Assembly (NCBI GenBank): GCA_964484305.1
Contig: CAZAEI010000002.1
Coordinates: 11,715 to 75,714, forward strand
DNA from: an uncultured archaeon
GTDB taxonomy: Archaea; Aenigmatarchaeota; Aenigmatarchaeia; QMZP01
Direction of reading: 5' to 3'
Length of the DNA: 64,000 bases
In this document: positions 1-64,000 of the stretch, piece by piece
How positions within the stretch are numbered: position 1 is the first letter of the stretch
Layout of the letters: each line of letters begins with the position of its first letter
Made by a program: the position numbers and the translations under genes
The notes under the pieces: model-generated
The model's database searches: none
Told to the model about the DNA's origin: nothing
Seen by the model: only the letters and a program-made list of their open reading frames with translations

Positions 1-259
1 AACTGGATTGCTGCCATTGTGCTGCTGGCCTGCCTGGCATCGGCTTCCCTGAGCTATAGGCTGTTCCTGAGTAAGGGGCGTGTAAAGAAGAGCATTGAAG
101 GCCTAGAGAGAGAAGAGTAGGGTTAATGAAATTCTCAAGAAGATGCAAAGGGACTACTACCTCGGGAGCCTGGGAAAGTCTCAGTACGATATAATGGTGG
201 AGTCCTGCAAGAAGAGAATCGGTTCTATAGAAAGGGATATCTCCCGCCTTGCCGCATAA
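1..259 (+). pseudogene. 3' end of a gene for a TM-anchored (surface) protein, with the reading frame broken in an AG-repeat. The TM anchor is in frame 1 (1-120) and the homologous cytoplasmic tail is in frame 2 (107-259).
   Basis: Frame 1 reads NWIAAIVLLACLASASLSYRLFLSKGRVKKSIEGLEREE* (a hydrophobic helix followed by a basic stretch). Frame 2 continues REKSRVNEILKKMQRDYYLGSLGKSQYDIMVESCKKRIGSIERDISRLAA*. That tail aligns with the tail of the 1,962-aa protein (LREEKAKTTRMMALLESQYRQKIISREAYESLKNRSEQRLAELDKKI). The frames switch inside tagagagagaagag (about 104-120). Confidence 0.4.
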
Positions 260-309
260 GGCAGCCCTGACAGAAAGGGCCCGCCCGTCTAGGACAGATT
301 CCCGGCAAT

Positions 310-3300
310 CTATGCCCTCAGGGACTCCCTTATCTTCTTGTCAAGCTCGGCCAGCCTCTGCTCGCTCCTGTTCTTGAGGCTCTCATAGGCCTCCCTGGAT
401 ATAATCTTCTGCCTGTACTGACTCTCGAGGAGAGCCATCATCCTGGTTGTCTTGGCCTTCTCCTCCCTGAGCTTCTCGGTCTCCAGGCCGGCGCCCCTTA
501 CTGTCCCTGCAACCTGCCTGGCCTCGGAGAGCCTTCCGCGTAAAATCAGCGAAAGCCTCTTGTTCATCTTTCTGTAGGCAAATACAAGGAATGCTATTAC
601 AGCCAGGACAACCAGGGCGAATATGAGCAGTGTCAGTATCTCAGGTGGCAGCGCGAAACCGGTCAGGAGCTTGTTGAGGAGCTTCTCGGCATTGTCAAGG
701 AGTTCCCAAGCAGCGTAGACAGAGTCAAGGGCAGCGTCATAGAGGTTCTCCCTCAGGTAGCCCTCGGCGAGCTTTATCTCGTTCTCGGCATCGTCTAAGA
801 GGTCGTCAATCTCGCTGGTGTCGAACCCGGCCTCCTGGGCCTGCTCGGCCCTGTTCCTGAGTTCCTCGAGCTTTGCCTTGAGCCTGACGAGCTCGAAGTT
901 TATGAGGTCCTTCTTGGATGTGAATATCCTGAGCAGGAACTCCTCTTCGTCCGTGGACTCGGTGGAGTGGGCAACCACCCTGACTGTCCTCTCTCCTGAC
1001 TCCCCCCTCTCGGGGGTTATCTGGACCGTGATAATCGCGCTCTCTCCGGCCGCCAGGCTGCTTATGTTGGCGGGGTTGGTTATCACCCACTCACCAGGGA
1101 TCCCCTGTAAACCGAGCCATATGTTGTGGAGAGGGCCGCCCACTGCCTCGACCTCTATGTTGAACGGCCTTGGAAGGCCTGCCATAACGCCAATCTCATC
1201 AGGAATCCTGGTTATGTTTATCTTTCCCGAGGGACCGGCCGAGGGTGGGGGGGCTCCCTCACCCTCCCCTCCGCCACCGGGCTCCTCCGGGGGGGCCTCC
1301 CCTGTCACACTGAATCCTGCGCTGGCAGGGGCGGACGGTATGGAGGGGTCATAGAGGACTCTGACCTCCACGGTGTATCCCCCGGGTGGCTGGTGGGAAT
1401 ATATGAACAGGCCGTTTGATGGGCGGAATGTCATCTCCATGCCTGCCCCGATGTTGGGGGTTATCTGGCCGGAGTCCCAGGAGCGGTCAGGGCCCTGTAC
1501 CCAGTAGTCTATAATCACGTCCTCGTTGTCGACCTCGCCCTTGTTCCAGACCGTTATGTTGAAATACATGCTGTTGCCCGGGGCTATCTCCTCCTGGTCA
1601 AGGATGACCTCGACGTCATAGGGCCCTGAGGAGGATATCCTGAAGGCGAGGATGTCATGGGTCTCCTTTTCGCCGAGACTTACCCTCAGGAGGGCAAGGT
1701 ATGTCCCCGTAAGGACGCTGCTCAGAACCTCGGTGAGGGAATAGAAGCCCGCTGCTGTGTGGTTGAAGTCATCTATGTCATACTCCTTCCAGAGGTCGAG
1801 GTTGTATCCCTCGGTTCTGTATATGGTGAGGTTGATGCTATCAGGGTCCGCGGGCTCGTTATAGTTCTGCAGGACAACCACTGATACAGGCATGGCATGG
1901 TCAACCACGCAGGGGCTCGGTATGGCAAGCTTTCCCGTGAGCTCCATGTCTGCGGTCACGTTGAAGGTCACAGCAGTCTCGTTGCCCGTCCAGATATCGA
2001 ACTCCGGGTCGTACCAGGAGCCATTGGAATAAATCGTATACTCCCCCAGGGAGGCGTGGGAGGGTATCACAAAGATGTTGTCAGAGACCCAGCCCGTTTC
2101 ATCGGTCACATACTCCCTGCCCGAGAGCATGTAGACGCTCCTGTTGTCGGGGTCCTTGACAGTGAGGTTTACAGGGGCCCCGGCAAGGGATGCCCCGAGG
2201 TAGTCATGGGCCCGGTAGTTTATGCTCTCCCACCTTCCCTGGGTGGTGTCCGGCATGTCAAGGTAGACCACGTAGCGGGCGTGTGTCTGGAATAGGGAGG
2301 TGTTGGTGGCATTTACATCATAGGTGTCGTTGGCAAAGACATAGACCGTGTAGTTCCCTCTCTGGGTACTGTTGCCGCTGAAGTCGCCCGGATAGGTTAT
2401 CTTGTAGCAGAACATGTCACCGGGGTCATTGATTGCATAGACGCAGCCCGGGGGGAAATCCGGGTCCCTGTGGGAGAACTGCAGCTCGAGTGTGTCGTTG
2501 GTCCCGTCGGGCCTCTCCACGGTCACTATCACGTCGTCAAAATCTGCTCCTGACTGGCTGGTCACGTTGATGTACATTGTCGCGGTATCGGCCTGGGACT
2601 GCATATCAGGGATTATGCCAATCTCGATAAGGGGCTCCACAAAGGGGTTGAGGACAATCTCCAGGGTGATGTTGTCCGGGTCAGCCGATGCCTCTGTGGT
2701 GTTTATGGTATAGTTGGTCAGGAAGAATCCGGAGCCCGCATCCCCGCCCATGTCATAATAGATAGTGAGATTTGTGCTGTTCTGCTTGCTGATGTTGTGG
2801 CTGCTCCAGCCCGGGGTGGTGTGGTTGGCCCCGCCAGGGGGATAGAGCGAGAGGTTGAGCTGTATGTTTCCGGTGTTGCCTATACTAACGTTGCAGACAA
2901 TCCCTGTGTTGGGGCTCTGGGCATGCTCGCAGTGGGTGGGGTAGGCTGTCCAGGAGCCGTTCTCGGGCACGGTTATGTTCAGGTAGAGGCTCTTGTTCCC
3001 GTTGTTGCCTGAGGTGACGTTCAGGGTTCCGTTGTAGCAGCCCGGGTCGAATCCGGGGGGTATGGTCGCGTTTACCTTGACTGTCCTGAAGTCCCCGGGT
3101 GTCATGTTGAAGGGATAGCTCTGGTTGAAGCCCATGGTGAAGTTCTCGAACTCCCCGCTCAGGGTGAAGTTGACGAAGAGCGCGTCGTCGTTGCCTGTGG
3201 AGCGGAGCGTTATGTTGCCGACAAGGATGGAGGTGCCGTGCTCCATGGTCCTGTCAAAGCTGTCCTCAAGGACCTCAAGCGTGACATTGGAGGCCACGCT

Positions 3301-6198
3301 CACGTTTATGGCGGTGCTCGCATTCCTCCAGGATATCCCGATATCCTCCCAGAATATGGTTGCATTGATTGCATAATCCCCCGCATGGGTGAGTTCGGTT
3401 ATGTTGACGAGGAAATATGTCATGCAGACCTCTCCCTTGGTCAGGTTATAGCAGGACTGGTTGGTGTAGTTTATGAACCAGGTCTCTGGAAGGGAGACAT
3501 TCACATAGGAATTGAAGGCCGTGGTGTTGCCTGTGTTTGTCACGTTCACAGAGAAATCGAAGCTCTCATTGGAGAATGCGGTGACATACAAGGCAGTATA
3601 GGTCCCGGGTGTCGCGTTTATGATAAGGTTGGTCCCGGTGACTGTTATCGTGGTGTTGAGAAGCTCGTAGCCGCCGTTGTCAGAGGTGACGTTTATCACA
3701 CCCTCATAGACCCCCGGGGACTGGCCCGCCGGGATGCTCACATTCACCTGTACTGGCTGCTCCCCTCCAGGGCCCATGGAGCTTATGTCGGGCGGGGTGA
3801 AGGCTATGGTGAAATTATCCAGACCGAGTGGGGTTAGTGTTATGTTCAGGGTGTCGTTGTTTCCCAAGGACCTTACCATGAGGGTTTCGATAAGCTCGGA
3901 TGTCGCGCCGGGCGGGAGTATGCCTGTCACGTTCTCCTGGAGCACATCGAGCACCGGGTTCTCGTGGACGGTCACGGTGACGTTTGTCGTGTTCGAATCG
4001 TGGGAGCCCACCCTGTTGGTCCAGTTTGCTGTTATGTTGATTATGTAGTCCCTGGCCACTGAGTTGTTGAGAACCGTGATGTTGAAGTCCTTGGTGCAGG
4101 AGAGGTCTATGAGTATCTTTCCGCATGGCTCAAAGGTGGAGTTGGAGGACAGGTTGTCAGGAAGGTCCAGGGTGATGTTTGCCTCGTATGCTGTCGAGTT
4201 CTCCAGGTTATGGAGTGTAACCTTCAGGTTGAAGGATTCGTTGTCATAGAACATCACGTTGTAGGCCTGGTAGGTGCTGGGGTCAGGGGTCACGCTTATC
4301 TTGGTCTCAGGGGCCTCGACAGTATAGTTCTCCACGGTGAATCCCCAGCTCCCGTCCTCCCCGAAGGAGCAGTTGAGTGGGTAGAGGCCATAGTCAAAGG
4401 GTGTCTGGAAGGTCACTGTGTAGGTCCCGTTCCCGTGGTCTGTTATGTTCCCTGGAGGGACCTGGTCCCCGGCAGTGGTGCAGTTTATGTCAGTGGCCCC
4501 GGGTATCGTGATGTCCTGCCTGAAGTTTGTCACGTTCACTGTCGCATTCTCGACCCTGTAGATGCCTGTCTCGTTCCATATCGTTATGTTGACGTGGAGC
4601 TCTACTGTCATGTTGAAGGTGTAGTAGCTCTCGTTCAGGAAGGAGCCGTCCACATCATAGGTCCTCACTGTCATGTTCCAGTAGCCCGGGGTCTCGGAAT
4701 TGGTGAAGTTGTAGTAGGCTGTGTAGTTCCCGTCCCCTGAAATCGGGTCTGGATAGGCCCCGTCATCCAGGAGCTGCACGGTTACATCGTCTCCGGGGCT
4801 CCCAGGGGTTCCCATGTCGAGGGTGGCGTTGATATGGTCGACCAGGGACCAGTCGTCCCTGGTTGTGTTGGCCCCGAGAATCGCGGACTCGTTCCTGTTG
4901 TAGATGTCGTGGTCCGGCTCCGGCTCTAGGGCGATGACCCAGAACTCGGGCTCCCCCTCGGTTATGTTGATGTTGTTCATGAACCGGTCGCTGGTGTCTG
5001 TAAGCAGGTTCGGACTGTTCACGGTGTGGAAGAATACCATGACAGCCCTGTCCTGGATTGATTGGCCTGGCTGGATATCGGTCATGCTCAGGTTGATTCC
5101 TATCCTGTCGTTGTCGGGGGCGCCGCCGATGGAGGAGTTGCCTGCGATGAAGTTGACTGTCCCGTTCTCCCAGAGATGGGCATAGCCTCCACGCTCCATG
5201 CCGAACCCGGGGAACCCGTATACAGTGGAGCCGGGATCCTGGGACTGGTCAGGGGTGACCTTGTACCCGGACTCGTACGCACCTAGGACATCGAAGCCCG
5301 GAAGGCCCGCATAGGAGTCCCTGCTCACGGTAACCGAGTCGTTTATGTTGATAATCTCGTGCTCCACCACAAACCAGGTCTTGTTGGGATAGAACCTGTA
5401 GGTCTTTTTGAGATAGGTCATGTTGGTCCTGTTGCCGGGATCGTTCCAGTAGGTCTCGTAGCCCTCCTGGCGGACTGTTATCCTGGCAGGGCCCTCGGAA
5501 AAGCTTGCGTTTCCCCTCAGGTCATAGGCGAGGTCCTCGGCACCGTCAGTGGTCTGGATGAACTCCCTGGTCTTCTCGCCGGGCCCTGAGGGCTCGAGGG
5601 GGATGTCATCCTTGAGCCAGTACCTGTAGAGGCCCGAGGTGTTCTCGCTCCTGTTGGTGTCAAAGGTAAAGAAGCCGTATCGCTCCCCGGGATTGTTGTT
5701 GAAGGTTATGTTGAATTCGTCGCCGTCCCAGGATTTCTCCATAATTGTGCTGTAGGAGGCCTCTGTTTTTGGTGACTCCTGAGTATCGAAATACAGATAG
5801 AACCACCTCTCGGTGTGTTCTGCTGTCGTTCCGTTCAGGATGAATACCATGGTCCCGGCCGCATTGGAGCCCGCTTCGTAGTCCCCGGCCTTGTCGAACT
5901 GGCTCGGGAGCTCGTGAAGCACCCCGCCGCTGGCATTGACCTCGACCATCCTCGTGGAGTTCCCGTCAAGGCTGGCTGTGATGTTAAGGTCCTCAAGGAG
6001 GGAGGTGAAGTTTACATCGTACTCGACCGGCCATTCGAACCGCTCATAGTAGGAGGTGTTCACCGTGAGCTTTACCCTGTGGTGCCAGGAGCCGTTCCAC
6101 CACACATCACCATAGGCCTGGGGGACTGTCTGGTTGCTGACCATGAGCAGGGCTAGGAAAGCCACTGCAGCCAGTGTATATGCCAGCCTTCTCATCAT
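310..6198 (-). CDS. 1,962-aa TM-anchored surface glycoprotein. It has a signal peptide, a DUF2341-like N-terminal domain, CARDB/S-layer-like beta-sandwich repeats, a PEG-rich linker, a helical region, a TM helix and a cytoplasmic coiled-coil tail with a SHOCT-like motif.
   Basis: The ORF is long and uninterrupted. SD GGAGTGAT lies 2 nt upstream of ATG 6198 and 5 nt upstream of ATG 6195, so the second ATG may be the true start. N-terminus MMRRLAYTLAAVAFLALLMVSNQTVPQAYG. The WWNGSWHHRVKLTVN...WFYLYFD block resembles DUF2341. NxS/T sequons are dense. The C-terminal TM is LTLLIFALVVLAVIAFLVFAY followed by RKMNKR. The tail is ...QYRQKIISREAYESLKNRSEQRLAELDKKI. The start lies 9 nt after the stop of the upstream gene. 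Confidence 0.9.
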   Translation of the reverse strand: MMRRLAYTLAAVAFLALLMVSNQTVPQAYGDVWWNGSWHHRVKLTVNTSYYERFEWPVEYDVNFTSLLEDLNITASLDGNSTRMVEVNASGGVLHELPSQFDKAGDYEAGSNAAGTMVFILNGTTAEHTERWFYLYFDTQESPKTEASYSTIMEKSWDGDEFNITFNNNPGERYGFFTFDTNRSENTSGLYRYWLKDDIPLEPSGPGEKTREFIQTTDGAEDLAYDLRGNASFSEGPARITVRQEGYETYWNDPGNRTNMTYLKKTYRFYPNKTWFVVEHEIININDSVTVSRDSYAGLPGFDVLGAYESGYKVTPDQSQDPGSTVYGFPGFGMERGGYAHLWENGTVNFIAGNSSIGGAPDNDRIGINLSMTDIQPGQSIQDRAVMVFFHTVNSPNLLTDTSDRFMNNINITEGEPEFWVIALEPEPDHDIYNRNESAILGANTTRDDWSLVDHINATLDMGTPGSPGDDVTVQLLDDGAYPDPISGDGNYTAYYNFTNSETPGYWNMTVRTYDVDGSFLNESYYTFNMTVELHVNITIWNETGIYRVENATVNVTNFRQDITIPGATDINCTTAGDQVPPGNITDHGNGTYTVTFQTPFDYGLYPLNCSFGEDGSWGFTVENYTVEAPETKISVTPDPSTYQAYNVMFYDNESFNLKVTLHNLENSTAYEANITLDLPDNLSSNSTFEPCGKILIDLSCTKDFNITVLNNSVARDYIINITANWTNRVGSHDSNTTNVTVTVHENPVLDVLQENVTGILPPGATSELIETLMVRSLGNNDTLNITLTPLGLDNFTIAFTPPDISSMGPGGEQPVQVNVSIPAGQSPGVYEGVINVTSDNGGYELLNTTITVTGTNLIINATPGTYTALYVTAFSNESFDFSVNVTNTGNTTAFNSYVNVSLPETWFINYTNQSCYNLTKGEVCMTYFLVNITELTHAGDYAINATIFWEDIGISWRNASTAINVSVASNVTLEVLEDSFDRTMEHGTSILVGNITLRSTGNDDALFVNFTLSGEFENFTMGFNQSYPFNMTPGDFRTVKVNATIPPGFDPGCYNGTLNVTSGNNGNKSLYLNITVPENGSWTAYPTHCEHAQSPNTGIVCNVSIGNTGNIQLNLSLYPPGGANHTTPGWSSHNISKQNSTNLTIYYDMGGDAGSGFFLTNYTINTTEASADPDNITLEIVLNPFVEPLIEIGIIPDMQSQADTATMYINVTSQSGADFDDVIVTVERPDGTNDTLELQFSHRDPDFPPGCVYAINDPGDMFCYKITYPGDFSGNSTQRGNYTVYVFANDTYDVNATNTSLFQTHARYVVYLDMPDTTQGRWESINYRAHDYLGASLAGAPVNLTVKDPDNRSVYMLSGREYVTDETGWVSDNIFVIPSHASLGEYTIYSNGSWYDPEFDIWTGNETAVTFNVTADMELTGKLAIPSPCVVDHAMPVSVVVLQNYNEPADPDSINLTIYRTEGYNLDLWKEYDIDDFNHTAAGFYSLTEVLSSVLTGTYLALLRVSLGEKETHDILAFRISSSGPYDVEVILDQEEIAPGNSMYFNITVWNKGEVDNEDVIIDYWVQGPDRSWDSGQITPNIGAGMEMTFRPSNGLFIYSHQPPGGYTVEVRVLYDPSIPSAPASAGFSVTGEAPPEEPGGGGEGEGAPPPSAGPSGKINITRIPDEIGVMAGLPRPFNIEVEAVGGPLHNIWLGLQGIPGEWVITNPANISSLAAGESAIITVQITPERGESGERTVRVVAHSTESTDEEEFLLRIFTSKKDLINFELVRLKAKLEELRNRAEQAQEAGFDTSEIDDLLDDAENEIKLAEGYLRENLYDAALDSVYAAWELLDNAEKLLNKLLTGFALPPEILTLLIFALVVLAVIAFLVFAYRKMNKRLSLILRGRLSEARQVAGTVRGAGLETEKLREEKAKTTRMMALLESQYRQKIISREAYESLKNRSEQRLAELDKKIRESLRA

Positions 6199-6207
6199 TT
6201 ATCACTC

Positions 6208-8034
6208 CTATTTCCTGTCTCCCTCTTTGCTGTTCTTTTTCACCCCAGTCTCGCCCCTAGACTTCCCCTTGGGGATGAGCCTCCTGACCTTCTCAAAGGC
6301 CTTCCTGCTTATCAGGCCCCTCATAAGGGAGTCCTCGAGTTGCGAGAGCAGGCTCGCCTGCCCGTCGCCAGAAGGCTTCTCGGGCCTGGGTTTGGTGGAG
6401 CCCTCTGGTAGGGGCTTTGCTTCTGGCTTCTGCTCGACCGGCTTCTCACCTGGCAGGGTCCCTGCCTTCTCAGGCTTCTCACCGGTAGGCGGTGCCTTGG
6501 AGGGCTGCGACTCAGGGGACTTGGCCTCACTTGTCTCATCAGGCCCCCCGCCCGCTGCAGGTGCTGACATGGGAGGCGCGGGTTCGCCGGCCCTGGCGGT
6601 CTCACCCGGAGAGGTTGCCTTTTCAGCCCACTCCCGGGGGCTCGGGGCGCCGGGGGTGGCCTCGGATATCTTATTGTCAATTTCCCTGAGCCTGCCCAGG
6701 TTTATCTGCTTGGTCTTCTGGTATTCCTTTTCGGGGAGGGCCCCTGCCTTGAACTGCTCGTCCAGCATGGCTATCAGTCCCTCGATTTCGGTCTTCTGGG
6801 ACCCGAGCCTCTGGACATCGGGGCTTGTCCCTGCCCCGGTCTTTATTGAGGCCAGCTCGGTCTCTGTGGTGTCCCTGAACAGCTCGAGGTCGCTCTTCTC
6901 GGCATACTTCTGCATCTTTATGTTGATATCGTCCAGGGATTTCATCATCTCCTGGGAGAGCTCGTCCAGGGTGTCCTGCTTGGCCTTGTATAGCACGAAC
7001 TCGTCCAGGCGCTTGTTGAGCTCCATGAATATGCCGTCTATCTTGTCGGCAATCCTGCTTATCCTCTTTTCCCTGTTCTCGATTTCAAGGAGCCTCTTGG
7101 CAGCCTCCTTGGAGAAGTTGACAATCTTCTCAAGGCTTCCCAGCCTCTTGAGGACATTCTCTATCTGGCCCAGCCTCTTGAGCATGAGCGAGGTCATCTC
7201 ATCCAGCTTGTCGATTCTGGCCCCGTGCACCTTTATTGAGGCGTCCTCCTCCCTCATGGCCTTGAGGAACCTCTGGGGCCTCATGTCTCCCAGGGACTCG
7301 TCAACCCCGGTCACCCTTATCTCGGACTCGCTGAGCCTCCTGTCCAGGCCGGACACGTTGGAGCGGATTTCCCCCACCTCCTCAGTGAGCCGCTGCATGC
7401 CCTCCCTTCCTGTGGAGCGCTCGTCCTTCATGGAGTCAAGGTAGGCCCGGACCTTTTCGAGCTGTACCTCGATCTTGTCCACCCTGGGCGCGACCTCTAT
7501 TCCCTGGGGCTTGATTTCCTTCAGTGTCTTGGTTAGTATATCCTTGATTTCATCCGCAGTGTACCTGAGGGTTCCGGGCTTTCCCCCTCTGGCAGCGCCC
7601 GGGGCCTTCTCGGGCTTCACCTCCCCGACCTCGCCGGCGATGTCTGTGAGGGGCTGGGGTATTCCTGCGTATTCCGTGGACTCGGCCTCTGGTGTTGTGA
7701 CTGGAGGGGCTGTCTCGGCAGAGGGTGCGGCAGGGGCTGTTGGAGGTGCTGATACAGCTGGGGCAGGCTCGGGTTCCTTGGCCCCCCGGGCCTTCCTAGG
7801 CTTCTCTGATTTCTTTGCGGGCTCTGGCTTCTCCTTCTCGGCCTTCTTGGCCTCGCTCTTCTCGAGCCTCTCTATCATTTTATTGAGCTCCTCGAGCTTC
7901 TTCTGGTTCTTGCCCTTCACCTCATTGTAGTGCTCCTCGGTTATGCTGGCCTCCCTGTAGGCCTCCTCGAGTGTGGAGAGCAGTATCTCGATATCCTCCT
8001 TGTGCTTCTGAAGTTCCGTAAGGGTTTCTTTCAT
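6208..8034 (-). CDS. 608-aa cytoplasmic coiled-coil protein with P/A/E/K-rich linkers and three SHOCT-like motifs. No signal peptide or TM is visible.
   Basis: SD GGAGGTG lies 5 nt upstream of ATG 8034. Heptad-like, charged sequence runs through the centre. The motifs are ASITEEHYNEVKGKNQKKLEEL, GALPEKEYQKTKQINLGRL and GLISRKAFEKVRRLI, which resemble the G-x-I-[ST]-x-x-E-[YF]-x-x-x-K consensus of SHOCT (PF09851). The antisense ORF 6134-7444 is a shadow ORF. Confidence 0.85.
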   Translation of the reverse strand: MKETLTELQKHKEDIEILLSTLEEAYREASITEEHYNEVKGKNQKKLEELNKMIERLEKSEAKKAEKEKPEPAKKSEKPRKARGAKEPEPAPAVSAPPTAPAAPSAETAPPVTTPEAESTEYAGIPQPLTDIAGEVGEVKPEKAPGAARGGKPGTLRYTADEIKDILTKTLKEIKPQGIEVAPRVDKIEVQLEKVRAYLDSMKDERSTGREGMQRLTEEVGEIRSNVSGLDRRLSESEIRVTGVDESLGDMRPQRFLKAMREEDASIKVHGARIDKLDEMTSLMLKRLGQIENVLKRLGSLEKIVNFSKEAAKRLLEIENREKRISRIADKIDGIFMELNKRLDEFVLYKAKQDTLDELSQEMMKSLDDINIKMQKYAEKSDLELFRDTTETELASIKTGAGTSPDVQRLGSQKTEIEGLIAMLDEQFKAGALPEKEYQKTKQINLGRLREIDNKISEATPGAPSPREWAEKATSPGETARAGEPAPPMSAPAAGGGPDETSEAKSPESQPSKAPPTGEKPEKAGTLPGEKPVEQKPEAKPLPEGSTKPRPEKPSGDGQASLLSQLEDSLMRGLISRKAFEKVRRLIPKGKSRGETGVKKNSKEGDRK

Positions 8035-8058
8035 ATCAACACCTCCATATCCTTTCTA

Positions 8059-8076
8059 TCAGTCCCTGAAGGGACT
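8059..8076 (-). promoter_or_regulatory. GC-rich hairpin CAGTCCC-TTCA-GGGACTG (minus-strand reading) in the about 100-nt junction between the giant gene and the coiled-coil gene.
   Basis: A perfect 7-bp inverted repeat is read directly. It lies 13 nt upstream of the SD GGAGGTG of the 8034 start. The stem core GTCCC...GGGAC matches the hairpin family at 53.1, 58.8 and 63.2 kb. Confidence 0.5.
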
Positions 8077-8134
8077 GCGTGCACTCCAGTGCAACAGCTC
8101 CTTAACTTCCTGTTATGCAGCTTTGTCATCTGCA

Positions 8135-11100
8135 TTAGCCTCCCAGCTTCCTTATCCTGTTCTTCACCGAATCTATGTAGGTCTTTGACATGGTGAACAT
8201 GGTCTGGCTTATCTTGTCCCTGGCCAGCTTGAGCTCGAACTCTATGTCCGTGGTATCGATGCCGCGGGCCTTTAGCTCCTTGGCCTTCTGCATCAGGGAC
8301 GTGACCTCGGTGTCGTACCTTATGTACTCGTCTATGTCCTTGTCGCTCAGCCTGCCTGTGTCGTGAAGGAGCGGCCTGAACTCTATGAAGTATGGCTTGC
8401 CGTGGTTGAATTCGGCGTTCTGGACCATGCCGGTCCCGGTCCTGAGCTTGGTCGTGGTCGAGGCATACTGGAAACCGTACTTCTGGGTGACCCTCCTGAT
8501 GTCGCCTGTGTACTTCGTCCTCATCTGCACCTCTGTGGATATGTTGGCCCTGATGGCCCCCTTGAAGTCCATGAGGACCTGGGATATCAGCCAGAGGCCG
8601 ATGCCCCACTTTCGGAACTCTCGGCAGCCCCTCTCCAGGGCCACGTAACCGCCCTTGCCACCGTACTTGGGCAGGAGGCGGTGGACCTCGTCATAGACTA
8701 TGAAGAGCTTTATCTTTGGAGATTCGGGCCAGGGTATCTTGAACATGTCAGCTATGGTCTTCCTGACAAAGATGTCGAGCTGCGCCGGCTCCATCTTGTC
8801 TATCAGGACGACCGTTATCTCTCCCGGGTTCATGTAGTTCCTGATATCGATAGCGGTGTTGGGGTCAGTGATTCTCGTTATCCTGCCCTTGTAGCGCCTG
8901 GCATCCCCGGGCTTGAGACCGAACCTGGGGTAGAGCTTCAGCATCCTCTGGTCCCTGCAGGGCCTGAGGAATCCCGTCCACTGGCAGGTCGGGTCAAAGA
9001 CAATGACGGGGATGTTCCTCTTGAGCATCTCCTCGACCACAATCATGGAGGAGACCGTCTTGCCCGCGCCCGTGGAGCCTGCGGAGATGCCGTGGGTCTG
9101 GAGCTGGGTCATGTCAAAGTAGGCAAGCATGTCGGTCTCCGCAACCTTGCCCACCACAAAGGCGTTCGGGCCTGCCTGGGGGAGCTTCTTGAAGTCCATG
9201 GGGAAGATGTACCTGGTCTTCTTCTTTTTCTTGAGCTTGATGTAGCGGTAGCCGTACCTGCCCCCATAGGCCGCGGGCACGACAAAGAAGAGGATTACAT
9301 AGGTCAGCCAGTTCCAGAATATCGCGCGGAGGGCCGCTATCACGGGCGGGAGCTCGGTCACGTCAAAGGCGTCGGCGGCGAAGGCGAACTTGTTCCCGTG
9401 CCAGTATGTCACGTTCGCCTCTATCACATACCTGTCATATGGGGTGTCCGAGGGTATGGTTATGTTCCTCCTAAAGGTAAGGCTCTGCTCCACTGCAACG
9501 GTCTCCTTGAATATCGTCATTATCTCGTCTGTGTTGAGGTTCTTGATGGTGTACTGGACAATGATGTCCTCTATGGTGGCTGTCTCTCCCATGTTGACGA
9601 GGGTGACCTCGTACCTGAACTCCTCGTTCGGGGCCACTGACTTGGTGAGGGACTTTACCTGGACGTCGAGGAGCGGGCTCGGTATCTTCTCCACCTTGAT
9701 GGTTACAGGGGTCCTGTGGGTTATGCCGAAGCCCTCCACATTGGTTATGATGTCCCCGGTGTAAACCCCGGGCTGGGTTGTCGGGAGGGTGTAGAGCTTT
9801 ATCTTGCTCACACCCACAGACCTGCCTGATATGGATATGCTCGGGCTCTCTATCTGGACCATGTCCCATATCAGGCCCTCGACAGTGAAGTTGGCTGTTA
9901 TGGAACCTGCGCGGTTGTTTATTATCTCCATGGAGTGTATCTCGTACTCGCCCTGGGAGAGGGTCACATAAATCAGGGTGGTCTTGACCTCGATTGGCCC
10001 GGAGACCGTGACGGCCTCTGCTGCGGCTCCGCCCCCACCCCCGCCTCCGCCCTCCTCGGGCTTCGGCACTTCGGGTATCACAATCGGGCAGTCGCCCGGG
10101 CATCCCGCATTGGACTCCCCCTTGGCTGACTCGCACACATCGTCGCCGCATATCCATTCGGCCAGGACAAATGCCCCGTTCAGGCTGCTCATGTTGGCTG
10201 CTATCGAATAGAATGTCGAGTTGACCGTGCTGGCAATGGCGACCCATGTTCCCTGGCAGCCCTCCATTGGAACCCAGTCGTCGCACTGGTATATGCCGAG
10301 GTTCTGGAGCATGAAGTCCGAGAGCTCGCACTCGCCCTCAATATAGCACTCCTCGCAATCAAGCTCCAGGCTCGCATAGCTGTAGTTCACGGGCTGCGTG
10401 TATATATAGTAGCCCTTGAGGGATTTCTGGGGCATCTTGACCCCCGGTATCTTGCCGAAGAGCACGGGGTTGTAGACATCATAGACCAGCTCTGAATCGT
10501 AGAGTATGACGGTCTCGTTCCTGAAGGTGATGTTGATGTCATAGGCCCTCATGTCAAGGGTCTCGTTGTAGTGCCCTGTCGCTCCCTCGGTGGTGAAGTT
10601 GTAGGCCTCGTATGATGTCCCTGCAAGCAGGAAGGTGAAGTTCAGGTGGAAGTGTGGCTTGTGGAGCTTCTCCATATTCACGGAGTCGCCTGACCACATC
10701 ACGCCCGGGAATATCTCAAAGCTCTTATCAGAATAGTTCCAGTTCCCGGAGAGGTCCCAGGCAGTGGCATTGACATGGTAGATGCCGACCTGGCTTGTGT
10801 AGTTCATGGCCACCACGAACCTGTAGAGGTCGCCGAGCTTCTCAACAAAGGTTGCGTTGAAGTCCATGGTGGAGTTGTCAGGGAATGTTACCTCCAGCTC
10901 TGCGCGCTCGACCCCGCCTGAATCGGTCGCGTTTATGTAGATATAGGCAGTGGAGTTTGCCGGGACCCTGGGCGGGACCTCGATTGCGACTTCCGGGGCA
11001 ACCCGGTCTATATAGATGACTGCCTTCATCTCGATGTCATGGAGCCATATCGAGGCATTCACATAGAGGGCACTCACATTGAGGTCATAGCCCTTGTTCT

Positions 11101-14100
11101 CGCTTATGTTGGGCGCAGAGAAGTTCAGGTGCCAGAGGCCTGTGTAGTTGGAGTAGTTGGCCGAGGTTATGTTCAGGTGCCAGCTCCCCGTGGCATTGAA
11201 GAGTGTGAGGTTGAACTCCACGCTGTGGTTCAGGGGCTCCCCTCCATAGGTCACGTTCACCTCAACCTGGATTGCGTCGCTGGCTGTGACGTTCTTTGTC
11301 GGCTCTGCCTGGGTGGGGTGGGTCAGGTCAAGGGAGAAGGGGAAGGCATTTACCGTCACCCAGGTCTCCTGGTAGGTGGGCTCGCCGGCAGAGAGGTTCT
11401 CGGTCCTTATCAGGCTCTGGTAGGTGGTGATGTCATCGATATGTGGGAGTGTGTAGTTGACCATTATCGTGTCAGAGCTTGCTATGTCCAGGTCGAGCTC
11501 GTCCTTGTCCAGGGGTATGTAGGGGGTGCCGTTCCCGGACTGGATGACCTCGAGAATGAGCCTTGCGTTGCCTGTATTATGGACAGTGATGTAGCCCATG
11601 TTGCCGCTCGTCTCATGGCTCAGGTTGATTGTGATGTCCTCGGGGTCGTGATACCAGGAAAGGTTTATGGGAACAGTCAGCACTATGAAGACCGTGTCGT
11701 TTGAGCCGCCCGCCTCAAGGGCCTCCACGGTGCCTGCATACTCACCTGCCTTGTACAGGGGCGGCACCGTTATGGTGATGTTCACCAGCTGGCCCTGGCC
11801 GGGCTCAAGAACAGAGATGTTCAGGGGATTGAAGCCCACGGTGAAGTTCTCGCACACCTCTCCCCAGATGCAGCTGTAGGTGATGTTGGTGGCGTTGACA
11901 TTGCCGATGCTGTAGATGTTCATGGTCTTGTTCCCTGTGCCCCCGCTCCTTACAAAGTAGGGCAGAGTGGACTCGAGTATGTCTATTGCGGGGTTCGGCT
12001 GGACCATGACCAGGATGGAGGTGAGGTTGGTTCCGTTGGTGTAGCCATTGAGCTCTGTCCAGTTCGCTGTCAGGTTCACGGTGTAGTTGCCTGGCCATGT
12101 TGATGTGGCCACTGTCACCCGGCTCTCGTTGGACTTGGTCTCGTGCTTGAGCATGTCACTGAAGTTGAAGGTATCCGGGGCGGCTGACCATGAGCCTGGG
12201 AGCCCCAGGGTGACGCTGAGGTTGAAGAGCCTTGCCCAGTCCGGCATGACAGTGAGGTTGAAGTCAAAGTCCTCTGAATCAGACAGGGTTATCCCTGTTA
12301 TGTTGACCTCGCTCACATTGGTTGTCATTATCAGGTGGGTGGTCCCTGCGCCATAGAGCTGTATCATTGACGTGCACCCGCTCAGGCCCGCAGTGTCATT
12401 GGCGCAGATGTAGAGGTCGTGGTAGCCCTCAAGGCTCGAGTTGTATGTGGCGTGGTAGAAGGGTTTTGCAGTGCCGTTCATCTGCTCTGTGTAGGCGCTG
12501 ACATCCAGGACAGAGTAGTTGAGCCTGGCGTCATAGGAGGCGTTGCCGTCCATGGTCATGTTTATGTGCTGGTAGCCCGGGAGGGTGAAGGAGGCGCCCC
12601 CTGCCACGGCGTCTATGGTGGCGCTCTGGCCACTGGGGATGGAGATGTTGTCAGCCACGAGGAGGCTGTTGACGGCCAGGTTGAGGCTTATCTCTGTTCC
12701 GTTGTTGTTCTCGATGGTAATGTTGAAGTAGAGCATGCTTGCGTCGTAGAGGCTGTTCACCTGCTCGGTGTAGTTGAACCCGGAATCGCTCGTGGCGCTG
12801 TGTATCATCTTTGATTCATTGATGTATCCACAGTCGGTGGGCCTCACCACCCTTATCCAGGCGTCACTGACCTCGAAGTTGTCGGTGATGTTTGCCGATA
12901 TGCTGACGTTCTCATATCCGGCCTCGAATACAAGGGGCGTGGCATTGACATCATCTATAAGGGGCGGGGTGTCGGTCACATTGAGCCAGAGGTCTGTTAT
13001 CCATTCCTGGGGGTCTGCTGTCTCGTTCCTGAGAATGAGCTTCACGTAGTACATGCCCTTGGGTTTGGCAACCGGGACAATATAGCTTATGGTGGTGTTC
13101 CGGCTGACCTGCTTGCCGAGTTCGAAGTACTCCGGGTCTGCCAGGACCATGTCAGAGCCGTTCTCGGTCCTGTAGACCTTTATGGCAATCCTTGAGTTGC
13201 CTATATTGGTTGTGGTTATGTTGCCTATCGCTGCCGAGGCGTTCAGGAGTGCGAGTATGGGGTTCTCATAGCTGGAGAGGCTCCCGGGGGTCCTTGTCCA
13301 GCTCGTGTTCTCGGGTACATTGACCGTGAGAATCATGTCATCGGGTTCGGTGTTGCTGGCCGAGGCCCTGACCACGGTCCAGTAATCCCCGGGGGGCTGG
13401 CCTGCGGGAATGTCTATGTAAAGGCTTGAGGAGAACTGGTAGCCCGCCTCAAGCCTGCCCCAGGCAGCGGGTATGATGTCGACCACGCACTCCGGGCATT
13501 CTGAACTGAGGTTGCCCCCGACCATGGTTATGTCTATGTCATCCACGGCATCATTTCCAGAGGAATAGACCGTGAAGTTGCCGACATAGTAGAGGGTACT
13601 CTCGTGCGGGACGGTGTTGGTCAGCTCATCCTCCACTATGTCCAGTATGGGGTTTGAGGACACGAAGACGTCGCTCCAGTTCAGGGTGGAGTTCAGGGTA
13701 AGGTCAGGGTCTGTCCAGTTTGCGTATATCATCACCCTTATGAGCATGGGCGGCGTGCCCGCAGGCACGTCCACTGTGAGGGGCCAGGTATAGGTCTCGT
13801 TGACAGAGAGGTTGCCTATATCCTGGTAGGTATCATTTATCACCAGGGTGTCATTGGGGTCGTCCATGCTTCTGAGTTCTACATAGTATCCCGTGGGCGG
13901 GCCGAGGTTGGTGAAGTTGACGCTCAGGTTGAACTGTGCCCCATGGGACTGGGTTATGCCTGACATAAGTATGGTCTTGTTGAGCTCTATCAGGCCTGTT
14001 ATCTTGCCCCAGACATCGAATGTGCCTGCATAGAGGCTGGCGTTGTTGTATTCAGGTCCGGTGTCCTGGGCCCATATCCATACATGGTAAAGACCGCTCA

Positions 14101-17100
14101 AGACTGGAACATAACTGACCCTGTAGAGGTCTCCCCCGAGGCTCTCGTTGGTCATGGTCACGTTCTCATGTGTCTGGTTGGGGAGAAGTATGTCAGCCCA
14201 TACCTTGTTGATGCCCACGTCATCGGTCACGTTGGCTGTGATGTTGGTGTAGTTGAGGTTGGCCTCGATGCTGGTGTCGGGGACAATGGATGTGTTGGTT
14301 ATGACAGGCAGGTTGACATCCCGGATGGTGATGATGCCCTGAGCCTCTGAGATGCCGGCCTGTATGAGCCGGCTGGTGTTGTCTGTGATGTTGCACTTGA
14401 AATTGAGGTTGCCCTTCTGGCCCGGATCAAAGGTATGGTTGATGTAGCCGGAGGGATTGGTGGTGAAGTTGTTTATGAATACCCAGGGCAGGCCCGCGGA
14501 CTCCCAGTAGTAGTAGAGCTCTACATCATAGTCCTCCACGGGCCCCCCGCCGGCTGCCTCGGCGTACCTTACCTGACAGAACACGTCAAAGGGAACCGGA
14601 TACGGGAGAAGGGTGTAGTTTGCAGGGGAAACATAGTAGACATCAACAACAGCCTCGATTGTAATGAGCACGGAATTGTTGCCAGCGGCATAGTACTGCT
14701 TGGTGGCATTGGATGTGATGGTCCTGTTGCCCGCCTCCTGGCCTGTCAGGGGATAGTTGGGATATGTCTGCATGTCAGTGAGCATCCCGGTCTCGTTCCA
14801 CCACTCGACATCGCACCCGGAGATGACCGAGCCTGCCTCGTCTGTTATGTTGACGTCCAGGTCGACCGTGCCTGTCTTGGGGTGCTTGCTCTCGTCCACA
14901 GGGGAGGTTATGTTAAGGATGAGCACACCTATAACATCGAGGTAGGTCTCGACTGTGTCTGAATCGCTTATGCCCGCCTTGGTGGCGTTGATGTGTATCG
15001 TGTAGTTCCCTGGCGCGATGTTGTCTGTCACATTGTAGGTTATGTTGCAGCGGCCCCACTGGTCTGTCGTGCAGTTGCGTATGAAGCCCGAGTTGTTGTA
15101 GAAGCTGACATTGGCGCCGGAGGCGTTGCCTATCTGGGCGTCGTTCACGTGGACGCAAATCTCGGTCTCGTGGGGGTCGTAGCTATCGTTCCTGTATATG
15201 GTTCCATAGCTCTTGGTTATCTCGTCTATTATGAGCTGCCTGTTAACCGTTATGTTGCTCATGCGCTCTCCGGCAGAGACATTGTAGTAGAGGACATCGT
15301 CATCTGATATCTTGCAGGATATGTTGTAGGGGCCAGCGTCCTCCCATTCTGTGTACCAGTACCACGTGGCGTTGCCCTGCCAGTCTGTGTCGTCACTGGC
15401 GTTGTACACGCCGTTCTTGTAGAAGTCCACGTTGTAGCTCTCTATGGACTGGCCGGTATTGATGTCAGAGACGTGGCAGGTAATCCAGGTGTTCATTGCC
15501 CCTGCGTCGAATTCTGTCCCGTTGGGGGGCCACATGGTGTCTATACCTGCCCATCCGTATATCAGGATATCGGTCTGGTTGGTTCCCTTGTCGTGATGCG
15601 TCTTGGTGGTGTTTATCCTGAGGATGTCAGGGCCGAGCTCGTAGGATTCGCCTATATACCAGCTCCTGTCATAGAAACCGAGGCTGCCGTTATCGGTGGT
15701 GTTTATGAGGTCCCAGGACTCGTTCTGCCAGGTGAGAGTGGAGTAGTTTATATAGGTCCCGCAGTCGTCATTGACCGTTGCGTTGAGCGTGTATGTCAGG
15801 TTGCGGTTGAGGACGTCCCCATCCACGGGTGTTGTATAGTTCGCATAGAGCTGGCCAAAGACCTGTAGGTTTTTCGTGCTGCTGTTCAGGGGCTGATAGC
15901 AGGAATCCAAGGTCTCCAGCTTCCATTTCTGGATTCCTGCAGGTGTGGCACATCCCGGATTGTGATTCACGTCGCAGTATCCTGCCCCGGTGGTGGTGCA
16001 GTCATAGAAGACCGTGAAGTTCTCGTAGTCCTCGGTGATCCAGAACCCGGTGTCCACTCCGTCCGGGTATTTGTCGAAGGCTGCGTCCGTGTCCTCAATC
16101 CTGATGTTGAGGAAGGCGTTCTGGGCACCCACCCTCCTCACCGTGGTGTTGCTCGCGGGCAGGCAGTCTGTGCCGTCGCAGAGGTAGACCGTGACGTTGT
16201 CCTCCTGGAGATAGAACTCATGCACGCCCGCTATGTAGTGGAGGTAGAGCGAGAACCTGGCGCTTGCGTTGCCCCCTGAGCCGTTTGTCACTGCTATGGA
16301 TATCTGCTGACTCCCCGGTGGGGTGAAGTCGAGTCCTCCCTGGCGCCTTGCGTCGTAGCTCGCGTTTTCGCCGGGGGCAACGCTGAGATTCTGGGCCACT
16401 GTTATGCCGTTCACCTCGAGGTCGAAATAGAGCGTGCTCCCGTTCTCGTTCTGGAGCGTGACATTGAACCTCTCCACATCATAGAACGCATCGATGTAGT
16501 GGCTGGTAGAGAAGCTCTGGTAGAGCATGGATTGGTTCAGGTAGGTTGTGTAATTTGCCTCCCCGGAGCCCCCCTGGCCGTCCGTGACAGTGAAGTTTAT
16601 GTCCTGGCCCCCTGGCAGGGTGAATGACGCGCCGCCTGATATGGCGTCCACTGTAGCGTTCTGGCCGTCCTGGACGCTCTGGTTGTCTGCGACCTGGACC
16701 CCGTTGACAGAGAGATTGAAGTACATCACAGTGCCGTTCTGGTTATGTATGGTTATATTGAAGGTCTCGAAGAAGCCTGCCTCGTCAGTGGTCTCGGTGT
16801 GGTTGAAGCCCGAATCTGCCTGGCCAGAGGCATCGTGTATGGGTGCCTCGCTCCAGGAGGTGTTCTTGAGCTGCAGGGAATCATCGGTAACGGTCTTGTT
16901 GCTGTCGTCAGTGAAGTTGAACTCGTCCTTGGAATTGAACCTGAACTGGTTCCATCCCATATCTGCGCAGGCAAAGTGCTGGTCGAAGTGAACCTCGTCA
17001 TCCCCGAGGTCATACTCCCAGGTCTGGTTAATCAGGAGCCATTCATCCCAGTCTCCCTGGGAATCGTTCCACTGCCTCTTCCAGAGCGTTATGTTGTTGT

Positions 17101-20100
17101 AGTTGCTGTCGGCGTCTGTTATGACAACCCAGACGTAGAAGTTCTCGCCCCAGCCGCCCAGCTCCTTGTCGATTCCCGCGTCCTGGATGTCCGGGGCCAG
17201 GGCAATGAAGAAGGCGTCTTCCCTGAGGGTCTGGTTGGGACCGTAGTATTCCTTGTCTGCATCCATGGTTATGTTGTACCAGTCGGTCCGCTTATATGTC
17301 TCTGTCCAGGTGTAGTTGTACCACCCCTGGCTCTGATTGGCCTGGTCCTGGTTTTCTGGCCACTGGGTTGTTTTCCTGCTGAACACCCACTGGACTGTTG
17401 AGTTCTCAACAGGGTTGCAGTCATCTTCTATGTAACCCACGACATCGAGCGGGGTTCCCCAGAGAATCCCCTGGCCGTGCGGCTCATGGATTGTCATTAT
17501 CAGGGTTGAGTTGAGGTAGACCGTGTATTCAGTGGAGTTTATGGGCTTGTAGCAGACATCCTCCTTGAGGCCTCCCACGCCGGCCTTCCAGTAGTGGGGA
17601 CCGACCTTGTAGTCGCACTCGGGCTGCGGCACCTCATCCATGAAGTCATATAATATGTAAGCAGAACCATTGTCAAACTCGTACTTACCCACATCCCAGG
17701 TATCCAGGGAGTGATTGGTTGTCACCCAGAAGGTCGCGTTTGTTGCGCCAATGGTGCCGGTCTCTGCGTAGTTATTGGTGTCGTTGTCCCATACCCTCAT
17801 AATCAACTGGTAGTTGTCAGAGCCGTTCCTCCATATATAGGCCTCGTGTCCCTGCTCGAGCAGCATGTAGGCATTGTCCCTTTCTATTGTGAAGTTGCCG
17901 GGCCCTGTCTCATTGGTGAAGGGCGGGCTTCTGTTGTCCGTGGCCTTGAAGTAGAACTCCCAGTCATCTATGTTGCCGCAGTCTATGGGGTCATCCCTCC
18001 AGGAGAGGTTGATTATCTCTCCCACAGCCGTGTCGGCTATGGTGGAGTTCTTGGGAACCCCCCACAACGAATCTGACTGCTTCTTTGCGTAGAGCTTTAC
18101 CTCAACCTCATCATAGTCCTCATCCGTGAGGTTCACGCTGAAGTGGAACCGCTCGCCCCAGCCCCCGGGGTTTGTCAGTGCAGTCTCCTGGGTCAGGACA
18201 GGCTTGGTTACCACCTCGAAATGGGATTCCCATGTGGTTGCGTTGCTGTAGTGGTAGGCCATGGAGGAGTACATGGTGTTGTTGTACCACCTCGCCTTCA
18301 TGCCGGTGGTGTTGCGCTTGCATCTGTAGTATATCGTGCCCTCTATGGTGTAGTAGAGGCAGGGATAGACATCACTGTCATCCACATGGGTGAAGTTGAA
18401 CGTGACATTCACCCCTGTCTTGGTGTCCCCGCAGTCGTCCTCGACAAGGCCCTTGGTGGATATGTTCTCGACCCCGCGCTCGTACTCCTCATCCTGGCCA
18501 GGCTCCTCTATGTCCCCGTAGAGGCTTCCCCATATCTCCAGGGTGTAGTTCTGGCTGGTGTTCACAGCCGCGTAGCAGGAGTCTGTTATGCCTGCCTTCC
18601 ATTCCTGGGGCCCTACCTCATACTTGGGGCCTGAGCAGCCTGGGTTGAAGTAGAGCAGGGCGTGGCCAGATGTGTTGGTCTGGTTCAGGTTCCCTCCATC
18701 AAAGACTGAGTTGTTGTAGGTGGTCCAGAAGGTTATGTCCGTCCCTGTAAGGACATGACCCACCCTCACGGTGTCGTTGGTATAGACCGTGTAGGTGGCC
18801 AGGTGGTTGGAGGAGGAGTCGTCCCTGTCTATAACAGACTCGTTCCCGAAGCTGTAGGTTATCATGGCCGTGTCTGCGGTGAGGTTGGGGCCTGTGATGT
18901 TGTCAGTGTAGTTGACATTGGTCTCGTCGTCTATCATGAAGTGGAAGCTGTTGTCTGTCCCCATGTCTGAGCAGTTGAACTCTGTCCCGTCCAGGGCGTC
19001 ACCCACGGTGAGGTTGCAGTAGTCCCGGCCCCCCCAGATTGTTGTCCAGTTCTTCTTGTAGTAGCTTGAGCCGCCGTCTGTGGAGACCCAGAGCTCGCAC
19101 GTCACGTTGTCCTGCTGGGTGTCCCATATCTTCACGCTGTAGGTATAGACCCCTCCCCAGGGACCCTCGCCGGGCGTGACATTCACCTCGCTTATGGCCG
19201 GCGGGGTGTTCTCGAGATAGAACCAGTCATCCCAAAACGAGGAATTGTCAGGCCTGTAATAGGTCTTGCTCGCATTTATCCTGACATCGTACCAGCCTCC
19301 CTTGTGGAATGATGTGTCCAGATCGTAATTATACCAGCCGTCTCCCTCATCCGCCGGCGTGTGGGAATCCCAGCTGCTGGTGGGGTGCTTGAACTCTATC
19401 GTGGTTGTGGTCTCGTTGACAAGCTGACTGCAGTCGTCTGTCACGTTGTACCTGCTGTAGAGCATATCCCCCACCGTAGAGGAGTTGCCCTGCTGCGGGG
19501 TATCGATGGTGGAGTTGAGACGGCCGTACACAGTCAGGGTGGTGGAGGAAGAGTTGCCTGCATAGTTCTCATAGCATTCGTCAAGCTCTATGCCGCCCTT
19601 CCAATCATGGGAACCCACCTCGTAGAGCGGGTCGCAGCTCGGGTCGAACCATATCCTCATGTAGCCGTCGCCTGAGGTCTGGTTCGCATGGCCGTCGTCC
19701 CAAGTGCCTGTATCAGAGCCGTTAAAGGTTACCCATATCTTGCCGTCAACGCCTGCAACAACGTTGGTGTAGCCCTTGTCCAGGTCCGAGAAGTACACGT
19801 TAAGGTAGGCGGTCTCCTGACCCTCCCTGTCCACCTCATCATCTGACGCGCCCGCATAGGTATAGACCCTGTCCTTGCCCATGTCCCAGTTCTCGGTAGT
19901 GGTCTCGTTGGTGTCGTTCCACTTGTCTGTGACGTTAATCAGGTAGTAATTGGTGCCCTGTTCGCCACAGTTGAATGTGTGCACAAAGGTGAAGAGCTGC
20001 TCATTGGGGTTGTTGCGTATGGTGTAGTTTATCAGGGTCCAGTTGTCCACGCCCACGCTCTTCCATAGGGTTATGTTCACGGAATCCGAGGCCCCCTCGT

Positions 20101-23100
20101 CATCCTCGAAATAGTAGTGGAAGGTGTGCTTGGCCCCCCAGCCGCCCCCTATCGGGTCTATGGTGTGGGGGTTTGTCCACCACCTTATGGACGGCACCTG
20201 GGTCAGGACAAAGGACTCGTTGTCCACCAGGGCGGATGAGCTGTTGTAGAAGTTCTTAGTGGCATAGAGGGTGGTGTTGTAGACGTTCAGGCAGGTGCCT
20301 GCCCAGTTTGAGGTGTTGTCAGGCCCCCAGAAGGTGCAGTTGTACCATCCACGGGTTCCTCCTGACTCGAACTCGTCCTCGATTCCGCCCCCGTCGTTGC
20401 CTGTATCGTCGCTGCACTCGAAATTGCATGCCGGGGATATCGCCTCAAAGGTTACGGTGGCGTTGTTGACCCCGCCAATCTCTCCGGCGCATTCGTCATA
20501 CACGCGGCCCCTTATGGTGATGTTGTCGAGGCTTCTCCTGTAGTGCTCCCCATCGGGTATGGTCAGGGTATAGTTAAGGGGGCTGGTCCATATGTTTACA
20601 GTGAAGTTGTCCGAGACATTCTCTGCATAGCAGCCCGGGTTGGAGGGGGTGCCCTCGATATAGCCCCTCCAGAGCTGGGGTCCTGTATCGTACTTGGGGC
20701 TGCAGCCCGGGTCGAACTCATAGGTTATGTAGCCCTGGGGATTTGACTGGTTGACGGGGCTGCTTATCCAGTTGCCTGTCATGTTTGTTATATTCACAAT
20801 TGACCTCTCGTTGGGTATGTTGGCGTACTGCTGCTTGACAAGGTCGTATATCCTAAGCTGCAGGGTAATGGTTCCGCTTGGCCTGTAAACCCATGAATCG
20901 TTGCCCTGAACGTATTCAATACTTGCGTCGTTCTTGGTCATGGTGTAGTTCCTGGGGCCGATCTCATCGGTGTCGTCAGGCCCTGGAGGGTCGTCTGTGG
21001 CATTGAACTTGAACTCCCTCACCCTGGTCAGGTTGTCGCCCAGGCCGTTGGCGCAGTCAAAGTTGTCTATTGTGAATGTAAGGGTGGTGTTGTCGCAGGG
21101 CTGGCACTCCTGGTAGGGGTCTTCCCCGTTGGGGGCTATCAGTGGGGACCCCCAGCTGGCATCCCCGTACTTCCTCTCATAGGCATACACCCTCACTGTG
21201 TCGCCATCCTCGTCCGAAACATTGACCGAGTAGTTGAAGGATTCCCCCCAACCCCCGCCTGCCGGGTCAACGCCGTAGCCTGCAAAGACCAGGACAGGGG
21301 CGGTCTCCACGCTGAAGGTGTGGTAGTCATAGCTGTGGTTTGTGTTGTAGTAGGTCCTGTTCGAGGCCATGGTGACGTCATACCATCCCGCCTTCATGCC
21401 GCTTGAGTTGAACTCGCAGCTGTACTGGCCGTCCCCGAGCGTCTGGGTATCGTTGCAGTAGTATTTGTCACCATAGAGCTCGCTCTCTATGATGAAGTAG
21501 ACACTTGCATCGCTCACGTTGCTGCCGCAGCTGTCCTGAATCGTGGCGTTGAGGGTTATGTTCACCCCCTTGTTGAACTGGGTGTAGTCAGGATAGGTTA
21601 TGTTGTTGAGCAACTCGTCCATGATTATCAGGGTCAGGTTGTGGCCGGTTGTGTTCATCTCGTAGTGGCTGTCTGTCACGTTGGCCCACCACTCCTGGGG
21701 CCCGATGGAGAAGGAGCAGTCCGGCTCGAAGAGGTAGTTGGCGTGGCCTGTCTGGTTGGTCTGGTTCAGGGTGACGTTAAGGGAGCTGTCGTTGTAGGTC
21801 ACCCAGAAGGTCACGTTGACTCCGGGCGGGAACCAGTTCTGGAGCGTGTAGTTGTCTGTGTCATTGACCAAGACCGTGAGGAGCTCTGTGTCGCCGGTCA
21901 TGTTGACCGTGGTCCCGTTGGGGGTGATGAAAGCTATGGAGGTGTTGGCCACCTCGAGTGTGGGCCCTGTGTAGTTCGTGGTGTTGAAGTAGTTTGAGGG
22001 CTCCCCGTTCTGGATGTAGAACATGTAGGTGTTCTCGCCGATGTCGTCCCCGGTGAAGTCCCGGAGCTCGACCCAGCAGGTCTGGCCCACCACGCCGCTT
22101 GGGTCGTGGAGGGTCATGTTGCCCCTGAAGACCCAGCCCTGGCCGTCGTACCTGTTTATGTACAGGGAACAGTTGACAGTATCAGAGTCCGGGTCTGTTA
22201 TGTTCACAGAGAAGTTGAAGGGCCTGGTCCAGCCGTCTGCCTGGGGGACGACCTGCTGCTGGGACCAGGTGGAGTTGAGGTTCTCGAGCTGGAACCAGTC
22301 CTGGAGGTGGGTCCTGTTGTCATTGAAATAGGCCCTGGAGGAGTTGAGCTGGATGGACCACCATCCCTCCCGGTGGTCTGTGGAATCCCAGGTGCAGTTG
22401 TAGTAGCCCTGGGTGGGGTCGGTCTCGTTCTCCACCGGGGTGCAGTCGTGCCAGATTCCATAGGGTGATATCACCTGTATGGTTATGTAGGAGTTGTTGA
22501 TTATGGCCTCGTCCGGCCTGTCCAGGGAGCAGTCCGAGGTGGTGTTGAGCCTTACCGGGACGGGGTCGGTGACATTGAAGGGCTCCTGGTAGGCGGGGAG
22601 GTCGATGTTATTGAGGAGCTGGCCGTAGACGTTGAATGCCTGTGATGTGGAGTTCTCAACATCATAGCACTGGTCATTCCAGACCCCACCTATCCACTGC
22701 TGGGCACCGAACTTGTAGAAGCAGTTCGGATTGAAGTAGAGGTTGAGGTAGCCCTGGCCGTTAGTGGTGTTCGTCCATTCTGTGTCGAAGTCGCTTCCTG
22801 TGGAGGTTATCCAGAATGTCCCGTTGACTCCCTGGGGGACAGGAACATTGCCGGCATCGGTATCGTTTATCAGAACCTGGAATAGCTCGACCCCTGGGCC
22901 GCCTGAGCCGTTCCTGTAGACATCCACGCCATATCCCTGTTTCTGGATAACGGTGACATTATCACTCTGGACCGTGAAGTTCTGGGGGCCGAGCTCCACG
23001 CCGTAGCCGTCCTCGTCTGTGGCATTTATCTTGAACTGGCTGTGCCATCCGCTGGGTGATATATCCCCGCAGTCAAAGGTTGTTATGGTGAATGTGGCAT

Positions 23101-26100
23101 CGTTCTGCCAGTTGGTCCCCTGGCATGAGTTGTAGTCAAGGAGCCCCCATTCATCATTGGGTGTGGCCCTCTTCCAGAGGGTGACATTCATGACATCGTT
23201 GTCAGCATCCTTGCACTGTGCAAAGAAACTGAAACCGCTCTGGTAGCCCCAGCCGTCCACGCTTGGGTCGACGATTGGATTGATATACTGAAGCTGTGGC
23301 CTGGTTCCCACGGTGAATGAATCGTTGGCGTAGAGCGTGACCATCTCATAGTACTGCTTCCAGGCCTGGGCAGTGGTGTTGTAGTTGGGTGGTGTCTGGG
23401 CTGTGTCCGAGGCGCTCCTGTTGTGCGTGTAGTGTCCGTCTCCCTCGTCATCTATGGTGGAGTTTGTTATGAAGTAGTTGGCAGGCCCGTCGAGGGTTAT
23501 GTTTTTTTCATTGGCCCCAGCCACAGGGTCAAGACACTCGTCAAAGAGGCTGAAGTTGAAGGTTATGTTTATCCCTGCTTCCTGGACATAGGGGGCGAGG
23601 TCTATGGGGGAGTGAATCGTTCCGTTGAGGAAGGTCCTGAGGGTTATGTTGAGCAGGCTGGAGTTCTCATCCTTGTATCTCTGGTTGTTGTGCACAAAGA
23701 CCCTCCATTTCTGGACCCCAATATCATATTCACAGTTCGATGTTGCGTCATCATCCCCGTCAGGGTGGAAGCTGTAGTTGAAGAACCCATAGTTTGTGTT
23801 CTTGGGCGGGTTGCCGGGGTCTGTCACGTTCTCCAGGTTGGCATGGTCCTTGGTTATGTAGACCGTGCCGTTGGCCTCGCCGCCCGCCAGCTCCTGGAAG
23901 TTATCATCCACGTTCTTTACCTTTGTCGAAAGCACGTAGTACGCAGAGCCGTTCCTCCAGAGCCAGGCACCGTCTCCGTCATATACCGTTATGTTTATGT
24001 CGTTCTTCTCCACGGTGTAGTTGAAGGGCCCGACCTCGTCAGAGTAGCTCACCCCCCCGCTCCTCGGGTAGTTGGCCTGGTCAGAGCAGTTTGCCTTGTA
24101 CTGCCATGTCCCGAGGTGGTACTCATAGCTGTAGACATAACTGTCATAGTAGTAAACCAGGCTGTTGTTGCAGCTGGAGCACCAGGACATGCCAATCTCT
24201 GTCCAGTCATCCCAGCCAGAGCCCGTCCACATCCTCCTGTAGAAGTATACATTGACGTTGTCGCCGTCAGGGTCAGTGACCCTGACTGACAGGTTGCGCG
24301 GTTCCATGTAGGAGCCATTGGCCCCCGTATCACCGTCATAGTCAGTGCTGTTCATTGTGGGCTCTGTCAGGACAGGCTCGCTCTCTACGAAGAATCCGGA
24401 TGTGCTCTCGGCATATTCATGGGTCTCGTTCACGTCATTGTAGTAGTCCTTGCCTGCGATAATCATTACAGTGTATTCCTGGGCCGGCAAGCCGGAGGTG
24501 TTCATGGAGCAGTTGTACCATCCCTGGCCCTCCTCGGACTTGTAGTCGCAGGTGAAGTTCTGTCCGGTGTCCTCATGGATTGCCGTTATGTTCAGCCGGC
24601 TGAGGTCAACACCTGTCACGTTCCTTCCGCAGGAGTATTCGGTTATATTGAACCTGAAGGTTACATTGGTTCCGTTAAGGTACTCGATGCCCAGGGGCTG
24701 CTCAACCTGAATGGCCAGCTCTTCATAGATATAGATGGTCAGGTTGTGGCCGGTTGTGTTCATCTCGTAGTGGCTGTCTGTCACGTTGGCCCACCACTCC
24801 TGGGGCCCGATGGAGAAGGAGCAGTCCGGCTCGAAGAGGTAGTTGGCGTGGCCTGTCTGGTTGGTCTGGTTCAGGGTGACGTTAAGGGAGCTGTCGTTGT
24901 AGGTCACCCAGAAGGTCACGTTGACTCCGGGCGGGAACCAGTTCTGGAGCGTGTAGTTGTCTGTGTCATTGACCAAGACCGTGAGGAGCTCTGTGTCGCC
25001 GGTCATGTTGACCGTGGTCCCGTTGGGGGTGATGAAAGCTATGGAGGTGTTGGCCACCTCGAGTGTGGGCCCTGTGTAGTTCGTGGTGTTGAAGTAGTTT
25101 GAGGGCTCCCCGTTCTGGATGTAGAACATGTAGGTGTTCTCGCCGATGTCGTCCCCGGTGAAGTCCCGGAGCTCGACCCAGCAGGTCTGGCCCACCACGC
25201 CGCTTGGGTCGTGGAGGGTCATGTTGCCCCTGAAGACCCAGCCCTGGCCGTCGTACCTGTTTATGTACAGGGAACAGTTGACAGTATCAGAGTCCGGGTC
25301 TGTTATGTTCACAGAGAAGTTGAAGGGCCTGGTCCAGCCGTCTGCCTGGGGGACGACCTGCTGCTGGGACCAGGTGGAGTTGAGGTTCTCGAGCTGGAAC
25401 CAGTCCTGGAGGTGGGTCCTGTTGTCATTGAAATAGGCCCTGGAGGAGTTGAGCTGGATGGACCACCATCCCTCCCGGTGGTCTGTGGAATCCCAGGTGC
25501 AGTTGTAGTAGCCCTGGGTGGGGTCGGTCTCGTTCTCCACCGGGGTGCAGTCGTGCCAGATTCCATAGGGTGATATCACCTGTATGGTTATGTAGGAGTT
25601 GTTGATTATGGCCTCGTCCGGCCTGTCCAGGGAGCAGTCCGAGGTGGTGTTGAGCCTTACCGGGACGGGGTCGGTGACATTGAAGGGCTCCTGGTAGGCG
25701 GGGAGGTCGATGTTATTGAGGAGCTGGCCGTAGACGTTGAAGGTCCTGTTCCCCGGCCAGAACATTTCACTGTCCGGGTTATAGCAGTCATCGTTCTCTA
25801 TCCTTGTACTGAATATGTGATAGCCGAACTTGTGGGAGCAGTTGGTGTCCAGATAGTAGTTGAGGTGGCCTGTATCATTGGTCTGATTATACAGGGGATT
25901 TCCCCAGTCCCATTCGTTTGATGTGACATAGACGGTTCCGTTCACGTCAGCTGGAAGGGCAAGGTTGCCCCTGTCGGTATCGTATACGTAGTAGCTTATG
26001 AGTATGGTATCTGTTCCCTGCCTGACCGTGTCTGTGTTGTTCTGGGTCCTTGCCTGATAGTTTACGCTGTCCTTCTGGACAGTGAAGGACTTTATGTCCG

Positions 26101-29100
26101 ACTCGTCAGTGAAGTCGTGGGTGTCTGTGGCGTTGAACTTGAAGTTGGAGCTGCCTATGTCGCTGCAGGTGAAGGTGTCAACCACGAATGTCATTACGGT
26201 CGGGTTGTACTGGTCACTGGAGCACGGAGCGCATTCCTTTGTCTGGAGATGGGTGTAGTCGCTCTCGCTGAACAGCTTCTTGTAGAGGCGGACGGTGACG
26301 TTGTTTCCGTCCAGGTCATAGACATCCACGGTGAAGTTGAATGTTCTTCCCCAGCCCTCTGAGAACGGCGTGACCCCGGTGCCTGTTATGGAGAGGACGG
26401 GGTCTGAGCCTATGTAGAACGTGTCATTGAAGGTTTCCGATATGTTCGCATAGAACTCTCTGCTCGCGTTGATGGTCATGTTATACCACCCGTATACCCA
26501 TCCGGGGTTGTTTGTCTCTGCCGCAGGTATGGTGCAGTTATAGATTCCCGGGTTGGAGGTCTCGGCTGCCTGGCAGTAATAGTCAGAGTATCCGCTCCTG
26601 TGGATATAGAAGCTCACGTTGGCGTCGCTTACAAGGCCGCACCCCGAGGCAAGGTCCGTGAGGTTTGCGCTCAGCAGGACGGGATCAATGCCCTTTCTGA
26701 AGCTCTTGTTGAGCGGGGTTATGAGGTCAGGGGTGAACTCAGAGGTTATGGTTATGTTCCATGTCTCTGAGGAGTTGGATTCCTTGTAGTACTGTGATGA
26801 GGTGGTAAGGCCCACCTTCCAGAGCTGCTTGCCCACGCCATAGGTACAGGAGCCGTCTGGGTTGAACTCGTATTTGATGTATCCTGTGTCATTCACCTGC
26901 CTCGAGGTTCCGGAGTCCCAGGACCCCGGGTCAGAGGCGTTGGTGGTTATCCAGAACCTGCCCTCGGGGTTGTTGGTGCTGGCTGGCGGGTGCGCGGGGT
27001 CGTCCTGGTCCCAGACATATATTATCAGGGTTTTGTTGTCATTGCCCACCCTGTTCACAGTGGTCTCGTTGCCCTGGGTGTGCGTATAGTTAACGTCATC
27101 CTCCTCTACAGTGAAATTGACTGGTGTGGTGTTGAACCACCATTCATCATCCTCTGTTGCATTGAACATCACAGAGAGTATCGTGCTTACGTAACCCGGG
27201 CCGAACTGGTGCTGGAAGAAGGCTGTCCAGTTTATGCCGCTTCCGCTGTCGCTCCCCGCCCCAAGGGGGTTCCATGAACCCTGTGCCGGTTCCTCTGTCC
27301 TGAAGTAGCCGTAGACTATTACCTGGTCATAGTCCTCGTCCGTCACATTGACCGTGAAATTGAAGGTCTCTGACCAGCCCCCGACCCAGGGGATGGCCAC
27401 AACCCCGGACATGCAGGGCTCGGTCTCTACCCAGAAGCTGGTCTCTGTCTCGACATACTCCAGTGTCAGGCTCTCGCTGGCGTGGTCTGTTTTGGAGCTG
27501 TTGACAGTGAGATTGTAGCCCATGGGCTCCATATCAGAGGTGTTGAAGGAGCAGTTGTACCATCCGGAGCCCTCCTCGGACTTGTAGACGCACTCATACA
27601 GGCTCACATTCCTCATCTGGTAGGTCACGCCCGCGCCTGTTATTACATCCTGGCAGTCATCGGTTACATTGGCCCTGACGGTCACGTTGGTTCCCCGGAG
27701 GTGCTCGGTTCCGTTGGGTATCTGGACCTGGTTTGTCAGGGAACCCGTTATATAAACAGTGTAGTTGTCTGTGGTGTTCTTATTGATGTAGCTGGAATCC
27801 GTGATCCCGGCCAGCCAGGTCTGGTTCCCCACACCGTACTTGGGACCGCAGCCCGGATCAAAGGAGTCGGTCGCATTGCCTGATGAATCCGTGGTGGTTG
27901 TGTTGCCGCTGTCCTTGCTCGTGCCGGAATAGGTAATCCAGAAGGTCACGTTCACGCCCTGGGGGTAATTCCCCCTGTCCTCGTCATAGACATTGACTAT
28001 GAGGTTCGTGTAATCCTGTCCGCTCCTCTGGACAGAGCCCTCTGAGCCGCCCGTGTGGTTGCCATGGATGAAGGTGACGGTCACGTTGTCCTCGGAGAGT
28101 GCCGGCCCTGTAAGGTTGTCTGTCTCGTAGAGATTGAAGGTGTCGTTTATCCTGAACCTGAACTGGGTCGGGCCCATGTCATCAGAGATGAAGTCGCTGA
28201 CCAGGATTGTGCAGTTGCCTGTCCACTGGACCACGTCGTAGCCGCGCTCCACCCAGCCCGAGCCCGTGGTATTTGTGTAGAGGGTGCAGACAGTCTCGTC
28301 AGCCTCCGGGTCGTCTATGGTTATATTGTACATGTAGGTGGCGCCCCAGCCCCCTGACATGGGGTCTGCGGTGGCCTGGCTAGACACCGGGTCGCGGTTC
28401 TCCAGCCAGAACCTGTAGAGCCATGATGTCTCGTTCGAGTTGTATGTGCCCCTCTCAGCCGTGATATTGATGGTCCAGTTGCCCTCTGGCTGGCTGGTGG
28501 AGTTCCAGGTGCAGTTGTAGACGCCGTTGGGCTCCTCATTCCAGCCGGAGCAGTAGGAGTCGTTGAGGGGTTGGTATATCTCTACGGTGTTGGTGACTCC
28601 GGATATGTTGCTCTCGCAGTCCCCGAAGACCGTCCAGTTCATTAAGATGTCGTCAGTCACATTGAACTCAGACATGTTGGGCGGCTGGTCGAGGGAGAGC
28701 TTTAGCTGGCCCAGGATGTCAAAGTAGTGCTGGGTTGTGTCGTTCTCGTCATCATAGCACTGGTCGTCCAGGGCCCCTGAAAACCAGTACTGGGAGCCCG
28801 TGGGGTAATCGCAGGTCGCGTTGAAGGTGTAGTTCAGGGCCCCTGAGATGTTGGTCTCCCTGGGATGGCCTGAGTCCAGAAGCCCTGTGGTGCTATTTAT
28901 GGAGACCCAGAAGGAGCCGTTCACACCCGCACCCACGTCCCCTCCCCTGTCGGTGTCGTTGACAAAGATGGAGAAGAATATGGTCTCATCGCCCTCCCTG
29001 CTGACTTGGGAGGCCGAGGTATAGTATGAATAGAGGCTGACGTTGTCCCTCTGGAGATGGAAGAGCTGGGACTGGGTCTCGTTCGAGTAGTTGTATGTGT

Positions 29101-32100
29101 CATTGGCCACGAACCTGAAGTACTGGATATTTTCCAGGTAGTCCTGGCAGGAGAAGTTGTGGTGGAAGGTCACGTTGCTCCAGGTGCAGCCCGAGACGTC
29201 CGTGGAGTCTATGAATGTCCAGGGCCCGAGCGTGGAACTGGAAACCCAGAGCGAGATGTTGACGGTGTCCTCTCCGTCCTGGTCGCAGTACTCCACCTTG
29301 AAGGTGAAGTTATGGCCCCACCCGTCGGCCCCGCCGATTCCCACGTCTGTGAAGGGGTTCCTCAGCTGGGGCTTTACGACCAGGATAAGGGCATCCTCCT
29401 CCCAGTCCTGGTTCACGTCATAGGACTCGTTGGTCACGGTCATGTTTACGTCGTGCCTCCCAATCGAGCCCTCGGTGCTGTCCCAGGTAGTGTTGTAGCT
29501 CCCGTTGGCCCAGTCATTGGGAGCAGGCGGGGTCCAGAAGTTGTCTATGGAGAAGTCCACGTCTATGCCTGATATCGGACCGCAGTCATCCTCAACATCC
29601 CCCCATATCGGGACTGGGTCGCCCTTGAGGAATGGGATGACGCCAATCGGGTAGGTTATATTGGGAGTCAGAATTCCTGTTATGTTGACATTGAACTCAG
29701 AGGAGTTGGCGTTGTTGTAGCAGCTCGAGAAGGTAACCCCTGCCTTCCATTCCTGGGGGCCTGCCCAGTAGTGCGGGCCCGAGCACCCCGGATTGAAATA
29801 CATTGTGAGGTTGCCATCGTTCTTGGTCGTGTTCGTCATGAGACCGTCCTGGTGGTTCTGGGAGAACTCTCCGCCTGTCGTTGTCGTGACCCAGAAGTAG
29901 CCCGTGTTTCCCGGCATGCCCTCAACCCCGCCGGTGTAGTTGTTTATCACCCTGACATGGAGAAGGGTCTTGTTGCTGCCGTATCTCTGGACAACGGAGT
30001 CGTTGCCCTGCAGGATGCTGAATGTCACATTGACATTGGTTACTTCCACGGTGTCCGAGCCTGAGGTGGTGTCGTTCAGGTCGCTTGTGTCAGAGACATT
30101 TATCTTCCAGTACCAGGTTCCCACGTCAGCGCATGCCGTGAACTGCTCGCTCAGGGTCACGGTCTGGTTCAGGTAGTCCTGAACGCTCTGGCTGTCCTTG
30201 GGAAGCCCCCAGTCGGGGGGGGTCTTGGTCATATAGAGCCTCAGGGTTATGTTGTCGTCATCGTCAGAGACATTGATATTGAATGTAAAGGTGGACTTTG
30301 CGGGGTTGTTGCCCCAGGGCACGTTGCTGGGCGTGACCTGCTCGGCATATAGATATGGCCCTATCTGGTGGAAGAAGCCGGTGCTGTTTACTATGTATTC
30401 CGGGTTATGGAAGCCCCTGTCAACCCTGGCGTGGACGGCATACCAGCCCCCTGGGGTGCCTGCTACCTCCCTTGTGCAGTTGTAGTAGCCGTCACCCTCG
30501 TCATTCACGTCGCACTCGCTGTTGTAGGTATCGTGCGTGACATTTATAATCGCATTCGATTCGTTCAGGAGGGTTCCGCACTCATCTGAGAGGTTGGCCC
30601 TTATGGTGACGTTATCGCCGTCAAAGCAGAAGCCGCCCGGGCAGGATATGTTGGTGAAGTTGATTACAAGGTCGCCGTATATCCTCATGGTCTGTGGCGG
30701 GGAATTCGTCTCATCATCATAGCACTGGTCCCCGTATGTGCCGGCTATCCAGTTCCTGTCCCCCACAGTGTAAGAGCAGTTTGGGTTGAAGTAGAATCTT
30801 GCGTGGCCAGAGGAGTTGGTGGTGTTGGTCAGGCCGGAATCATAGCTTGTCCCGCTATAGGCCACAAAGAGGCTGGTGTTGACATCCTGGCCCACATAGG
30901 TCAGGTTGTCGCTGTCATAGACCTGGATTATCACCACTGTGGAGAGCTGGTCCAGAGACCTGTTCACCTGGGCAAGGCTGCCCTCCCTTACGTACACTGT
31001 TACATTGTCAGGCTCGACCTGGAACTGGTTTGTTGGTGTCGAGTCTGTCCCGCCCTGGGCATCGCTCGCATTGAACTTGTAGTATTTCGGTGCCTGGGCG
31101 TCCTGGCAGTTGTGGTAGGTAGAGAAGTTGAGGGTCTCGCCTGGCTCGCAATCCCAGCAGGTCTGGCTGTCTATAAGGGTGAAGGGCCCGCTTCCGGAGT
31201 CCCCCTCCCAGAGCCAGACCGTGACGTTGTCAAAGTCAGGGTCCTCCACATCCACGCTGAAGTTTGTCAGGGTACCCCATCCCTCTGGGATGACATTCTC
31301 GTTGCTCAGCATCGGGTTGTTGTTCTCATAGGAGATCAGCATGAAGTCGTGTATCTCCTCCTTGGTTCCGTTGTTGTAGTTGGGCGGGTTCGAGGCCTCC
31401 ATCACTATGTCATAGTATCCGGTTACATCCTGCTTGGTGGTCGACCAGTTGCAGGAATAGTTCCCGGTGTTCCATTCATAAAGGTTCGTGCAGTTGTATG
31501 CAATACTTTCATTGTACCTCAGGGTCACGTTCAGGAAGGATACGGATATGAAGGTGCCGCAGTCATCTGTAACATTTATCCAGACTGTTATGTTCTCCTC
31601 CTGGTGGTAGGTGGAGTTCTCGGCCGAGGCGCTGAGGACTATGTTGCCTATGACCGTGACGTTGAAGGTCCCGGACTGGTTGGTCTTGTAGCAGCCGTCC
31701 TGGGTGAAGCCCTGCCAGTACTGCTTGCCCACATGGTAGCTGCAGTTCGGGTTGAAATAGTAGGTAACCTCTCCGGTGTCATTGGTCGTGTTGGAGCCTT
31801 CCAGGAGGAAGCCCGGGCCCGCATCGGTGGTGATATTGAACACAACTGTTGCTGCCGGCGGATATGCCACCTGGTTCCTGTCTGTGTCTGTCACATTGAG
31901 TATCAGGGGCGTGGCCGAGCCGGGGCCTGTCCTGTTCACGGCGGTCTCGTCGCCATAGGAATGCTCAAGGATTACATCCTGCCTCTCCAGGATGAATGAA
32001 TTGTCATCACCCACATAGTCCCCGCTCGCGACGCTTGTGGTGTAGCTAAGGGTCCCGTCCGTGGCATTGAACTTGAAGTACATGGTCGCGGTCTCCCCTG

Positions 32101-35100
32101 TGAGGTCAGAGCAGGTGTAGCTGGCGCTCCAGTTCATGGTGGCGTTGTCGCAACTGGTGCACTGCCTCGAGGGCGTAATCTGCTCCCATTCCCCTGTGGA
32201 CTCCCTCTGCCAGGCATATGCCGTCAGGGTGTCCTCGGCCTCGTCGCTGGCGTTTACGGTAAAGTTCCTCTGGTAGGACCATCCATCCTGCCTCGGGGTC
32301 ACGTTCGCCTCCCTGAGCCTCGGTGCAATCTCGAGGTAGAATGCATGTATCGGCTCTGTAACATTCGGGTAGATATAATCCTTCTGGTCGCTGTAGTAGG
32401 TGTCTTGGGTGAGCTCGGTGGCGTTTATTGTTATGTTGTACCAGCCACCTGGCTTGCCACCCAGGGTTGACCAGTAATACCTGTAGTAGCCGCCGGGCAG
32501 GTTCTCTGCATCAAGGTATTCTATGTAGGTATCGTGCCAGGGCCTGAACTCCAAAGGGTATCCCTGGAGAAGGTCATCGCAGTCGTTTGTAAGATATCCG
32601 TAAAAGGTGACAGTATCGCCCTCTGTGTAGTTTGTATTTGACGGGTCCAGAAGGGTCACATTGAGGTCTCCCATTATGGTCATGTCATAAAGGCTTGATA
32701 CCTTGTCGTTGTAGCAGGATTGGCCAGTGACCTCTCCCTTCCACTGGTGGCTGCCCACCTCGTATTTTGGAGATGAGCACTTGGCATCGAAATCGTATGT
32801 AGCATAACCTGTGTCATTCGTGGGTTCATTAGTCCCGTCGTCCCAGTTGAACCCGCTCGTGGTAACGTAGAAGGTTATGTTCACATCATATATGAACGAG
32901 CCGTTCTCGTCCTGAAGATAGAGTATGAGCGTGTCTATCTGTGAACCGGATCTGTTCGCTACTGAGCCGTCTCCCTGGATTTCTGTAATGACGAGGTCGT
33001 CGTAGTCTATATAAAAGCTGCCGGAGGAGGTCTCGTTGCTGTAGCCGAACTCGTCAGTGGCATTGAACTTGTAATACTTGGTTCCCACCTCAGAGCAGTT
33101 GTGGTGTTCGGTGAAGTTCAGGGTGGCCCAGCTCCCGGGGCTTGAATATAGCTGGCTGTCCTTGAGCGTCCATGGGCCCGAGGCACTGAATGCCTCCCAC
33201 AGGTAGACCGTCACGTTGTCCCCGCTGTCATAGACATCTACAGTGAAGTTGTGGCCCTCGCCCCACCCAACAGAGTAGGGGTTCACGTCTGGGTTTTCAA
33301 GAAGCGGGTAGTGTATCGGCTTTACCTTAAGGAAAAGGCCTTCCTGCTCGTTAAATTTCTTGCCGTACTTCCAGCTGTAGCTTATTTGTTTTATAATTAT
33401 GCTTCCGTCTGCCTGCATCGTGGCGTCGGAATGGGAGTATACGCCTATCTGATGCTGCTGGTTGTTGAACTCGCTGCTCTCGTCATCTGTCACGGTCCTG
33501 TTCACCCAGAGCTCTCCGCTGCTCTCGTTGAAGGTGAAGTTCTGCCAGACCGGTATTACATAGCCCGTGTCTCCGGTCATGTTCACTATACTTTCGCCAA
33601 TTGTCATGTTGCTCCCTGTCCTGGTGTAGTTTATAAGGAAGTCGAGCTCGCTCAGGCTCTCGTATGGCATACCGGGGTTCTGGAAGGTATGGGTATTCTG
33701 GGAGAAGCAGCTCCTGCCTGAGCAGTTGTAGTTGGTGCTGTTGTAGTAGCTAGCCTCGCCCCTCTGGTCACTGATGGCAGCTGCAAGGAGCACGAGTGGT
33801 CCTGTCTCGGTGCAGTTCATGCTGAAGTTGAACTTCTGTGTCTGCCCCTGGGCAAGGTCGCTGCTCACGTTCCATGATATTGTCCGGTTGCCCGAGTCCC
33901 ATGAACCCCCGCCCAGGTAGTCCGGCGTGCATGAGGGTGGTATATAGAGTGTGGCGTTCCAGTCGCCTGCGGATGAGGCCTCCCCAACGTTCTCAATTAT
34001 CAGGGTGTAATTCGTTGTCGCGTTAAGTTCTGCGGACCTTCCCTCAAACGAGGATGTGTTGAGCTCGAAGCGCATGTGCTCCTCCCACTTTGTTCTCACC
34101 CTGAAGTAGAGGGTCTGGTTTGCCTGGTAGCTGCTGCTGACGTTGTCCTTCCAGGTAGAGTTCCAGTAGAACGGACCAACCTGGTCCTCCAGGAAGTGGG
34201 CCTTTATGGTATAGGAGGGGTTCTTGTAGAAGTTCACCCCTATCTCTCCCAAGTCCCAGCTTATTATCTGGCCGTTCAGGGTTCCGCCGAGGTTGATGGA
34301 GGCGTCATAGACGGTCCACCCGTAGGGCGTCGTCTCGTTCAGCCTTACGTCATAGGCAGGGACGCAGCCCTTGTTGTGGACAAAAAGCCTGACATCAAAA
34401 TCCGTGTAGTTGCTCAGGCTGGCCGGGGATTCCCTTGTAACCTCCAGTATCGGGACATAGTCGTTTATTATCGTCTTTTCATGCTCTATCGACTTTGCAT
34501 AGGAATCGGGATAGGTGTAGCTGACCGTCGTGTTAACCAGGGAGCTTCCGGTTGGCGAGCCCGAGGAGGTAAGGTTGAAGTAGAAGCTTGAGGTGGATGT
34601 AAGGTTCGCTTCTTGGTACTGGGGCGAGACTGTCCATCCGGCCGGGACAGAAACGCTTATGTTGTAGTATACCCTGTCAGCGAAGAGGTGGGATACGGTC
34701 ACGTTCAGTTCCTCTGTGGTCGAGGGGCACATGTAGTCAGGGCCCAGGACAGAGAAGGAAACGTTCCTGAACTCGAACTGCTCCCTCCTTTTTGCCTGGC
34801 TGGAGTTGTAATCAACAAAAGCATTAAGGTACTTGGTTCCGGAACCCCAGGAGCTGGTGTCAATCTCCGTGAAGTTCTCGTAGACTGTCGTGCCCTTGTC
34901 GAGGGGGACGTCTGTCTGGGTCTGGCTGTATATCACGCCTCCTGAGGAGTTGGTTATGTTCAGGGTTATGTTCACGGTGTATGAGGCATTGAGGGTGTTC
35001 TGGACCCTGACCGTTACGTTGAGGTTTCCGTCACCCTTCTCCATCCCGCTGGTTTCATCTCCTGCAATGGCCGGCTTTATGTCTATAACCGAGACAGACG

Positions 35101-38100
35101 GCCTGTAGTAGAGTTGGAGGAAGAGCGCATCCAGCATAAGGCCGTTACCACCTGCGTTCTCTATCCTGATTATACAGTAACCTGTCCCGTTGGGGGCTAT
35201 CTGATTTTGCATTATAGAAACCGGTTGCTCTTCAGCGTTGTCGCCGATGTCCTGGCTGTGCAGGACGTTGAACCAGTCCGTTCCGTTGTACGCATAGACC
35301 CTTGCCCTGGATGGGCCCGAACTGCCCTCCCAGTAGGCGGTCAGGTTCCCTATCCTATAGTCCCCGCCCTCGCATGGCCAGGCAGCCTCGACACTCTCCT
35401 CAGGCTCTTGCCCTGCTGTGAGGTCTGCCTCGAGTGAGCTGTCGTCAAGGGAGGCCCCCAGGGTGACGTCCACGGAGCAGAACTGGGTTGTGACATCGTC
35501 CTCAGAATCCCCGCTCGTGTTGTAGTGTATTGCAGAGGCCGGGCAGCCGAGGTCTAGGAATCTGTATGCCAAGACTGTCGTGATGTTCCTGTCCTCCTGC
35601 TCCTCTGTGTTGTTGACTGATACGTTGATTACGTAGCTGACCTCATATGAGGAGTTCACATAGACCTCCCAGCCTACGTCCTTGGAGTCATCTATTCCCA
35701 TTGCGCTAAGGTTCTGGGTCCTGCTCGGCAGGACCTGCCAGTCAAGCGGAACTTCAAGTGTAGCATTCACCTGTTCAGAGGCCTTCTCTGTCACCGTTAC
35801 TGTGGCATTGACCACGAAGCTCCTGTTCTGGAATATCTCATCAGGGACGTACATGGCTGTTACGTTGATTTTTGATACTGGGGGGTTCACTGAGAAGGCG
35901 TCTGTCTCGATATCGGTCCCGTTGTTGTAGTAAGCCACGTCCGAGGCATTGGCGTAGATGGTGTAGTTTGCGTAGTCGAAGCCTATTACAGACGAGTTCC
36001 AGTAGCAGCTGTAGCTCCCGCCACCCCAGTTGGTGACATTGGTGCACTCATAGGTGTTCAGGGTGTCCTGGCTCTTCAGGGTCACGTTTATGGTGGCCGT
36101 GGTTATGTCCTCGTTGCAGTCGCCCACGACATCCACGGTTATATTTATTGTCTCGCCCTTGAGGTAGTCGCCGTAGGGTATGGTGATGTTGGGCTCGAGC
36201 TGGCCTATTATGGTCACGTTGTATATTGAGGAGGAGTTGACATTGTCCTTGTGGTAATCATAGGCGTCGCTCTTGGTGTAGGCGAACCAGTTCTGGACGC
36301 CTGCCTGGTAGAATGGCGAGCATCCTGGGTTGAAGCTGAAGTTGGCGTACATGTGGGGGGCCGAGTCTGTTGTCAGTACCTTCATCTCACCGCCCTGGTG
36401 CTGGTTGGTGTAGACGCTGCCGTCTGTCGTGACGTTGTAGAATACCTGCTCGGTCGTGGAGGAGTCTGCGTACTCGCCCAGGATTATGTCGAAAACGTCC
36501 ACGAAGAGGGGTGTTGTTGCAGAGCCCTGCCTCTCGACCTGGGTGTTCTTGGGAGTGTCCTCCCTGTTTGGCGCGAAGCAGAAGGTCGTGAGGTTGACGT
36601 AGTCCGTGTGGTTCTCGTCGTAATCCTCCTGCTGGATGTTGGTGGCGTTTATCTCCCAGACGTATGCGCCCTCATAGGGGCAGGCTGACTTGACCTGGAA
36701 GGTGAGGTAGGCCTGCCCCATGGACTGGTTGTCCTTGTACTGGTCAATCCAGCTTGGGTCGTCACCGTCAAATGTCCAGACCAGCCTGTCCACACCGTTG
36801 ATGAGGTAGTGTGTGATTTTCTGAACCCCCCGGCCGTTGACCTTGGCTGTCCCGAGGATGTAGTTCCACCCCCTCGGGAATGTTACGTTGGTGCTGAACG
36901 AGAGTATCTCCCCCCTTCCGCTGTTCTCTGCCTCGAGCCAGACTGGGATGAGGACATCCAGGATGTCAGAGCGGTTTGCTGTCCTGTTCTCCCTGGTAAA
37001 CCAGTTGTAGGGGCTTGAGCAGTAGTCTGAATCCTCATCGGATAGCAGGGAGTCGCCCTGCTCCAGGTCGAGCCTGAAGTGGAGGGCCCCTCCGTGGTCA
37101 GGGAGCATGCCCATGTCATAGTTACCGGAACCGACAGCCTGGCCGTCCCCCAGATAGACAGTGGAATTGTAGTAGCCTGACCCTATGGGCCTGTAGGGGA
37201 AGCTCTGCTCACCCAGCGGAGTAACCTGGGCCCAGAAGACATGGTATTCCCCGGGTTGTATGGTCACGCCTATTGTCCCGTTACTCCAGCCCCATTCATA
37301 CCAATAGAGGTCTCCGCTGTCCCTGTTGGCGTAGTCGGGTGCTGCAGACTCGGAATATGAATGCACCGAGAACGTGGCACCTGTCTCCATCATGGACGTT
37401 GTCTCGCTTGGGTCACCCTCGAAGAATACCATGCCGGTGACGTTTACGGGGTCTTCCTCGTCATTGAAGACTATGATGTGCTGGTACCTTCCCGAGGGGC
37501 AGTTGCCCAGGTCCTCAACCATGTGGGAGGGGGCCTCGACAAAGACCTCGGGCTTGCCGTCCTCATCGTAGAGGGTTCCCATGGTCAGGTTGTCCGGGGT
37601 CAGGGTCAGCGTATGGGTTGACGTGGTCTGCGGGGATGCGCCTGTGTCCCTCTCAGAGGCGTTGAACTTCCACTCCCTGGTGGCGCTGGTGTCGTAGTCG
37701 CTGACCGAGTACTGGTGGTAGAAGAGCTCGGTCTTGCCCGTGGGCACGGTCACGTTCCTGCACTCCACCTCAGTGAAGCTGAGGCCTGCGGGCCTCTCCC
37801 AGAGGCACAGGTAGACGTCGTTGATGTGCGTGACGTTCACGCTGAAGGTGTAGTTCCTGCCCCATGGGGCGTCATCAGGGGTATCGGGGATTGCCATTTC
37901 GTTCAGAATCTGTATCGGGACCGAGAGGTGGAAGGCGTCCTCCTCGAGGTCAGTGTCGTTGTTGTGGTAACTCTTGTAGGCGAACATGGTTATATTGTAG
38001 TCACCGCCGGCCTTGCCCGAGGAGTTCCAGTCGCACTGGTAGATGCTGCCGGTCAGGTTGGTCACATATCCGGACTCCGGGCACCAGTAGGTCATTGGTC

Positions 38101-41100
38101 CGTCAAGCCTGAAGTTGACCTCCGCGTTGGAAACTCCCTGGCTACAGTCGTCGGTAAGGTTTCCCTTGAGCACTATGGGAACGGTCTCGCTCTCGGAGAA
38201 CTGCTGGAGCCCGGTTGGCTGGATGATGTCCGCGTATAGGTCCCCGTAAACGGCCACGTAGTGCTCGCTCGAGTTCTGGCTGGCGTAGCAGGTGTCGCTG
38301 GTCTGCATCTTCCATTTCTGGATTCCAACGTCATAGTCGCACTCGTCCCCGCCCGGGGGAAAGGTCTCGTTGAAGAAGCCGTCCGCATCGGTCGTTATGA
38401 GGCCGAGGTCCGAGTATGCGGAGCCGTCAGTCGTGACCCAGAGCCTGCCATACACGCCTGAAGGGACGTATTCGTTCGCGTCGGTGTCGTTGACCTTGGT
38501 AGACAGGGTTATGGTGTCTGCGGAGCGGTTTATCTCGGTGTCGTTGCCCGAGCCGCCGTACTCCACTATGACATCGTCTGCCTCCACGGTGAAGGAGCTC
38601 TCCTCGCTGTCTGTCTTGACGTCGATGTCAGATGCGTTGAACTTGAAGTTTACCGTGCCCTTGTAGGAGCAGCTGAAGTTTATGTCCGTCCAGTTCAGAA
38701 CGGTGTCGTTGCAGTCCTCGCAGTAAAGGTCCCCGTCGAGCTGCAGCCACTCCCCGCCTGTTCCCCCCGAGCTGCTGTGCCAGAGCTGGACAGTGACGTT
38801 GTCCAAGGGGTCGTCGGTGACGTTAACCGAGAAGTTGAATTTCCTGGACCAGCCCTCCGATGTCGGCACCACTGCGGGGTCTTCAAGGAGTGGGTATATG
38901 TAGAGGTAGAAGAAGCCTCCATTGCTCATGTTGGTCTTAACGGTCTCGTTCATGTAGTAGTAGTCCTTGGTCGCGTTCAGGGTGGCGTTGTACCACCCCT
39001 GCCTGTAGCCGGTTGTATCCAGGCCCTGGGGAGTCTCGGAGCACTTGTAGTAACCCGTCACGGGGCTCGTGACCGCGCTGCACTCGTCCTCGGTCAGGCC
39101 GCTCGCGTTGAACCTTACCGTGGCCCCGCCCAGCTCGGCCTGGCAGTCATCCCATATGGAGGCCTCGAACCTTATCCTGTCCCCCACGGTCTTGTTCTCC
39201 TCAAGGGGCCAGTCAAATGACACGTTGAAGTCTCCCATTACGGTGAGGTCGTACTCTGTAGAGGAGTTGTCTGCATAGCACCGGTATCCATCGGTCTCTG
39301 CCTTCCAGTTCTGCACGCCCACCTCGTACCTGGTCGGGGTGCATGAGGCATTGAAATCATAAACGGCATGGCCGGAGGAGTTGGTTGTGATGTTTATGCC
39401 GCTGTCATACTCGTAGCTGTTGGTCTCCACGTAGAATGTCACGTTGAAATCAAGCAGCTCGGTGCCGTTGCCGTCCCATATCCTCAGTATCAGGGTGTCT
39501 GTCTGGTCGCCTGACCTGTTGGCGGTTGAGTCGTCTCCCTGCTGGTATTCGAATACCACCGGGTCCTGGGTTATGGTGAAGTTCCTGTAGGAGCTGGGTG
39601 TGGTCGTGTTGGAATTCTGGTACTCGTCAGTGGCGTTGAACTTGTAGTACCAGAGCCCGATGTTGTCGCACGTGAACTGGGGGGTGAAGTTGAGGGTTTC
39701 CCAGTTTCCTGAGTTGTTGTAGTAGTCCTCGTCCATCAGTGTCCATGGGGCACCCACAGGGAAGGTTGACCTCCAGAGCTGCACGGTCACGTTGTCGTAC
39801 TCGTCATATACGTCCACGGAGAAGTTCCATTCATAACCCCAACCGCCGGACAGCATGGAAACGTTCTCGTTCTCGAGCAGGGGCGCATGGACCTGGGTGT
39901 TGACCTTCTGGACATCCGTAACGTTGTAGCTGTAGCACGTCTCTGTTGTTGAAACGTAGGCTATCCAGTCCTGTATCCCGGTGATGTAATAATCGTCAGG
40001 TAGGAAGTAGAACGTGGCATACCCCGTGGCGTTCGTCGTGTTCGTCCCGGCAGTCGTGTAGTCACCGCCCTCGCCGTTGGTGGTTACGTTGAACGTAACG
40101 GTTGATGCAGGCGAGAGGTCATATGTCTGCTTGTCGTTGTTATACAGCCTCACTATGAATTCGGCAGGAATCGAAAGGGATGAGTTGGTGTTGTTTCCGG
40201 AGATGTAGATTATGCTCACGTTATCCTTCTGTATCTGGAAGGTGTCGTCGTTGTTTACGTACTGCCCGGGGTTTATCGGGTCCGATATCTTCATGTTGCC
40301 CTCCTCGTCGGTGGCGTTGAACCTGAACTTCATCAGCTGCCCGGCATAACCGGAACAGGGATAGGTCACACCCGTCCAGTTCAGCTCGGTGTAGTTCAGT
40401 GCGCCATTGTCAGAGCAGTTTGTGCAGGACTGTGTTGAATAGTCCTGCCAGCCCTGTCCCACGACCTGGTACTGGAGCGTGACGTTGACAGTGTCCCCGA
40501 GGTTGTCTGATACGTTGACAGTGAAGTTGAAGTTGCCTGACCAGGGCCCGGACCTGGGGGTCACGTTTCCTGCCTTAAGTATCGGGGAGGTTGTCAGGTA
40601 GAAGATGTCCGGTGAGATGGTCGTGTTCTCGTAGTAGTAGGAGTAATTGGCCCACATGGTCACGTTGTAGTAGCCGTACTCTGCCTCCTGCCAGGGAAGC
40701 CAGTTGCACTTGTAGACGTTGGCTCCGATTCTGGATATTGGTGAACAGTAGTCGCCGTAGTCCGTGGTGTTGAGCATATAGCTTATCTGAGTGGAGGTGT
40801 TGACTGCCATGGGCTCTTCACAGTAGTTCTCTATGAAGCCCTGGAGGAGCACTATCTCGCCTATGGAGAAGTTCTGGGAGCCGTCAGGGAGGTCTATTGC
40901 GGGGTACAGGGAACCGTAGACGGTGAAGTTGTATGTGGAAGACTGCGTGGCTTTGTAGCAGGTGTTGCTGTCCTCCACCTTCACGTACCATTCGTGCAGC
41001 CCTACCTCGTACTCCTCGTTCTCTGTGGGCGTGGAGGCGTTGTCGCATTCCGGGAAGAAGTCGTACAGGACCTCGCCTGTGTCGTTTGCTGTTAGGAGAT

Positions 41101-44100
41101 GCCCGCTGTCCCAGGACGCCCCGCCACCTGTCCCTACCTTGGTGATGTACATGGTGGTGTTCGGCTGGGCATAGGAGCCGTTCTCGTCCATTATCCGGAC
41201 GTGCAGGGAGAGGTTGAGCAGGTCAGCGGAGCGGTTGGTCACGTTCTCGTGGCCCCAGATTACAAGGTAGGTGACGTCGTCCTCCTCTGTGGTGAACGAG
41301 CGCGCTGTGGTGGTGTTCTGGTTGCTCTCGTTATCGGTTATTATGAACCTGTACTGGGCAAGGCTTGATACGTTGCCGCAGTCGAGGGAGATAGTGAAGT
41401 TCTTGGTCTCCCAGTAAGAGCACTCCGTGCAGGTCTGGTTGTCCAGCTTGAACCAGCCAGAGCCTGTGTTGAGCTGGAGCTCCACGTCAACGGTGTCGCT
41501 CTCGGGGTCGTATACCGTCACGTTGAAGGTCCATCCCTCGCCCCAGCCCTGTGAAACCGAGGTGCTCTCCTCGCCCACGTAGCCATTGATGGTCTCGTTC
41601 TCGTACCTTGGCGGCCAGTTGAGCTCAATCTCAACCGTGAGGTTCTCGGTCTTGTTGTACCTGTAGCAGGCGTCATCGCTGCCTATGTAGCCGTACCAGG
41701 TCTGGTTCCCGTCGTAGAACTGGCCATCGGGGAGGAAGGTCACGTTTGCATGGCCTGAGGAGTTGGTCAGGGAGGAGTTTATCATGACCAGTGAAGAGCC
41801 TGCCCCGTTGGTTGTCACGTCGAACTTTACAAGGGGGGTCTCGTAGCCTGAGAATGTCCTGGAGAGGTTGTCGAGGTCGTAGACCTGCACGCCAAACTCT
41901 GTTGAGGTTGTCAGGCTCGTGTATGACTCGTTCCCGTAGACGTAGGTAACGTTTACGTCTGACTTCTCCGCCTGGAAGGTGTCGTCGTTGTCAACGTACT
42001 GCCCTGGGTTTATCGGGTCTGATATCTTCATGTTGCCCTCCTCATCCGTGGCGTTGAAGCGGAACTTCATGTAGGAGCCTGCATATCCAGAGCAAGGGAG
42101 GGTGAGGCTCCAGTTGAGCTGGGTGTAGTTGAGTGCGCCGTTGTCAGAGCAGTTAGTGCAGGACTGTGTGGTGTAGTCCTGCCAACCCTGGCCCACGACC
42201 TGGTACTGGAGCGTGACGTTGACAGTGTCTCCCTTGTTGTCGGACACGTTCACAGTGAAGTTGAACTCGGTTTCCCAGGAGGAGATTCTTGGGGTCACGT
42301 TGCCGGCCTTTAGTATTGGTGAGGTGGTGAGGTAGAAGATGTCCGGTGAGATGGTCGTGTTCTCGTAGTAGTAGGAGTAATTGGCCCACATGGTCACGTT
42401 GTAGTAGCCGTACTCTGCCTCCTGCCAGGGAAGCCAGTTGCACTTGTAGACGTTGGCTCCGATTCTGGATATTGGTGAACAGTAGTCGCCGTAGTCCGTG
42501 GTGTTGAGCATATAGCTTATCTGAGTGGAGGTGTTGACTGCCATGGGCTCTTCACAGTAGTTCTCTATGAAGCCCTGGAGGAGCACTATCTCGCCTATGG
42601 AGAAGTTCTGGGAGCCGTCAGGGAGGTCTATTGCGGGGTACAGGGAACCGTAGACGGTGAAGTTGTATGTGGAAGACTGCGTGGCTTTGTAGCAGGTGTT
42701 GCTGTCCTCCACCTTCACGTACCATTCGTGCAGCCCTACCTCGTACTCCTCGTTCTCTGTGGGCGTGGAGGCGTTGTCGCATTCCGGGAAGAAGTCGTAC
42801 AGGACCTCGCCTGTGTCGTTTGCTGTTAGGAGATGCCCGCTGTCCCAGGACGCCCCGCCACCTGTCCCTACCTTGGTGATGTACATGGTGGTGTTCGGCT
42901 GGGCATAGGAGCCGTTCTCGTCCATTATCCGGACGTGCAGGGAGAGGTTGAGCAGGTCAGCGGAGCGGTTGGTCACGTTCTCGTGGCCCCAGATTACAAG
43001 GTAGGTGACGTCGTCCTCCTCTGTGGTGAACGAGCGCGCTGTGGTGGTGTTCTGGTTGCTCTCGTTATCGGTTATTATGAACCTGTACTGGGCAAGGCTT
43101 GATACGTTGCCGCAGTCGAGGGAGATAGTGAAGTTCTTGGTCTCCCAGTAAGAGCACTCCGTGCAGGTCTGGTTGTCCAGCTTGAACCAGCCAGAGCCTG
43201 TGTTGAGCTGGAGCTCCACGTCAACGGTGTCGCTCTCGGGGTCGTATACCGTCACGTTGAAGGTCCATCCCTCGCCCCAGCCCTGTGAAACCGAGGTGCT
43301 CTCCTCGCCCACGTAGCCATTGATGGTCTCGTTCTCGTACCTTGGCGGCCAGTTGAGCTCAATCTCAACCGTGAGGTTCTCGGTCTTGTTGTACCTGTAG
43401 CAGGCGTCATCGCTGCCTATGTAGCCGTACCAGGTCTGGTTCCCGTCGTAGAACTGGCCATCGGGGAGGAAGGTCACGTTTGCATGGCCTGAGGAGTTGG
43501 TCAGGGAGGAGTTTATCATGACCAGTGAAGAGCCTGCCCCGTTGGTTGTCACGTCGAACTTTACAAGGGGGGTCTCGTAGCCTGAGAATGTCCTGGAGAG
43601 GTTGTCGAGGTCGTAGACCTGCACGCCGAACTCGGTTGGCTGGGTTGGCTGTGCCTTTGTCTCGTTGCCGTATATGTAGGTCACGTTGACGTCCGACTTC
43701 TGTAGCTCGAACGTGTCATCCTCGCCATAGTACTGGGTAACGCTGTCGGTGTATATCGTGTTCCCCTCGCTGTCGTAGGCCCTGAAGCGGAACTTCATCC
43801 ACTGGCCTGCATATCCGGAGCAGGGGTAGGTCTTGTTGAAATCAAATGTGGTGTAGCCCTCTGCGTTGTCAGAGCAGTTCGTGCAGTTGCGGGATTCCAC
43901 ATCGTACCAAGACTGGCCGAGTATCTGCTCTTGGAGGGTGACGTTGACCGTGTCATCGAGGTTGTCTGCAATCCTTACGCTGAAGTTGTGCTCCAGCGCC
44001 CAGGAGTCCTGCCTGGGGGTGGCGTTTGCCTCGGTAAGGGAAGGTGAGGTTGTCAGGTAGAATGTTTCAGGCGGCTGCTTTATCGTGAGGTTCTCGTAGT

Positions 44101-47100
44101 AGTTCGGATAGTCAGACCGCATGGAGACGTTGTAGTATCCGTAGGGTGTTTCCTGGTCGGGGTTCCAGTTGCACTTGTATACGTTCGCGCCGATGGGGTC
44201 TATTACCGTGCAGTTTGTATCGTAGCTCTCGTCCTGGTTTGACAGGTTGAACGTAACCTGGGTGGTGGTGTTCAGGGTTATGGGCTCCCCGCAGTAGTTC
44301 TGTGTGTAGCCTTGGATTAGTATCGTATCCGCCGCGGTGTAGTTCTCTGAGCCGTCAGGAAGGTCGATGAAGTTCTGCAGGGTTCCCGTGACGTTGAAGT
44401 TCCATGTGCTTGACTGGTCATCCTCGCACAGGTCCGGGTCTTCCTCGGTCGTGACTATCACGTACCAGTCGTGCGCCCCAACCTCGTACTCCTCATTCAC
44501 GAGGGGTGTGGAGGCATTGTCGCAGTCGGGGAAGAAGCTGTAGTTGATGTAGCCAGAGGCGTTAGTTGTCAGCGTGCGGCCGCTGTCCCATGTAGCCCCT
44601 GTCCCGGAACCCACCTTCGTGATGTACAGCTTGACATCCTTTCCTGCCCCTACCGTGCCGCCGATGTTCATCCTTATCCAGACCTCGGTCCAGTTGATTT
44701 CATCGATGTTTCCATCGTCGTAGTAATCGAAATCTATTCCCCTTATCCTGATGTCGCTGTTCGCGGGGGTTTCCCATGCCGCCAGGACGGTTGAATCGGT
44801 TGTCCATGCGGTGGCGTTTCCGGTTCCGCTCACTGAGAAATTGACGCTGCCGTCAATCCAGTCGGAGCCGTTCCAGAACTGGACCTGCAAATCGGGGTCG
44901 TTGTTTCCCTCTGCCGTGGAGCCCGTGTCGTTGTAATCAGAAACGTTCACTATAACCGAGATGTTGTATGTCTGGGATGGCAGCTCCGGGATGACATCGC
45001 TGTAGGTCGTCCAGCCCGTTACACCTTCATCGTCTATAAGGGGTGTATAGGCCAGTACATGAATCAGGTCTATGCCAAGGGTGTCGGTGTCTGCGTCGCT
45101 ATCCTGGTCCGTGTCCATGAAGGTGACGTTCAGCTCGCCGCCGCTTATCAGGGCCGTCACGTCCAGCGTCATGTTGGTTTCAGAGGAGGTTATGTTGCCA
45201 ACCTCGGTTGAGTAGGCATAGACGGTGAAGTTCTCCTCGGTGGCTGCTGAAGAGTTGGCTGAGACGTTCAGGTAGTAATATTCATAGCCGGCTGCTATGT
45301 CATCTATGATGTAGGTCACGTTCAGTACGGAACTGCCGGCCCCGGACGACTCAATCGAGAAGGTATACCCGTTGGCTTCGTTGATTTCCAGGGTGAATGT
45401 CTTGGTTCCGGTGGTGTTTGGGGGGTTAATAAACGTTTCCTCAACGCATGCAAAGGCAGCAGCCCCATCATTGGCAGGACCGCAGTAATTATTGAACCTT
45501 GACGTGCCTGAGGGCAGCCCGCTAAAGATTACATAGCCGTCCTTGAACGCGCAGTGCAGGACAAGCTCGTTGTCGGTGGTTGTGGTGACCGAGGGCGCGT
45601 CAATGGAGACACGTGTTCCTGTAAGCAGGTTGGTCGCGAACTGGCCCCAATCGCCTACGTTCTCGTAAAGCAGGATTATCCCGAGCTGTTCTTCTGAGCC
45701 TGTCCAGGACCATGTATAGGTCTTGGAGCCGGCGTTATCCTCGTCGTCCTGGGAAACAGCCTTAGTGTAAATCCATACTGCAGGGGCGGAAGAAGCCACT
45801 GTCCCGTCTATTGGCATTGAGCCCGATTCCTCCAATGTCCAGGTTTCGGTGCTCGGGGGGGTTATAGTTAAAGCCGGGGTGTTGTCATCAGTTGCCACAA
45901 TAGCTACCATGAGGTCTCCCACCAAGGCAGAGGCAGGAACGGTAATGACTACATCGTTTCCAGCAGAATTTTCATCAAACCCGTCAGACTCAGAATCCTT
46001 GTATGCCGGGACGGCCCCGCCTGATGTGGTCTCGTTAATCACCCTGAAGCTCTTGTCATAGGTCTGGGTGTCGGTGTAGTCGCCTGAAACAGAAACCCCG
46101 GATATTATGTCTTCGTCACCGGAGGAATCCATGGTGTAGTATGTGCTGCTTTCCTGCGCCGCCTTCTTCTGTATCTCTCCGGATTCCTGGTCTTCTGTTT
46201 CATTGTAGGTTGTTGCGTATCTTACAAGAACCTCCAGCGTCAGGTTTTCCGCGTCGGCGCTCCTGTTCGTGTTCACATTGTGGCCGGAGGCGACCTCGAA
46301 CTCGTAATCAAGGTCTACGTCGCAGGGCAGGCTCAGCGGAACATCAATCTCGGTTTTCCTGTCAAGAGCAACCGGGACTGAATAAACGTTGTAAGGATAC
46401 TTTGTTACAGTCAGCCTGAAGGGGGAATACGTGACGTTTCCCGTGTAATTGTATTCGGCGTATGTGACTGCCTGCTGGGTTATTGTCCCGTCTGCTGACG
46501 TGTTTATCTCAAAGATGGTGTTTCCAGAAGTGTCGTTCAGCTGGACTGTCGCATTTTCAATGGGAGCTCCCTCTGAATCCGAGACCGTCACGTCCAGCGT
46601 GTACTTCCTGAATAGCGTGCCGTTGTCCGCCTTCCAGTTGAAGTCCCAGGTATCGGACTGGATATTTATGAGCGAGCCGTTGCCTGACCCTGCGGAGAAG
46701 CCGTAGCCGTCTTTGTTGTTGACCTTCTTGTCGCTAGTTTCATTTACGACCGAGTCATTCACTATGAAGTCAACGTACGATGTGTATGTGGCGCAGTCGT
46801 CGCTCACGGTGAAGACATCGGTTACGTAGTTTTCTCCATTGGAGTAGTTTATCTGGATGGCCTGCATGTAATCGTATATGTTGCTGAGCGTCCTGTTATC
46901 GGTGACCGTTATGTTGCCGCCGTAGAAATACACGGGCCTCACGGTAGTGCTTGAATAAGCAGAGTCGAATGTGACAAGTCCTGTTTCATAATCAACACTA
47001 TAATTGGCCTTTGGTATAAGACTTGAAGGGATAAACCTCGTGGCACTCCAGCCTGTCACGTCAAGCATCTGGAGGTGCTCTGATTGCGTAACCGGGTAAT

Positions 47101-48460
47101 TGTCGAGCTGTATCGCATCATTGCCATCAGGAGTCTGGTCCTCTGAAGTAGAGCTGTAAAAATGGCCCGGAGGATTGTAGGTTATTCCTGTCTGGCTGTA
47201 TGCATTGCTTTCATTCAGCGCCGTACAGAGATTGTCATAAAGAACCGTCTGCAACGTAACGGGGGCTTCCATCGAGATTAGCGTCTTTGAATACTTGTAG
47301 CCATACTTTCTCACATAGAATTCATGAGGCGTGTAATCAGCTTTCCGTATATCAGTATCTGCATAAACGTGCAATCTCCTGAAATCCAGAATCTGTTCTT
47401 CTATTGTGCCATTAGGATATGTTTCATTGATGCCAACGAGGTTGCCGTAGAGATCTCTCGACATGGCTGTAGCATTTTCTATTTTGCTGCCGTAGAGGTC
47501 ACCCAGTTCTATATTGAATGAACTCTGCCTTAAGACGTATGTGTTGTCAGTGGTTCCGGAACCCTGCAGGTCCATTGTGGTCTCATCAATCACGGAGTCG
47601 ATGGCTATGAGATAATGGTTGTTCAACCCGACATCATAGGTATTGTCATAACCAAAATAGCCCCTCACCGCGCCACTGGAGTGCCAGCATTGTACACCCC
47701 TGTCTGCGTCATGCACCAGAAGATTATTGAACGGGGTTTCTGCCATCCCCATCAGCTCTATGGCGGCAAATCCGTTATAGAACGCGTAGTCATTCACGCT
47801 GGCATTGGAGCCAAAATAAAAAATACCATGATCGGGGTCTTTAGAAGCCGACTGGTAAGTAACTCTATTAACTTCACCATAAGTGTTCAAATCAGCGTAT
47901 GGGCCTGTGTCAATGGCATTAAAATCATCCGCGGTGTCTAAAATAGTTGCTACGGTATCATAGAACTTCAGGGAGTTGTCGGTACTGCTGGCACCTCCGC
48001 AAATGGCACCTGTATGGCCCGTGGTTGCTCCGTTTCCGCAATAGTTTGATGTCAGGTCAAATTCAAGAGAGCTTCCGGACTGGGGCATGCCGGAAGCGGT
48101 AAGCTCACCGAACTGTATTGTACTACCGGTATTTACTTCTATGTATGCATCATCAAGGAGAATGTGCTCGTTGGTGGACTTGAAGTACGTGGGATTGGTG
48201 CCTGACTCGTCGCCTATCTCAAGATTCACGTGGAGTTCGTAATAGTTTTGGCTCCCCGGCCTGGTTATATAGGTATCTGAGCAGGCAAGGTCGATATCAT
48301 AGAACGTACAGGCGTTGGCCTCATCAATTGCATCATCGCACGGGTCACTGCCGCCATCGGCCTCAATCCTGATTGGCGTAGTGCAGTCTATGTCTGCCTT
48401 TACCGTGACCGGGAGGTAGAGTAGAAGGAATATGAGTATCAGGAGGTATTTCTCTTTCAT
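8135..48460 (-). CDS. Giant 13,441-aa single-pass surface protein: signal peptide, tip domain, about 25 three-domain modules, CARDB-like stalk, TM helix and a C-terminal cytoplasmic HerA/FtsK-like ATPase.
   Basis: The reading frame is unbroken over 40.3 kb. SD GGAGGTG lies 5 nt upstream of ATG 48460. That ATG overlaps the TGA of the upstream gene (ACATGA), which suggests translational coupling. The ORF-track start at 48502 adds 14 aa with no SD support. The domain grammar is consistent along the whole length (see sub-features). Confidence 0.9.
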   Translation of the reverse strand: MKEKYLLILIFLLLYLPVTVKADIDCTTPIRIEADGGSDPCDDAIDEANACTFYDIDLACSDTYITRPGSQNYYELHVNLEIGDESGTNPTYFKSTNEHILLDDAYIEVNTGSTIQFGELTASGMPQSGSSLEFDLTSNYCGNGATTGHTGAICGGASSTDNSLKFYDTVATILDTADDFNAIDTGPYADLNTYGEVNRVTYQSASKDPDHGIFYFGSNASVNDYAFYNGFAAIELMGMAETPFNNLLVHDADRGVQCWHSSGAVRGYFGYDNTYDVGLNNHYLIAIDSVIDETTMDLQGSGTTDNTYVLRQSSFNIELGDLYGSKIENATAMSRDLYGNLVGINETYPNGTIEEQILDFRRLHVYADTDIRKADYTPHEFYVRKYGYKYSKTLISMEAPVTLQTVLYDNLCTALNESNAYSQTGITYNPPGHFYSSTSEDQTPDGNDAIQLDNYPVTQSEHLQMLDVTGWSATRFIPSSLIPKANYSVDYETGLVTFDSAYSSTTVRPVYFYGGNITVTDNRTLSNIYDYMQAIQINYSNGENYVTDVFTVSDDCATYTSYVDFIVNDSVVNETSDKKVNNKDGYGFSAGSGNGSLINIQSDTWDFNWKADNGTLFRKYTLDVTVSDSEGAPIENATVQLNDTSGNTIFEINTSADGTITQQAVTYAEYNYTGNVTYSPFRLTVTKYPYNVYSVPVALDRKTEIDVPLSLPCDVDLDYEFEVASGHNVNTNRSADAENLTLEVLVRYATTYNETEDQESGEIQKKAAQESSTYYTMDSSGDEDIISGVSVSGDYTDTQTYDKSFRVINETTSGGAVPAYKDSESDGFDENSAGNDVVITVPASALVGDLMVAIVATDDNTPALTITPPSTETWTLEESGSMPIDGTVASSAPAVWIYTKAVSQDDEDNAGSKTYTWSWTGSEEQLGIILLYENVGDWGQFATNLLTGTRVSIDAPSVTTTTDNELVLHCAFKDGYVIFSGLPSGTSRFNNYCGPANDGAAAFACVEETFINPPNTTGTKTFTLEINEANGYTFSIESSGAGSSVLNVTYIIDDIAAGYEYYYLNVSANSSAATEENFTVYAYSTEVGNITSSETNMTLDVTALISGGELNVTFMDTDQDSDADTDTLGIDLIHVLAYTPLIDDEGVTGWTTYSDVIPELPSQTYNISVIVNVSDYNDTGSTAEGNNDPDLQVQFWNGSDWIDGSVNFSVSGTGNATAWTTDSTVLAAWETPANSDIRIRGIDFDYYDDGNIDEINWTEVWIRMNIGGTVGAGKDVKLYITKVGSGTGATWDSGRTLTTNASGYINYSFFPDCDNASTPLVNEEYEVGAHDWYVIVTTEEDPDLCEDDQSSTWNFNVTGTLQNFIDLPDGSENYTAADTILIQGYTQNYCGEPITLNTTTQVTFNLSNQDESYDTNCTVIDPIGANVYKCNWNPDQETPYGYYNVSMRSDYPNYYENLTIKQPPETFYLTTSPSLTEANATPRQDSWALEHNFSVRIADNLDDTVNVTLQEQILGQSWYDVESRNCTNCSDNAEGYTTFDFNKTYPCSGYAGQWMKFRFRAYDSEGNTIYTDSVTQYYGEDDTFELQKSDVNVTYIYGNETKAQPTQPTEFGVQVYDLDNLSRTFSGYETPLVKFDVTTNGAGSSLVMINSSLTNSSGHANVTFLPDGQFYDGNQTWYGYIGSDDACYRYNKTENLTVEIELNWPPRYENETINGYVGEESTSVSQGWGEGWTFNVTVYDPESDTVDVELQLNTGSGWFKLDNQTCTECSYWETKNFTISLDCGNVSSLAQYRFIITDNESNQNTTTARSFTTEEDDVTYLVIWGHENVTNRSADLLNLSLHVRIMDENGSYAQPNTTMYITKVGTGGGASWDSGHLLTANDTGEVLYDFFPECDNASTPTENEEYEVGLHEWYVKVEDSNTCYKATQSSTYNFTVYGSLYPAIDLPDGSQNFSIGEIVLLQGFIENYCEEPMAVNTSTQISYMLNTTDYGDYCSPISRIGANVYKCNWLPWQEAEYGYYNVTMWANYSYYYENTTISPDIFYLTTSPILKAGNVTPRISSWETEFNFTVNVSDNKGDTVNVTLQYQVVGQGWQDYTTQSCTNCSDNGALNYTQLNWSLTLPCSGYAGSYMKFRFNATDEEGNMKISDPINPGQYVDNDDTFQAEKSDVNVTYVYGNESYTSLTTSTEFGVQVYDLDNLSRTFSGYETPLVKFDVTTNGAGSSLVMINSSLTNSSGHANVTFLPDGQFYDGNQTWYGYIGSDDACYRYNKTENLTVEIELNWPPRYENETINGYVGEESTSVSQGWGEGWTFNVTVYDPESDTVDVELQLNTGSGWFKLDNQTCTECSYWETKNFTISLDCGNVSSLAQYRFIITDNESNQNTTTARSFTTEEDDVTYLVIWGHENVTNRSADLLNLSLHVRIMDENGSYAQPNTTMYITKVGTGGGASWDSGHLLTANDTGEVLYDFFPECDNASTPTENEEYEVGLHEWYVKVEDSNTCYKATQSSTYNFTVYGSLYPAIDLPDGSQNFSIGEIVLLQGFIENYCEEPMAVNTSTQISYMLNTTDYGDYCSPISRIGANVYKCNWLPWQEAEYGYYNVTMWANYSYYYENTTISPDIFYLTTSPILKAGNVTPRSGPWSGNFNFTVNVSDNLGDTVNVTLQYQVVGQGWQDYSTQSCTNCSDNGALNYTELNWTGVTYPCSGYAGQLMKFRFNATDEEGNMKISDPINPGQYVNNDDTFQIQKDNVSIIYISGNNTNSSLSIPAEFIVRLYNNDKQTYDLSPASTVTFNVTTNGEGGDYTTAGTNTTNATGYATFYFLPDDYYITGIQDWIAYVSTTETCYSYNVTDVQKVNTQVHAPLLENENVSMLSGGWGYEWNFSVDVYDEYDNVTVQLWRSTFPVGAPWTLMDEDYYNNSGNWETLNFTPQFTCDNIGLWYYKFNATDEYQNSNTTTPSSYRNFTITQDPVVFEYQQGDDSTANRSGDQTDTLILRIWDGNGTELLDFNVTFYVETNSYEYDSGINITTNSSGHAVYDFNASCTPTRYEVGVQNWKAETDGYRCYADNSSTEYDLTVMGDFNVSFDWPLEENKTVGDRIRFEASIWDDCQAELGGATVRFNASGLTEDECSAVTSPVTGYYKCSETPQGLDTTGYRQGWYNATLNATKDYYYMNETVKTNMSNGGFFYLYIYPLLEDPAVVPTSEGWSRKFNFSVNVTDDPLDNVTVQLWHSSSGGTGGEWLQLDGDLYCEDCNDTVLNWTDINFSCSYKGTVNFKFNASDIDVKTDSEESSFTVEADDVIVEYGGSGNDTEINRSADTITLSTKVNDTDANEYVPSGVYGRLWVTTDGSAYSDLGLITTDADGFFNETFPPGGDECDYDVGIQKWKMQTSDTCYASQNSSEHYVAVYGDLYADIIQPTGLQQFSESETVPIVLKGNLTDDCSQGVSNAEVNFRLDGPMTYWCPESGYVTNLTGSIYQCDWNSSGKAGGDYNITMFAYKSYHNNDTDLEEDAFHLSVPIQILNEMAIPDTPDDAPWGRNYTFSVNVTHINDVYLCLWERPAGLSFTEVECRNVTVPTGKTELFYHQYSVSDYDTSATREWKFNASERDTGASPQTTSTHTLTLTPDNLTMGTLYDEDGKPEVFVEAPSHMVEDLGNCPSGRYQHIIVFNDEEDPVNVTGMVFFEGDPSETTSMMETGATFSVHSYSESAAPDYANRDSGDLYWYEWGWSNGTIGVTIQPGEYHVFWAQVTPLGEQSFPYRPIGSGYYNSTVYLGDGQAVGSGNYDMGMLPDHGGALHFRLDLEQGDSLLSDEDSDYCSSPYNWFTRENRTANRSDILDVLIPVWLEAENSGRGEILSFSTNVTFPRGWNYILGTAKVNGRGVQKITHYLINGVDRLVWTFDGDDPSWIDQYKDNQSMGQAYLTFQVKSACPYEGAYVWEINATNIQQEDYDENHTDYVNLTTFCFAPNREDTPKNTQVERQGSATTPLFVDVFDIILGEYADSSTTEQVFYNVTTDGSVYTNQHQGGEMKVLTTDSAPHMYANFSFNPGCSPFYQAGVQNWFAYTKSDAYDYHKDNVNSSSIYNVTIIGQLEPNITIPYGDYLKGETINITVDVVGDCNEDITTATINVTLKSQDTLNTYECTNVTNWGGGSYSCYWNSSVIGFDYANYTIYANASDVAYYNNGTDIETDAFSVNPPVSKINVTAMYVPDEIFQNRSFVVNATVTVTEKASEQVNATLEVPLDWQVLPSRTQNLSAMGIDDSKDVGWEVYVNSSYEVSYVINVSVNNTEEQEDRNITTVLAYRFLDLGCPASAIHYNTSGDSEDDVTTQFCSVDVTLGASLDDSSLEADLTAGQEPEESVEAAWPCEGGDYRIGNLTAYWEGSSGPSRARVYAYNGTDWFNVLHSQDIGDNAEEQPVSIMQNQIAPNGTGYCIIRIENAGGNGLMLDALFLQLYYRPSVSVIDIKPAIAGDETSGMEKGDGNLNVTVRVQNTLNASYTVNITLNITNSSGGVIYSQTQTDVPLDKGTTVYENFTEIDTSSWGSGTKYLNAFVDYNSSQAKRREQFEFRNVSFSVLGPDYMCPSTTEELNVTVSHLFADRVYYNISVSVPAGWTVSPQYQEANLTSTSSFYFNLTSSGSPTGSSLVNTTVSYTYPDSYAKSIEHEKTIINDYVPILEVTRESPASLSNYTDFDVRLFVHNKGCVPAYDVRLNETTPYGWTVYDASINLGGTLNGQIISWDLGEIGVNFYKNPSYTIKAHFLEDQVGPFYWNSTWKDNVSSSYQANQTLYFRVRTKWEEHMRFELNTSSFEGRSAELNATTNYTLIIENVGEASSAGDWNATLYIPPSCTPDYLGGGSWDSGNRTISWNVSSDLAQGQTQKFNFSMNCTETGPLVLLAAAISDQRGEASYYNSTNYNCSGRSCFSQNTHTFQNPGMPYESLSELDFLINYTRTGSNMTIGESIVNMTGDTGYVIPVWQNFTFNESSGELWVNRTVTDDESSEFNNQQHQIGVYSHSDATMQADGSIIIKQISYSWKYGKKFNEQEGLFLKVKPIHYPLLENPDVNPYSVGWGEGHNFTVDVYDSGDNVTVYLWEAFSASGPWTLKDSQLYSSPGSWATLNFTEHHNCSEVGTKYYKFNATDEFGYSNETSSGSFYIDYDDLVITEIQGDGSVANRSGSQIDTLILYLQDENGSFIYDVNITFYVTTSGFNWDDGTNEPTNDTGYATYDFDAKCSSPKYEVGSHQWKGEVTGQSCYNDKVSSLYDMTIMGDLNVTLLDPSNTNYTEGDTVTFYGYLTNDCDDLLQGYPLEFRPWHDTYIEYLDAENLPGGYYRYYWSTLGGKPGGWYNITINATELTQDTYYSDQKDYIYPNVTEPIHAFYLEIAPRLREANVTPRQDGWSYQRNFTVNASDEAEDTLTAYAWQRESTGEWEQITPSRQCTSCDNATMNWSASYTCSDLTGETATMYFKFNATDGTLSYTTSVASGDYVGDDNSFILERQDVILEHSYGDETAVNRTGPGSATPLILNVTDTDRNQVAYPPAATVVFNITTDAGPGFLLEGSNTTNDTGEVTYYFNPNCSYHVGKQYWQGFTQDGCYKTNQSGTFNVTVIGNIVLSASAENSTYHQEENITVWINVTDDCGTFISVSFLNVTLRYNESIAYNCTNLYEWNTGNYSCNWSTTKQDVTGYYDIVMEASNPPNYNNGTKEEIHDFMLISYENNNPMLSNENVIPEGWGTLTNFSVDVEDPDFDNVTVWLWEGDSGSGPFTLIDSQTCWDCEPGETLNFSTYHNCQDAQAPKYYKFNASDAQGGTDSTPTNQFQVEPDNVTVYVREGSLAQVNRSLDQLSTVVIIQVYDSDNLTYVGQDVNTSLFVAYSGTSYDSGLTNTTNSSGHARFYFNPNCSYTVGDRNWIAGTYGDQCYDDETNSPPQTMRIYGDLVINFTNISCPGGFCFDGDNVTIRANLSDECGTLLNESNAIINVTHDTYNSECDVNDEGDGYYNCTREVAGTPGGWYAVHARVDRGFHNPEYIVNSTGFFHQIGPYLYAEQVTPSNVPWGNNPAKSTFTFNINVSDDDDNITLRLYMTKTPPDWGLPKDSQSVQDYLNQTVTLSEQFTACADVGTWYWKINVSDTSDLNDTTSGSDTVEVTNVNVTFSILQGNDSVVQRYGSNKTLLHVRVINNYTGGVEGMPGNTGYFWVTTTTGGEFSQNHQDGLMTNTTKNDGNLTMYFNPGCSGPHYWAGPQEWKAGVTFSSCYNNANSSEFNVNITGILTPNITYPIGVIPFLKGDPVPIWGDVEDDCGPISGIDVDFSIDNFWTPPAPNDWANGSYNTTWDSTEGSIGRHDVNMTVTNESYDVNQDWEEDALILVVKPQLRNPFTDVGIGGADGWGHNFTFKVEYCDQDGEDTVNISLWVSSSTLGPWTFIDSTDVSGCTWSNVTFHHNFSCQDYLENIQYFRFVANDTYNYSNETQSQLFHLQRDNVSLYSYYTSASQVSREGDETIFFSIFVNDTDRGGDVGAGVNGSFWVSINSTTGLLDSGHPRETNISGALNYTFNATCDYPTGSQYWFSGALDDQCYDDENDTTQHYFDILGQLKLSLDQPPNMSEFNVTDDILMNWTVFGDCESNISGVTNTVEIYQPLNDSYCSGWNEEPNGVYNCTWNSTSQPEGNWTINITAERGTYNSNETSWLYRFWLENRDPVSSQATADPMSGGWGATYMYNITIDDPEADETVCTLYTNTTGSGWVERGYDVVQWTGNCTILVSDFISDDMGPTQFRFRINDTFNLYETDNLTGPALSEDNVTVTFIHGNHTGGSEGSVQRSGQDYTNLIVNVYDEDRGNYPQGVNVTFWITYSGTSKDSGNTTTTDSSGNATDSFDPGCGPKYGVGNQTWLAGITDSSYINKNTTDNYTVYITGSLTNQVQIPNGTEHLRGTNVTVRANVTDDCQDVITGAGVTYQMRNVSLYECVYKSEEGSGWYNCSFNTSDMEPMGYNLTVNSSKTDHASESLTLEYVETETSFWVETEPCMSGVVAIPWVGGWSETFNFTVNVTDEDYDQVIVYGYFRTEEPAQGSWNPLGAGSDSGSGINWTAFFQHQFGPGYVSTILSVMFNATEDDEWWFNTTPVNFTVEEDDVNYTHTQGNETTVNRVGNDNKTLIIYVWDQDDPAHPPASTNNPEGRFWITTNASDPGSWDSGTSRQVNDTGYIKYEFNPDGSCTYGVGKQLWKVGLTTSSQYYKESNSSETWNITITSEFTPDLITPLNKSFRKGIDPVLLSANLTDLASGCGLVSDANVSFYIHRSGYSDYYCQAAETSNPGIYNCTIPAAETNNPGWVYGWYNMTINASREFYANISETFNDTFYIGSDPVLSITGTGVTPFSEGWGRTFNFTVDVYDLDGNNVTVRLYKKLFSESDYTHLQTKECAPCSSDQYNPTVMTFVVDTFTCSDIGSSNFKFNATDTHDFTDESDIKSFTVQKDSVNYQARTQNNTDTVRQGTDTILISYYVYDTDRGNLALPADVNGTVYVTSNEWDWGNPLYNQTNDTGHLNYYLDTNCSHKFGYHIFSTRIENDDCYNPDSEMFWPGNRTFNVYGQLLNNIDLPAYQEPFNVTDPVPVRLNTTSDCSLDRPDEAIINNSYITIQVISPYGIWHDCTPVENETDPTQGYYNCTWDSTDHREGWWSIQLNSSRAYFNDNRTHLQDWFQLENLNSTWSQQQVVPQADGWTRPFNFSVNITDPDSDTVNCSLYINRYDGQGWVFRGNMTLHDPSGVVGQTCWVELRDFTGDDIGENTYMFYIQNGEPSNYFNTTNYTGPTLEVANTSIAFITPNGTTVNMTGDTELLTVLVNDTDNYTLQNWFPPGVNVTFWVTYNDSSLNVTLNQTNQTGHANYLFEPDCSFSIGPQEWWANVTDSHYEMNTTGHNLTIYIYEELAIQVEQPLGIEYLNGTNVTFRFNITEYSCGRNVTGVDLSRLNITAIHEDTGQNFTCDYKSEEGQGWYNCSMNTSGLPAQEYTVMIIAGKDYYNDVNETHEYAESTSGFFVESEPVLTEPTMNSTDYDGDTGANGSYMEPRNLSVRVTDPDGDNVNVYFYRRMWTGSGWDDWTEIGMSWCSSCNNSLVYYYDSYVYSYEYHLGTWQYKANCSDQANYPRSGGVSYSDEVGPFNYTVEKNDINITVYDGDGAWLWRNGSAYYVLSTKVKNVDDNFQELAGGEANGTVYITKDHANLENVTDPGNPPKNTNYGFFNYSFHPDGDDDATSNCEYDIGVQKWRVFVHNNQRYKDENSSLLNITLRTFLNGTIHSPIDLAPYVQEAGINITFNFSLFDECLDPVAGANEKNITLDGPANYFITNSTIDDEGDGHYTHNRSASDTAQTPPNYNTTAQAWKQYYEMVTLYANDSFTVGTRPQLQYINPIVDPSVDGWGYQSGFSFFAQCKDADNDVMNVTLWKRATPNDEWGLLDYNSCQGTNWQNDATFTITTFDCGDISPSGWHSQFKINATDEDGYGVELGPQNFTVQSDNVTVIQKQGYGVDVYRNGSGGPGVELFQVLINDTDAGNVPVPQGVNGTFWITSTGSDFDTEWTNTTNGQGYLNLYFNPNCFYKFGAQQWIGGVWNDQCYDVENSTSQAFNVYGQLLNNIDLPAYQEPFNVTDPVPVRLNTTSDCSLDRPDEAIINNSYITIQVISPYGIWHDCTPVENETDPTQGYYNCTWDSTDHREGWWSIQLNSSRAYFNDNRTHLQDWFQLENLNSTWSQQQVVPQADGWTRPFNFSVNITDPDSDTVNCSLYINRYDGQGWVFRGNMTLHDPSGVVGQTCWVELRDFTGDDIGENTYMFYIQNGEPSNYFNTTNYTGPTLEVANTSIAFITPNGTTVNMTGDTELLTVLVNDTDNYTLQNWFPPGVNVTFWVTYNDSSLNVTLNQTNQTGHANYLFEPDCSFSIGPQEWWANVTDSHYEMNTTGHNLTLIIMDELLNNITYPDYTQFNKGVNITLNATIQDSCGSNVSDASVYFIIESELYGDKYYCNDTQTLGDGQYSCEFNSSGMKAGWYDVTMASNRTYYNTNHSYDYHTFSVETAPVLVFAGYGVDPAGGGWGESFNYSVNVSDEDGDTVRVYAYERKYGDASWGSPLIAPNGEDPYQECQPCDNTTLTFTIDNFDCANGLGDNLTRVREFKFNATDDPPGPDDTDEIGPRNYTMTKNDASIEYVQGNDSWVYRPSGTITLQLRIYDLVKQQYANIPNERSIVNITNMTGNWISSPVNQSNPQGYITYEFDPGCSPKYDTGPQLWRGYIEGTPSNPGCYAENVSDNFTVNIWTSPLNYTLTIPDGEHYRRSLDNITIRGRVYDECAGEIGGVNNATVTFEAISPACNFECSDDTGNDGGGIEDEFESGGTRGWYNCTFWGPDNTSNWAGTCLNVYNTTLYATKNFYNSSSALVDNESFVLTQVPSIRWWTNPHTIDPIGGGWGAKHTFHYYFEDDEGASDSVNITLWKSVGVDNWTLINYTIRNNPNEQLFTFVHTFNCGEQGTNYYLINVTDKWNDTNETTTENWDMGKDRVYTYAGASDDEVDREGQETAYLNVYFSDLDKGYTNVVAGVDGKIWVTFNGSDTGTWDDGHANQTSGDGYMRIWFDPSCDPLYEVGSHDWKGGIELDECYENYAGNSSSTTLTVYGRLNSTIDTPQQGNSSTVGDMLYSRYNVTDDCSQLVNETTTTIEFKHPTSSWDSHTPADEGDGWYNYDLDTSFHKGGWYDVRINASKTYYRPDNSSFWDDWFYLENTPPAISEVNVTPGEGPWGGVYTYSVKIWDTQQDNVTCELWVSTDGGSSYYKKNWTTIWGGRDYCNLTVGDALDGTEFNCSDMGTDNSFHFMIDDETNVNYTDNITGPNLTADTAMITYSFGNESVIDRDDSSSNHLATYTVYTNDTVRVGHVLTGTDITFWTTYNNSVFDGGNLNQTNTSGHALLYFNPGCSGPKYEVGPQEWKAGITDSCYAAVNTSQNYTLEIWGSLYGDIEEPGQDEEYERGVENISTKGLVEDDCGDTKTGVNVTFNFTHVDDSDVYPCLYYTIEGTIYYRCKRNTTGMKARWYNNTMYSSMAYHYSNATTWESHFEVVTKPVLTQETALTNPGGWGERFHFSVNLTDEDYDEVEVKLYAKKQSDSLWGVPKNSTIADTAVGEIINLSWRDDPIDCGNIDDWEFYFKATDNRSPPFTNETGPGNFTIERDNAYMLLEQGHEAYIWRNGSDNYQLIMRVWDNDTNNYAETGTIGATNATFWVTTNHSLDTWDVGKYEFDNGSAYILYDFMDEVPQPECDYKVGPHYWKAGVGGLKEDVCYKPINSTEYTVYLNSTLIMTIHEPHGQGILWGTPLDVVGYIEDDCNPVENSTVQWVFSRKTTQWPENQDQANQSQGWYNYTWTETYKRTDWYNITMDADKEYYGPNQTLREDAFFIALAPDIQDAGIDKELGGWGENFYVWVVITDADSNYNNITLWKRQWNDSQGDWDEWLLINQTWEYDLGDDEVHFDQHFACADMGWNQFRFNSKDEFNFTDDSNKTVTDDSLQLKNTSWSEAPIHDASGQADSGFNHTETTDEAGFFETFNITIHNQNGTVMYFNLSVNGVQVADNQSVQDGQNATVDAISGGASFTLPGGQDINFTVTDGQGGSGEANYTTYLNQSMLYQSFSTSHYIDAFYDVERFNVTLQNENGSTLYFDLEVNGITVAQNLSVAPGENASYDARRQGGLDFTPPGSQQISIAVTNGSGGNASARFSLYLHYIAGVHEFYLQEDNVTVYLCDGTDCLPASNTTVRRVGAQNAFLNIRIEDTDAAFDKYPDGVDTGFWITEDYENFTVFYDCTTTGAGYCDVNHNPGCATPAGIQKWKLETLDSCYQPLNSSTKNLQVFGQLYANYTTPVDGDVLNRNLTYTLNATVNDDCGTYINYSTLTWQNESWDLINTTDNGSLGFYDRSWYIGESYELGPDILRINTTKTHHDKGTNQTDILIYGWAGIDTMWPPNGTEFDAGAMNTWITCHVSDINTGQSIESYNVDFYKNGVYNASDDTDWQGNATWYWYTEWEDAGPYNISCKISDDDVLYYNVSAGERMSNITVNRQLIIDEITKSYGTIYRNDSYDPHETEICVHVNDAQIGNASGANVSFYNNSGFIRNCTTDQWGRCNITYNVTDNIAPGNYTIHINATKAGISDSDTVETYLDVIGVLILNITSPVDESKHPKTGTVDLDVNITDEAGSVISGCDVEWWNETGMLTDMQTYPNYPLTGQEAGNRTITSNATKQYYAAGNNSVLITIEAVVDVYYVSPANYTLLPYPVPFDVFCQVRYAEAAGGGPVEDYDVELYYYWESAGLPWVFINNFTTNPSGYINHTFDPGQKGNLNFKCNITDNTSRLIQAGISEAQGIITIRDVNLPVITNTSIVPDTSIEANLNYTNITANVTDDVGINKVWADILLPNQTHENVTMTNESLGGDLYRVSYVPVLSGLYHVWIWAQDTGPEYNNASLYAGTFDVWGKITGLIELNKTILMSGITQSHGAQFNLSVNFTNLGPPTGYYVELRSMDDPNDTLVINDTYQDIGNLSVNETYTWPLTVDVPAGTPPMLIRVMIYANWTDPDLTLNSTLNWSDVFVSSNPILDIVEDELTNTVPHESTLYYVGNFTVYSSGNDAVDDIDITMVGGNLSSECPECVVDIIPAAWGRLEAGYQFSSSLYIDIPAGQPPGDYWTVVRASASNTEPDDMILTVNVPENTSWTRTPGSLSSYENPILALLNASAAIGNITTTNIGNSRIAIKVYRTENGSDMVLADPEYFELGKQVSRNTTISYIVPVAKPKGMYYVKLILRNETADPQEWITDLWLNVTDTPPLIDDVNATPLVFEAGYENVSISANITDNFEVSDAWIRVVRPTDCGYINESKMIHSATSDSGFNYTEQVNSLYDASMLYFNITIENNNGTEISLNLAVNSLLVADNISIPSGQSATIDAVAGGASFTLPGYQHINMTMDGNASYDARLNYSVLDVSAYTEQMNGTAKPFYHATYNSSLEGYHDLYICANDTAGLSGCTSMIQLYGAGTTHLIMTTNVSEVNITGITLSDSEDFDFNLTVMPDWARLFNLSVTLGLPGSWSAAPDTFNFSDMLKHETKSNESRVTVATSTWPGNYTVNLTANWTELNGYTNGTNLTSILVMVQPNPAIDILESTLPYFVRSGGTGNKTMNIYSIGNVNATNITYSCIWGEVCENFTVGFNPLNISVLEPGQGQLVNITITVPPLYKAGEYAGTVEALEAGGSNDTVFIVLTVPINLSWYHDPEDITINLSHETSGNMGYITVHNTGNARLILEVIQSGNGTPYIPLDKDELDLDIASSDTIMVNYTLPHIDDITTYQSLIRTENLSAGEPTYQETWVTVNAFPFSLDLTHPTQAEPTKNVTASDAIQVEVNVTYGGEPLNHSVEFNLTLFNATGSWHLNITSANYSNYTGLWHLNFSAPNISENKGYDLNVSALYVNASIWLHDIEMKAVIYIDRVAPEVAIEVPPRVPANSTAYIYINATDSGGVERAELEVTFPDNSTMDFNATFVEKLGDLYRFVVAMNYTSQVGIYHVNATAWDLSGNWNYSDKSFEIFPGVMWSGDSVNMEKLHKPHFHLNFTFLLAGTSYEAYNFTTEGATGHYNETLDMRAYDINITFRNETVILYDSELVYDVYNPVLFGKIPGVKMPQKSLKGYYIYTQPVNYSYASLELDCEECYIEGECELSDFMLQNLGIYQCDDWVPMEGCQGTWVAIASTVNSTFYSIAANMSSLNGAFVLAEWICGDDVCESAKGESNAGCPGDCPIVIPEVPKPEEGGGGGGGGAAAEAVTVSGPIEVKTTLIYVTLSQGEYEIHSMEIINNRAGSITANFTVEGLIWDMVQIESPSISISGRSVGVSKIKLYTLPTTQPGVYTGDIITNVEGFGITHRTPVTIKVEKIPSPLLDVQVKSLTKSVAPNEEFRYEVTLVNMGETATIEDIIVQYTIKNLNTDEIMTIFKETVAVEQSLTFRRNITIPSDTPYDRYVIEANVTYWHGNKFAFAADAFDVTELPPVIAALRAIFWNWLTYVILFFVVPAAYGGRYGYRYIKLKKKKKTRYIFPMDFKKLPQAGPNAFVVGKVAETDMLAYFDMTQLQTHGISAGSTGAGKTVSSMIVVEEMLKRNIPVIVFDPTCQWTGFLRPCRDQRMLKLYPRFGLKPGDARRYKGRITRITDPNTAIDIRNYMNPGEITVVLIDKMEPAQLDIFVRKTIADMFKIPWPESPKIKLFIVYDEVHRLLPKYGGKGGYVALERGCREFRKWGIGLWLISQVLMDFKGAIRANISTEVQMRTKYTGDIRRVTQKYGFQYASTTTKLRTGTGMVQNAEFNHGKPYFIEFRPLLHDTGRLSDKDIDEYIRYDTEVTSLMQKAKELKARGIDTTDIEFELKLARDKISQTMFTMSKTYIDSVKNRIRKLGG
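8681..8707 (-). other. Walker B motif LFIVYDEVH (hhhhDE).
   Basis: A hydrophobic strand ending in D-E, 116 aa after the Walker A motif. Confidence 0.8.
9056..9079 (-). other. Walker A motif GSTGAGKT.
   Basis: The minus strand reads ggc tcc acg ggc gcg ggc aag acg. Confidence 0.9.
9260..9322 (-). other. The single C-terminal transmembrane helix of the giant protein (IFWNWLTYVILFFVVPAAYGG).
   Basis: This is the only long hydrophobic segment after the signal peptide. It is followed by RYGYRYIKLKKKKKTRY, which places the C-terminus in the cytoplasm by the positive-inside rule. Confidence 0.8.
21632..22636 (-). repeat. Exact intragenic duplicate, copy 1 (1,005 bp, 335 aa), offset 3,105 bp from copy 2.
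   Basis: Identical to 24737-25741. Duplicated shadow ORFs confirm this (22029=25134, 22106=25211, 22204=25309). The first mismatches are at 21631/24736 and 22637/25742. Confidence 0.9.
24737..25741 (-). repeat. Exact intragenic duplicate, copy 2 (partner of 21632-22636).
   Basis: The protein block NVYGQLLNNIDLPAYQEPFNVTD...EMNTTGHNLT occurs twice verbatim. Confidence 0.9.
40596..41893 (-). repeat. Exact intragenic duplicate, copy 1 (about 1,298 bp, 432 aa), offset 1,734 bp from copy 2.
   Basis: Base-for-base identical to 42330-43627 when the two stretches are read side by side. Duplicated shadow ORFs confirm this (40933=42667, 40962=42696, 41099=42833). The flanks are similar but diverged. 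Coordinates are good to within 1-2 nt. Confidence 0.85.
42330..43627 (-). repeat. Exact intragenic duplicate, copy 2 (partner of 40596-41893).
   Basis: As for copy 1. The protein block GVQVYDLDNLSRTFSGYETPLVKF...ILKAGNVTPR occurs twice verbatim. Confidence 0.85.
48395..48460 (-). other. Sec-type signal peptide of the giant protein (MKEKYLLILIFLLLYLPVTVKA|DIDC).
   Basis: A basic N-terminus, a hydrophobic core and a V-K-A small-residue cleavage motif. Confidence 0.7.
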
Positions 48461-49710
48461 GTTCGCACCTCCAGCTTCTGGCACAGGGAGGCGTCCGCGC
48501 ACTCGTAGGCAACATCCTCCCTTTCAAGGGCATGCATAACGACTGCGTTTTCCGGGAGCCTGAGTGTTGTGGTCGGGACCGGTGCCTGAACGTCAAGGGT
48601 CTGGAGCTGGCCCCTGCTGAGCATCTCTGTGCCAACCCCCCTGGTTGCCTGAACTTCAGGTGTCTGGGGCTGTTCATTGCTGATTCTCTGTATATCGAAC
48701 CTCCAGCCGTCAAAAACAGAATCATCGTGCAGGTAGATGTTGTTCTCTGATGTGCTGAACACCTTGTACTTGGTCTCGTACATGGCCAGCCTGCCGCCTG
48801 CGTTGACCTTGATGGCCGAGCTGTGGTCGAGCTGGTCCTGCTCGGAAACGTTGACGTCAATCATCGGCCCGCCGTAGCCGTAACCGCCCTGCTCATCGGT
48901 GAACAGGCCGAACTGGAGGCCTGCGAGCGGCATGACCTCCCAGGGCTTCAGGATATTGATGTGCTCAAAGCTTGACACGAACCATGTCTCGTTCAGGCCG
49001 TCCCCTATCATCAGGCCGGAATGTACGATGAAGAAGCTGCCGTAATTCTCGATTCTGCTCCAGTTGTTCTCCTTGTCGGTGTCATAGATGTCGGAGAGCG
49101 TGCAGGGGTTTTCTGTGGTGCAGCGTTCATTGTTTCCGACTATCGTTATTGTGTCAGTTTCCGGGTCGTATGATATCCCGCTTGGGGTTTGGTAAACCTC
49201 ATCCCCGGATGGGATGACCTCTATGCCTGCCTGCTCCTGGGAGGGGTTCAGGAAACCCCTGCCGTTGAAGGCAACCGAGAGAGTGTGGATTCCTGAAAGG
49301 TCAGTGAGATGAATGTTTAGGGTGGCGTGGCCTGAGGTGTCTGTTAATTTTGACCCAATCAAATTGCCATCAAGGTAGAACTCCGTTTCAGCATCAGGAA
49401 GGGTATCGCCGTTATCCAGAAAGAGTGTGACGGGAAGGTCCAGGGTTTCGTTGTCATAGAAAACAGTTCTTTCGAGGGGGAGTTCGATTGCGGTGTTTGC
49501 CCGGATTTCTATGGTTCCGGCTGCCTCTATCGTTATAGTCTGAGAAGAAGGTTGGGTTATGTTCTCGAATTCTCCACCGGAGAGGTTGGCCAGGAAGTCG
49601 CCTGTGAGATTGGTGATGTTGGTGGCGTTCTGGGCAATCACCACCCCAGAGACCAGGAGCAGAAAAATGGCCCCTATCAGCACCTCTGACTGTGCAAGGC
49701 TGCTCTTCAT
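48457..49710 (-). CDS. Secreted protein of about 417 aa with a signal peptide, an Ig-like domain and a paralogue of the giant protein's N-terminal tip domain.
   Basis: MKSSLAQSEVLIGAIFLLLVSGVVIA|QNATNITN. The ATG at 49710 is preferred over the TTG at 49737 used by the ORF track. Its stop overlaps the giant gene's start (ATGA). CTTENPCTLSDIYD...LMIGDG..ETWFVSSFEHI...LQFGLFT aligns with CTTP...CTFYDIDL...LEIGDE..PTYFKSTNEHI...IQFGELT in the giant protein. Confidence 0.8.
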   Translation of the reverse strand: MKSSLAQSEVLIGAIFLLLVSGVVIAQNATNITNLTGDFLANLSGGEFENITQPSSQTITIEAAGTIEIRANTAIELPLERTVFYDNETLDLPVTLFLDNGDTLPDAETEFYLDGNLIGSKLTDTSGHATLNIHLTDLSGIHTLSVAFNGRGFLNPSQEQAGIEVIPSGDEVYQTPSGISYDPETDTITIVGNNERCTTENPCTLSDIYDTDKENNWSRIENYGSFFIVHSGLMIGDGLNETWFVSSFEHINILKPWEVMPLAGLQFGLFTDEQGGYGYGGPMIDVNVSEQDQLDHSSAIKVNAGGRLAMYETKYKVFSTSENNIYLHDDSVFDGWRFDIQRISNEQPQTPEVQATRGVGTEMLSRGQLQTLDVQAPVPTTTLRLPENAVVMHALEREDVAYECADASLCQKLEVRT

Positions 49711-49729
49711 CCCGTGCCTGTCTCTCTGG

Positions 49730-50413
49730 CTATTCAAAATACCTCACCAAAAGCTTTATTTCTCGCTCCCCTAGCTTGGAGGAAAGGGAAGCGGCAACCG
49801 TAAGTTCGCTTGTGCAGGTGGCTCCGGCAGGCACATCGCAATAATGGCTGCCGCTTCCCGCAAGAATGGAAATGCCATCCGGAAGAACCCATTCTATCTC
49901 CACATCATGGGCGTCAGTGTCTCCACGATTGGATATCTCGGCTGATAGAAGGAAGGGCTCGTTTCGGTTGGCCCTCCCGGGCATGTGTGGGCTGGTCTCG
50001 ATAACAGGGCCTGTGGCTTCTGGTTCCTGTTGTTCCTGGCCTGGTTGCTCCTGGGTCTGGTTCTGTCCTGATGTCTGGTTGGTGGGTTCTGGAAGGGTCT
50101 GGTTATCAGGAAGGGTGACGTTGGTTTCATCAAGCAGGAGTGTGATGTTTATTGTGATGTTTTCCTCTGGGAGGGTCAGGTTGGTTTCATTTATTGGAGC
50201 GCCCTCCCCTGTTTCTGATTCATTGAAGAAGACTGGCGTGTTGTTTTCTTTTGCAGGAAGGGTTGTGTTCTCTGTGATGTTTTCAGGGGACGTACTGGTT
50301 ATGTTGGCGGTCATGCCGCCGGTTATGTTGTCAGTGGCGTTCTGGGCCACAATCATTGTTGTCGGTATCAGGAGTAGAAAGAGGGCTGCGGCTAGGATTT
50401 GTGCCTGACCCAT
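49730..50413 (-). CDS. Small secreted protein of about 227 aa with a signal peptide, an N/T/E/Q-rich sequon-laden linker and a C-terminal CARDB-like domain.
   Basis: MGQAQILAAALFLLLIPTTMIVA|QNATDNIT; the leader is paralogous to that of the next gene. The C-terminus NEPFLLSAEISNRGDTDAHDVEIEWVLPDG is CARDB-like. The ATG at 50413 is preferred over 50464. No clear SD is present, and it is the first gene downstream of an AT-rich promoter gap. Confidence 0.7.
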   Translation of the reverse strand: MGQAQILAAALFLLLIPTTMIVAQNATDNITGGMTANITSTSPENITENTTLPAKENNTPVFFNESETGEGAPINETNLTLPEENITINITLLLDETNVTLPDNQTLPEPTNQTSGQNQTQEQPGQEQQEPEATGPVIETSPHMPGRANRNEPFLLSAEISNRGDTDAHDVEIEWVLPDGISILAGSGSHYCDVPAGATCTSELTVAASLSSKLGEREIKLLVRYFE

Positions 50414-50464
50414 CTGGGATTTTCTCTGCTTTAGATGAAATAGGTTCGCTATATCTGCCACCAA

Positions 50465-50614
50465 CGCCGCCCATGCTGTTGCAGTAACATGTTACTAATA
50501 GGTAGCATGGTTGTCGATTCCTATAAAATAGGATAATTAATATAGCTGAAACCCCAAAGTGTCGAATCGACACAGCGGGGGTGAGCACACGGCTTTTAAG
50601 ATTTCTATCCAAAC
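50465..50614. promoter_or_regulatory. Divergent promoter region between the surface-protein cluster and the GT2 gene.
   Basis: The gap is AT-rich and has TATA-like boxes (cctataaaatagg, ttaatatag, cttttaagattt). It contains the palindrome at 50559-50573. Confidence 0.5.
50559..50573. promoter_or_regulatory. Perfect palindrome GTGTCGA-A-TCGACAC, a candidate operator.
   Basis: Read directly. A related half-site arrangement lies at 51340-51351, and a GTGTCGA half-site lies at 51863. Confidence 0.45.
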
Positions 50615-51307
50615 ATGAAATGTGAGCCCATGCTTTCCATGATAATCCCTACATACAATGAAAGGGAGAACATTAGGCCCCCGGTGACAAGGCTCTCCAG
50701 GGTGTTGGGGGGATTGGATGTTGGTTCAGAGGTTATAATAGTTGATGATGATTCCCCTGACAGGACCTGGGAGGTCGCCCGGGAATTGGGCAGGGGCCTG
50801 AGCCTGAGGGTTATAAGGAGGCCTTACAGGAGGGGCCTCTCCTCAGCCATCATTGAGGGGCTGCGGGCAGCCATGGGGGGTGTAATCAGGGTGATGGATG
50901 CTGACCTCTCCCACCCGCCAGAGGCTATACCGGAGATGCTTGAGTGTATCAGTGGACATGATGTTGTTGTGGCGAGCAGGTATGCCACTGGTGGGAGGGT
51001 AATGGATTGGCCGGTGTCGAGGAGGGCGGTCTCCGTGATTGGCAGGCTCCTGGCCAGGCCCCTGATTGCTGTCAGGGATCCCATGTCCGGCTTCTTCCTG
51101 GTAAGGAGGGCTGTCGTTGGGGATTTGATTGAGGATATTGGCTTCAGGCCGAGGGGGTTCAAGATACTGCTGGACTTGATGGTCAGGTACAAAGAGTGTG
51201 GCCGAGGTGCCCTACAGGTTCTCGTGCAGGAAGGGCGGCAGAAGCAAGATGGGTCCTGGTGTGGCCTGGAGCTATGTATGCCATGTGGCCGGCCTCTGTA
51301 TATATAG
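50615..51307 (+). CDS. GT2 polyprenyl/dolichyl-phosphate sugar (mannose or glucose) synthase-like glycosyltransferase, with an apparent +1 frameshift near 51197-51200.
   Basis: MIIPTYNERENI, IIVDDDSPDRT, MDADLSHPPE and GFKILLDLMVRY are typical of DPM1-like GT2 enzymes. The conserved C-terminus AEVPYRFSCRKGGRSKMGPGVAWSYV... is encoded in the next frame (51201-51320). Confidence 0.8.
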   Translation: MKCEPMLSMIIPTYNERENIRPPVTRLSRVLGGLDVGSEVIIVDDDSPDRTWEVARELGRGLSLRVIRRPYRRGLSSAIIEGLRAAMGGVIRVMDADLSHPPEAIPEMLECISGHDVVVASRYATGGRVMDWPVSRRAVSVIGRLLARPLIAVRDPMSGFFLVRRAVVGDLIEDIGFRPRGFKILLDLMVRYKECGRGALQVLVQEGRQKQDGSWCGLELCMPCGRPLYI

Positions 51308-51339
51308 GATAATTGGTTAGTTATCCTAAAGGTTTATAT

Positions 51340-51351
51340 TGTCGACCGACA
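51340..51351. promoter_or_regulatory. Inverted repeat TGTCG-AC-CGACA between a TATA-like box (tttatatt) and the ATG of the wHTH gene.
   Basis: Read directly. It sits 10-20 nt upstream of ATG 51362. The TATA-like box lies about 25 nt upstream of the ATG, which suggests a leaderless or short-leader mRNA. Confidence 0.4.
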
Positions 51352-51361
51352 TATTTTAAAC

Positions 51362-51829
51362 ATGCCCAGGCTCTTTCGCTCCGGTGATGAAAAGCGGAGG
51401 GACATAAATTCCCTGCTTGTTCTTAAAAGCAAGCTCAGCCAGGAGCGGGTAAAGCTCAGGGAGGACTTCGATTCCAGGAAGGCCGACTGGATTGAGCAGA
51501 AGATGGATGACATCCTCTTCAGGCTCAGGGAGGTCGAGAAGAGGCTAGAGGGCGTCAGGAGGGAGCGGATTCATGACCTGCTCGAGTACGAGAAGCTCAC
51601 CAGCAAGTCAGGTAGGGAGAGGCCCGAGAGCCTGAGGACCCTGAAAGTGAAGAGCATGATAAAGAGCCTTCTTGAGGAGCACAAGAAGCTGGCATCATCT
51701 GACCTCAGCAGTCTCCTTAAGCTTTCCAGGACCAGGTGCAATGAATACCTGGTGGAGCTGGAGAGGGAGGGTATGGTCCAGGGAACGACAGTTCGACGCA
51801 AGAAGTTCTATAGGCTGAAGAAGCAGTGA
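51362..51829 (+). CDS. 155-aa coiled-coil protein with a C-terminal winged-helix DNA-binding domain, a putative transcriptional regulator.
   Basis: The C-terminus SSDLSSLLKLSRTRCNEYLVELEREGMVQGTTVRRKKFYRL looks like a wHTH (MarR/ArsR-like). The N-terminus is charged and helical. Confidence 0.6.
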   Translation: MPRLFRSGDEKRRDINSLLVLKSKLSQERVKLREDFDSRKADWIEQKMDDILFRLREVEKRLEGVRRERIHDLLEYEKLTSKSGRERPESLRTLKVKSMIKSLLEEHKKLASSDLSSLLKLSRTRCNEYLVELEREGMVQGTTVRRKKFYRLKKQ

Positions 51830-51833
51830 AACG

Positions 51834-51839
51834 TTTTTT
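51834..51839 (+). terminator. Oligo-T tract 5 nt after the wHTH gene's stop codon.
   Basis: tga aacg tttttt a. Archaeal terminators are typically oligo-T runs. Confidence 0.4.
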
Positions 51840-51884
51840 ATGAAAACAGAATCATGCAACTGTGTCGATTTACCTCGATAGGTG

Positions 51885-51899
51885 GCAGCAGCCTGCTGC
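51885..51899. terminator. Hairpin GCAGCAG-C-CTGCTGC between convergent genes.
   Basis: A perfect inverted repeat in the 106-nt convergent gap between the wHTH gene and MinD. Confidence 0.3.
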
Positions 51900-51935
51900 A
51901 CTACAGGATTTTGAATATTGCAAACCTGAAAGAAG

Positions 51936-52682
51936 TCAGCGGGAGAGCAGCCGCCTGATGCCGAGCATGCCCGGGGGCGAATACTCCTCCCCAACAAGGG
52001 CAGCGGCAATCCTCTTGAACTCCACTGCCGCCCTGGAGTGGGGCTTCAGGCTTACTATGGGGGTCTTCTCAAAGAGGCTCCTCTTGACATTCCTGTCCTC
52101 GGGAACCCTGCCTATCACATTGAGGTCACACATCTCCTCGATTTCCTCTGTGGTGAGCTCGAATTTGTCTCGAACCCTGTTGACCACAATACCTAGGGGC
52201 TCCTTGCCCATCTCTCTGGCCACCTTGATAACCTTGAGGGCGTCTGTCACAGCGGGTATCTCCGGGTTGGTGACAACAACCAAATCATCGCAGGCCTTGA
52301 GGACAAGGAGGGCGTCCTCCCTGAGCCCGGGAGGGGAGTCTATGAGTATTGTGCCTCTCAGGTCGCTCAGAACAGACTTGAGCCTGTAGGGCGTGGGGCT
52401 CTTGGTGATATAGTTCAGTGATATCGAGGCCGGGACAACCTTGAGGCCAGAGGGGTGGGTGTATATCGCGTTAAGAATTCCGATGTTGCCGTCAAGGGCG
52501 TCCTGGAGCCCCAGAGGGAACTGGTAGAACCCCAGCTGGAGGCCGAGGTTGGATGTGGAGAGGTCGACATCGACTGCCACCACATCCCTGCCGAAGCCTG
52601 CCATGGCCAGGGCGACATTGGCTGTGAACGTGGTCTTGCCAACCCCGCCCTTACCGGAAACGATGCCTATGATTTTCTCCAT
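51936..52682 (-). CDS. minD: Archaeal-type MinD/ParA-family P-loop ATPase.
   Basis: Deviant Walker A in MEKIIGIVSGKGGVGKTTFTANVA, with MinD-like length and motifs (DSPPG). A TATA-like cttttatat lies about 20 nt upstream. Confidence 0.85.
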   Translation of the reverse strand: MEKIIGIVSGKGGVGKTTFTANVALAMAGFGRDVVAVDVDLSTSNLGLQLGFYQFPLGLQDALDGNIGILNAIYTHPSGLKVVPASISLNYITKSPTPYRLKSVLSDLRGTILIDSPPGLREDALLVLKACDDLVVVTNPEIPAVTDALKVIKVAREMGKEPLGIVVNRVRDKFELTTEEIEEMCDLNVIGRVPEDRNVKRSLFEKTPIVSLKPHSRAAVEFKRIAAALVGEEYSPPGMLGIRRLLSR

Positions 52683-52712
52683 AACTAGAAATGATGGTAT
52701 GGATATAAAAGC

Positions 52713-53129
52713 TTAATCTGGTTTGCCATCAGCGAGCTCGAACTTGATCCCGTACTGGATGAGCCCCGAGGAACCGTCCTCGTGAATCTTCCTGAAGACC
52801 GGTCTGACCCGCATATCTATATCCACATCGTCCGGATTGCCTATCACCTGGCCGGATATCCTGGTTCCCTCATCGAGCTCGATTATGGCCACTGCATAGG
52901 GCGTGTATTTCTCGAAGCCCTCCGGGGGGACCCTGATTACGGTGTATGAGATTATACTGCCGAGGCCTGAGAACCGGAATTCCCTGATATCGCCCCTGCG
53001 CCTGCATGCAGGACAGAAGTCCTTGGGTGGGAAGTACGCTGTGTTGCAGGTGTGGCACTTCGTTCCCGTAAGGGTGTACCTGCTCTTCTGGAGCCTCCAG
53101 TACAGGGGGACGCTTGACCTGTGAGTCAT
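52713..53129 (-). CDS. DUF35 Zn-ribbon/OB-fold protein, the scaffold of the archaeal thiolase/HMG-CoA synthase complex.
   Basis: CHTCNTAYFPPKDFCPACRRRG forms a Zn ribbon and is followed by an OB-fold-like C-terminus. SD AAGGTGA lies 5 nt upstream of ATG 53129. The ORF-track extension MHAVPKGRKVSD is a translation of the hairpin repeat. Confidence 0.85.
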   Translation of the reverse strand: MTHRSSVPLYWRLQKSRYTLTGTKCHTCNTAYFPPKDFCPACRRRGDIREFRFSGLGSIISYTVIRVPPEGFEKYTPYAVAIIELDEGTRISGQVIGNPDDVDIDMRVRPVFRKIHEDGSSGLIQYGIKFELADGKPD

Positions 53130-53134
53130 ATCAC

Positions 53135-53250
53135 TCACCTTCCGTCCCTTCGGGACGGCATGCACTCATTCACCTTCCGTCCCTTCGGGACGGCATGTAC
53201 TCATTCACCTTCCGTCTGGTTTCATCCTGTTAATGACGGCATGTAATCAT
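53135..53250 (-). repeat. Three tandem hairpin plus SD units (35, 35 and 46 nt) filling the junction between thiolase and DUF35.
   Basis: The minus-strand units read (ATGAGTRC)ATGCCGTCCC-GAA-GGGACGGAAGGTGA. The third unit keeps both flanks but has a longer loop (CCGTC-attaacaggatgaaacca-GACGG). Confidence 0.85.
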
Positions 53251-54429
53251 TTACCTCTTTAATTTGGCGTCAGGGTTGGCCAGTATGCTGACCACCGCTG
53301 TTGCGCCGCTTCCTCCTATATTGAGGGCAAGACCTATGTTGACGCCGCTGACCTGCATGGGACCGTAATTGCCACGGAGCTGCATGGTCAGGTCAGCCAG
53401 CTGCCTTATGCCCGTTGCCCCCACCGGGTGGCCCACTGACTTGAGGCCGCCGGTTGTGTTTGTGGGTATCTCACCGCCTCTGGCCATCCTGCCCTCCTCC
53501 ACAAACCTGCCTCCCTGACCCTTCTCGCAGAACCCAAGGTCCTCCAGTGCGATGATTTCGTTTATGGAGAAGCAGTCATGGACCTCGGCTATGTCAATGT
53601 CCTTGTGTCCCAGGCCGGTCTCCTGGTAGGCCTTCCTGGCAGCCACCCTGGTGGCATTGAGCTCGGTAAGGCTCGCGCGGTCGTGCAGGGCAAGGGCGTC
53701 AGTGGCCTGCTGCGTACTGAGAACCCATATAGGGTTTTCAAGCTTCCTGGCAACATCCTCTGATGCCAGTATGACTGCTGCTGCGCCGTCTGTTATGGGA
53801 GAGCAGTCCAGGAGGGTGAGGGGGTCTGATATCATCGGGGACTTGAGGACCTGGTCCACTGTTACATCGTACCTGAACTGGGCCCTCTCGTTCAGGACCC
53901 CGTTTTTGTGGTTGTTCACGCTGACCATGGCCATCTGCTCCCTGGTGGTTCCGTACCGGGCCATGTGGCGCCTCGCTATGAGGGCATATAGCCCTGTAAA
54001 GGTAAGGCCTATGCTGGACTCCCATTCCTGGTCGCCCGCGCCCATGAGGGTGGCTATGGCGTCTGTCCCCTTGAGGTCGGTCATCTTCTCTGCGCCGGCT
54101 GCCATGATTACGTCATGCCTGCCGCTCTCTATGGCAATGCAGGCGTTCTTGAACGCCAGGGCCCCTGAGGCGCAGGCTGCCTCGAACCTGGTGGCCGGGA
54201 TGGGGGTCAGCCCTGCATGGTCAGCTGCCAGGGCCCCCAAGTGCTCCTGGCCGATGAACCTGCCTGCAGACATGTTGCCCACATAGAGGGCCTGGATGTC
54301 CTTGCCGTCCAGTTTGGAGTCCGCGAGGGCAAAGGCCCCTGCCTCTGTGGAGAGGTCCCTCAGGGAGCGCTCCCACTGCTCCCCGAATTTTGTGTATCCC
54401 ACGCCAACGATGGCGACCCTTCTAGCCAT
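53251..54429 (-). CDS. Acetyl-CoA C-acetyltransferase (archaeal thiolase).
   Basis: MARRVAIVGVGYTKFGE, the catalytic Cys context EAACASGALAF, and a C-terminal GGLKSVGHPVGATG block. SD AGGTGAT lies 4 nt upstream of ATG 54429. Confidence 0.9.
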   Translation of the reverse strand: MARRVAIVGVGYTKFGEQWERSLRDLSTEAGAFALADSKLDGKDIQALYVGNMSAGRFIGQEHLGALAADHAGLTPIPATRFEAACASGALAFKNACIAIESGRHDVIMAAGAEKMTDLKGTDAIATLMGAGDQEWESSIGLTFTGLYALIARRHMARYGTTREQMAMVSVNNHKNGVLNERAQFRYDVTVDQVLKSPMISDPLTLLDCSPITDGAAAVILASEDVARKLENPIWVLSTQQATDALALHDRASLTELNATRVAARKAYQETGLGHKDIDIAEVHDCFSINEIIALEDLGFCEKGQGGRFVEEGRMARGGEIPTNTTGGLKSVGHPVGATGIRQLADLTMQLRGNYGPMQVSGVNIGLALNIGGSGATAVVSILANPDAKLKR

Positions 54430-54661
54430 GAATATCACCTTCAGGGAGATTATTTAAGGGCCAGTAAAATCTTCCCATAACCCTGCCTCCGTTATAGATT
54501 TCGGCAAACACCCCTATTTCTAAAGGAATTATGTTGTAATGCCTCGGTAAGGATACCGAGTCTCCTGTTCTCTCCGCATGACTTATGTAGCCTTCCATGT
54601 CATCTCTCCATCCTGGCCAAAGCCCCTCGAATCTGTCAAGGAAGTCTTCGCGTGCACCCAT
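54422..54661 (-). CDS. Hypothetical 79-aa protein filling the HMGCS-thiolase gap.
   Basis: The ORF starts 4 nt after the HMGCS stop codon and ends overlapping the thiolase start. No recognisable motif and no strong SD. Confidence 0.35.
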   Translation of the reverse strand: MGAREDFLDRFEGLWPGWRDDMEGYISHAERTGDSVSLPRHYNIIPLEIGVFAEIYNGGRVMGRFYWPLNNLPEGDIHG

Positions 54662-54665
54662 AAAA

Positions 54666-55703
54666 TCACATCTTGAGCTTGCCCCTCAGCTTCACGTACA
54701 TGCCGTAGTCTATGTTGGTCTTTCTGGAGATGTAGTGCTCTGTGGTGGGGGCGAGGTCTCTCCTCTCGCTTATCCTGTCGGTGACTGTGAAGGAGAAGGC
54801 GTCCGAGCCTGCTCCTGAACCATATGATACCATGAATATCCTCTGGCCGGGCTCCGCTACATCCAGGGTGCTGGCCAGGCCCAGGGGTGAGGAGCCCGAG
54901 TAGCAGTTGCCAATCCTGGTGACCACAAGGCCCTGCTTGAGCTGCTCCGGGGTGAAGCCCAGGAGCTTGGCTGCTGTGGTGGGGAACTTGCCGTTGGGCA
55001 TGTGGAAGACAACATAGTCATAGTCACTGGGCTTGGTTCCGGTCTTTTCCAGGAGCATCCTGGCTGCAGAGGTCACGTGCTTGAAATAGGCCGGCTTGCC
55101 AGTGAACCTGGCCCCGTGCTTGGGGTAGTCCTCCATACCCCTCCTCCAGAAATCAGAGGTGTCTGTGGTGAAGGAGCAGGTATCGTCGAGCGTGGCCAGT
55201 GGGTCCCTGCCTATTATGAAGGCCGCGCCGCCGGCTGCTGCCGTGTACTCAAGGGCGTCACCGGGCCTGCCCTGGGAGGTATCGGCCCCGATGGCAAGGC
55301 CGTATTCAATCAGGCCTGACTTTACCAGGGCATAGCAGACCTGTATGGCTGCTGTCCCTGCCTTGCAGGCAAACTCGAAGTCCGCTGTCATCAGGCTGCT
55401 GCCCAGGCTGAGGGCCTCGGCCACAACTGTCCCGGAGGGCTTCACGGCATAGGGATGGCTCTCGCTGCCTATGTAAATCGCGCCTATTGAAGCGGGTTTT
55501 ATGCCGGCACGGAGGAGGGCGTTCTTGCCTGCCTCTGTGGAGATGGTTATGGTGTCCTCGTCCATGTCAGGGACGCTCTTCTCATTAATCATGAGGCCCC
55601 TCTTGTAGTTCTCGGCGTTCTCGCCCCATATCCTTGCAATCTCCTCAACAGAAATCCTGTATCTGGGTACGTAGGCGCCGTAACCCGTTATTCCGATGTC
55701 CAT
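54666..55703 (-). CDS. Archaeal HMG-CoA synthase.
   Basis: [29 protein letters not shown], the catalytic Cys context [12 protein letters not shown], and synteny with thiolase and DUF35. Confidence 0.9.
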
Positions 55704-55883
55704 CCCTTTTTCACCCTAGGCTTGTAATGATTCAGAATAGTATATATAGGGCACCGAAAGGCTTTTAAATGCCCGTACCCCTGTTCGACAATACAAGAAC
55801 ATGGCTCGAACCAGGGGCACCTGCGGGTTCCGAATGGTGCCTAGTGGGGCAATCTTATATTTATAAAAGCATCAATTCTGGTT
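55704..55883. promoter_or_regulatory. Divergent promoter region between the mevalonate operon and the carbamoyltransferase gene.
   Basis: TATA-like boxes agtatatatagg, cttttaaatg and cttatatttataaaagc. It also contains an imperfect inverted repeat CCCCTGTTCGA-N16-TCGAACCAGGGG and the hairpin GGCACC-N14-GGTGCC. Confidence 0.5.
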
Positions 55884-57623
55884 ATGAGCAAGACCATACT
55901 CGCCATTCATGACGGGCACACTGCCACAGCTGCCATTGTCAGGGACGGGAGGATACTGGCCTGCCTCAGCGAGGAGAGGCTCAACAGGGTAAAGGAGTGG
56001 GGTGGTGTTCCCGCGCTGGCCGTGAAGGAGGTCATGAGGATTGCCGGGGTGCAGCCCGGGGATATTGACAGCGTGGTCGTTCCCTCCCTGATAAACCCCA
56101 TAACGACCATGGAGGCCGGAAGGAGGAGCCTTCCCAGGAGGGTGTTCGGCCAGTCGTCAAGGCTCGTGCCAAAGGGTCTCCTGCGCTCTGACAGGTGGAT
56201 CAGGCCTGCTGTCGGGGTTCTCAGGAGGTTCAGGCACACCGAGGATATCAGGAGGGTCCTCAGGGACGTCGGGATAGGGAAAGAGCCCGTATTCTGCGAG
56301 CACCACCTGGCTCACGCCGCCACCGCCCACTATCCAAGGTGGTTCAGGAAGAAGAGGACCCTGGTCATAACAGCGGACGGCTCGGGTGACGCTGTCTCCG
56401 CAAGCATCAATATAGGCGACGGTCTTGAGATAGAGAGGGCCCTGAGCATATCGAACTACAATTCCCTGGGCGAGCTCTATTCCAGGGTGACAGAGTTCCT
56501 GGGCATGAAGCCACTCTCCCATGAGTACAAGGTCATGGGCCTGGCCCCTTACTCCAAGGAGGAGCACATCCAGAGGGCCTATAATGAGTTCAGAAAGATG
56601 ATGAGGATAAGCCCGAAGAATCCCCTGCTTTTTGAGAACATGAGCGGGGTGTGGAAGTGGCAGTACCTCCAGAAGCTCCAGAGGGTGTTTGAGAGGGAGC
56701 GGTTTGACAACATAGCGGGGGGGCTGCAGAGGTTCTTTGAGGAGATAGTGGTGAAGTGGGTCGGCAACATCATGGAGCACTATGATATACATGACATCTG
56801 CCTGGCAGGCGGGCTGTTCATGAATGTAAAGGCCAACCAGAGGATTCTGGAGATGCCCGGAGTGGAGAACTTCTTTGTGATGCCATCATGCGGGGACGAG
56901 AGCCTGGCCATAGGCGCCGGCCTCTGGCAGTACGTCCAGCTCTGCAGGGAGGACGGGACAAGGCCAAGGATAGAGCCCCTGGGGCCGCTCTACCTCGGGC
57001 CGGGATACACAGAGGATGAGCTAGAGGGGGCCATCAGGGGAAGCGAGCTCAGAAGGAAGTACAGGGTCGAGAAGATGGGCGACATTGACGGCTATGTCGG
57101 CGAGAGGGTCGCCCGCGGGGATGTCGTGGCGAGGTTCTCAGGGAGGTGTGAGTGGGGAGCCAGGGCCCTGGGAAACAGGAGCATACTGGCTGATGCCAGG
57201 AACAGGGATGTTGTCATGAAGATAAATGAGGCTGTGAAGAACAGGGACTTCTGGATGCCCTTTGCCCCGAGCATCATGAAGGAGCGGGCAGAAGATTATA
57301 TAGTCAACCCCAGGAGATTCCCGGCGCCGTACATGATTGTCTCGTTCGATACAACAGAGAAGGGAAGGGAGGCCCTGAGGGCGGCCCTTCACCAGTACGA
57401 CTTCACTGCAAGGCCCCAGGTGGTGGAGAAGTCCTGGAATCCCGGCTACCATAGGGTTATGAAGAACTTTGAGGACGAGACCGGGGAGGGGGGCTTCCTG
57501 AACACCTCCTTTAATCTGCATGGCTATCCCATTGTGTGCTCCCCCCAGGATGCCATAAGGACCCTGGAGGTCACGGGTCTTGAGAACCTGGCCCTGGGGG
57601 ACTGGTTTATTTCTAAGAAATAG
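55884..57623 (+). CDS. NodU/CmcH-family carbamoyltransferase.
   Basis: The 579-aa length fits the family. The N-terminus ILAIHDGHTATAAIVRDGRILACLSEERLNRVK and the C-terminal NTSFNLHGYPIV are characteristic. Confidence 0.85.
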   Translation: MSKTILAIHDGHTATAAIVRDGRILACLSEERLNRVKEWGGVPALAVKEVMRIAGVQPGDIDSVVVPSLINPITTMEAGRRSLPRRVFGQSSRLVPKGLLRSDRWIRPAVGVLRRFRHTEDIRRVLRDVGIGKEPVFCEHHLAHAATAHYPRWFRKKRTLVITADGSGDAVSASINIGDGLEIERALSISNYNSLGELYSRVTEFLGMKPLSHEYKVMGLAPYSKEEHIQRAYNEFRKMMRISPKNPLLFENMSGVWKWQYLQKLQRVFERERFDNIAGGLQRFFEEIVVKWVGNIMEHYDIHDICLAGGLFMNVKANQRILEMPGVENFFVMPSCGDESLAIGAGLWQYVQLCREDGTRPRIEPLGPLYLGPGYTEDELEGAIRGSELRRKYRVEKMGDIDGYVGERVARGDVVARFSGRCEWGARALGNRSILADARNRDVVMKINEAVKNRDFWMPFAPSIMKERAEDYIVNPRRFPAPYMIVSFDTTEKGREALRAALHQYDFTARPQVVEKSWNPGYHRVMKNFEDETGEGGFLNTSFNLHGYPIVCSPQDAIRTLEVTGLENLALGDWFISKK

Positions 57624-57624
57624 T

Positions 57625-58119
57625 TTACCCCCAAACTGATTCAGAATAAGCTTGGGAAAAGTATCTTTCAAGGTCTTCTATGGCTATCTCCCTGGCTGGG
57701 GTTGAGGGGGTGTCAGTAAGTTGTTTACGAAATTCCCTTTCGAGTATATCAATGTCTCCTCGGTCCATCTGCTTTCCCGTGTTGTTTGCCTGGATAGCAT
57801 CCTTATGAATGCCTGGGGTTTCAGTCCACTCCATTGCCATTTCTTTGAATTGGTGGGGTCTGACCAGACCGGCATTGATTCCTACCCGCAAAACCGAGAG
57901 TTCTTCGTCTTTAGACCCCTCTATACGCCTGAATTCCTGCACACGTCCCCTATATTCATCGCTAATAGCTTCACCAATTTCTGGATCTGGATGGAAAAAT
58001 CTTATTTTATATATTCTTATGTATCCTGTTTTACTGTATTTAGAATTATCTAAAAAGTCGAGATATCTGGGATTATCTGATACATTTTCCCATCCCACCA
58101 TTTCAAAGGCTTCAGTCAT
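57625..58119 (-). CDS. Hypothetical 164-aa protein encoded by a low-GC gene.
   Basis: A long ORF in a visibly AT-richer stretch. No SD and no recognisable motif. Confidence 0.5.
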   Translation of the reverse strand: MTEAFEMVGWENVSDNPRYLDFLDNSKYSKTGYIRIYKIRFFHPDPEIGEAISDEYRGRVQEFRRIEGSKDEELSVLRVGINAGLVRPHQFKEMAMEWTETPGIHKDAIQANNTGKQMDRGDIDILEREFRKQLTDTPSTPAREIAIEDLERYFSQAYSESVWG

Positions 58120-58150
58120 GTTTCAATAATAATCGAAAGCAATAAATAGG

Positions 58151-58759
58151 CTAGATGCTGTCCGATTTCAGGATTCTCACAATCTCAAAGGCCTCGGCGT
58201 GGCTTACTGCGGGGCCGAGCCCCCTGAACTGGCTGAGGCCCCGGATGGCATTGATTTTCATGTAGTCCCGGCCGTTCTGGGTAGTGAACTTGTTGAGTAT
58301 TTCTATCTTCCTGTCTATATAGCTGCTGATGTCCACATAGTAGTTGGGATTGAAGTTCAGGTAGAGGCTCGGGGACTCGTAGGCGAATATCTCCGGGACG
58401 AACCTGGCCGCCGAGAGGGTCGCATAGGCCGCGTTCCGGTGGTCCTGGTGGGTGTCCCTGACAGAGTGGGTGTAGACCCTTCTTGGATTCAAATCCTTGA
58501 TGATGGCCTCGAGTTTTTCTATCAGTTCGTGGCTCTGGGGTACTGCGGTGTCAGGGAAATCAAACATTTGGAGCTTGGCCCCGATTTTTCTGGCAGACTC
58601 CCCGGCCTCCCTGGTCCTTACCTCAGGGTCGCCTCCCCTTTCGCCCCTGCTGAGGATTACAAAGGTTACCTCGTCCCCCCTCTTGATATGCCTCATGATT
58701 GTTCCGGTACATCCGAACTCTATGTCGTCCGGGTGTGCGCCTATTGCAATGATGTTCAT
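58151..58759 (-). CDS. PIG-L/LmbE-family N-acetylglucosaminyl deacetylase.
   Basis: The AIGAHPDDIEFG motif and HQDH. The hairpin plus SD unit lies directly upstream. Confidence 0.85.
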   Translation of the reverse strand: MNIIAIGAHPDDIEFGCTGTIMRHIKRGDEVTFVILSRGERGGDPEVRTREAGESARKIGAKLQMFDFPDTAVPQSHELIEKLEAIIKDLNPRRVYTHSVRDTHQDHRNAAYATLSAARFVPEIFAYESPSLYLNFNPNYYVDISSYIDRKIEILNKFTTQNGRDYMKINAIRGLSQFRGLGPAVSHAEAFEIVRILKSDSI

Positions 58760-58765
58760 ATAATA

Positions 58766-58797
58766 TCACCTTCCGTCCCTGCGGGACGGCATACACT
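58766..58797 (-). repeat. Single hairpin plus SD unit (ATGCCGTCCC-GCA-GGGACGGAAGGTGA) between the ATP-grasp and PIG-L genes.
   Basis: It matches the core of the units at 53.1 and 63.2 kb. The SD lies 6 nt upstream of ATG 58759. Confidence 0.85.
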
Positions 58798-58810
58798 CCA
58801 TCTCCCTCGT

Positions 58811-59743
58811 TTATTTCATTCTCATTATCCTGTTCTCAAAGACACCCTCTCTCCACTCGGTTTGTGGGATGCCCTTCCCTGAAAGCATGCTGTAGAGGAG
58901 CTCTGCTGTGTTGGCTCCGGCCTCTGCAGTTATGGGCAGCCCGCCAGAGAACCTGGGATTTATCTCCACCAGCTTCATCCTGCCCGAGGTGTCTGCCTTG
59001 AACTGCATGTTTGCGGGGCCTATGAACCTAAGAATGCTGCATAGCTTTTTAATCTTTTCCTCTATTTCAGGGTGCCTCTGGGTCTCCCCCCTGGTGCAGA
59101 TGCCATCCCTGACCTCGAGCCTCTTCCTGGGGACTGCCACAACCGGGTTGCCCTCGAGGTCGCAGAGCACGTCCGCTGTGTATTCCTGGCCCGGGAGGTG
59201 CTCGCAGAATACATTGTCCCTGTTTATCAGTTCCTGGGGTATTTCCATGTAATTCTGAAAAAGGCGGGTTCCCCTGCTCCCCCGGCCCCTCCTGGGCTTC
59301 ATGAAGACGGGCCCCGGGCCGAAGGCCGCAAGCCCCTGGCGGCTGTCGGTGACGACATACCTGGGGCAGAAGGGCTCGTCCCTGACACTCTCGTAGAGTA
59401 GGGCCTTGTCGTCGCAGGTCTTGACCGTCGTGTATGGAGAGACCACGATCCTGGCATTGAAGTGAGCGGGCCGGTAGGAGAATACCAGGAGCTCCTCGTC
59501 GACCGTGGGGATGAGCACGTCTATTCTCTCCCTCTTTATGATTTCGTTTACGGCGCGCTTGAACGCGTCATGGCTCCTGGCGTGCGGGACCGTATAGAAC
59601 CTGACCCCTGAATTACCTGTCCTGACCAGGTCCTCCCTTTTCCTGGGGTTGGAGTCGCAGGCAGCCACGACAGAGCCCCCCGGAAGGAGGCTCACCACAT
59701 TGATTCCCGCGGGCCCGCCAAGGCCTGTAACAAGTATCCTCAT
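58811..59743 (-). CDS. ATP-grasp family ligase (carbamoyl-phosphate-synthase-like ATP-grasp fold).
   Basis: MRILVTGLGGPAG..., FMKPRRGRGSRG, LPGQEYTADV and LVEINPRFSGG. SD AGGTGAT lies 3 nt upstream of ATG 59743 and overlaps the stop codon of the upstream gene. Confidence 0.75.
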   Translation of the reverse strand: MRILVTGLGGPAGINVVSLLPGGSVVAACDSNPRKREDLVRTGNSGVRFYTVPHARSHDAFKRAVNEIIKRERIDVLIPTVDEELLVFSYRPAHFNARIVVSPYTTVKTCDDKALLYESVRDEPFCPRYVVTDSRQGLAAFGPGPVFMKPRRGRGSRGTRLFQNYMEIPQELINRDNVFCEHLPGQEYTADVLCDLEGNPVVAVPRKRLEVRDGICTRGETQRHPEIEEKIKKLCSILRFIGPANMQFKADTSGRMKLVEINPRFSGGLPITAEAGANTAELLYSMLSGKGIPQTEWREGVFENRIMRMK

Positions 59744-59751
59744 TGTATCAC

Positions 59752-60756
59752 CTAACCAAAGAACCATATCAGCCCGAGGCACCAGAGAGCGTAGAGGCCT
59801 GAGATGAGGACGGTCACGTCGTTCTCATAGCAGCGGCCCCTGACCTTCCTTATGGCCCGCATGGCCACGTGGGTGAGGGACCATATCTGGCGGTAGGGCT
59901 CCCTCAGGCTGTTGTCCCTGGAGGGAATGCCGAAGCACTCGGGCTTGAATATCTCCTTGTTCTTATAGATGTAGTGGAGCTCCCTGGACTTGATTGCGCC
60001 CTCCAGGATGTACGGGGCCATGATTAGAACCGCTATGCTCTGGAAGTTTCCCATCACGGCAACCACTGCGAAGAGTGCCCCCACAAAATAGGTGAGTGTG
60101 TCCCCTGGAAAGACCCTTGAGGGGTAGCGGTTGAAACGCAGGAAGGCCAGGAGTCCGGCCGCTGCGACAAGAAGGATGGGGAAGAAGACAGTGCCTTGGG
60201 TGAACCACATGAGGGTGAGGATTCCCGTTATAGCGAGAAGGGTCTCGAGGCCGTTGAATCCACCAAGGAGGTTCACGGCATTGGTGGCCACGATAAAGCC
60301 TATGGGAACCATGACCAGGGGATAGAACAGCCAGGGCATGGCTATCTGGTGACCAAGGACAGAGACCGCAACCCTGTCCAGGAGAAAGGGTATGAGCGGG
60401 AGGACTGCCACGGCTGTTATAAGGGGTTTCTTCCACCTGACAAAGCCCCTCTTCCAGCCGCTGACATCGTCTGCGTAGGCTATCACTGTTATTATGGAAA
60501 GGGAGGTTATGGAGGCCGCTGTGACCAGGATTCGCTCCAGCTGGCATGCAGACCAGTAGCTGTTCAGAATCACAAGCATGCCCAGGAGGAAGGCCGAAAA
60601 GACCACGATTCCGCCTGTCTCGGCTACCTTGGGCTTCTCCCTCTTGTTCATGTCCCTGCCTACCAGGCCTGTCCTCGTGGCCCTCTCTATCCACTTGGGC
60701 GTCAGGATGAGGGTGGCTACAAAGGCCAGGATTCCGGCCAGAGCGAGCTCGTACAT
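59752..60756 (-). CDS. Polyprenyl/dolichyl-phosphate GlcNAc-1-phosphate transferase (GT4 MraY/WecA/AglH family), polytopic membrane protein.
   Basis: Multiple TM helices, and the motifs YADDVSG and NAVNLLGGFNGLE. The start is either ATG 60756 or GTG 60765. Confidence 0.8.
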   Translation of the reverse strand: MYELALAGILAFVATLILTPKWIERATRTGLVGRDMNKREKPKVAETGGIVVFSAFLLGMLVILNSYWSACQLERILVTAASITSLSIITVIAYADDVSGWKRGFVRWKKPLITAVAVLPLIPFLLDRVAVSVLGHQIAMPWLFYPLVMVPIGFIVATNAVNLLGGFNGLETLLAITGILTLMWFTQGTVFFPILLVAAAGLLAFLRFNRYPSRVFPGDTLTYFVGALFAVVAVMGNFQSIAVLIMAPYILEGAIKSRELHYIYKNKEIFKPECFGIPSRDNSLREPYRQIWSLTHVAMRAIRKVRGRCYENDVTVLISGLYALWCLGLIWFFG

Positions 60757-60765
60757 ACAAAACAC

Positions 60766-60855
60766 CGTAACTGAAGTGTATTGTTGTTAATTAATATATG
60801 TGTTAAGGGTTTGGTTAAGTATTTAAATGTCTACTAATAAGTAGCAAGTGATATC
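60766..60855. promoter_or_regulatory. Divergent AT-rich promoter gap.
   Basis: ttaattaatatat and gtatttaaatg are TATA-like boxes between divergent genes. Confidence 0.45.
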
Positions 60856-61869
60856 ATGTTTGAGACACTATCGCGCAGCCTCAACAAGGGCACCGAGCTG
60901 GCTGCATACTCATGGAAGGGGATGAGGGACCTGAAGCCCAAATCAGTAGAACTGCCCGTCATGAGCTGCTGGCTGAGACCAGAGGTCTATTATGATTACG
61001 TCAGGGGTAAGGGCAGGGGTGTATACAACCTTCCGCCTGTCCCTAAGGAGGCCTTCATCAAGGGCAAGAATTATGACAGGGAACTTGAAAGGGACTTTCT
61101 GAGGGCAGTTGAAAAGAAGTATGGTGATTTCAGAATGATTGATGATTTTAAGGGGCCTGAAGTAGATGATACGAATTATGACCTTGTTCTGGGAAACTTC
61201 GGTGTTATAGAGCAGCATGGCTTTCACCTGCCCCTGGATTCTGACAACATAAGGATATACGGCCTTATCGGAGAGTTTCTGGGGAAGGGGGCCGTCCGCA
61301 AATCCCTAGTGTGCCACCAGGCACCATCCCTCTCATATGGGGTCACAGGACCGTATGAGATGGATTTTCCAGGAACCATAAACACCGGGCCTGAGATTCT
61401 TGAGGGGATGTGTCGCAACTATGTCTCTGAGATATCTGGTTCCCTAGGGAATTCAGGTATTCTGTTCCTTACGGCATATGCACACCCTGACCACCTTGGT
61501 GTGATAGAAAGAGTGGTTTATGGTTTTAAGGAAGGGCACTCGATTGAGTTCAAGTTTGACTTCGGACTCCTTGACCCTGAAAGGTTCGAGGTAAGAGGCC
61601 ACGCAAGCAGGAACGAAACCTCTGTTATCATGTTTTACAGGCCAGGAATGGTTGATATGAGTCAGGCTGTGGGAGGGAAAGTTGATAGGGAGTATTTTAA
61701 TAAAAGGGGCTATGTGGAGGGAGCAGAACCTGTTGGTTCGGGTGTTGATGGGGACGATGATAACAGCCCCAGACTCTCAACACCAGAATTTGGGAAGGGA
61801 TATGTGGATGGCATGGTGGATGGGATTGGAAACATGTATCAGGAAATGTCGCTCGGATATGGTGACTAA
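60856..61869 (+). CDS. Creatininase-fold amidohydrolase-like protein with an N-terminal extension.
   Basis: GVIEQHGFHLPLDSDN resembles the EQHGPHLP..TD motif, and YGVTGPYEMDFPGTI resembles yG.s..h..fpGTi. The usual NGHGGN block is replaced by TAYAHPDH. Confidence 0.5.
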   Translation: MFETLSRSLNKGTELAAYSWKGMRDLKPKSVELPVMSCWLRPEVYYDYVRGKGRGVYNLPPVPKEAFIKGKNYDRELERDFLRAVEKKYGDFRMIDDFKGPEVDDTNYDLVLGNFGVIEQHGFHLPLDSDNIRIYGLIGEFLGKGAVRKSLVCHQAPSLSYGVTGPYEMDFPGTINTGPEILEGMCRNYVSEISGSLGNSGILFLTAYAHPDHLGVIERVVYGFKEGHSIEFKFDFGLLDPERFEVRGHASRNETSVIMFYRPGMVDMSQAVGGKVDREYFNKRGYVEGAEPVGSGVDGDDDNSPRLSTPEFGKGYVDGMVDGIGNMYQEMSLGYGD

Positions 61870-62489
61870 ATTCTCTTCAGGTCCTCCGCATAGTGAGCAT
61901 CTGAATTGGTTACCATGGTGGCGCCAAGTTTTTTGCACATATCTAGGAAACCGGGTGGGGTTCTGTATGTTTCTACAAGACTGTCCTCGATGAGAACCCT
62001 TCTCTTTTTGCACTCCTTTATGATGACCTGGAGTTCTGGGGGTGTGAGGCTCACGTTTCTCAGGAAGGTCTGGGGATGGCCCCAGATATCGACCCTGGGG
62101 TGCCTGAGTGCGCCGAGGAGGGCCTGGATGAAGTCCTCCCTGGGGCCTTGGGGGAAGTCATGGAAGCTGGCAATGATAATCTCGGCCTTGCCGAGGATTT
62201 CCCTGGAGACATCCAGGCTGCCTGAGCGGTCGAGTATCTTGGTCTCGCACCCTGCCAGGATTTTGAGCCCCGGGAAGAGCTGCCTGGCCTCAATGATGTC
62301 ATTGAGGAAGTCGTCGTAGTCATATGAGATTTCCATGCGAACGTGCTCTGAGAAGCATATTAGCTTGAGGCCGTTCCGGACGGCCTGCTCGCACATCTCC
62401 ATTACGGTGTTAGAGCCGTCCGTGTAACTGGTGTGGACATGGAAGTCCCCGGTTTCAAGGCAGGCCCTGTATCTTTCCCAGTTCTTCAT
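61866..62489 (-). CDS. PHP-domain metal-dependent phosphoesterase (histidinol-phosphatase family).
   Basis: GDFHVHTSYTDGSNTVMEMCEQA..., FSEHV and TNSDAH. SD GGAGAT lies 3 nt upstream of ATG 62489. Confidence 0.75.
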   Translation of the reverse strand: MKNWERYRACLETGDFHVHTSYTDGSNTVMEMCEQAVRNGLKLICFSEHVRMEISYDYDDFLNDIIEARQLFPGLKILAGCETKILDRSGSLDVSREILGKAEIIIASFHDFPQGPREDFIQALLGALRHPRVDIWGHPQTFLRNVSLTPPELQVIIKECKKRRVLIEDSLVETYRTPPGFLDMCKKLGATMVTNSDAHYAEDLKRI

Positions 62490-62522
62490 GGTATCTCCTT
62501 CCCGGCCCGGAAGGCCAGGCAA

Positions 62523-62630
62523 TATAACAAATTAATTTAATTAGTGGTTTTAATATGTAAACTATACTCATGTTCCGTCCAAGGAACGGATTTTGCGTAA
62601 AGAGTAAATATAATCAAGCAGGTGCAGGGT
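62523..62630. promoter_or_regulatory. Divergent AT-rich promoter gap containing a degenerate hairpin unit (62567-62594, CATGTTCCGTCCAAGGAACGGA).
   Basis: ttaatttaatt, ttttaatatg and taaatataatc are TATA-like boxes. The hairpin resembles the middle unit of the 63.2-kb array. Confidence 0.4.
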
Positions 62631-63149
62631 ATGGACGCAATGGAATGCATCAGGGGGAGGGCATCGGTGAGGGGCTTCCGGGGGGATGATATTACCGAAC
62701 TCCTAATGGATGAGATTCTCGAGGCAGCCGTGGCAGCTCCGTCTGCAAAGAACTGCCAGGACTGGGAGTTCATAGTTGTGAAGAATCCTGAGAATAGGCA
62801 GAGGCTCGCAGGGGCTGCCCTGGGCCAGGACATGATAGAGGAGGCCCCTGTTGTCGTGGTGGTGTGCTCGAACCTGAAGAAAAGCAGCAGGTGCGGAACG
62901 CGGGGGGAGACCCTCTATAGCATACAGGACACGGCGGCGGCCACCCAGAACCTCATGCTCGCGGCCTGGGACAAGGGAATAGGCTCGTGCTGGGTTGGGG
63001 CCTTTGATGAGGGAAGGGTCAGGCAGGTCCTTGTCCTTCCGGAGCACGTGAGGCCCCTGGCCATAGTCCCGCTGGGCTACCCCGCTGAAACCCCCAAGAA
63101 GCCCGAGAGGTGGCCCCTCAAGGACTTTGTCCACAGGGAGCACTTCTGA
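62631..63149 (+). CDS. Nitroreductase-family flavoprotein.
   Basis: RASVRGF, APSAKNCQDWEFIVV and PLGYPAE. AGGTG lies 6 nt upstream of ATG 62631. The ORF track begins at GTG 62622. Confidence 0.8.
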   Translation: MDAMECIRGRASVRGFRGDDITELLMDEILEAAVAAPSAKNCQDWEFIVVKNPENRQRLAGAALGQDMIEEAPVVVVVCSNLKKSSRCGTRGETLYSIQDTAAATQNLMLAAWDKGIGSCWVGAFDEGRVRQVLVLPEHVRPLAIVPLGYPAETPKKPERWPLKDFVHREHF

Positions 63150-63198
63150 ATGGTTTTAAGTTTGATGGTCAATTATTGTGAATATAAAGAGGGTTTGA

Positions 63199-63321
63199 AG
63201 GAGTGCATGCCGTCCCGCAGGGACGGAAGGTGATGGGGTGTATGCCGTTCCGATGCCCCTTGTGGCATAAGAGGAACGGAGGGTGAAGGAGTACATGCCG
63301 TCCCGCAGGGACGGAGGGTGA
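63199..63321 (+). repeat. Three tandem hairpin plus SD units (35, 53 and 35 nt) immediately upstream of the 63328 start.
   Basis: GTGCATGCCGTCCC-GCA-GGGACGGAAGGTGA; then TATGCCGTTCC-N21-GGAACGGAGGGTGA; then GTACATGCCGTCCC-GCA-GGGACGGAGGGTGA followed by tatgatATG. Confidence 0.85.
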
Positions 63322-63327
63322 TATGAT

Positions 63328-63771
63328 ATGTCAAGCACCATGAAGCCGGCAGCTGCCATAATCATACTGATAATCATGGTCCTCTCGGCAGTGGGGTTTG
63401 CCATGAACAGTGCCACCTTCCAGCAGGAGCCCCCGGCCCCGGAGATACCCACTGTCATCAGGGAGCCTATTAGCCCTGACCAGCAGATACAGATTCTGAG
63501 GAGCGGCAGGGTCCTTATAGAGCATTTCTATCAGGAGAACTGCACGGACTGCCTGGACAAGAACGCCCAGCTCGAGACCTTTGCGAGCAGGCTCGAGGGC
63601 TATGTCGTCGTGAACGAGGTCGTGGGGAACGAGAGCAGGCTGGATATTATCGGGGCCGGAGGGAGGATAACAGACCTGACAGGCAAGCCCCTGGATTACG
63701 AGGGCCTGCTGGACACCTTCTGCGAGGTTGCGATAGCTCAGCCCAGGGCCTGCATCATAAGGGAGTTCTAG
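63328..63771 (+). CDS. Membrane-anchored thioredoxin-like protein (CxxC).
   Basis: N-terminal TM AAAIIILIIMVLSAVGFA. HFYQENCTDCLDKN contains CTDC in a thioredoxin-like context. A strong SD is supplied by the last hairpin unit. Confidence 0.5.
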   Translation: MSSTMKPAAAIIILIIMVLSAVGFAMNSATFQQEPPAPEIPTVIREPISPDQQIQILRSGRVLIEHFYQENCTDCLDKNAQLETFASRLEGYVVVNEVVGNESRLDIIGAGGRITDLTGKPLDYEGLLDTFCEVAIAQPRACIIREF

Positions 63772-64000
63772 TCCCTTGGCAGGAGCTTCATGAGCTTGGA
63801 GAGTTCAAGCCTTCCCTGGGCAAGCTCCCTGCTGCCGCCCCCTGAGCCGCCTGTCTTGTCCAGAATCTCTTTCAGGACCTTGCTTGCGTCCCTGATTCTG
63901 CTCATGGCTATGATGTCACCGGCCTGGTTGGCCAGGATTACGGTCAGGTTCGGGTTTATATTGAGTATCTGGTTGGCTATCTCTATTATGGTCTTTCTGT
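63768..64000 (-). CDS. Partial CDS (C-terminal 77 aa) with a DHHA1-like end, as in AlaRS or AlaX.
   Basis: The minus strand reads ...ANQAGDIIAMSRIRDASKVLKEILDKTGGSGGGSRELAQGRLELSKLMKLLPRD*. The GG.GGG...AQG motif is typical of AlaRS-type C-termini. Its stop overlaps the convergent stop codon (CTAG). Confidence 0.35.
   Translation of the reverse strand, partial: RKTIIEIANQILNINPNLTVILANQAGDIIAMSRIRDASKVLKEILDKTGGSGGGSRELAQGRLELSKLMKLLPRD

Follow-up and report, generated by a model that had tools for sequence, protein, structure and literature searches.

A probable SPEARE-family giant protein with a HerA-clade ATPase tail in an Aenigmarchaeota genome

Why would a surface protein of roughly 13,000 residues end in an ATPase, and what kind of protein is it? 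The question is raised by a locus in a 64-kb stretch of archaeal DNA (64,000 nucleotides, analysed over its whole length and here called the window). A single uninterrupted open reading frame of 13,455 codons is listed on the minus strand at 8135..48502. The frame itself is open from 48502, but translation probably starts at the ATG at 48460, giving a product that begins MKEKYLLILIFLLLYLPVTVKA and is 13,441 aa long. From the N-terminus, the parts of this protein are a signal peptide, an ectodomain of ~13,000 aa, a transmembrane helix, a polybasic stretch and a P-loop ATPase of 374 aa.

8135..48460, minus strand: giant gene, 13,441 codons from the ATG at 48460, with the stop codon TAA at 8135-8137
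48395..48460, minus strand: Sec-type signal peptide MKEKYLLILIFLLLYLPVTVKA, with a hydropathy peak of 2.22 at the N-terminus
9326..48394, minus strand: extracytoplasmic region of ~13,000 aa, sequon-rich and nearly without database matches
9260..9325, minus strand: transmembrane helix AIFWNWLTYVILFFVVPAAYGG, residues 13,046-13,067, the sole transmembrane segment by hydropathy
9209..9259, minus strand: polybasic juxtamembrane stretch RYGYRYIKLKKKKKTRY in the translation, cytoplasmic by the positive-inside rule

The positive-inside rule states that the basic flank of a transmembrane helix lies on its cytoplasmic side. By Kyte-Doolittle hydropathy, the protein as a whole has the signal peptide, the one transmembrane segment and one further hydrophobic stretch, at residues 850-871, which has an Asp embedded in it. 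An AF2 model of the tail shows the transmembrane segment as a single unbroken helix (residues 5-35 of the modelled tail). Because the protein has a signal peptide and a single transmembrane segment, it has type I topology with a cytoplasmic ATPase. In-frame translation of 8135-10198 gives AIFWNWLTYVILFFVVPAAYGG, then RYGYRYIKLKKKKKTRY, then another 357 residues before the stop codon. When counting starts right after the helix, the cytoplasmic tail has 374 aa, the same figure as in the first-pass annotation of this DNA.

A fusion of this kind can also be produced by error. If a mis-assembly had occurred, or a stop or frameshift had been missed, the ATPase would truly be a separate gene. The family does include stand-alone ATPases that have a signal peptide of their own (loci L002, L066, L068 and L080; proteins P0039, P0098 and P0106), with sizes of ~727 aa and ~550-630 aa, and the giant gene carries near-identical repeats. 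The junction, which comprises two beta-sandwich domains, the transmembrane helix and the ATPase, is nevertheless unique, non-repeat sequence by self-BLASTP and aligns colinearly with independent assemblies (70% DNA identity). Judged from the assembly and from conservation across genomes, the window has no stop or frameshift around 9260-9330, the interval that the first-pass annotation had singled out for a possible break.

Among 80 related loci (GTDB species), 72 keep an open frame upstream of the ATPase as far as the data extend, and 43 of those 72 stay open for at least 3,000 aa. The few frame breaks among related loci consist of an N gap, several frameshifts, or a TGA that falls in frame within a conserved domain. 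For instance, gene calls in the closest relative (L001) stop at 9869 and resume at 10001. This is not a genuine gene split, as a 10-N scaffold gap shifts the frame and both sides align to the window protein. Library representatives of the family reach 7,852 aa, and most of those listed carry the ATPase at the extreme C-terminus. An artefact is therefore extremely improbable, and the ATPase is physically fused behind the transmembrane anchor of the giant ectodomain, as had been claimed. A short free-standing family, represented by fragments of 690 aa or less in the first protein search, was rejected after locus analysis and an exhaustive search.

The ectodomain contains two arrays of repeated modules and a distinct membrane-proximal region.

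35303..44605, minus strand: first repeated-module array, ~residues 1,300-4,400 (self-BLASTP depth, self-BLASTN)
15803..33505, minus strand: second repeated-module array, ~residues 5,000-10,900 (self-BLASTP, self-BLASTN)
10016-10057, minus strand: poly-Gly linker before the membrane-proximal beta-sandwich pair (translation)
9359..10006, minus strand: two putative membrane-proximal beta-sandwich domains, CARDB/NPCBM_assoc-like by sequence resemblance and a weak Pfam match

The residues N, T, S, D, Y and W are abundant, and there are 729 N-X-S/T sequons. Such an ectodomain is predicted to be heavily glycosylatable and is, by its sequence, repeat-built. Searched in three chunks, its only Pfam match is NPCBM_assoc (41 bits, 12056-12223); the remainder is sub-threshold, including a match to CarboxypepD_reg. 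Searches of PDB sequences, likewise with three chunks, gave no match. The last beta-sandwich domain (9359-9676) also occurs in short stand-alone members of the family (compared with P0106, P0039, P0098, P0095 and P0022).

Self-BLASTN reveals a tandem DNA duplication inside the first array (40235-41967 and 41972-43701, 95% identical) and a repeat pair in the second (21632-22643 and 24737-25749, 99.8% identical). Because these internal repeats are near-identical, the number of module copies and the overall length may be assembly-dependent, and the exact length of 13,441 aa is uncertain.

The cytoplasmic tail contains the following elements.

8351..9208, minus strand: HerA-clade RecA-like ATPase core (Pfam, PDB profile, columns of 77 homologues, AF2, Foldseek)
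9056-9079, minus strand: Walker A motif GSTGAGKT (tail translation)
8969-9007, minus strand: VIVFDPTCQWTGF motif of the ATPase core (tail translation)
8681-8707, minus strand: Walker B motif LFIVYDEVH, with the catalytic Glu (tail translation)
8579-8635, minus strand: ERGCREFRKWGIGLWLISQ block of the ATPase core, its Arg aligned to HerA R381 and its sensor Gln to Q392
8138..8350, minus strand: C-terminal three-helix or coiled-coil segment (AF2 helices 327-352, 358-372 and 376-394)

Two Pfam models exceed their cut-offs on the tail, DUF87 with 30.5 bits (cut-off 23.2) and HerA_C with 29.1 bits (cut-off 22). Because of these scores, the predicted P-loop assignment is more than chance. In a profile alignment to the HerA structure 4d2i, catalytic residues of the tail align to HerA E356, R381 and Q392, and K88, D211-E212, R234/R237 and S247-Q248 are invariant in 77 homologues. 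Judged from these alignments, the catalytic motif set is intact. The first-pass annotation had given the right motif order for HerA/DUF87, and the transmembrane helix, basic stretch, Walker A, Walker B and ERGCREFRKWGIGLWLISQ block that it named are all confirmed, with exact agreement of the coordinates it gave. It had also proposed looking for an arginine finger, for which the invariant Arg aligned to R381 is a candidate.

A profile of the 77 homologues was compared with the PDB. The top matches are HerA structures only (4d2i, E 1.4e-12); DotL follows at E 0.009, and neither VirB4 nor FtsK is present. The AF2 monomer model of the tail has a pLDDT of 93.7. Its best Foldseek match is again S. 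solfataricus HerA (4d2i, E 4e-12, TM 0.52), after which come TcpA and FtsK, with VirB4 absent from the top 50. Sequence and predicted fold together firmly assign the tail to the HerA clade of the FtsK-HerA superfamily of P-loop ATPases, not to a "restriction enzyme" or to "VirB4/TraG". The class named in the first-pass annotation, HerA/FtsK, is upheld by the same searches.

The restriction label goes back to Hamm et al. 2019, where the cytoplasmic domain is taken for a type III restriction enzyme whose role is to degrade imported DNA. A weak match to Pfam ResIII (PF04851) does lie over the P-loop region, and is probably the basis of this published annotation. It reaches 16.5 bits against a cut-off of 22.5, far weaker than the DUF87 and HerA matches. 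The tail holds no other domain by Pfam and NCBIfam; no nuclease or methylase domain is present, and its fold is HerA-like. The assignment was already disputed in PMC10266531. Restriction-enzyme identity is effectively refuted by this combination, and is almost certainly wrong.

HerA itself (4d2i, 9x1l), a translocase of archaea and bacteria that acts in DNA-end resection, is the best match of the tail in both sequence profile and fold. The two have in common the Walker A and B motifs, a "DP.." motif after strand 2, an R-K arginine-finger block, an S-Q sensor and a C-terminal helical extension. They differ at the N-terminus: the tail lacks the HAS barrel of HerA and has a transmembrane helix instead, and the match to 4d2i starts at residue 117, past the barrel. 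The tail also scores 15.7 bits on the NCBIfam model helicase_HerA, against a cut-off of 970, and no NurA-like gene was found in the 64-kb window.

Another relative can be found in the crenarchaeal DNA-import proteins CedD and CedB, in which a HerA-like ATPase likewise comes after a transmembrane anchor. Among NCBIfam models, CedD and HerA come nearest to the tail, which bears out the kinship with membrane-anchored DNA-import ATPases that was first proposed; no curated family cut-off is reached. The models matched most often among the 77 members are CedD (76, best E 8e-16) and HerA_Thermprot (74). The window tail itself has 26.7 bits on the CedD model (cut-off 600). Unlike CedB and CedD, it has no VirB4-like N-terminal domain, and its operon has no CedA-type polytopic partner. 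The Ced proteins, for their part, have no giant ectodomain and come from a different phylum. CedD is needed for DNA import (PMC11868833).

FtsK/SpoIIIE, Streptomyces TraB, TcpA and VirD4/TrwB belong to the same superfamily and share the plan of an N-terminal membrane anchor followed by a cytoplasmic ATPase. Fold matches of the tail to these membrane-anchored FtsK-like and coupling ATPases have E values of 1e-9 to 3e-8. They differ from the giant protein in having at least two transmembrane helices per subunit and no large ectodomain, and Pfam FtsK_SpoIIIE gives 12.9 bits on the tail (cut-off 24).

The tail also matches the SPEARE giant proteins of Nanohaloarchaeota. BLASTP aligns it with the C-terminal part of the N. 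antarcticus SPEARE protein at 39% identity over 359 aa (E 6e-97); the SPEARE sequence was taken from SI Fig. S18 of PMC6642349. The match spans the whole tail, and the terminal helical segment is conserved to the C-terminus of the SPEARE protein. Hamm et al. 2019 (PMC6642349) described SPEARE proteins as having a long extracytoplasmic region, a C-terminal transmembrane helix and a conserved cytoplasmic P-loop domain, the last being the region that defines SPEARE relatives. They noted such relatives in Aenigmarchaeota, assigned via the tail, and called the ectodomains variable. Proteomics reported in that study shows a family member to be expressed in a cultivated symbiont, and its gel fractions hint that the tail may be cut off by proteolysis. 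For the proteins in a 2023 Front Microbiol paper (PMC10266531), the features given are a Sec signal and ~75 Ig-like domains, together with a transmembrane helix, a coiled coil and, in the cytosol, a "VirB4/TraG-like ATPase".

The giant protein has the same plan: a signal peptide, a very long ectodomain that makes up most of the chain, one transmembrane helix near the C-terminus, and a cytoplasmic P-loop domain with a terminal coiled coil. Its source is also a DPANN lineage, with the closest proteins and loci carrying the submitters' labels Aenigmarchaeota or Aenigmatarchaeota (for instance, the 94% identical fragment P0002, and L010). The giant protein is, with a probability of about 85%, an unusually long Aenigmarchaeota member of the SPEARE family in identity and architecture.

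There are differences from the described members. Published lengths include 5,998 aa for NAR1_1133 of Ca. Nanohaloarchaeum antarcticus, 8,553 aa in Ca. Nanopetramus SG9, 9,409 aa for SVXNc_0300, 8,880 aa for BNXNv_0298 and 12,127 aa for a SPEARE-type protein of the EX4484-52 MAG KA27 (PMC8470020). At 13,441 aa, a length subject to the repeat caveat, the giant protein is longer than any found in print. Its ectodomain consists mainly of the two unannotated repeat arrays and has no detectable laminin-G, protease or beta-propeller domain. In the three-chunk Pfam search (E <= 1e-3), neither Laminin_G nor another recognised adhesion domain, as found in nanohaloarchaeal SPEAREs, was present. Laminin-G is a variable rather than a defining feature of the family, because the authors of PMC6642349 call ectodomains variable and assign the Aenigmarchaeota members by the tail.

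The architecture appeared in print as SPEARE in 2019-2023, and the locus is no new class of system. The earlier statement that no such ATPase was known in fusion with a giant ectodomain does not hold (PMC6642349, PMC10266531, PMC8470020). What is added here is a very long Aenigmarchaeota SPEARE, a firm HerA-clade assignment of its tail, and conservation of the fusion and of a three- to four-gene operon across related DPANN loci. SPEARE-type proteins occupy several percent of some DPANN genomes, and are leading candidates for the means by which these ultra-small archaea hold their hosts and exchange material with them. Their sole conserved enzymatic part has so far been annotated in three incompatible ways.

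Evidence on function can also be drawn from the neighbouring genes.

6208..8034, minus strand: 608-aa partner, d608, a soluble cytoplasmic coiled-coil protein with Pro/Ala-rich linkers
310..6198, minus strand: 1,962-aa partner with signal peptide, ectodomain, transmembrane helix and cytoplasmic coiled-coil tail
51936..52682, minus strand: archaeal MinD-type ATPase (NCBIfam minD_arch, 234.9 bits, cut-off 201.75)

The 608-aa partner has no transmembrane segment and no P-loop in its sequence, and an SD-like GGAGGTG lies upstream of its gene. Its AF2 model is an all-helical long rod with one helix of 146 residues (pTM 0.23), and searches of Pfam, NCBIfam, PDB and PADLOC returned chance-level coiled-coil matches only. 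A homologue lies directly downstream of the ATPase on the same strand in 78 of 85 loci. The 1,962-aa partner, whose ectodomain matches Pfam NPCBM_assoc with 75 bits, is matched in 73 loci, about 50 of them downstream of the ATPase gene and nearly all of those on the same strand. In 30 loci, a MinD homologue is encoded no more than 10 kb from the ATPase gene. The giant gene, the coiled-coil protein, the type I membrane protein of ~2,000 aa and often an archaeal MinD form a conserved operon. Both d608 and the 1,962-aa protein, the latter in its tail, carry a recurring motif of the form I-[ST]-x-x-x-[YF]-x-x-x-K. A SHOCT-like domain was considered for it, and was unsupported by Pfam at E <= 10 with excised segments.

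These neighbours bear on a published proposal, made for SVXNc_0300, BNXNv_0298 and SPEARE, that the tail is of VirB4/TraG type and the giant protein is the "straw" of a type IV secretion system that injects effectors into the host (PMC10266531). In those genomes a second VirB4/TraG-family ATPase lies downstream, and PMC11001535 reports cytoplasmic bridges as well as host DNA that is methylated at the motif of the symbiont. The tail has weak, sub-threshold similarity to TraD, TraC and TrwB models. However, no VirB4, TraG or TrwB model reaches its cut-off: Pfam T4SS-DNA_transf scores 14.4 (cut-off 20.1), TrwB_AAD_bind 12.1 (20.5) and CagE_TrbE_VirB nothing, with TraC and TraD far below. HerA ranks above these proteins in both profile and fold searches. 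The downstream gene, both here and in the 78 loci above, encodes a coiled-coil protein without a P-loop rather than a second ATPase. No type IV secretion genes, including VirB2/B6/B8-like ones, were found in the 64-kb window, nor was any polytopic membrane partner, nuclease, relaxase, pilin or second VirB4-type ATPase. Type IV secretion is accordingly a quite improbable reading. An anti-phage HerA system was also rejected, as generic HerA matches in PADLOC are weak (34.7 bits) and there is no partner effector.

The whole protein is most likely a host-attachment fibre whose tails act as an ATP-driven ring. In this model the Sec signal would export the ectodomain and one helix would anchor the protein in the membrane. 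The ectodomain is probably the host-binding fibre of an ectosymbiont. With equal likelihood, the tails form a ring, probably a hexamer. Catalysis at subunit interfaces is implied because the conserved Arg aligns with the trans-acting finger of HerA, and interface catalysis would mean that several ectodomain chains are bundled at one membrane site. The earlier ideas of an oligomerised fibre and of contact-dependent translocation overlap hypotheses that have been published before. The tail is unlikely to export its own ectodomain, since translation reaches the ATPase last and the protein carries an ordinary Sec-type signal peptide.

What the ring does with ATP can be suggested by analogy. The membrane would take the place of the N-terminal entry face of HerA, with the ring axis toward the membrane. 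At the contact site, ATP hydrolysis may then move a polymer (DNA, possibly protein) through the symbiont membrane or along it. To our knowledge, every other membrane-anchored member of the superfamily drives a polymer, as in FtsK/SpoIIIE, TraB, VirD4-type coupling proteins and CedB/CedD. This step is tentative, with the odds somewhat against it. One transmembrane helix per subunit gives six per hexamer, too few for a DNA or protein channel, and the coiled-coil, scaffold-like partners fit anchoring or positioning as well as transport.

Alternately, the ring may translocate nothing. It would oligomerise the chains and, with the coiled-coil protein, the tail of the 1,962-aa protein and MinD, build, position or remodel a platform under the attachment organelle, ATP turnover controlling assembly and disassembly. 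The neighbours, a soluble coiled-coil rod, a type I protein with a coiled-coil tail and an archaeal MinD, are consistent with this, as are the single transmembrane helix per subunit and a window free of channel-forming or DNA-processing genes. Strict conservation of the full catalytic set argues instead for real mechanical work. The characterised FtsK-HerA ATPases that we know of thread a polymer through the ring or power secretion or pilus biogenesis, and we know of no pure scaffold among them. Such a platform is possible but rather doubtful.

A more far-reaching reading can be proposed. The HerA-clade tail, the coiled-coil partner, the ~2,000-aa membrane protein and MinD might constitute an undescribed, DPANN-wide apparatus for contact-dependent DNA or protein transfer between symbiont and host that is not of type IV. 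The tail ring would be the motor, and the bundled ectodomains the conduit or tether. This is unlikely as a whole. If true, it would give a molecular handle on how genome-reduced DPANN archaea acquire nucleic acids or deliver effectors.

Two further genes lie immediately upstream of the giant gene.

48457..50464, minus strand: two small secreted sequon-rich proteins, 244 aa and 426 aa

Because no homologues of the two were found in related loci, they are uncertain members of the system. The second gene's stop and the ATG of the giant gene overlap as ATGA, which suggests co-transcription and translational coupling. Archaeal mevalonate-pathway genes are also found in the context of the window.

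A reading frame runs open throughout positions 8135..48502 of the minus strand (13,455 codons). Its earliest ATG, at 48460, gives a protein of 13,441 aa, and the N-terminus, MKEKYLLILIFLLLYLPVTVKA, is predicted to be a typical signal peptide. A hydropathy scan of the whole protein found only this signal peptide, a transmembrane (TM) helix at 9260-9325 and an Asp-containing hydrophobic stretch at residues 850-871. Because the scan gives only those segments, the giant protein is read as a type I membrane protein whose cytoplasmic tail has 374 aa. The first-pass annotation had located the helix and the ATPase motifs, and in-frame translation of the 3' end agrees with it exactly:

9260-9325, minus strand: TM helix AIFWNWLTYVILFFVVPAAYGG
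9209-9259, minus strand: stretch after the TM helix, RYGYRYIKLKKKKKTRY
9056-9079, minus strand: GSTGAGKT
8681-8707, minus strand: LFIVYDEVH
8579-8635, minus strand: ERGCREFRKWGIGLWLISQ block

Repeated modules make up most of the ectodomain, in two arrays at about residues 1,300-4,400 and 5,000-10,900. Its composition favours N, T, S, D, Y and W, and it contains 729 N-X-S/T sequons. One NPCBM_assoc is its sole Pfam domain above threshold, and comparison with PDB sequences gave no match. Two pairs of near-identical DNA repeats lie inside the gene: a tandem 1.7-kb pair with 95% identity (40235-41967 and 41972-43701) and a 1.0-kb pair with 99.8% identity (21632-22643 and 24737-25749). These are recent module duplications, and because of them the exact length of the gene may depend on the (short-read) assembly. 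The GC content is 0.486 at 46001-48000, over the gene's unique N-terminal (distal) portion, against about 0.55 elsewhere.

Fusion of the ATPase behind the TM anchor is borne out by related genomes. An assembly artefact is effectively excluded, since the frame is uninterrupted in the window and, 5' of the ATPase, open to the edge of available sequence in 72 of the best 80 related loci (for at least 3,000 aa in 43 of the 80). Among the relatives, L001 is the closest (DNA 70% identical, ATPase 88%), and its frame has a break. A split gene was rejected there: a run of ten Ns shifts the frame, and the flanks on either side align to the window protein. When one genome per GTDB species was scanned, at least 548 relatives were confirmed, labelled DPANN or unclassified archaeon with one exception. 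Exhaustive searching of 1.84 billion representatives with HMMER gave 878 matches, 361 of them at E <= 1e-30 and the longest of 7,852 aa; among the 150 matches listed, most have the ATPase at the extreme C-terminus. The fused architecture is thus the rule in this family, whose minimal unit is a signal peptide, one or two beta-sandwich domains, the TM helix, the ATPase and terminal helices.

The exceptions are interrupted frames and short forms. In L048 an in-frame TGA (8533-8535) falls within the last conserved beta-sandwich domain, just ahead of the TM helix, and in L005 several frameshifts (6100-10000) separate an 8,615-aa ORF from the ATPase. Both are probably sequencing errors or pseudogenes. 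Genuine short forms of about 727 aa occur in L066 (2465-4639), L068 (9017-11200) and L080 (3832-6024); each has a signal peptide of its own, a Cys-rich N-terminal domain and an ORF of about 311-323 aa ahead of it. Further upstream, L068 has a separate ORF of more than 2,196 aa. Other short forms have 550-630 aa (proteins P0039, P0098 and P0106). The stand-alone forms in the three loci, together with the upstream ORF in L068, indicate that giant chain and ATPase are separate genes in some lineages.

The tail scores above the Pfam cut-offs for DUF87, the HerA central domain (30.5 bits; cut-off 23.2), and HerA_C (29.1 bits; cut-off 22), and below them for ResIII, T4SS-DNA_transf, FtsK_SpoIIIE and TrwB_AAD_bind. 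A tail profile built from 77 homologues and run against PDB sequences matched eight HerA or HerA-like entries, led by S. solfataricus HerA (4d2i, E 1.4e-12); the sole non-HerA match was DotL (0.009). An AlphaFold2 model from the same alignment is confident (pLDDT 93.7, pTM 0.89). HerA chains are its nearest folds (E 4e-12, TM about 0.5); TcpA, FtsK and a viral packaging ATPase rank next, and VirB4 is absent from the top 50 structural neighbours. The NCBIfam models matching most members are CedD (76 of 77) and Thermoproteota HerA (74 of 77), then TraC, TraD and TraB, all of them far below their curated cut-offs.

Tail residues E212, R237 and Q248 (numbered in a 395-aa segment) align to E356, R381 and Q392 of 4d2i, which we take to be the catalytic glutamate, trans-acting arginine finger and sensor glutamine of HerA. 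Together with K88 and D211 they are invariant in all 77 sequences, so the arginine finger sought in the first pass is in place and the catalytic set is intact. HerA has an N-terminal HAS barrel, whereas in the giant protein the TM helix takes the barrel's place and the match begins after it. Profile, fold and residue evidence thus identify the tail as an intact HerA-clade ATPase, as first proposed, that is no orthologue of HerA, CedB/D, VirB4, VirD4 or FtsK.

The same architecture is already in print, and the first-pass view of the fusion as unprecedented does not hold. Nanohaloarchaeal SPEARE proteins reach 8,553 aa; most of their length is extracytoplasmic, and the TM helix lies close to the C-terminus. 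Production of the protein has been shown by proteomics, and similar sequences occur in Woesearchaeota, Aenigmarchaeota, Micrarchaeota and Altiarchaeales (Hamm et al. 2019, PMC6642349). A 12,127-aa SPEARE protein is known from an EX4484-52 MAG (PMC8470020). Two further proteins, SVXNc_0300 (9,409 aa) and BNXNv_0298 (8,880 aa), combine a Sec signal and about 75 Ig-like domains with a TM helix, a "VirB4/TraG-like" ATPase in the cytosol, and a coiled coil; SPEARE was re-annotated to match them, and a secretion "straw" was proposed (2023 Front Microbiol, PMC10266531). The full-length window tail aligns with the last 358 residues of N. antarcticus SPEARE (sequence from the SI of PMC6642349) at 39% identity (E 6e-97). 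On this alignment the window protein is an Aenigmarchaeota member of the SPEARE family, a new and very long example of a published architecture.

The most conserved SPEARE part, the cytoplasmic region, was originally named a type III restriction enzyme (PMC6642349). The weak ResIII match probably explains that label; as it lies below the Pfam cut-off, a restriction enzyme is effectively excluded. The published type IV secretion (T4SS) reading is weakened, because HerA ranks first in searches with the tail and the window holds no T4SS genes. VirB4, VirB6, pilin, relaxase and nuclease genes are all absent from it. The HerA-class label is more precise than the published ones, and the HerA/CedD affinity is a modest addition worth recording.

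Several genes accompany the giant gene:

6208-8034, minus strand: 608-aa soluble coiled-coil protein, downstream of the giant gene
310-6198, minus strand: 1,962-aa type I membrane protein (signal peptide, NPCBM_assoc, TM helix, cytoplasmic coiled-coil tail)
51936-52682, minus strand: archaeal MinD (TIGR01969, 234.9 bits; cut-off 201.75)
48457-50464, minus strand: two small secreted, sequon-rich proteins (244 and 426 aa), upstream of the giant gene
52713-55703, minus strand: archaeal mevalonate-pathway trio
52713-53165, minus strand: DUF35/OB-fold protein
53251-54438, minus strand: thiolase
54666-55703, minus strand: HMG-CoA-synthase-like protein

The 608-aa protein has Pro/Ala-rich linkers, neither TM segment nor P-loop, and no match in Pfam, NCBIfam or PDB; its AlphaFold2 model is a helical rod. 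In 78 of 85 related loci a homologue of about 500-600 aa stands immediately 3' of the ATPase gene, in the same orientation. It is a candidate partner of the tail, and no mention of it was found in the SPEARE literature examined. Matches to the 1,962-aa protein occur in 73 related loci, and in about 50 of these they lie downstream of the ATPase gene; because of this recurrence the protein is regarded as part of the same operon, as its second large surface protein. Both proteins contain the motif I-[ST]-x-x-x-[YF]-x-x-x-K, the 608-aa one at either terminus and in the middle, the 1,962-aa one in its cytoplasmic tail (310-500, minus strand); it may be a shared interaction motif. A SHOCT-like identity gained no support from Pfam. 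In 30 related loci the ATPase gene has a MinD homologue within 10 kb, a hint that the system may be spatially positioned. This conserved operon is likewise a modest addition.

Since the trans-acting arginine is conserved, catalysis would take place at subunit interfaces. The tails would then probably form a ring, bundling several giant chains at one site. As the TM helix stands where HerA has its N-terminal entry face, the ring axis should be directed towards the membrane. To our knowledge, all members of the superfamily that are anchored in a membrane move DNA or secretion substrates there. Examples are FtsK/SpoIIIE, TraB, VirD4-type coupling proteins and CedB/CedD (for CedB/CedD, see PMC11868833). 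By this analogy the preferred reading, held tentatively at a probability of about 0.35, is a fibre for host attachment whose base carries a translocation motor at the contact site. Alternatively, the ring may only assemble or anchor the fibre, working with the coiled-coil partner and MinD and translocating nothing. One TM helix per subunit and the absence of any channel-forming partner speak for such a ring, which is the main rival and only slightly less probable than the preferred reading.

The TGA of the 426-aa gene overlaps the giant gene's ATG (ATGA). By eye, the C-terminal half of its product resembles the giant protein's first ~300 residues; homologues of the 244-aa and 426-aa proteins are absent from the related loci examined. 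The other window genes have housekeeping roles, among them the mevalonate pathway and glycosyltransferases, and the mevalonate trio is consistent with an archaeal genome retaining isoprenoid lipid precursor synthesis. A 3.5-kb contig labelled Candidatus Heimdallarchaeota (JAEOTG010000200.1, locus L018) carries the ATPase tail (61% identical), the coiled-coil partner and the start of the homologue of the 1,962-aa protein; mis-binning of a DPANN contig is the most likely explanation.

Follow-up and report, generated by a model that had tools for sequence, protein, structure and literature searches.

An exact 1.3-kb repeat in a giant archaeal surface-protein gene, probably an old tandem duplication homogenised by gene conversion

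The two identical 1.3-kb segments found in the window (the whole 64,000-nt stretch of DNA analysed here) are best explained as parts of an old tandem duplication that was later homogenised by gene conversion, a process continuing in relatives, with the two real copies probably differing in a 306-bp patch. We put the probability of this reading at roughly 0.7. The array, termed R, would have originated by tandem duplication of a 1,734-bp segment, after which the spacer copies diverged (dS ~0.75). Non-reciprocal homologous recombination (gene conversion) between units would then have restored identity over approximately 1.3 kb, and the same process would still be acting in related lineages, where it would also alter the number of units. 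We infer RadA-dependent conversion as the recombination mechanism. The kind of event is ordinary, being the usual evolution of repeat-rich genes; the gene is unusual.

The giant gene and array R

Array R is contained in a giant ORF on the minus strand (8135..48502), a single open frame of 13,455 codons with the likely start at the ATG at 48460, the position used by gene callers in other assemblies. The encoded protein is ordered as a signal peptide, ~12,000 aa of beta-sandwich modules, a transmembrane (TM) segment and a cytoplasmic HerA/DUF87-like P-loop tail. The N terminus is signal-peptide-like, a KKKKK cluster follows the TM segment, and a Walker A motif (GSTGAGKT) is present. Pfam matches were to CarboxypepD_reg, NPCBM_assoc, Big_7 and, in the tail, DUF87/HerA (E 4e-6). 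The gene product is a membrane-anchored surface protein of a tiny DPANN-type archaeon, and array R is located in its fast-evolving distal part, presumably the host-contact region of the fibre. Conservation along the protein is highest in the C-terminal tail (85-88% identity to the congener G002 over the last 455 aa), and colinearity with G002 is absent from the first ~7,500 aa. Two open frames of ~13,000 codons occur in the MAG and account for 6.6% of its 1.19 Mb.

The two copies of block R (40596-41893 and 42330-43627) are identical base for base over 1,298 bp, with an offset of 1,734 nt (3 x 578), or 578 codons, confirming what the earlier note had claimed. The gene-upstream copy (42330..43627, minus strand; aa 1626-2058) comprises the tail of unit U1 and the head of unit U2, and the gene-downstream copy (40596..41893, minus strand; aa 2204-2636) comprises the tail of U2 and the head of unit U3. 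The exact match is maximal, as the adjoining bases differ at both ends; both copies are in frame within the single ORF, and the 1.3-kb length of the match rules out chance. Each super-repeat unit of ~578 aa corresponds to five beta-sandwich domains. Tandem Repeats Finder gave no report for array R, the period of which exceeds 500.

The sequences flanking the exact block had been described as homologous and diverged, and this held on alignment. The copies of block R are separated by m2, a unique spacer of 436 bp (41894..42329, minus strand; aa 2059-2203) that, judged by the domain limits, spans domain 3 of U2 and runs into the first strands of its domain 4. Its paralogue in U3, m3 (40160..40595, minus strand), is 82% identical to m2 at the nucleotide level over the first ~350 nt and 57% identical over the last 84 nt; across the first 117 codons, dN between the two was 0.11 and dS was the ~0.75 given above. 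The edges of the R tract are sharp, with identity dropping to background over 100-400 nt in either direction.

A third, diverged unit had been placed at 38.9-40.6 kb. Its spacer homologue, m3, is indeed well conserved, but the tail beyond it (39437..40159, minus strand), where the array ends, is only ~37% identical (~37-38% of aa, compared to the tail within block R). A better-conserved further unit is found on the other side. The head and middle of U1 (43628..44647, minus strand; aa 1286-1625) share 55-60% aa identity with their counterparts in U2 and U3 and are the positional orthologue of unit 1 in the related species L066. Unit U2 is a hybrid, the head of which matches the head of U3 and the tail of which matches the tail of U1.

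Homogenisation within genomes and divergence between species

Had a single duplication or unequal crossover produced the repeat, its copies would match over the full 1,734 bp; only 1,298 bp are identical, which favours conversion. Indeed, ongoing gene conversion, one of two origins proposed in the earlier note, fits a block that is shorter than the period, has sharp edges and is bordered by flanks as old as m2 and m3.

In L066 (60-75% aa identity) the orthologous array has a period of 1,728 and an exact repeat of 1,604 bp. This array contains one unit more than that of the window (4 vs 3), indicating expansion or contraction over evolutionary time; the predicted capacity for in-frame change in unit number was thus borne out on that time scale. 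A further unit in L066 is a mosaic, with identity ranging from 60 to 98%. Within each species the U2-type heads are 100% identical, compared with 71-72% between the two (window and L066), while the U1 heads are positional orthologues. In P0001, adjacent units are 75-100% identical in 40-aa windows, and partial homogenisation of this kind is a pattern beyond what any assembler could create. Both homologue searches returned distant Aenigmarchaeota-type proteins only, with near-identical fragments not among the results. Taken alone, the cross-species pattern at R would be compatible with repeated conversion and also with recent duplications that arose separately in each lineage; it is block S, not R, that is flanked on both sides by clear positional orthologues.

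Block S is a second exact block in the same gene and consists of one three-domain module. The gene-upstream copy (24737..25741, minus strand; aa 7601-7935) and the gene-downstream copy (21632..22636, minus strand; aa 8636-8970) are identical and in frame over 1,005 nt, with an offset of 3,105 that leaves 2.1 kb between them. In each of three species, namely that of the window, G002 of the same genus and G016 of another genus, the two S copies match at 100%, whereas between those species identity is 52-72% for aa and 68-75% for nucleotides. Outside block S, positional orthologues (40-59%) are more similar than paralogues (11-45%), and the edges of the block in the window and in G016 agree within 1-10 alignment columns. 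Complete identity within species combined with 52-72% identity between them indicates concerted evolution and excludes chance or chimera. Block S offers a clean archaeal case of a conversion island whose copies stay identical within each genome in more than one genus. Gene conversion fits array R and block S together, both being homogenised within genomes and diverged between species.

As a separate observation on this block, the S pair of G004 is non-homogenised (63% vs 35-41%).

A 306-bp patch and alternative explanations

The zero divergence reported for the R copies is exact in the window assembly but insecure, since L004, an independent JGI assembly, has a different 306-bp patch in both copies. 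L004 is colinear with the window and has the same two-copy layout with 0 gaps. The two assemblies differ at 89 of 21,254 nt, with 44 mismatches in 41328-41633, the same 44 at +1,734 and 1 elsewhere. L004 thus agrees with block R of the window at 992 of 1,298 positions, the alternative being the patch. In the gene-upstream R copy (43062..43367, minus strand) the window has version A and L004 has version B, with 44 substitutions, in frame; in the gene-downstream copy (41328..41633, minus strand) L004 has the identical 44 substitutions.

The patch corresponds approximately to domain 5 of the unit and begins 260 nt from the gene-upstream edge of the block. Between versions A and B, 16 codons are changed synonymously and 16 non-synonymously, 26 of the 44 differences are at third codon positions, and dS is 0.42 with a dN of 0.10, the same dN as in the spacer flank. 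By these measures versions A and B resemble coding sequences that diverged long ago. Background divergence among these assemblies is only 0.005-0.04%. When the patch was polarised with the nearest relative, P0003, 5 sites were A-like, 2 were B-like and 9 were neither.

The earlier note had also warned that short-read assemblies might miscount the units, and two other assemblies do break inside block R. Their contigs, from two further samples, end at 30 nt (L006/L035; Logan, k = 31) and at 122 nt (L034) inside the block, indicating that the reads of those samples contain two distinct sequences leading into it. Among the accessible contigs found via other anchor genes, one breaks at the block edge, and only the L004 record crosses the block. 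Both assemblies that cross array R give the minimal two-copy path. Contigs that end at the edge, together with patch variants that appear in both copies at once, imply that the repeat was collapsed in the assembly graphs; the second copy is not thereby false. All of the compared assemblies are probably of the short-read de Bruijn type, with blind spots common to all. A search for partial proteins predicted from the k = 31 unitigs (block, spacer and patch bubbles) found no records, and gene calls from short contigs may be unindexed.

The "perfect" identity of the R copies is therefore probably in part assembler-made. We favour, with some reserve, the explanation that one real copy has patch A and the other patch B, and that the assemblers collapsed the repeat, popped the bubble and walked the path twice. 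The copy number of R is at least 2, and a number of exactly 2 is beyond what the assemblies prove.

A different account of the patch would hold that the identity is truly perfect, that (A,A) and (B,B) are two real strains and that conversion spreads changes within the lifetime of a strain. This we consider doubtful. It draws on the identity of the R copies in both the window and L004, on the long-maintained homogenisation of block S in three species and on the existence of strain-level SNPs between samples (1-7 per 10-20 kb). However, it requires that a 14%-diverged replacement of 306 bp became fixed in both copies, yet with a single SNP across the other 20 kb. The simplest source of a second patch version is the other copy, which leads again to collapsed paralogues. 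The two observed states are also those predicted for a collapsed repeat, as bubble popping of the SPAdes type and double traversal would be expected to yield (A,A) or (B,B), never (A,B).

It is improbable that a plain, very recent tandem duplication produced the array without gene conversion, the spacer differences having been acquired later, even though the units are tandem and in frame, and even though the L066 array, exact over 1,604 of 1,728 nt, could be a fresh duplication in that species. An exact block of 1,298 bp within a period of 1,734 bp, next to a spacer of considerable age (dS ~0.75), is not the product of a simple fresh duplication, and the earlier proposal of a very recent duplication does not stand as the sole cause. 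In the window, m2 and m3 differ at about 80-100 positions plus indels within 436 nt, against 0 differences in the adjoining 1,298 nt, a contrast for which one event followed by neutral divergence is insufficient. The mismatch spectrum is also without sign of targeted mutagenesis.

An assembly chimera, in which the genome would have one unit and the second copy and spacer would derive from another strain or a mis-join, is very improbable. Repeats longer than the reads are a classic site of error, and other assemblies do have contigs that end at the block edge. Nevertheless, the spacer is joined to both the block end and the block start in two independent gap-free assemblies, the ORF remains open across all 13,455 codons, and L066 shares this tandem layout and, at 1,728 vs 1,734, its period. 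Finally, the idea that a diversity-generating retroelement (DGR) or other targeted mutator wrote the inter-unit differences can be put aside, given that spacer and patch mismatches are spread about equally over the four bases with no adenine bias (12/13/11/8 for A/C/G/T in one version of the patch), every class of substitution is represented, changes fall preferentially at third codon positions and codon indels occur.

Comparison with known repeat systems

Textbook cases of concerted evolution by gene conversion are tufA/tufB of enterobacteria and the rRNA operons. As in those cases, the paralogues described here are identical within a genome and diverged between species, with self-sustaining conversion islands and tracts of ~1 kb that have sharp edges against older flanks. 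In contrast to them, the copies are modules of one giant archaeal gene, arranged as direct repeats 1.7-3.1 kb apart. Because the copies are direct repeats inside one gene, the same recombination can add or remove units in frame.

With the alpha C / Rib proteins, SasG/Aap and the Ig-like extender regions of giant RTX adhesins such as that in PDB 6xi3, the protein shares strings of beta-sandwich domains, a long surface fibre and repeat identity at the DNA level. A Foldseek search with a model of the unit placed it near macroglobulin/Ig-like arrays and the extender region of an adhesin. These bacterial adhesins have tens of identical single-domain repeats, whereas array R has 2-3 large, part-homogenised units of 578 aa and five domains. 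Copy number is variable in the bacterial adhesins; the present protein belongs to an archaeon and is anchored by a TM segment with an ATPase tail, and the difference seen in unit number is between species.

The near-identical super-units might also be a selected variation system, in which recombination between units reshuffles domain versions (patch A/B and the spacer domain) and alters fibre length, and the S pair, with the same edges in two genera, could then reflect selection for identical modules or for a recombination substrate. We regard such a selected function as unlikely.

In overall design the protein resembles SPEARE of the Nanohaloarchaeota, which is likewise giant and mostly extracytoplasmic, has its TM segment close to the C terminus and carries a conserved NTPase-type tail in the cytoplasm (PMC6642349). 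Similar sequences in Aenigmarchaeota are reported in the same paper, which includes no discussion of intragenic exact repeats (PMC6642349). The name SPEARE derives from serine protease, laminin-G/adhesion and type III restriction-enzyme-like domains (PMC6642349). No serine protease, laminin-G or restriction-enzyme domain was found in the whole giant protein with Pfam at E <= 0.01 and, unlike in SPEARE, the tail scores as DUF87/HerA in Pfam; more distant similarity of the tail to the SPEARE domains may exist beyond the reach of such scans.

In a short-read MAG, an exact kilobase repeat represents the minimal walk through the assembly graph. Pending long-read confirmation, the protein lengths, unit counts and "perfect" identities reported for such giant genes are consequently to be read as lower bounds or as artefacts of the consensus. 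The arrays described here show how, in DPANN archaea with reduced genomes, the largest genes evolve as their modules are duplicated, overwritten by their neighbours, and gained or lost. In these giant genes the turnover of modules is mostly in the distal half, which is non-colinear even among species of one genus.

An exact tract between old flanks

The giant gene of the window contains an in-frame array of five-domain units in which an exact tract, block R, is bordered by old flanks. Base-for-base identity of 40596-41893 and 42330-43627, as claimed in the earlier note, was found in the window assembly as a maximal match of 1,298 nt, extension by one base failing on either side. The copies are offset by 1,734 nt (578 codons), lie in frame within the minus-strand open frame 8135-48502 (13,455 codons), and encode aa 1626-2058 and 2204-2636. 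The start codon in the gene calls of other assemblies is an ATG at 48460, the start in Prodigal-type calls of three assemblies. The JGI call in a further assembly, L004, begins 231 nt downstream (position 11482 of that contig), and the deposited proteins therefore differ by 77 aa in length for the same DNA.

The giant protein begins with a signal-peptide-like segment (MKEKYLLILIFLLLYLPVTVKA/D). At its other end a hydrophobic segment is followed by a KKKKK cluster and then by a P-loop domain (GSTGAGKT), which Pfam scored as DUF87/HerA. Almost nothing between these ends was matched by Pfam, the only hits being CarboxypepD_reg, NPCBM_assoc and Big_7. The AlphaFold model of the 578-aa unit was all-beta, with about five beta-sandwich domains (mean pLDDT 80), and its Foldseek neighbours were arrays of macroglobulin/Ig-like domains and an extender region belonging to a large adhesin (6xi3). 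The overall architecture is that published for the SPEARE proteins (PMC6642349), but the protease, laminin-G and restriction-enzyme domains that give those proteins their name were not detected by Pfam in the giant protein. The adjoining genes, which code for thiolase, HMG-CoA synthase and a DUF35-type protein, indicate an archaeal genome, and the source names of homologues were Aenigmarchaeota or other DPANN.

Alignment of the three super-units placed U1 at aa 1286-1866, U2 at aa 1867-2444 and U3 at aa 2445-3022. Block R consists of the tail of one unit and the head of the next, the U1 tail being identical to the U2 tail and the U2 head to the U3 head, in the layout h1 m1 [t h] m2 [t h] m3 t3 (h, head; m, middle; t, tail). 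The spacer m2 (41894-42329, minus strand) covers domain 3 together with the initial strands of domain 4. Its flanking position had been described as homologous but diverged, and indeed m2 and its paralogue m3 (40160-40595) shared 82% of nucleotides over the first 117 codons (dS 0.75, dN 0.11) and 57%, with codon indels, over the last 28. The head and middle of U1 were 55-60% identical in amino acids to their U2/U3 counterparts, and the U3 tail was about 38% identical to the tail held in R. The third diverged unit, placed previously at about 38.9-40.6 kb, was only partly located there; the extra unit that is better conserved is found at 43.6-44.6 kb.

A single tandem duplication or a single unequal crossover leaves identity across the full period. 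Identity in R covered 1,298 nt of the 1,734-nt period, and the other 436 nt carried about a hundred substitutions (dS about 0.75); the simple, very recent duplication first proposed was rejected on these grounds. The edges of R were sharp, with divergence of about 15% beginning within a few bases. The combination of exact tract, sharp edges and old flanks favors the gene conversion that the earlier note had offered as its other explanation. Block R has the pattern of an old duplication overlaid by a younger conversion tract: tandem duplication of the super-unit would have come first, and the younger tract would then have been homogenised by gene conversion through homologous recombination, the probable mechanism behind the identity. 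A DGR as author of the unit differences was rejected because the mismatches, both in m2/m3 and in the patch described below, showed no adenine bias.

Collapse of block R in assembly graphs

Independent assemblies of the window population were found via exact matches to neighbour proteins. One of these, L004 (JGI 3300031654, a 47.8-kb contig), was colinear without gaps with window 38457-59710, thus reproducing the two-copy layout; the copy number of R is at least two. Of its 89 mismatches to the window, 44 fall in 41328-41633 and these recur one period away, at +1,734 (43062-43367); a single mismatch lies outside both stretches. Zero divergence of the R copies therefore held within the window and within L004, but not between the assemblies, since both L004 copies carry version B of this 306-nt patch and both window copies version A. 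The patch differences resemble ordinary coding divergence like that of the spacer: third codon positions account for 26 of the 44, with dS 0.42 and dN 0.10. Background divergence among these assemblies was only 0.005-0.04%.

A Logan contig (k = 31) ended 30 nt inside R, and a third sample gave a JGI contig that ended 122 nt inside. Together with the doubled patch B, these ends indicate that R was a collapsed node in these graphs, the short-read assembly trap against which the earlier note had warned. A bubble that is popped, with the surviving path walked twice, would yield either (A,A) or (B,B); the combination (A,B) would not arise. We estimate at roughly 60% the probability that this occurred and that the real genome carries A in one R copy and B in the other, a difference hidden in both assemblies. 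Two real strains, each homogenised to A in both copies or B in both, would give the same pair of assemblies and are considered rather unlikely. The two independent collapses agreed at the other 992 positions, so that few or no further hidden differences are expected there. Variation of fibre length within the population is possible.

The variable stretches, patch A/B and m2/m3, have the same dN, about 0.10, and fall in one domain type, represented by domains 5 and 3 of the unit (motif GWG..NF.V.V.D...D.V.V.L); the homogenised parts of the unit are the other domains. Five Logan contigs obtained from separate runs (L006/L035, L007, L031, L032 and L036) all ended at 53193-53198, inside a hairpin-repeat spacer where the k = 31 graphs also break.

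Homogenisation in other species and elsewhere in the genome

A whole-window k-mer scan revealed one further long exact repeat in the giant gene, block S (21632-22636 = 24737-25741; 1,005 nt, offset 3,105 nt or 1,035 codons), which corresponds to one 3-domain module. By arithmetic, the L004 record ends at exactly 24737, where one S copy has its edge. The giant genes of three relatives each contained one long exact in-frame repeat: 729 nt at offset 3,072 in G002 (same genus; 13,519-codon frame), 1,013 nt at offset 3,093 in G016 (another genus), and 1,091 nt at offset 6,234 in G032 (another family; 13,314 codons; G032:C2 25572-26662 and 31806-32896, L024-L026). The first two lie at the position of S, which in the window as in G016 is about 5,855 aa from the C terminus; the position of the third was unlike R and S.

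In an alignment of both copies from the window, G002 and G016, identity inside S was 100% per genome versus 52-72% (amino acids) and 68-75% (nucleotides) between species, a contrast that also supports gene conversion. Outside S, paralogues shared 11-45% and positional orthologues 40-59%. The edges of S fell on module boundaries; in the alignment, the upstream edge in G016 was no more than 1 column from that in the window, and the downstream edge no more than 10 columns. In G004, another relative, the S orthologue was 63% identical and its neighbours only 35-41%, indicating that its S pair is not homogenised. The alignment shows concerted evolution of S in the strict sense, as a conversion island apparently maintained across genera. 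Given this identity within genomes alongside divergence between species, such blocks cannot be explained purely as artefacts.

The related species' contig L066 (JGI) covers the orthologue of the giant gene's first 3,745 codons (60-75% amino acid identity) and has the same array with a period of 1,728 nt. Its exact repeat spans 1,604 nt (7007-8610 = 8735-10338), and a further unit matched as a 60-98% mosaic. The expected in-frame expansion or contraction was borne out between species: units number four in L066 and three in the window, with periods of 576 and 578 codons. The U1 heads behaved as positional orthologues (63-66% against 50-57%), and U2-type heads, which showed 100% identity inside either species, shared 71-72% across the two. 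The U1 and U2 tails were identical in the window and only 73% identical in L066. By these patterns, duplication or homogenisation of the array took place separately in both lineages, with alteration of unit number. In G015, more distantly related, a single unit was the best match for all three window units. In 40-aa windows, adjacent units of the homologous protein P0001 showed 75-100% identity; such partial homogenisation is beyond any assembler's power to create.

Exact direct repeats of at least 300 nt in the MAG (1.19 Mb, 58 contigs) were limited to R, S, a 788-nt pair and a 306-nt pair. The 788-nt pair (G000:C1 113003-113790 and 114068-114855, outside the window) forms the identical C-terminal parts of a tandem pair of paralogues (frames of 309 and 344 aa), and is thus homogenisation between genes, not within one. 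The 306-nt pair lies on C1 within a second giant frame (12,864 codons); with the first, counted at 13,462 codons in the genome-wide survey, it makes up 6.6% of the MAG. Offsets were divisible by 3 in 11 of 11 intra-contig exact direct repeats of at least 130 nt.

Compared with the G002 giant gene (G002:C2 17212-57768), the last ~6,000 aa of the giant protein were colinear at 50-88% identity, peaking in the cytoplasmic ATPase tail, and the first ~7,500 aa were not colinear. No match to that gene was found for aa 1-1250, and beyond aa 1250 only scrambled module matches of 24-43%. The distal half of the fibre turns over very fast, and R lies in this hypervariable part. Concerted evolution of repeats is a well-known process in surface-protein genes, and the giant gene adds a case in which the gene itself is unusual. 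That recombination here serves as a selected system for varying the putative host-contact part of the fibre is doubtful.

In the homologue search, the protein most closely related to the R region was P0003 (63-80% identity, a U1 orthologue). It was deposited as 'Gammaproteobacteria bacterium', almost certainly through mis-binning of a 2-kb contig from a DPANN archaeon.

What the first reader, a model, noticed from the sequence alone, without database searches (positions are those of the whole stretch)
46360..49124. Lower-GC distal tip of the giant protein with a paralogue in the upstream 426-aa ORF
The first 700 codons or so of the giant gene (about 46.4-48.4 kb) are visibly more AT-rich than the rest of the gene. 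They encode a non-repetitive region. It starts with a Cys-rich cap (DIDCTTP...CDDAIDEANACTFYDIDLAC). A Gly/Asn/Thr-rich region follows that looks like a parallel beta-helix. A carboxypeptidase-regulatory-like beta-sandwich closes it (TLDVTVSDSEGAPIENATVQLNDTSGNTIFEINTSADGTITQQ, about 46.35-46.62 kb). The segment at 48098-48385 aligns with 48898-49124 of the upstream secreted protein (CTT..PCT..DI.....LxIGD....T.F.S..EHI....LQFG..T). Beta-helix plus CarboxypepD_reg is an arrangement typical of glycan-binding or glycan-cleaving tailspike-like proteins. The tip may therefore be the target-recognition end. The soluble paralogue could be an alternative or competing tip or an assembly factor. The composition shift suggests the tip was acquired or exchanged separately.
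Basis: partly seen in the sequence, partly recalled or inferred. Interest (0 to 1): 0.6.

Follow-up and report, generated by a model that had tools for sequence, protein, structure and literature searches.

The report
Swapped head of giant archaeal surface protein
The far end of a 13,441-residue surface fibre of a tiny symbiotic (DPANN) archaeon is a conserved phage-fibre-like "head". About 480 codons of it were swapped in by recombination from a lower-GC relative, which suggests the organism changes what it sticks to in the way phages change tail-fibre tips.

Summary
The N-terminal about 1,000 codons of the giant gene (8135-48460, minus strand) are lower in GC, and the shift lies wholly at third codon positions. 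Codons 23-502 have GC3 0.515; the rest of the gene has 0.774 +/- 0.033 (z = -7.8).

This low-GC3 core (window 46954-48393) is a mosaic block:
- It is about 91% identical in DNA (dS 0.33-0.46) to metagenome contig L045, whose flanks are far more diverged (dS 0.9-1.07).
- Against L001, the closest relative elsewhere (flanks dS 0.5-0.8), it is saturated at synonymous sites and only 54-57% identical in protein.
- Trees of the upstream ORF and of the tip disagree (AU p = 0.024 and 9e-6).

So the tip was exchanged by recombination.

The paralogy is real and longer than reported (profile-profile E 1e-27, 153 columns). However, the upstream 417-aa ORF is the split-off N-terminal part of what is a single polypeptide in most relatives. 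It is not an alternative tip.

The AlphaFold model (pLDDT 85) shows four parts: a short-strand beta-solenoid, a transthyretin-like sandwich, an alpha/beta domain and a second sandwich. It resembles uncharacterised phage structural proteins; the beta-helix assignment is plausible but unproven. A role in host recognition is inferred, not shown.

The parts
8135..48460 (-). Giant gene, 13,441 codons. Order of parts: Sec-type signal peptide, head, neck, about 12,000-aa repetitive stalk, TM-like segment (residues 13040-13065), cytoplasmic HerA/DUF87-type ATPase (residues about 13102-13221).
   Evidence: ORF list; translation; Pfam DUF87 E 2.3e-6, 28.3 bits against a cut-off of 23.2; hydropathy scan.
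48395..48460 (-). Signal peptide MKEKYLLILIFLLLYLPVTVKA. The ATG at 48460 overlaps the TGA of the upstream ORF (ATGA). A GGAGGTG Shine-Dalgarno lies 5 nt upstream.
   Evidence: Sequence of the junction. The same arrangement occurs in L001, L005, L013, L017 and L023.
46954..48393 (-). Mosaic (recombined) block, giant codons 23-502, which is the low-GC3 core (GC3 0.515, GC 0.472).
   Evidence: nt identity to L045 is 84-96% inside the block and 70-86% / 72-77% outside. dS is 0.33-0.46 inside and 0.92 / 1.07 outside. Against L001, pS is 0.77 (saturated) inside, and dS is 0.5-0.8 in the flanks. Trees disagree, with AU tests. GC3 statistics.
47561..48394 (-). Head domain 1 (giant residues 23 to about 300): Cys-containing cap (two short strands plus a helix), then a short-strand beta-solenoid of about 10 coils. 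It is poor in N-glycosylation sequons.
   Evidence: AlphaFold model m8bec40e71a6c, pLDDT mostly 85-95. Weak Foldseek tailspike and pectate-lyase matches. Sequon density 0.4 per 100 aa against 3-5 in the other domains, and the depletion is family-wide.
47843..48382 (-). Part of domain 1 (giant residues 27-206) that is paralogous to the C-terminal domain of the upstream ORF.
   Evidence: hhalign probability 99.8%, E 1.3e-27, 153 columns. Secondary weak matches of the upC domain to the tip start in fused relatives.
47243..47539 (-). Head domain 2 (residues about 308-406): transthyretin/CnaB-like beta-sandwich 1.
   Evidence: Model strands 286-384. This region is homologous to the second sandwich and to the same family of 400-500-aa proteins.
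46625..47212 (-). Head domain 3 (residues about 417-612): conserved alpha/beta domain with the invariant motifs QTGITYNPP, PVTQSEH, VYFYGGNIT and YDYMQA. The 3' recombination breakpoint lies inside it.
   Evidence: Model; invariant columns; no Pfam, PDB or PHROG match.
46292..46615 (-). Head domain 4 (residues about 616-723): CarboxypepD_reg / transthyretin-like beta-sandwich 2.
   Evidence: Pfam PF13620 E 4e-5 to 9e-5, below threshold. Foldseek 5aq0 TMt 0.76-0.78, rmsd 2.4-2.6.
44966..46138 (-). Neck or 'mid' segment (residues 776-1165, GC3 0.64). It has no counterpart in any relative's giant gene. Residues 819-1042 (45335-46006) form a phage-type domain.
   Evidence: No hit in fetched loci or in the own genome. 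45-61% identity to 294-330-aa proteins on phage contigs.
48457..49710 (-). Upstream ORF (417 aa). Order of parts: N-terminal hydrophobic helix, NxT-rich linker, Ig/FN3-CARDB-like domain (residues 70-166), upC short beta-solenoid domain (residues 179-342; 48685-49176), disordered linker, small C-terminal element. It is the homologue of the N-terminal section of the fused giant proteins of relatives.
   Evidence: Model m44b702ba5c44; Foldseek gives Ig hits only; fused homologues; conserved synteny in L001-L005.

Best explanation
The region encodes the membrane-distal head of a giant surface fibre of an Aenigmatarchaeota (DPANN) archaeon. The fibre is anchored at its C-terminus and resembles the SPEARE-type giant proteins of nanohaloarchaea.

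The head (residues 23 to about 723) is a conserved module of four domains:
1. a cap plus a short-strand beta-solenoid;
2. a transthyretin-like sandwich;
3. a novel alpha/beta domain;
4. a second transthyretin-like sandwich.
The same module sits on giant proteins in about a fifth of related genomes.

Shown:
- The low GC is a purely synonymous-site signal.
- Its core, codons 23-502, is a block of separate ancestry. It was brought in by homologous recombination with a divergent, lower-GC3 allele.
- The same allele sits in a more distant genetic background (L045), while the closest relative (L001) carries a high-GC3 allele only 54-57% identical.
- Next to the block, the neck (residues 776-1165) has been replaced by sequence absent from relatives. 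That sequence includes a domain otherwise found on phage contigs.
- The upstream 417-aa ORF carries a paralogous copy of the first about 160 residues of the solenoid, which is an ancient internal duplication.
- The same ORF is the orthologue of the N-terminal extension that is fused to the head in most relatives. This lineage therefore split the gene in two, with an ATGA overlap and a new Sec signal peptide.

Inferred:
- The head is the contact-making end that binds a host-cell or other surface ligand.
- Swapping head alleles changes or renews that specificity, as mosaic tail-fibre tips do in phages.
- The upstream protein probably still works with the head at the fibre's far end.
For: - GC3 only.
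- Orthologous genes of window and L001 have equal GC3 (0.74-0.80) except the tip (0.515 against 0.773).
- Identity and dS step functions against L045.
- The reverse pattern against L001.
- Incongruent trees. upC gives (win,(L001,L004)) and AU rejects win+L045 at p = 0.024. The tip gives (win,L045) at 100/100 and AU rejects win+L001-type at p = 8.7e-6.
- The window tip branch is 3-8 times longer than those of L001 and L005.
- The head module is conserved in 27 loci from genomes and metagenomes and in 12 of 61 relatives.
- High-confidence model, pLDDT 85.3, pTM 0.78.
- Fold similarity to phage structural proteins, E 5e-17 to 2e-15, TM 0.34-0.49.
- Transthyretin-like sandwiches.
- Paralogy.
- Fused homologues.
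- Topology: signal peptide, TM-like segment and C-terminal HerA-type ATPase.
- Family-wide lack of glycosylation sequons on the solenoid.
- Analogous architecture and proposed adhesion role of nanohaloarchaeal giant proteins (PMC10266531).
Against: - No donor lineage was found. The nearest alleles other than L045 are 57% identical or less.
- L045 is a single 2.3-kb, probably low-coverage contig with a frameshift and a 108-nt gap. The key comparison therefore rests on one short sequence.
- The AU test on the up-ORF side is only moderately significant (p = 0.024).
- The 3' breakpoint falls inside a domain, not at a module boundary, so 'cassette' overstates the modularity.
- No binding or enzymatic function was tested, and no beta-helix family matches by sequence.
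- The tip has no sequence relatives in IMG/VR or in deposited phages. The phage link of the head is therefore at fold level only.
Confidence: 0.65

Rival explanations
1. The tip diverged in place, with no exchange. It evolved fast under diversifying or relaxed selection in the window's lineage and drifted towards AT at silent sites.
For: The (win,L045) tip clade sits inside the window/L001/L005 clade on a long stem (0.67 substitutions per site). This could reflect a burst of change. dN is high against L001 (0.29-0.38).
Against: - Selection on the protein does not lower synonymous GC.
- dS to L045 is three times lower inside the block than in its flanks.
- The allele is shared with a lineage whose upstream ORF is more distant than L001's.
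- All neighbouring genes kept GC3 equal to their L001 orthologues.
Confidence: 0.1
2. The mosaic is a metagenome assembly chimera. Reads of a co-occurring strain were joined into the window's contig over the conserved head.
For: The genome is a 58-contig MAG. Several related strains occur in sister samples. Reads could not be checked.
Against: - The frame is intact across both boundaries.
- The first 345 or so residues occur letter for letter in another collection entry, P0164.
- The upstream ORF product is on 12 contigs.
- L045 independently shows the same up-ORF to low-GC3-tip junction, with the same GC3 step.
- A chimera would need a third, unsampled strain.
Confidence: 0.08
3. The head is an enzyme rather than a binder. 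It would be a tailspike-like depolymerase whose beta-helix cleaves a host surface glycan.
For: Solenoid-like strand pattern. Weak Foldseek matches to WceF, the Fri1 gp49 tailspike and pectate-lyase/pectinesterase phage proteins (probability 0.3-0.66). Conserved acidic and His positions occur in the solenoid (HDAD motif).
Against: No Pfam beta-helix, pectate-lyase or glycoside-hydrolase family matches any of 24 members. A PDB sequence search found nothing. The best fold matches are uncharacterised phage structural proteins, not enzymes.
Confidence: 0.2
4. The upstream 417-aa protein is an alternative or competing tip, or a chaperone for the giant protein's head.
For: It shares the cap/solenoid domain. 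It is translationally coupled by an ATGA overlap. It is always syntenic with the giant gene.
Against: In most relatives it is covalently part of the same protein, N-terminal to the head. This argues for a co-operating distal module, not a competitor. It lacks the sandwiches and the alpha/beta domain of the head.
Confidence: 0.15

Closest known systems
Giant membrane-anchored 'SPEARE'-type proteins of Nanohaloarchaeota (SVXNc_0300, 9,409 aa; BNXNv_0298) (PMC10266531)
   Same: Both have an N-terminal Sec signal peptide and an enormous ectodomain of repeated beta-sandwich modules. Both have a single TM segment near the C-terminus, a cytoplasmic FtsK/HerA/VirB4-class P-loop ATPase and a helical tail. 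Both belong to DPANN episymbionts and are strain-variable. A role in host contact has been proposed for the nanohaloarchaeal proteins.
   Different: The head here is a beta-solenoid with two transthyretin-like sandwiches and a novel alpha/beta domain, not an Ig domain plus two WD40 propellers. The ATPase here matches HerA/DUF87 in Pfam. Sequence homology to the nanohaloarchaeal proteins was not tested. Recombinational head exchange and gene fission have not been described for those proteins in the paper read.
Mosaic receptor-binding tips of phage tail fibres and tailspikes (for example the P22/Sf6/HK620 tailspikes and T-even fibre tips; from general knowledge)
   Same: A conserved attachment part is joined to a distal part that is exchanged by recombination. 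The exchange gives incongruent phylogenies and composition steps. The folds are beta-helix plus beta-sandwich. The head model matches phage structural proteins by fold.
   Different: The carrier is a cellular 13,441-aa membrane protein, not a virion. The breakpoint lies inside a domain. No sequence relatives of the head occur in IMG/VR or in deposited phages. Trimerisation is unknown.
Gram-positive pilins and MSCRAMM adhesins with CnaB/transthyretin-like domains (BcpA, SpaA, TIE; Foldseek hits)
   Same: The two sandwiches of the head have this fold. Both are surface adhesion proteins built from tandem sandwiches.
   Different: Identity is only 8-10%. There is no sortase signal and no isopeptide motif was examined. 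The match covers only two of the four head domains.
Uncharacterised 400-500-aa proteins with the same cap-plus-sandwich layout (for example OGP72153.1, Deltaproteobacteria bacterium RBG_13_58_19)
   Same: They match both the first about 110 residues of the head and its sandwich domains (E 1e-7 to 1e-15).
   Different: They are stand-alone small proteins, some of them bacterial, with no known function and no giant stalk.

Membership tests
Right-handed parallel beta-helix (pectate-lyase fold / tailspike) | Sequence match to a beta-helix family (Pfam Beta_helix, Pectate_lyase_3, NosD, PbH1 repeats) | tested here: not met
   No such family matches the window protein at E <= 1 or any of the 24 head homologues. 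PDB profile search found nothing.
Right-handed parallel beta-helix (pectate-lyase fold / tailspike) | Fold: coils of three short strands, about 22 residues per turn, with an N-terminal capping helix | tested here: inconclusive
   The DSSP pattern of both models fits. Foldseek gives only weak tailspike, WceF and pectate-lyase matches (probability 0.3-0.66), while the strong matches are unnamed phage structural proteins. Model coordinates could not be inspected, and the domain could not be searched on its own.
Right-handed parallel beta-helix (pectate-lyase fold / tailspike) | Catalytic groove with conserved acidic residues; glycan cleavage | not testable with these tools
   Needs coordinates and an enzyme assay.
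CarboxypepD_reg / transthyretin-like beta-sandwich (PF13620) | Pfam match above the gathering score | tested here: not met
   23.3-24.2 bits against a cut-off of 32.3. However, 19 of 24 homologues match, with a best E of 2.4e-7.
CarboxypepD_reg / transthyretin-like beta-sandwich (PF13620) | Seven-strand prealbumin-like sandwich fold | tested here: met
   Foldseek matches: 5aq0 (transthyretin-like domain of carboxypeptidase D), TMt 0.76-0.78, rmsd 2.4-2.6, probability 1.0; 9hfj, TMt 0.81; CnaB2 8bdw.
SPEARE-like giant DPANN surface protein | Signal peptide, giant ectodomain, TM segment and C-terminal cytoplasmic FtsK/HerA/VirB4-class ATPase | tested here: met
   Signal peptide. TM-like segment at 13040-13065. 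DUF87/HerA at 28.3 bits, above the cut-off of 23.2. Architecture as described in PMC10266531.
SPEARE-like giant DPANN surface protein | Sequence homology to the nanohaloarchaeal proteins | not tested
   No nanohaloarchaeal sequence was fetched.
Recombinational mosaic (allelic replacement of a gene segment) | Phylogenetic incongruence between the segment and its flanks | tested here: met
   Trees and AU tests.
Recombinational mosaic (allelic replacement of a gene segment) | Step change in synonymous divergence at the boundaries | tested here: met
   dS 0.92 -> 0.33/0.46 -> 1.07 against L045. dS 0.48 -> saturated -> 0.83-1.4 against L001.
Recombinational mosaic (allelic replacement of a gene segment) | Not an assembly artefact (reads span the junctions) | not testable with these tools
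Paralogous domain (up-ORF C-domain = head N-domain) | Significant profile-profile match with the same order of secondary-structure elements | tested here: met
   hhalign E 1.3e-27. Both models show two strands, a helix and then a run of short strands.

The most novel reading that the evidence does not exclude
The far ends of giant DPANN surface fibres may be a shared, exchangeable pool of recognition modules. Heads with a phage-fibre-like fold would be swapped between archaeal lineages by recombination, and neck domains would be taken directly from viruses (residues 819-1042 are 45-61% identical to proteins on phage contigs). Episymbiotic archaea and viruses would then draw on the same repertoire to retarget host surfaces. 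Repeated splitting and fusing of the distal module would add further variation.
Probability: 0.25. Interest if true: 0.8.

Novelty: new variant of a known kind. Interest (0 to 1): 0.55.

Why it matters
How DPANN archaea recognise and hold on to their hosts is largely unknown. Giant surface proteins are the leading candidates, but almost nothing is known about which part makes contact or how specificity changes.

This work defines three things:
- a conserved, well-modelled head module that has no family assignment;
- evidence that its outer half is exchanged between lineages and carries a composition scar from that exchange;
- evidence that the adjoining neck contains a virus-type domain.

This gives concrete, expressible fragments (residues 23-302, 23-723 and the 417-aa partner) for binding and structural tests. 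It also gives a marker, head allele against genomic background, for tracking host switching in metagenomes.

Tried and rejected
- tblastn of the head and of the upstream ORF against the own genome found no further paralogue. The second giant gene on contig C1 was among the sequence searched.
- PHROGs and NCBIfam gave nothing for the head, the upstream ORF or the related small proteins. PADLOC was not tried.
- A PDB sequence-profile search gave nothing.
- Whole-model Foldseek against PDB was dominated by the two sandwiches.
- Foldseek of the upstream-ORF model returned only Ig-domain hits and high-rmsd Nir2 hits, which I regard as spurious.
- The head has no relatives in INPHARED phages or IMG/VR. 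The neck domain has none in INPHARED.
- A 5' 'translation ramp' was considered for the low GC and rejected. It would cover tens of codons, not 500-1000, and the orthologues lack it.
- An effect of amino-acid composition was rejected, because GC1 and GC2 do not change.
- I first considered that L001 rather than the window had swapped its tip. I rejected this because L001-L005 tip distances fit their flank distances, whereas the window's are 2-12 times too large, and because of the L045 result.
- The contig of P0164 could not be fetched.


Full report
**What is there**

The window holds a 40,326-nt gene on the minus strand (8135-48460) encoding 13,441 residues. Its ATG at 48460 overlaps the TGA of an upstream ORF (ATGA), and a GGAGGTG Shine-Dalgarno lies 5 nt upstream. 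The product has these parts:
- It begins with a Sec-type signal peptide (MKEKYLLILIFLLLYLPVTVKA).
- It has a TM-like segment at residues 13040-13065.
- It ends in a HerA/DUF87-type ATPase.

The N-terminus is therefore the membrane-distal end of a very long ectodomain. Earlier notes of this scan place the genome, a 1.19-Mb MAG of 58 contigs, in the DPANN phylum Aenigmatarchaeota. The named relatives found here agree.

**The composition shift is real and synonymous**

GC falls to 0.46-0.49 between 46.3 and 48.4 kb, against about 0.55 in the rest of the gene. Split by codon position, GC1 and GC2 do not move. GC3 drops to 0.43-0.58 in codons 100-500 and recovers to about 0.8 only after codon 1300.
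- Codons 23-502 have GC3 0.515. The other 295 windows of 480 codons in the gene give 0.774 +/- 0.033 with a minimum of 0.690, so z = -7.8.
- Codons 20-1020 are by far the strongest deviation in the gene, z = -13.1 against -4.2 for the next.
- The genome's median GC3 is 0.71.

The shift is therefore not caused by amino-acid composition. It is also far too long to be a translation-initiation ramp.

**The block has its own history**

Homologues of the upstream ORF led to syntenic metagenome contigs. L001 is the closest relative:
- Its housekeeping neighbours are 78-90% identical in protein and have the same GC3 (0.74-0.80).
- The upstream ORF is 77% identical and the stalk 77%.
- The head is only 57% identical, and L001's copy has GC3 0.773.

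Synonymous divergence between window and L001 follows the same pattern:

| Region | dS or pS (window vs L001) |
|---|---|
| Neighbouring genes | dS 0.6-0.7 |
| Upstream ORF | dS 0.48 |
| Stalk | dS 0.83 |
| Codons 22-502 | saturated, pS 0.77 (0.84-0.91 in codons 150-502) |

A 2.3-kb contig from a sister sample (L045, found through protein P0014) shows the reverse pattern.
- Its upstream-ORF part is 70-86% identical in DNA to the window.
- The stretch 48393-46954 is 84-96% identical.
- Beyond 46953 identity falls to 72-77%.
- The matching dS values are 0.92, then 0.33 and 0.46, then 1.07.
- GC3 is low over the same stretch in both sequences.

The trees agree with this. The upstream ORF's C-domain groups the window with L001 and L004, and an AU test rejects window+L045 (p = 0.024). 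Head residues 23-278 group the window with L045 at 100/100, and an AU test rejects window+L001-type (p = 8.7e-6).

The low-GC3 core is therefore a recombination block. It was introduced from an unsampled, lower-GC3 relative whose head allele belongs to the same sub-clade. The 5' boundary lies at the gene start or signal peptide (about 48.39-48.48 kb). The 3' boundary lies at about codon 502, inside a strongly conserved domain.

In-place fast evolution cannot explain the lower dS to L045.

**Beyond the block**

Codons 503-775 are also more diverged from L001 than the flanks are (dS about 1.4).

Residues 776-1165 have no counterpart in any relative. L001, L005, L013, L017 and L018 share about 1,000 other residues at that position. 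Within the window's unique segment, residues 819-1042 are 45-61% identical to a family of 294-330-aa proteins. That family occurs on a contig with a P22-type portal gene and on three IMG/VR viral contigs.

Several relatives also show GC3 mosaics at their N-terminal ends (L016 high; L018 and L024 low; a low stretch after the head in L001). The distal 1,100 or so codons thus look like a hot spot for exchange.

**The head**

A whole-library HMMER search, pattern scans and a genome search showed that residues 23 to about 723 form a conserved module. It occurs in giant ORFs of many Aenigmatarchaeota and in MAGs labelled Undinarchaeota and Methanosarcinales. It was found in 12 of 61 related genomes, so its distribution is patchy.

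An AlphaFold model built on 24 sequences is confident (pLDDT 85.3, pTM 0.78). It shows, in giant-protein numbering:
- Residues 23 to about 300: two short strands and a helix, then about ten turns of three short strands each.
- Residues about 308-406: a beta-sandwich.
- Residues about 417-612: an alpha/beta domain carrying the most conserved motifs.
- Residues about 616-723: a second beta-sandwich.

The sandwiches match transthyretin-like and CnaB domains (5aq0, TMt 0.76-0.78; Gram-positive pilins). Against predicted viral structures, the whole head matches unnamed phage structural proteins and a Syn5 structural protein (E 5e-17 to 2e-15, TM 0.34-0.49). Tailspike and pectate-lyase matches are weaker.

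No Pfam beta-helix family matches any member. The beta-helix reading is therefore plausible but not established.

The solenoid is depleted in N-glycosylation sequons across the whole family, at 0-2 per 100 residues against 2-6 in the other domains. This fits either a bare interaction surface or an oligomer interface.

**The upstream ORF**

Its model (pLDDT 74) has these parts:
- an N-terminal hydrophobic helix;
- a disordered NxT-rich linker;
- an Ig-like domain (residues 70-166);
- a well-predicted domain (residues 179-342) with the same order of elements as the start of the head;
- a small C-terminal element.

Profile-profile comparison of the two families gives probability 99.8% and E 1.3e-27 over 153 columns.

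More important, in about a dozen relatives and in P0015 the homologue of this ORF is fused in frame ahead of the head, separated from it by an extra domain of about 110 residues. The split form, with overlapping stop and start and a new signal peptide, occurs in the window, L001-L005, L013, L017, L023 and L040. The upstream protein is thus the detached outermost section of the ancestral fibre. It is not an alternative tip.

**Function**

No function was tested. The proposal below rests on four observations:
- the topology of the protein;
- the phage-fibre-like fold of the head;
- the sequon-free solenoid;
- the recombinational turnover of the distal end.

It also rests on the close architectural parallel with the giant proteins of nanohaloarchaea, for which host adhesion has been proposed (PMC10266531).

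I propose that the head is the ligand-contacting end of the fibre, and that allele exchange retargets or renews its specificity. A depolymerase activity of the solenoid remains possible.

**Novelty**

Mosaic recognition tips are well known in phages and bacterial adhesins. Giant DPANN proteins with C-terminal ATPases are also described. New here are:
- the head module itself, which has no family assignment;
- evidence that it is exchanged between archaeal lineages, leaving a composition scar;
- the phage-type neck domain;
- the repeated fission and fusion of the distal module.

I rate this as a new variant of a known kind, with moderate interest.

Noticed in passing
window 45335-46006 (giant residues 819-1042): A domain of about 220 aa inside the giant protein is 45-61% identical to 294-330-aa stand-alone proteins. 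In L051 it forms the N-terminus of a 1,223-aa protein. These occur on phage contigs: L048 with a P22-type portal, and IMG/VR UViGs L049-L051. No relative's giant gene has it. It is probably a virus-derived insertion.
   Followed up: partly
L001:11405-14400 (its giant residues about 800-1300): The closest relative has its own low-GC3 stretch (0.32-0.44), just after a normal-GC3 head. That region is conserved in L005, L013, L017 and L018 but missing from the window.
   Followed up: partly
window 49620-49710 and 50350-50420 (N-termini of the 417-aa and 244-aa ORFs): Both upstream proteins and their homologues start with K-x-x-x-(G/A)-Q-(S/A)-(E/Q)-(I/L)-L, a hydrophobic stretch, then AQNATN. This resembles archaeal class III (prepilin-like) signal peptides.
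   Followed up: no
head alignment A3, model residues 1-280: N-glycosylation sequons are depleted on the solenoid in nearly all 24 homologues (0-2.3 per 100 aa) but frequent in the other head domains (2-6.5 per 100 aa).
   Followed up: partly
genome contig C1:63819-102408: A second giant gene (12,863 codons) lies in the same 1.19-Mb genome. It has no match to the head, but it shares repeat modules with L001's post-head region.
   Followed up: no
L008, L012, L014, L010, L007, L016 (between the up-ORF-like part and the head): Fused relatives carry an extra domain of about 110 aa (GENWTVRF...LEFxGLYCGE...) that the split lineages lack.
   Followed up: no
L045:1461-1510 and opposite window 47522-47629: The contig with the window-type head has a frameshift and lacks 108 nt relative to the window. 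This is either a low-coverage assembly error or a decaying copy.
   Followed up: no
L016, L018, L024: Other relatives also show GC3 steps at the N-terminal end of their giant genes. In L016 the head is 0.73 against a stalk of 0.55. In L018 the N-terminus is 0.22-0.35 against 0.5-0.6. Exchange at this end may therefore be recurrent.
   Followed up: no
P0044 / OGP72153.1 and about 100 similar proteins: A large family of 400-500-aa proteins, including one from a Deltaproteobacteria MAG, shares the head's cap region and sandwich domain. It has no family assignment.
   Followed up: partly

Follow-up and report, generated by a model that had tools for sequence, protein, structure and literature searches.

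The window, a 64,000-nt stretch of DNA from an uncultured archaeon, carries on its minus strand a thiolase gene (Pfam Thiolase_N/C) and, downstream of it, a DUF35-type gene with zf-ChsH2 and OB_ChsH2_C domains (Pfam). The DUF35-type gene occupies 52713-53129, with its 138-aa start placed there by gene callers. The true start of the thiolase is an ATG three codons inside a 395-aa ORF that opens with GTG. By its thiolase and S4e proteins, this species is closest, among named organisms, to Aenigmatarchaeota. Between the two genes lies a gap of 121 nt which, read on the minus strand, holds three head-to-tail units of 46, 35 and 35 nt, as a sequence-only reading of this DNA had described:

53251..53253, minus strand: thiolase stop codon TAA, within aaagAGGTAA
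53205..53250, minus strand: 46-nt unit ATGATTACATGCCGTCATTAACAGGATGAAACCAGACGGAAGGTGA, first of the array
53170..53204, minus strand: 35-nt unit ATGAGTACATGCCGTCCCGAAGGGACGGAAGGTGA, middle of the array
53135..53169, minus strand: 35-nt unit ATGAGTGCATGCCGTCCCGAAGGGACGGAAGGTGA, final member of the array
53127..53134, minus strand: 5-nt spacer GTGAT and the ATG of the DUF35-type gene

The middle unit reads ATGAGTACATG-CCGTCCC-GAA-GGGACGG-AAGGTGA and scores 43.9 bits (E = 6e-11) against a covariance model that we built from 13 units and ran on 187 kb from eight loci, with a cut-off of E < 0.02. That a 7-bp stem with a GNA triloop precedes a Shine-Dalgarno-like AAGGTGA, as first proposed, holds for the 35-nt units, for which sequence and folding agree. 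AAGGTGA is the Shine-Dalgarno sequence of this organism, and in the final unit it is the ribosome-binding site of the DUF35-type gene, 5 nt from its ATG. The 46-nt unit has the usual 5' flank with its ATG, a 5-bp stem (CCGTC/GACGG), an 18-nt loop (ATTAACAGGATGAAACCA) and AAGGTGA, and it matches the model at E = 0.012. Tandem Repeats Finder reports the spacer as a repeat of period 35 with 2.5 copies (96% matches, score 158), and the window contains five copies of CCGTCCC-N3-GGGACGG, where shuffled sequence would give 0.01. The array is no assembly artefact, its structure recurring in independent JGI and Logan assemblies; k-mer assemblies end inside the repeat, 63 nt past the thiolase stop.

Besides the thiolase-DUF35 junction, units of the canonical consensus RGTRYATG-CCGTCCC-GNA-GGGACGG-ARGGTGA lie upstream of two more genes of the window, and a diverged unit lies at a further junction:

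58766..58800, minus strand: single 35-nt unit with loop GCA between the ATP-grasp and PIG-L genes, then TATTAT and the ATG at 58759
63199..63233, plus strand: 35-nt unit with loop GCA between the nitroreductase gene and a 147-aa ORF, first of three
63234..63286, plus strand: 53-nt unit with the compensated stem CCGTTCC/GGAACGG, second of three
63287..63321, plus strand: 35-nt unit ending in GGGTGA, third of three, then TATGAT and the ATG at 63328
8056..8086, minus strand: diverged unit GAGTGCACG-CAGTCCC-TTCA-GGGACTG-A between a 13,441-aa gene and the next gene

The diverged unit is recognised by the covariance model at 31.4 bits (E = 5e-7); the ATG of its flank is gone, while a double change from C-G to A-U preserves its stem. 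Copies crowd into the last 11 kb of the window because the first 48 kb consist essentially of two giant genes.

The family extends well beyond the window. The ribosomal-protein cluster of the same species (L046) holds related units at seven junctions: S11>S19, S17>L14, L24>S4e, L5>S14, S14>S8, S8>next gene and KH>RpoD. Longer units, of 60-125 nt, are frequent among them; these carry the same 5' flank (GTGCAYRWG), vary in their GC hairpin and keep a conserved tail (CATGCTTACCAGAATGAAAGGTTAAGGTGA). The 46-nt unit has a loop similar to the TTACCAGAATGAAAGG core of this tail, so that the units are mosaics of a few modules. The 46-nt type itself is also found at L24>S4e in L046, L051 and L055, and at thiolase>DUF35 in L017. 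In L046 the L24 reading frame enters the first unit of its array, so that the protein ends in ...NEHMPSRRDGR.

Searches of wider collections found little else. A scan of a metagenome collection for the unit motif returned 24 stretches with one true family member, again at an L24>S4e junction (L029), and a scan of species-representative genomes, a collection without this organism, for CCGTCCC-N3-GGGACGG-ARGGTGA gave six chance-like matches. A viral collection gave no matches to the motif. A protein search with the peptides encoded by the units, in sense and antisense frames, meant to count ORFs entering units, gave no matches either, and Rfam had no match at gathering score in the window and nothing relevant at E <= 1 over the arrays.

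The placement of the units is strict. The covariance model gave 23 full-length sense matches in the 187 kb, all of them between genes on the same strand, and its antisense matches cover the palindromic core alone. In every array the final AAGGTGA, GGGTGA, GGAGA or GGCGA stands 4-6 nt upstream of a start codon, so the supposed link to start codons is borne out for all arrays. Units adjoin head to tail in direct orientation, with no inverted pairs in the arrays examined, and promoter-like TTTAAATA boxes, present in other gaps, do not occur within arrays. By a gene-table count for this species, units occupy about 11 of 40 same-strand junctions and none of about nine divergent or convergent gaps, a frequency of one quarter that may not hold genome-wide, as one third of the roughly 85 kb sampled is the ribosomal-protein cluster. 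The sequence-only reading had taken copies indifferent to start codons as the mark of a plain REP- or MITE-like repeat; the preference is absolute, yet the units still act as a repeat family. Strict sense orientation need not mean targeting, since selection after random insertion could suffice to produce it.

To see what these junctions look like elsewhere, we obtained the syntenic regions of relatives via the thiolase and S4e proteins. The three window junctions measure 1-67 nt in the relatives and two outgroups, and further junctions of the ribosomal-protein cluster can be compared in the same way:

Thiolase>DUF35: 121 nt in the window species; 5 nt in L052 (aagAGGTGA-TAATC-atg; 87% thiolase identity)
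Thiolase>DUF35: 4 nt in L056 (cgAGGTGA-GAAT-atg; 76% thiolase identity)
Thiolase>DUF35: 17 nt in L057 (74% thiolase identity)
ATP-grasp>PIG-L: 51 nt in the window species; 4 nt in L052, 10 nt in L054, 1 nt in L056, or overlapping
Nitroreductase>147-aa ORF: 178 nt in the window species; 18-67 nt in relatives, without canonical units
KH>RpoD: 261 nt in L046; 9 nt in L050 (GTGATATGA), the final 9 nt being identical
L24>S4e: 86-167 nt in L046-L049; 1 nt in L050

The outgroups L056 and L057, at 74-76% thiolase identity, have no units in 41 kb. These short, unit-free junctions in relatives and outgroups indicate that the arrays are derived insertions at junctions that were once tightly coupled. In L052, L020 and L056 the thiolase gene ends in AGGTGA, and the TGA of this motif is the thiolase stop. 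A stop codon in or next to a ribosome-binding site, with an ATG a few bases on, is the classic layout of translational coupling. The window and L017 have AGGTAA at this place, a decayed form of the old AGGTGA that still contains the thiolase stop. The ancestral thiolase>DUF35 junction was 4-5 nt long with its stop TGA inside AGGTGA, and the array sits exactly there.

The arrays also differ in length between close relatives. At L24>S4e, gaps of 86, 132 and 167 nt in different samples of one species correspond to three, four and five units (counting the first unit, which is located inside the L24 ORF), and the gaps of these samples differ by exactly 46 or 35 nt. At thiolase>DUF35, L017 has the 46-nt unit and one 35-nt unit, against the 46-nt unit and two in the window. 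L050 has a canonical GAA unit upstream of S17, where L046 has none, and more units than L046 at S8>next gene, while several junctions that hold units in L046 are unit-free in L050. The more distant L055 (73% S4e identity) has one 46-nt unit at L24>S4e as well as other family members. As in a minisatellite or VNTR, the units stand head to tail and vary in copy number by whole units. Among the options first listed for the units was a small mobile repeat, and the empty sites, the whole-unit differences between samples and the copies at non-orthologous junctions all speak for it.

We therefore read the thiolase-DUF35 array as probably a set of REP- or BOX-like, tandemly amplifying intercistronic repeats that bring their own ribosome-binding site and belong to a clade-wide modular family. 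A unit would insert, or be copied, at the ribosome-binding site of a coupled gene pair, and the final unit would restore the ribosome-binding site of the downstream gene. Each unit follows and ends in one 7-mer, which makes gain and loss of whole units possible, presumably by slippage or by recombination between the AAGGTGA direct repeats. New junctions may be seeded by template switching on microhomology at ribosome-binding sites, or by an enzyme that recognises the hairpin; gene tables and Pfam scans of about 250 kb of the clade, unannotated neighbours included, contain no transposase or other mobilising gene. On the mRNA, coupling by termination and reinitiation would give way to independent initiation at the ribosome-binding site of the unit, with the hairpin as a stable stem between the cistrons.

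The hairpin is supported by both folding and sequence comparison. For the 7-bp stem and GNA triloop of the 35-nt unit, the predicted folding energy is -14.6 kcal/mol for RNA (z = -3.5) and -8.2 for DNA; the 46-nt unit folds weakly, at -8.6 kcal/mol as RNA and with z = -0.75 as DNA. When 17 distinct units are aligned by model fitting, 95.6% of cells pair, double changes affect two of the seven stem pairs (C-G to U-A or A-U, and C-G to G-C), and none of 500 shuffles and no slid control reaches the covariation score observed. Such covariation supports a hairpin, be it of RNA or of single-stranded DNA, between which it does not discriminate.

The stem does not reach the ribosome-binding site. Covarying pairs stop 3 nt upstream of GGTGA, and the core hairpin forms in all three terminal contexts of the window, where the predicted pairing of the ribosome-binding site varies by locus. 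We accordingly set aside an occluding switch or thermometer of the ROSE or fourU kind, which would have its ribosome-binding site within the conserved helix. Pairing of TTACC with GGTGA (anti-SD with SD) is predicted in the long units, but it is weak (-1.9 kcal/mol) and no compensatory change supports it.

A stable hairpin between cistrons could also act on the mRNA itself, blocking exonucleases and setting the ends of mRNA segments so that the genes of an operon are expressed differentially. The -14.6 kcal/mol stem in every terminal context would suit such stability or processing elements, as would the position of all arrays in presumptive operons with no promoter-like TATA box inside. REP and BIME elements of E. 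coli act likewise, and REPs have this role at malE-malF. An intercistronic element is also described in reference 4 of PMC12306157, as cited there. Yet this reading, which we regard as quite improbable, leaves the ribosome-binding site at the end of every unit and the conservation of the flanks unexplained, and the unit that folds most weakly, the 46-nt type, is the most conserved of all.

That conservation exceeds the synonymous background. Third codon positions are 62-72% identical between the species compared. L046 and L055 agree at 91% of positions in the 46-nt unit but at 67% of third codon positions, and two species share an identical 27-nt core in 35-nt units at non-orthologous sites. 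Conservation of this kind across species suggests that the sequence itself, beyond the fold, is read by something, which we infer to be a mobilising enzyme or an RNA-binding protein. Taken with the kink-turn variants described below, it is explained by a host function at least as well as by a purely selfish repeat.

The sequence-only reading had also seen in each unit a mini-ORF, MPSRRDGR, running from the ATG of the flank to the TGA of the ribosome-binding site. This is true of the near-identical 35-nt copies, and the 53-nt unit and one 80-nt unit (the second at L5>S14 in L046) keep the frame too, but in the 46-nt unit of the array an internal TGA ends it early, as MPSLTG. The TGA of the mini-ORF was said to overlap the next ATG; the two merely abut (TGA, then ATG), and the ATGA overlap belongs to another frame (MSTCRPEGTEGE followed by a stop). 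As a conserved feature the mini-ORF does not survive, its ATG, frame or stop being lost in most diverged units. Five of them have ATT, CTG or AAG in place of the flank ATG, the S17>L14 unit has no ATG at all, all 46-nt units carry the internal stop, further units are out of frame, and the last unit of L017 lacks the mini-ORF TGA, so that its frame continues as far as the ATGA at the DUF35 start. Start, frame and stop are thus not conserved among diverged members in the way expected of an upstream ORF used for termination and reinitiation. We therefore take the mini-ORF to arise incidentally, from a conserved flank that contains ATG and a ribosome-binding site that contains TGA.

We consider it highly improbable that the mini-ORFs form a relay, in which ribosomes leaving the thiolase gene would re-initiate on MPSRRDGR-type mini-ORFs, melt the hairpins and pass on to the DUF35 start. 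The spacing is apt for it, with the canonical ATG 8 nt past the preceding GGTGA and the ORF stop in the TGA of the next, and the frame kept in the 53-nt and 80-nt units and the ATGA of L017 would agree with it. The losses listed above count against it, however, including a stop 17 nt early in the 46-nt units. The canonical 35-nt copies are near-identical and so amount to one observation, the unit at 8056-8086 lost its ATG yet preserved its stem through a double change, and in two arrays no ribosome-binding site stands at a suitable distance ahead of the first unit.

One unit of the window differs in a way that may bear on host function. The 53-nt unit (63234-63286) can be written CCGTTCC-GA-UGCC...GGCA-UAA-GA-GGAACGG, that is, an NC stem, tandem G.A pairs, a C stem and a 3-nt bulge, which together make a kink-turn-like internal loop. 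Its relatives in L046 and L051 keep GA-UACCCC...GGGGCA-CAA-GA, and their NC stems covary. With a strict kink-turn descriptor run on both strands of 202 kb, the 53-nt unit is the sole clean intergenic match; of the 12 other matches, 11 are in coding sequence and one, in L052, is partly outside a called gene. We regard this match as no more than suggestive. We also tried by hand to place a kink-turn or K-loop in the plain 35-nt and 46-nt units, and none fits; in the three units at 53130-53250, read as sequence, no arrangement of the flanks puts GA/GA beside the stem.

In other archaea L7Ae represses its own mRNA via a kink-turn adjoining the ribosome-binding site (PMC5539422, PMC6298567). A stem-loop, a 3-nt bulge and tandem G.A pairs beside a ribosome-binding site are common to these operators and to the 53-nt unit with its relatives. 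The L7Ae operators differ in being single-copy elements of l7ae and a few other mRNAs, whereas here the motif is carried by a repeat family and is a candidate only. By this precedent the units could be cis-regulatory RNA operators of the host, at which a protein bound to the hairpin beside the ribosome-binding site tunes translation of the downstream gene, and whose regulon grew by repeat-like spread. Candidate binders would be L7Ae for the kink-turn variants and another RNA-binding protein for the GNA hairpin or the CAGRAUGAAA motif. Unit conservation above the synonymous rate, also at non-orthologous sites across species, the covariation of the hairpin and the position of the kink-turn-like elements directly 5' of the ribosome-binding site all suit an operator, and the unit-dense ribosomal-protein cluster also encodes L7Ae, at 12772-13035 of L046. 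We nevertheless think it unlikely. The downstream genes are unrelated in function (DUF35, PIG-L deacetylase, the 147-aa ORF, ribosomal proteins and RpoD), the copy-number variation within the species and the lack of arrays in close relatives would be unusual for a selected operator, the units at 53130-53250 have no kink-turn, and the strict descriptor also matches coding regions.

Spread and regulation might also be combined. In this bolder version of the repeat reading, which we put forward tentatively as a possibility rather than an expectation, the units would be a self-propagating ribosome-binding-site cassette: a hairpin read by a dedicated protein would enter operons exactly where stop codon and ribosome-binding site overlap in coupled genes and supply a fresh ribosome-binding site, and the kink-turn and CAGRAUGAAA variants would have been co-opted by the host as modular insulators or operators of translation, at about a quarter of operon junctions, those of ribosomal-protein operons included.

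For the reading that we prefer, REP- or BOX-like intercistronic repeats, the closest known kind are the REP, BIME and REPIN elements, with their GC-rich imperfect palindromes of about 35 nt and conserved flanking bases. Like REPs, our units occur as many extragenic copies inside transcription units, form clustered arrays and keep their consensus at non-orthologous sites; they are short imperfect palindromes, multi-copy, and extragenic in all 23 covariance-model matches of the 187 kb. The inverted pairs that characterise REPINs and BIMEs are absent, all units being direct and sense. They differ from REPs further in that every unit ends in a ribosome-binding site and the arrays abut starts, whereas REPs mostly follow stop codons, and in their archaeal host. 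REPs and REPINs of bacteria are mobilised by RAYT transposases (Y1 HUH), and no RAYT gene appears in the gene tables or Pfam scans, which cover a small part of the genome. As for MITE features, the inverted repeat of the unit is internal, not terminal, and the flanking AAGGTGA could represent either a duplicated target or the phase of the tandem repeat. A CRISPR array was rejected, as the units abut and have no spacers, and so were terminator, promoter and tRNA-like readings, there being no T runs, no TATA box and no Rfam tRNA.

The palindromic elements of Rickettsia are likewise hairpin repeats spreading in a compact genome. Small hairpin repeats (RHEs) have also invaded the short spacers of the compact mitochondrial genomes of sponges (PMC2800124). 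Both kinds sometimes lengthen reading frames, much as a unit here encodes the C-terminus of L24, but they have neither a strict orientation nor a link to translation signals. The BOX elements of Streptococcus pneumoniae are modular too, with a middle module in variable tandem number, and are similarly co-transcribed with their neighbours, predicted to fold and variable in copy number between strains; they differ in having terminal inverted repeats, no tie to ribosome-binding sites or start codons and a bacterial host, and the sequences are not related (PMC3049150). The TAACTGA heptamers of Beggiatoaceae and cyanobacteria resemble our units in lying forward, just upstream of starts, and in whole-unit indels between strains, but are 7-nt, hairpin-free units of bacterial hosts that displace the ribosome-binding site rather than supply it (PMC4679880). 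Small palindromic repeats are familiar from bacteria; in Rfam and the literature we found no described family that combines a ribosome-binding-site end, a strict tie to start codons and head-to-tail arrays in archaeal operons.

The thiolase-DUF35 array is thus the visible tip of a clade-specific family of hairpin repeats that end in ribosome-binding sites and colonise operon junctions. For operon evolution, it offers coupled gene pairs that were pulled 35-260 nt apart without loss of the downstream gene, among thiolase, HMG-CoA synthase and DUF35 genes as well as among ribosomal-protein genes. It is also a system in which to ask whether such repeats are parasites, insulators or operators. On the practical side, the repeats break short-read assemblies of these archaea and mislead start calling, as in the DUF35-type gene (150 aa against 138 aa) and at the start of S17 in L050.

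The reading frame of ribosomal protein L24 runs on into the first repeat unit, both in the ribosomal-protein cluster of the window species (L046) and in a metagenome stretch from the same species (L029).

L046 9880-9914, equal to L029 1021-1055: first repeat unit, entered by the L24 frame

Because the frame enters this unit, the protein ends ...KGKVNEHMPSRRDGR. A ribosomal protein thus has a C-terminal tail that is encoded by a repeat. The units also affect how the genome is recovered; short-read assemblies of the window organism are fragmented by these hairpin repeats, and five independent k-mer assemblies (the Logan contigs L010, L011, L013, L015 and L016) each end 63 nt past the thiolase stop codon, within the second unit.

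Variant units occur in L046 and in the relatives L050 and L055.

L046 8559-8588: unit with hairpin loop TTC
L046 11344-13745; L050 11594-12161; L055 4148-4202, 10286-10414, 11430-11575 and 12641-12676: long units with the 30-nt tail CATGCTTACCAGAATGAAAGGTTAAGGTGA

The usual loop, GAA, gives TTC when reverse-complemented. The flanks of this unit keep the normal orientation, and its hairpin looks like a flipped stem-loop. The tail of the long units, found mainly in the ribosomal-protein cluster, is fixed in length and strongly conserved. Its TTACC could pair with GGTGA, although we found no covariation supporting this pairing.

Upstream of rpS17 lies a conserved region, shared with the relatives L050, L051 and L055.

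L046 7900-7975: GC-rich region upstream of rpS17

This region, the leader of the S17-L14-L24 genes, follows the pattern GCTGAGTTACCCAC...GGGCC..GGCCC...GAAGGTAGAGAGGCTG.ATTGTTTCTCTACA and shows apparent compensatory changes. It has no match in Rfam; possibly it is a structured leader of a kind not yet described.

Some genes within or beside the ribosomal-protein genes also stand out.

L046 5143-6021, minus strand: extra gene inside the cluster
L046 6631-7824, plus strand: extra gene inside the cluster
L055 1751-2635, plus strand: gene with the bacterial sigma-70 domains PF04542 and PF04545

Both extra genes are absent from the corresponding place in L050 and L051. The product of one is an enzyme with a PALP domain; that of the other, 397 aa long, matches nothing in Pfam. 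The sigma-70-domain gene comes from a relative, where it adjoins ribosomal-protein genes that are archaeal; the contig is 58 kb long.

Three further features belong to the window itself.

54430-54665, minus strand: HMG-CoA synthase-thiolase spacer with a small ORF
8135-48460, minus strand: uninterrupted ORF of 13,441 aa
310-6198, minus strand: neighbouring ORF of 1,962 aa

The small ORF is also present in the syntenic relatives L052, L054 and L020, and measures 58-92 aa across these and the window; in a fourth relative, L017, only 5 nt separate HMG-CoA synthase from thiolase. The two large ORFs take up three quarters of the window. In relatives, the corresponding place is occupied by ORFs of 5,000-13,450 aa.
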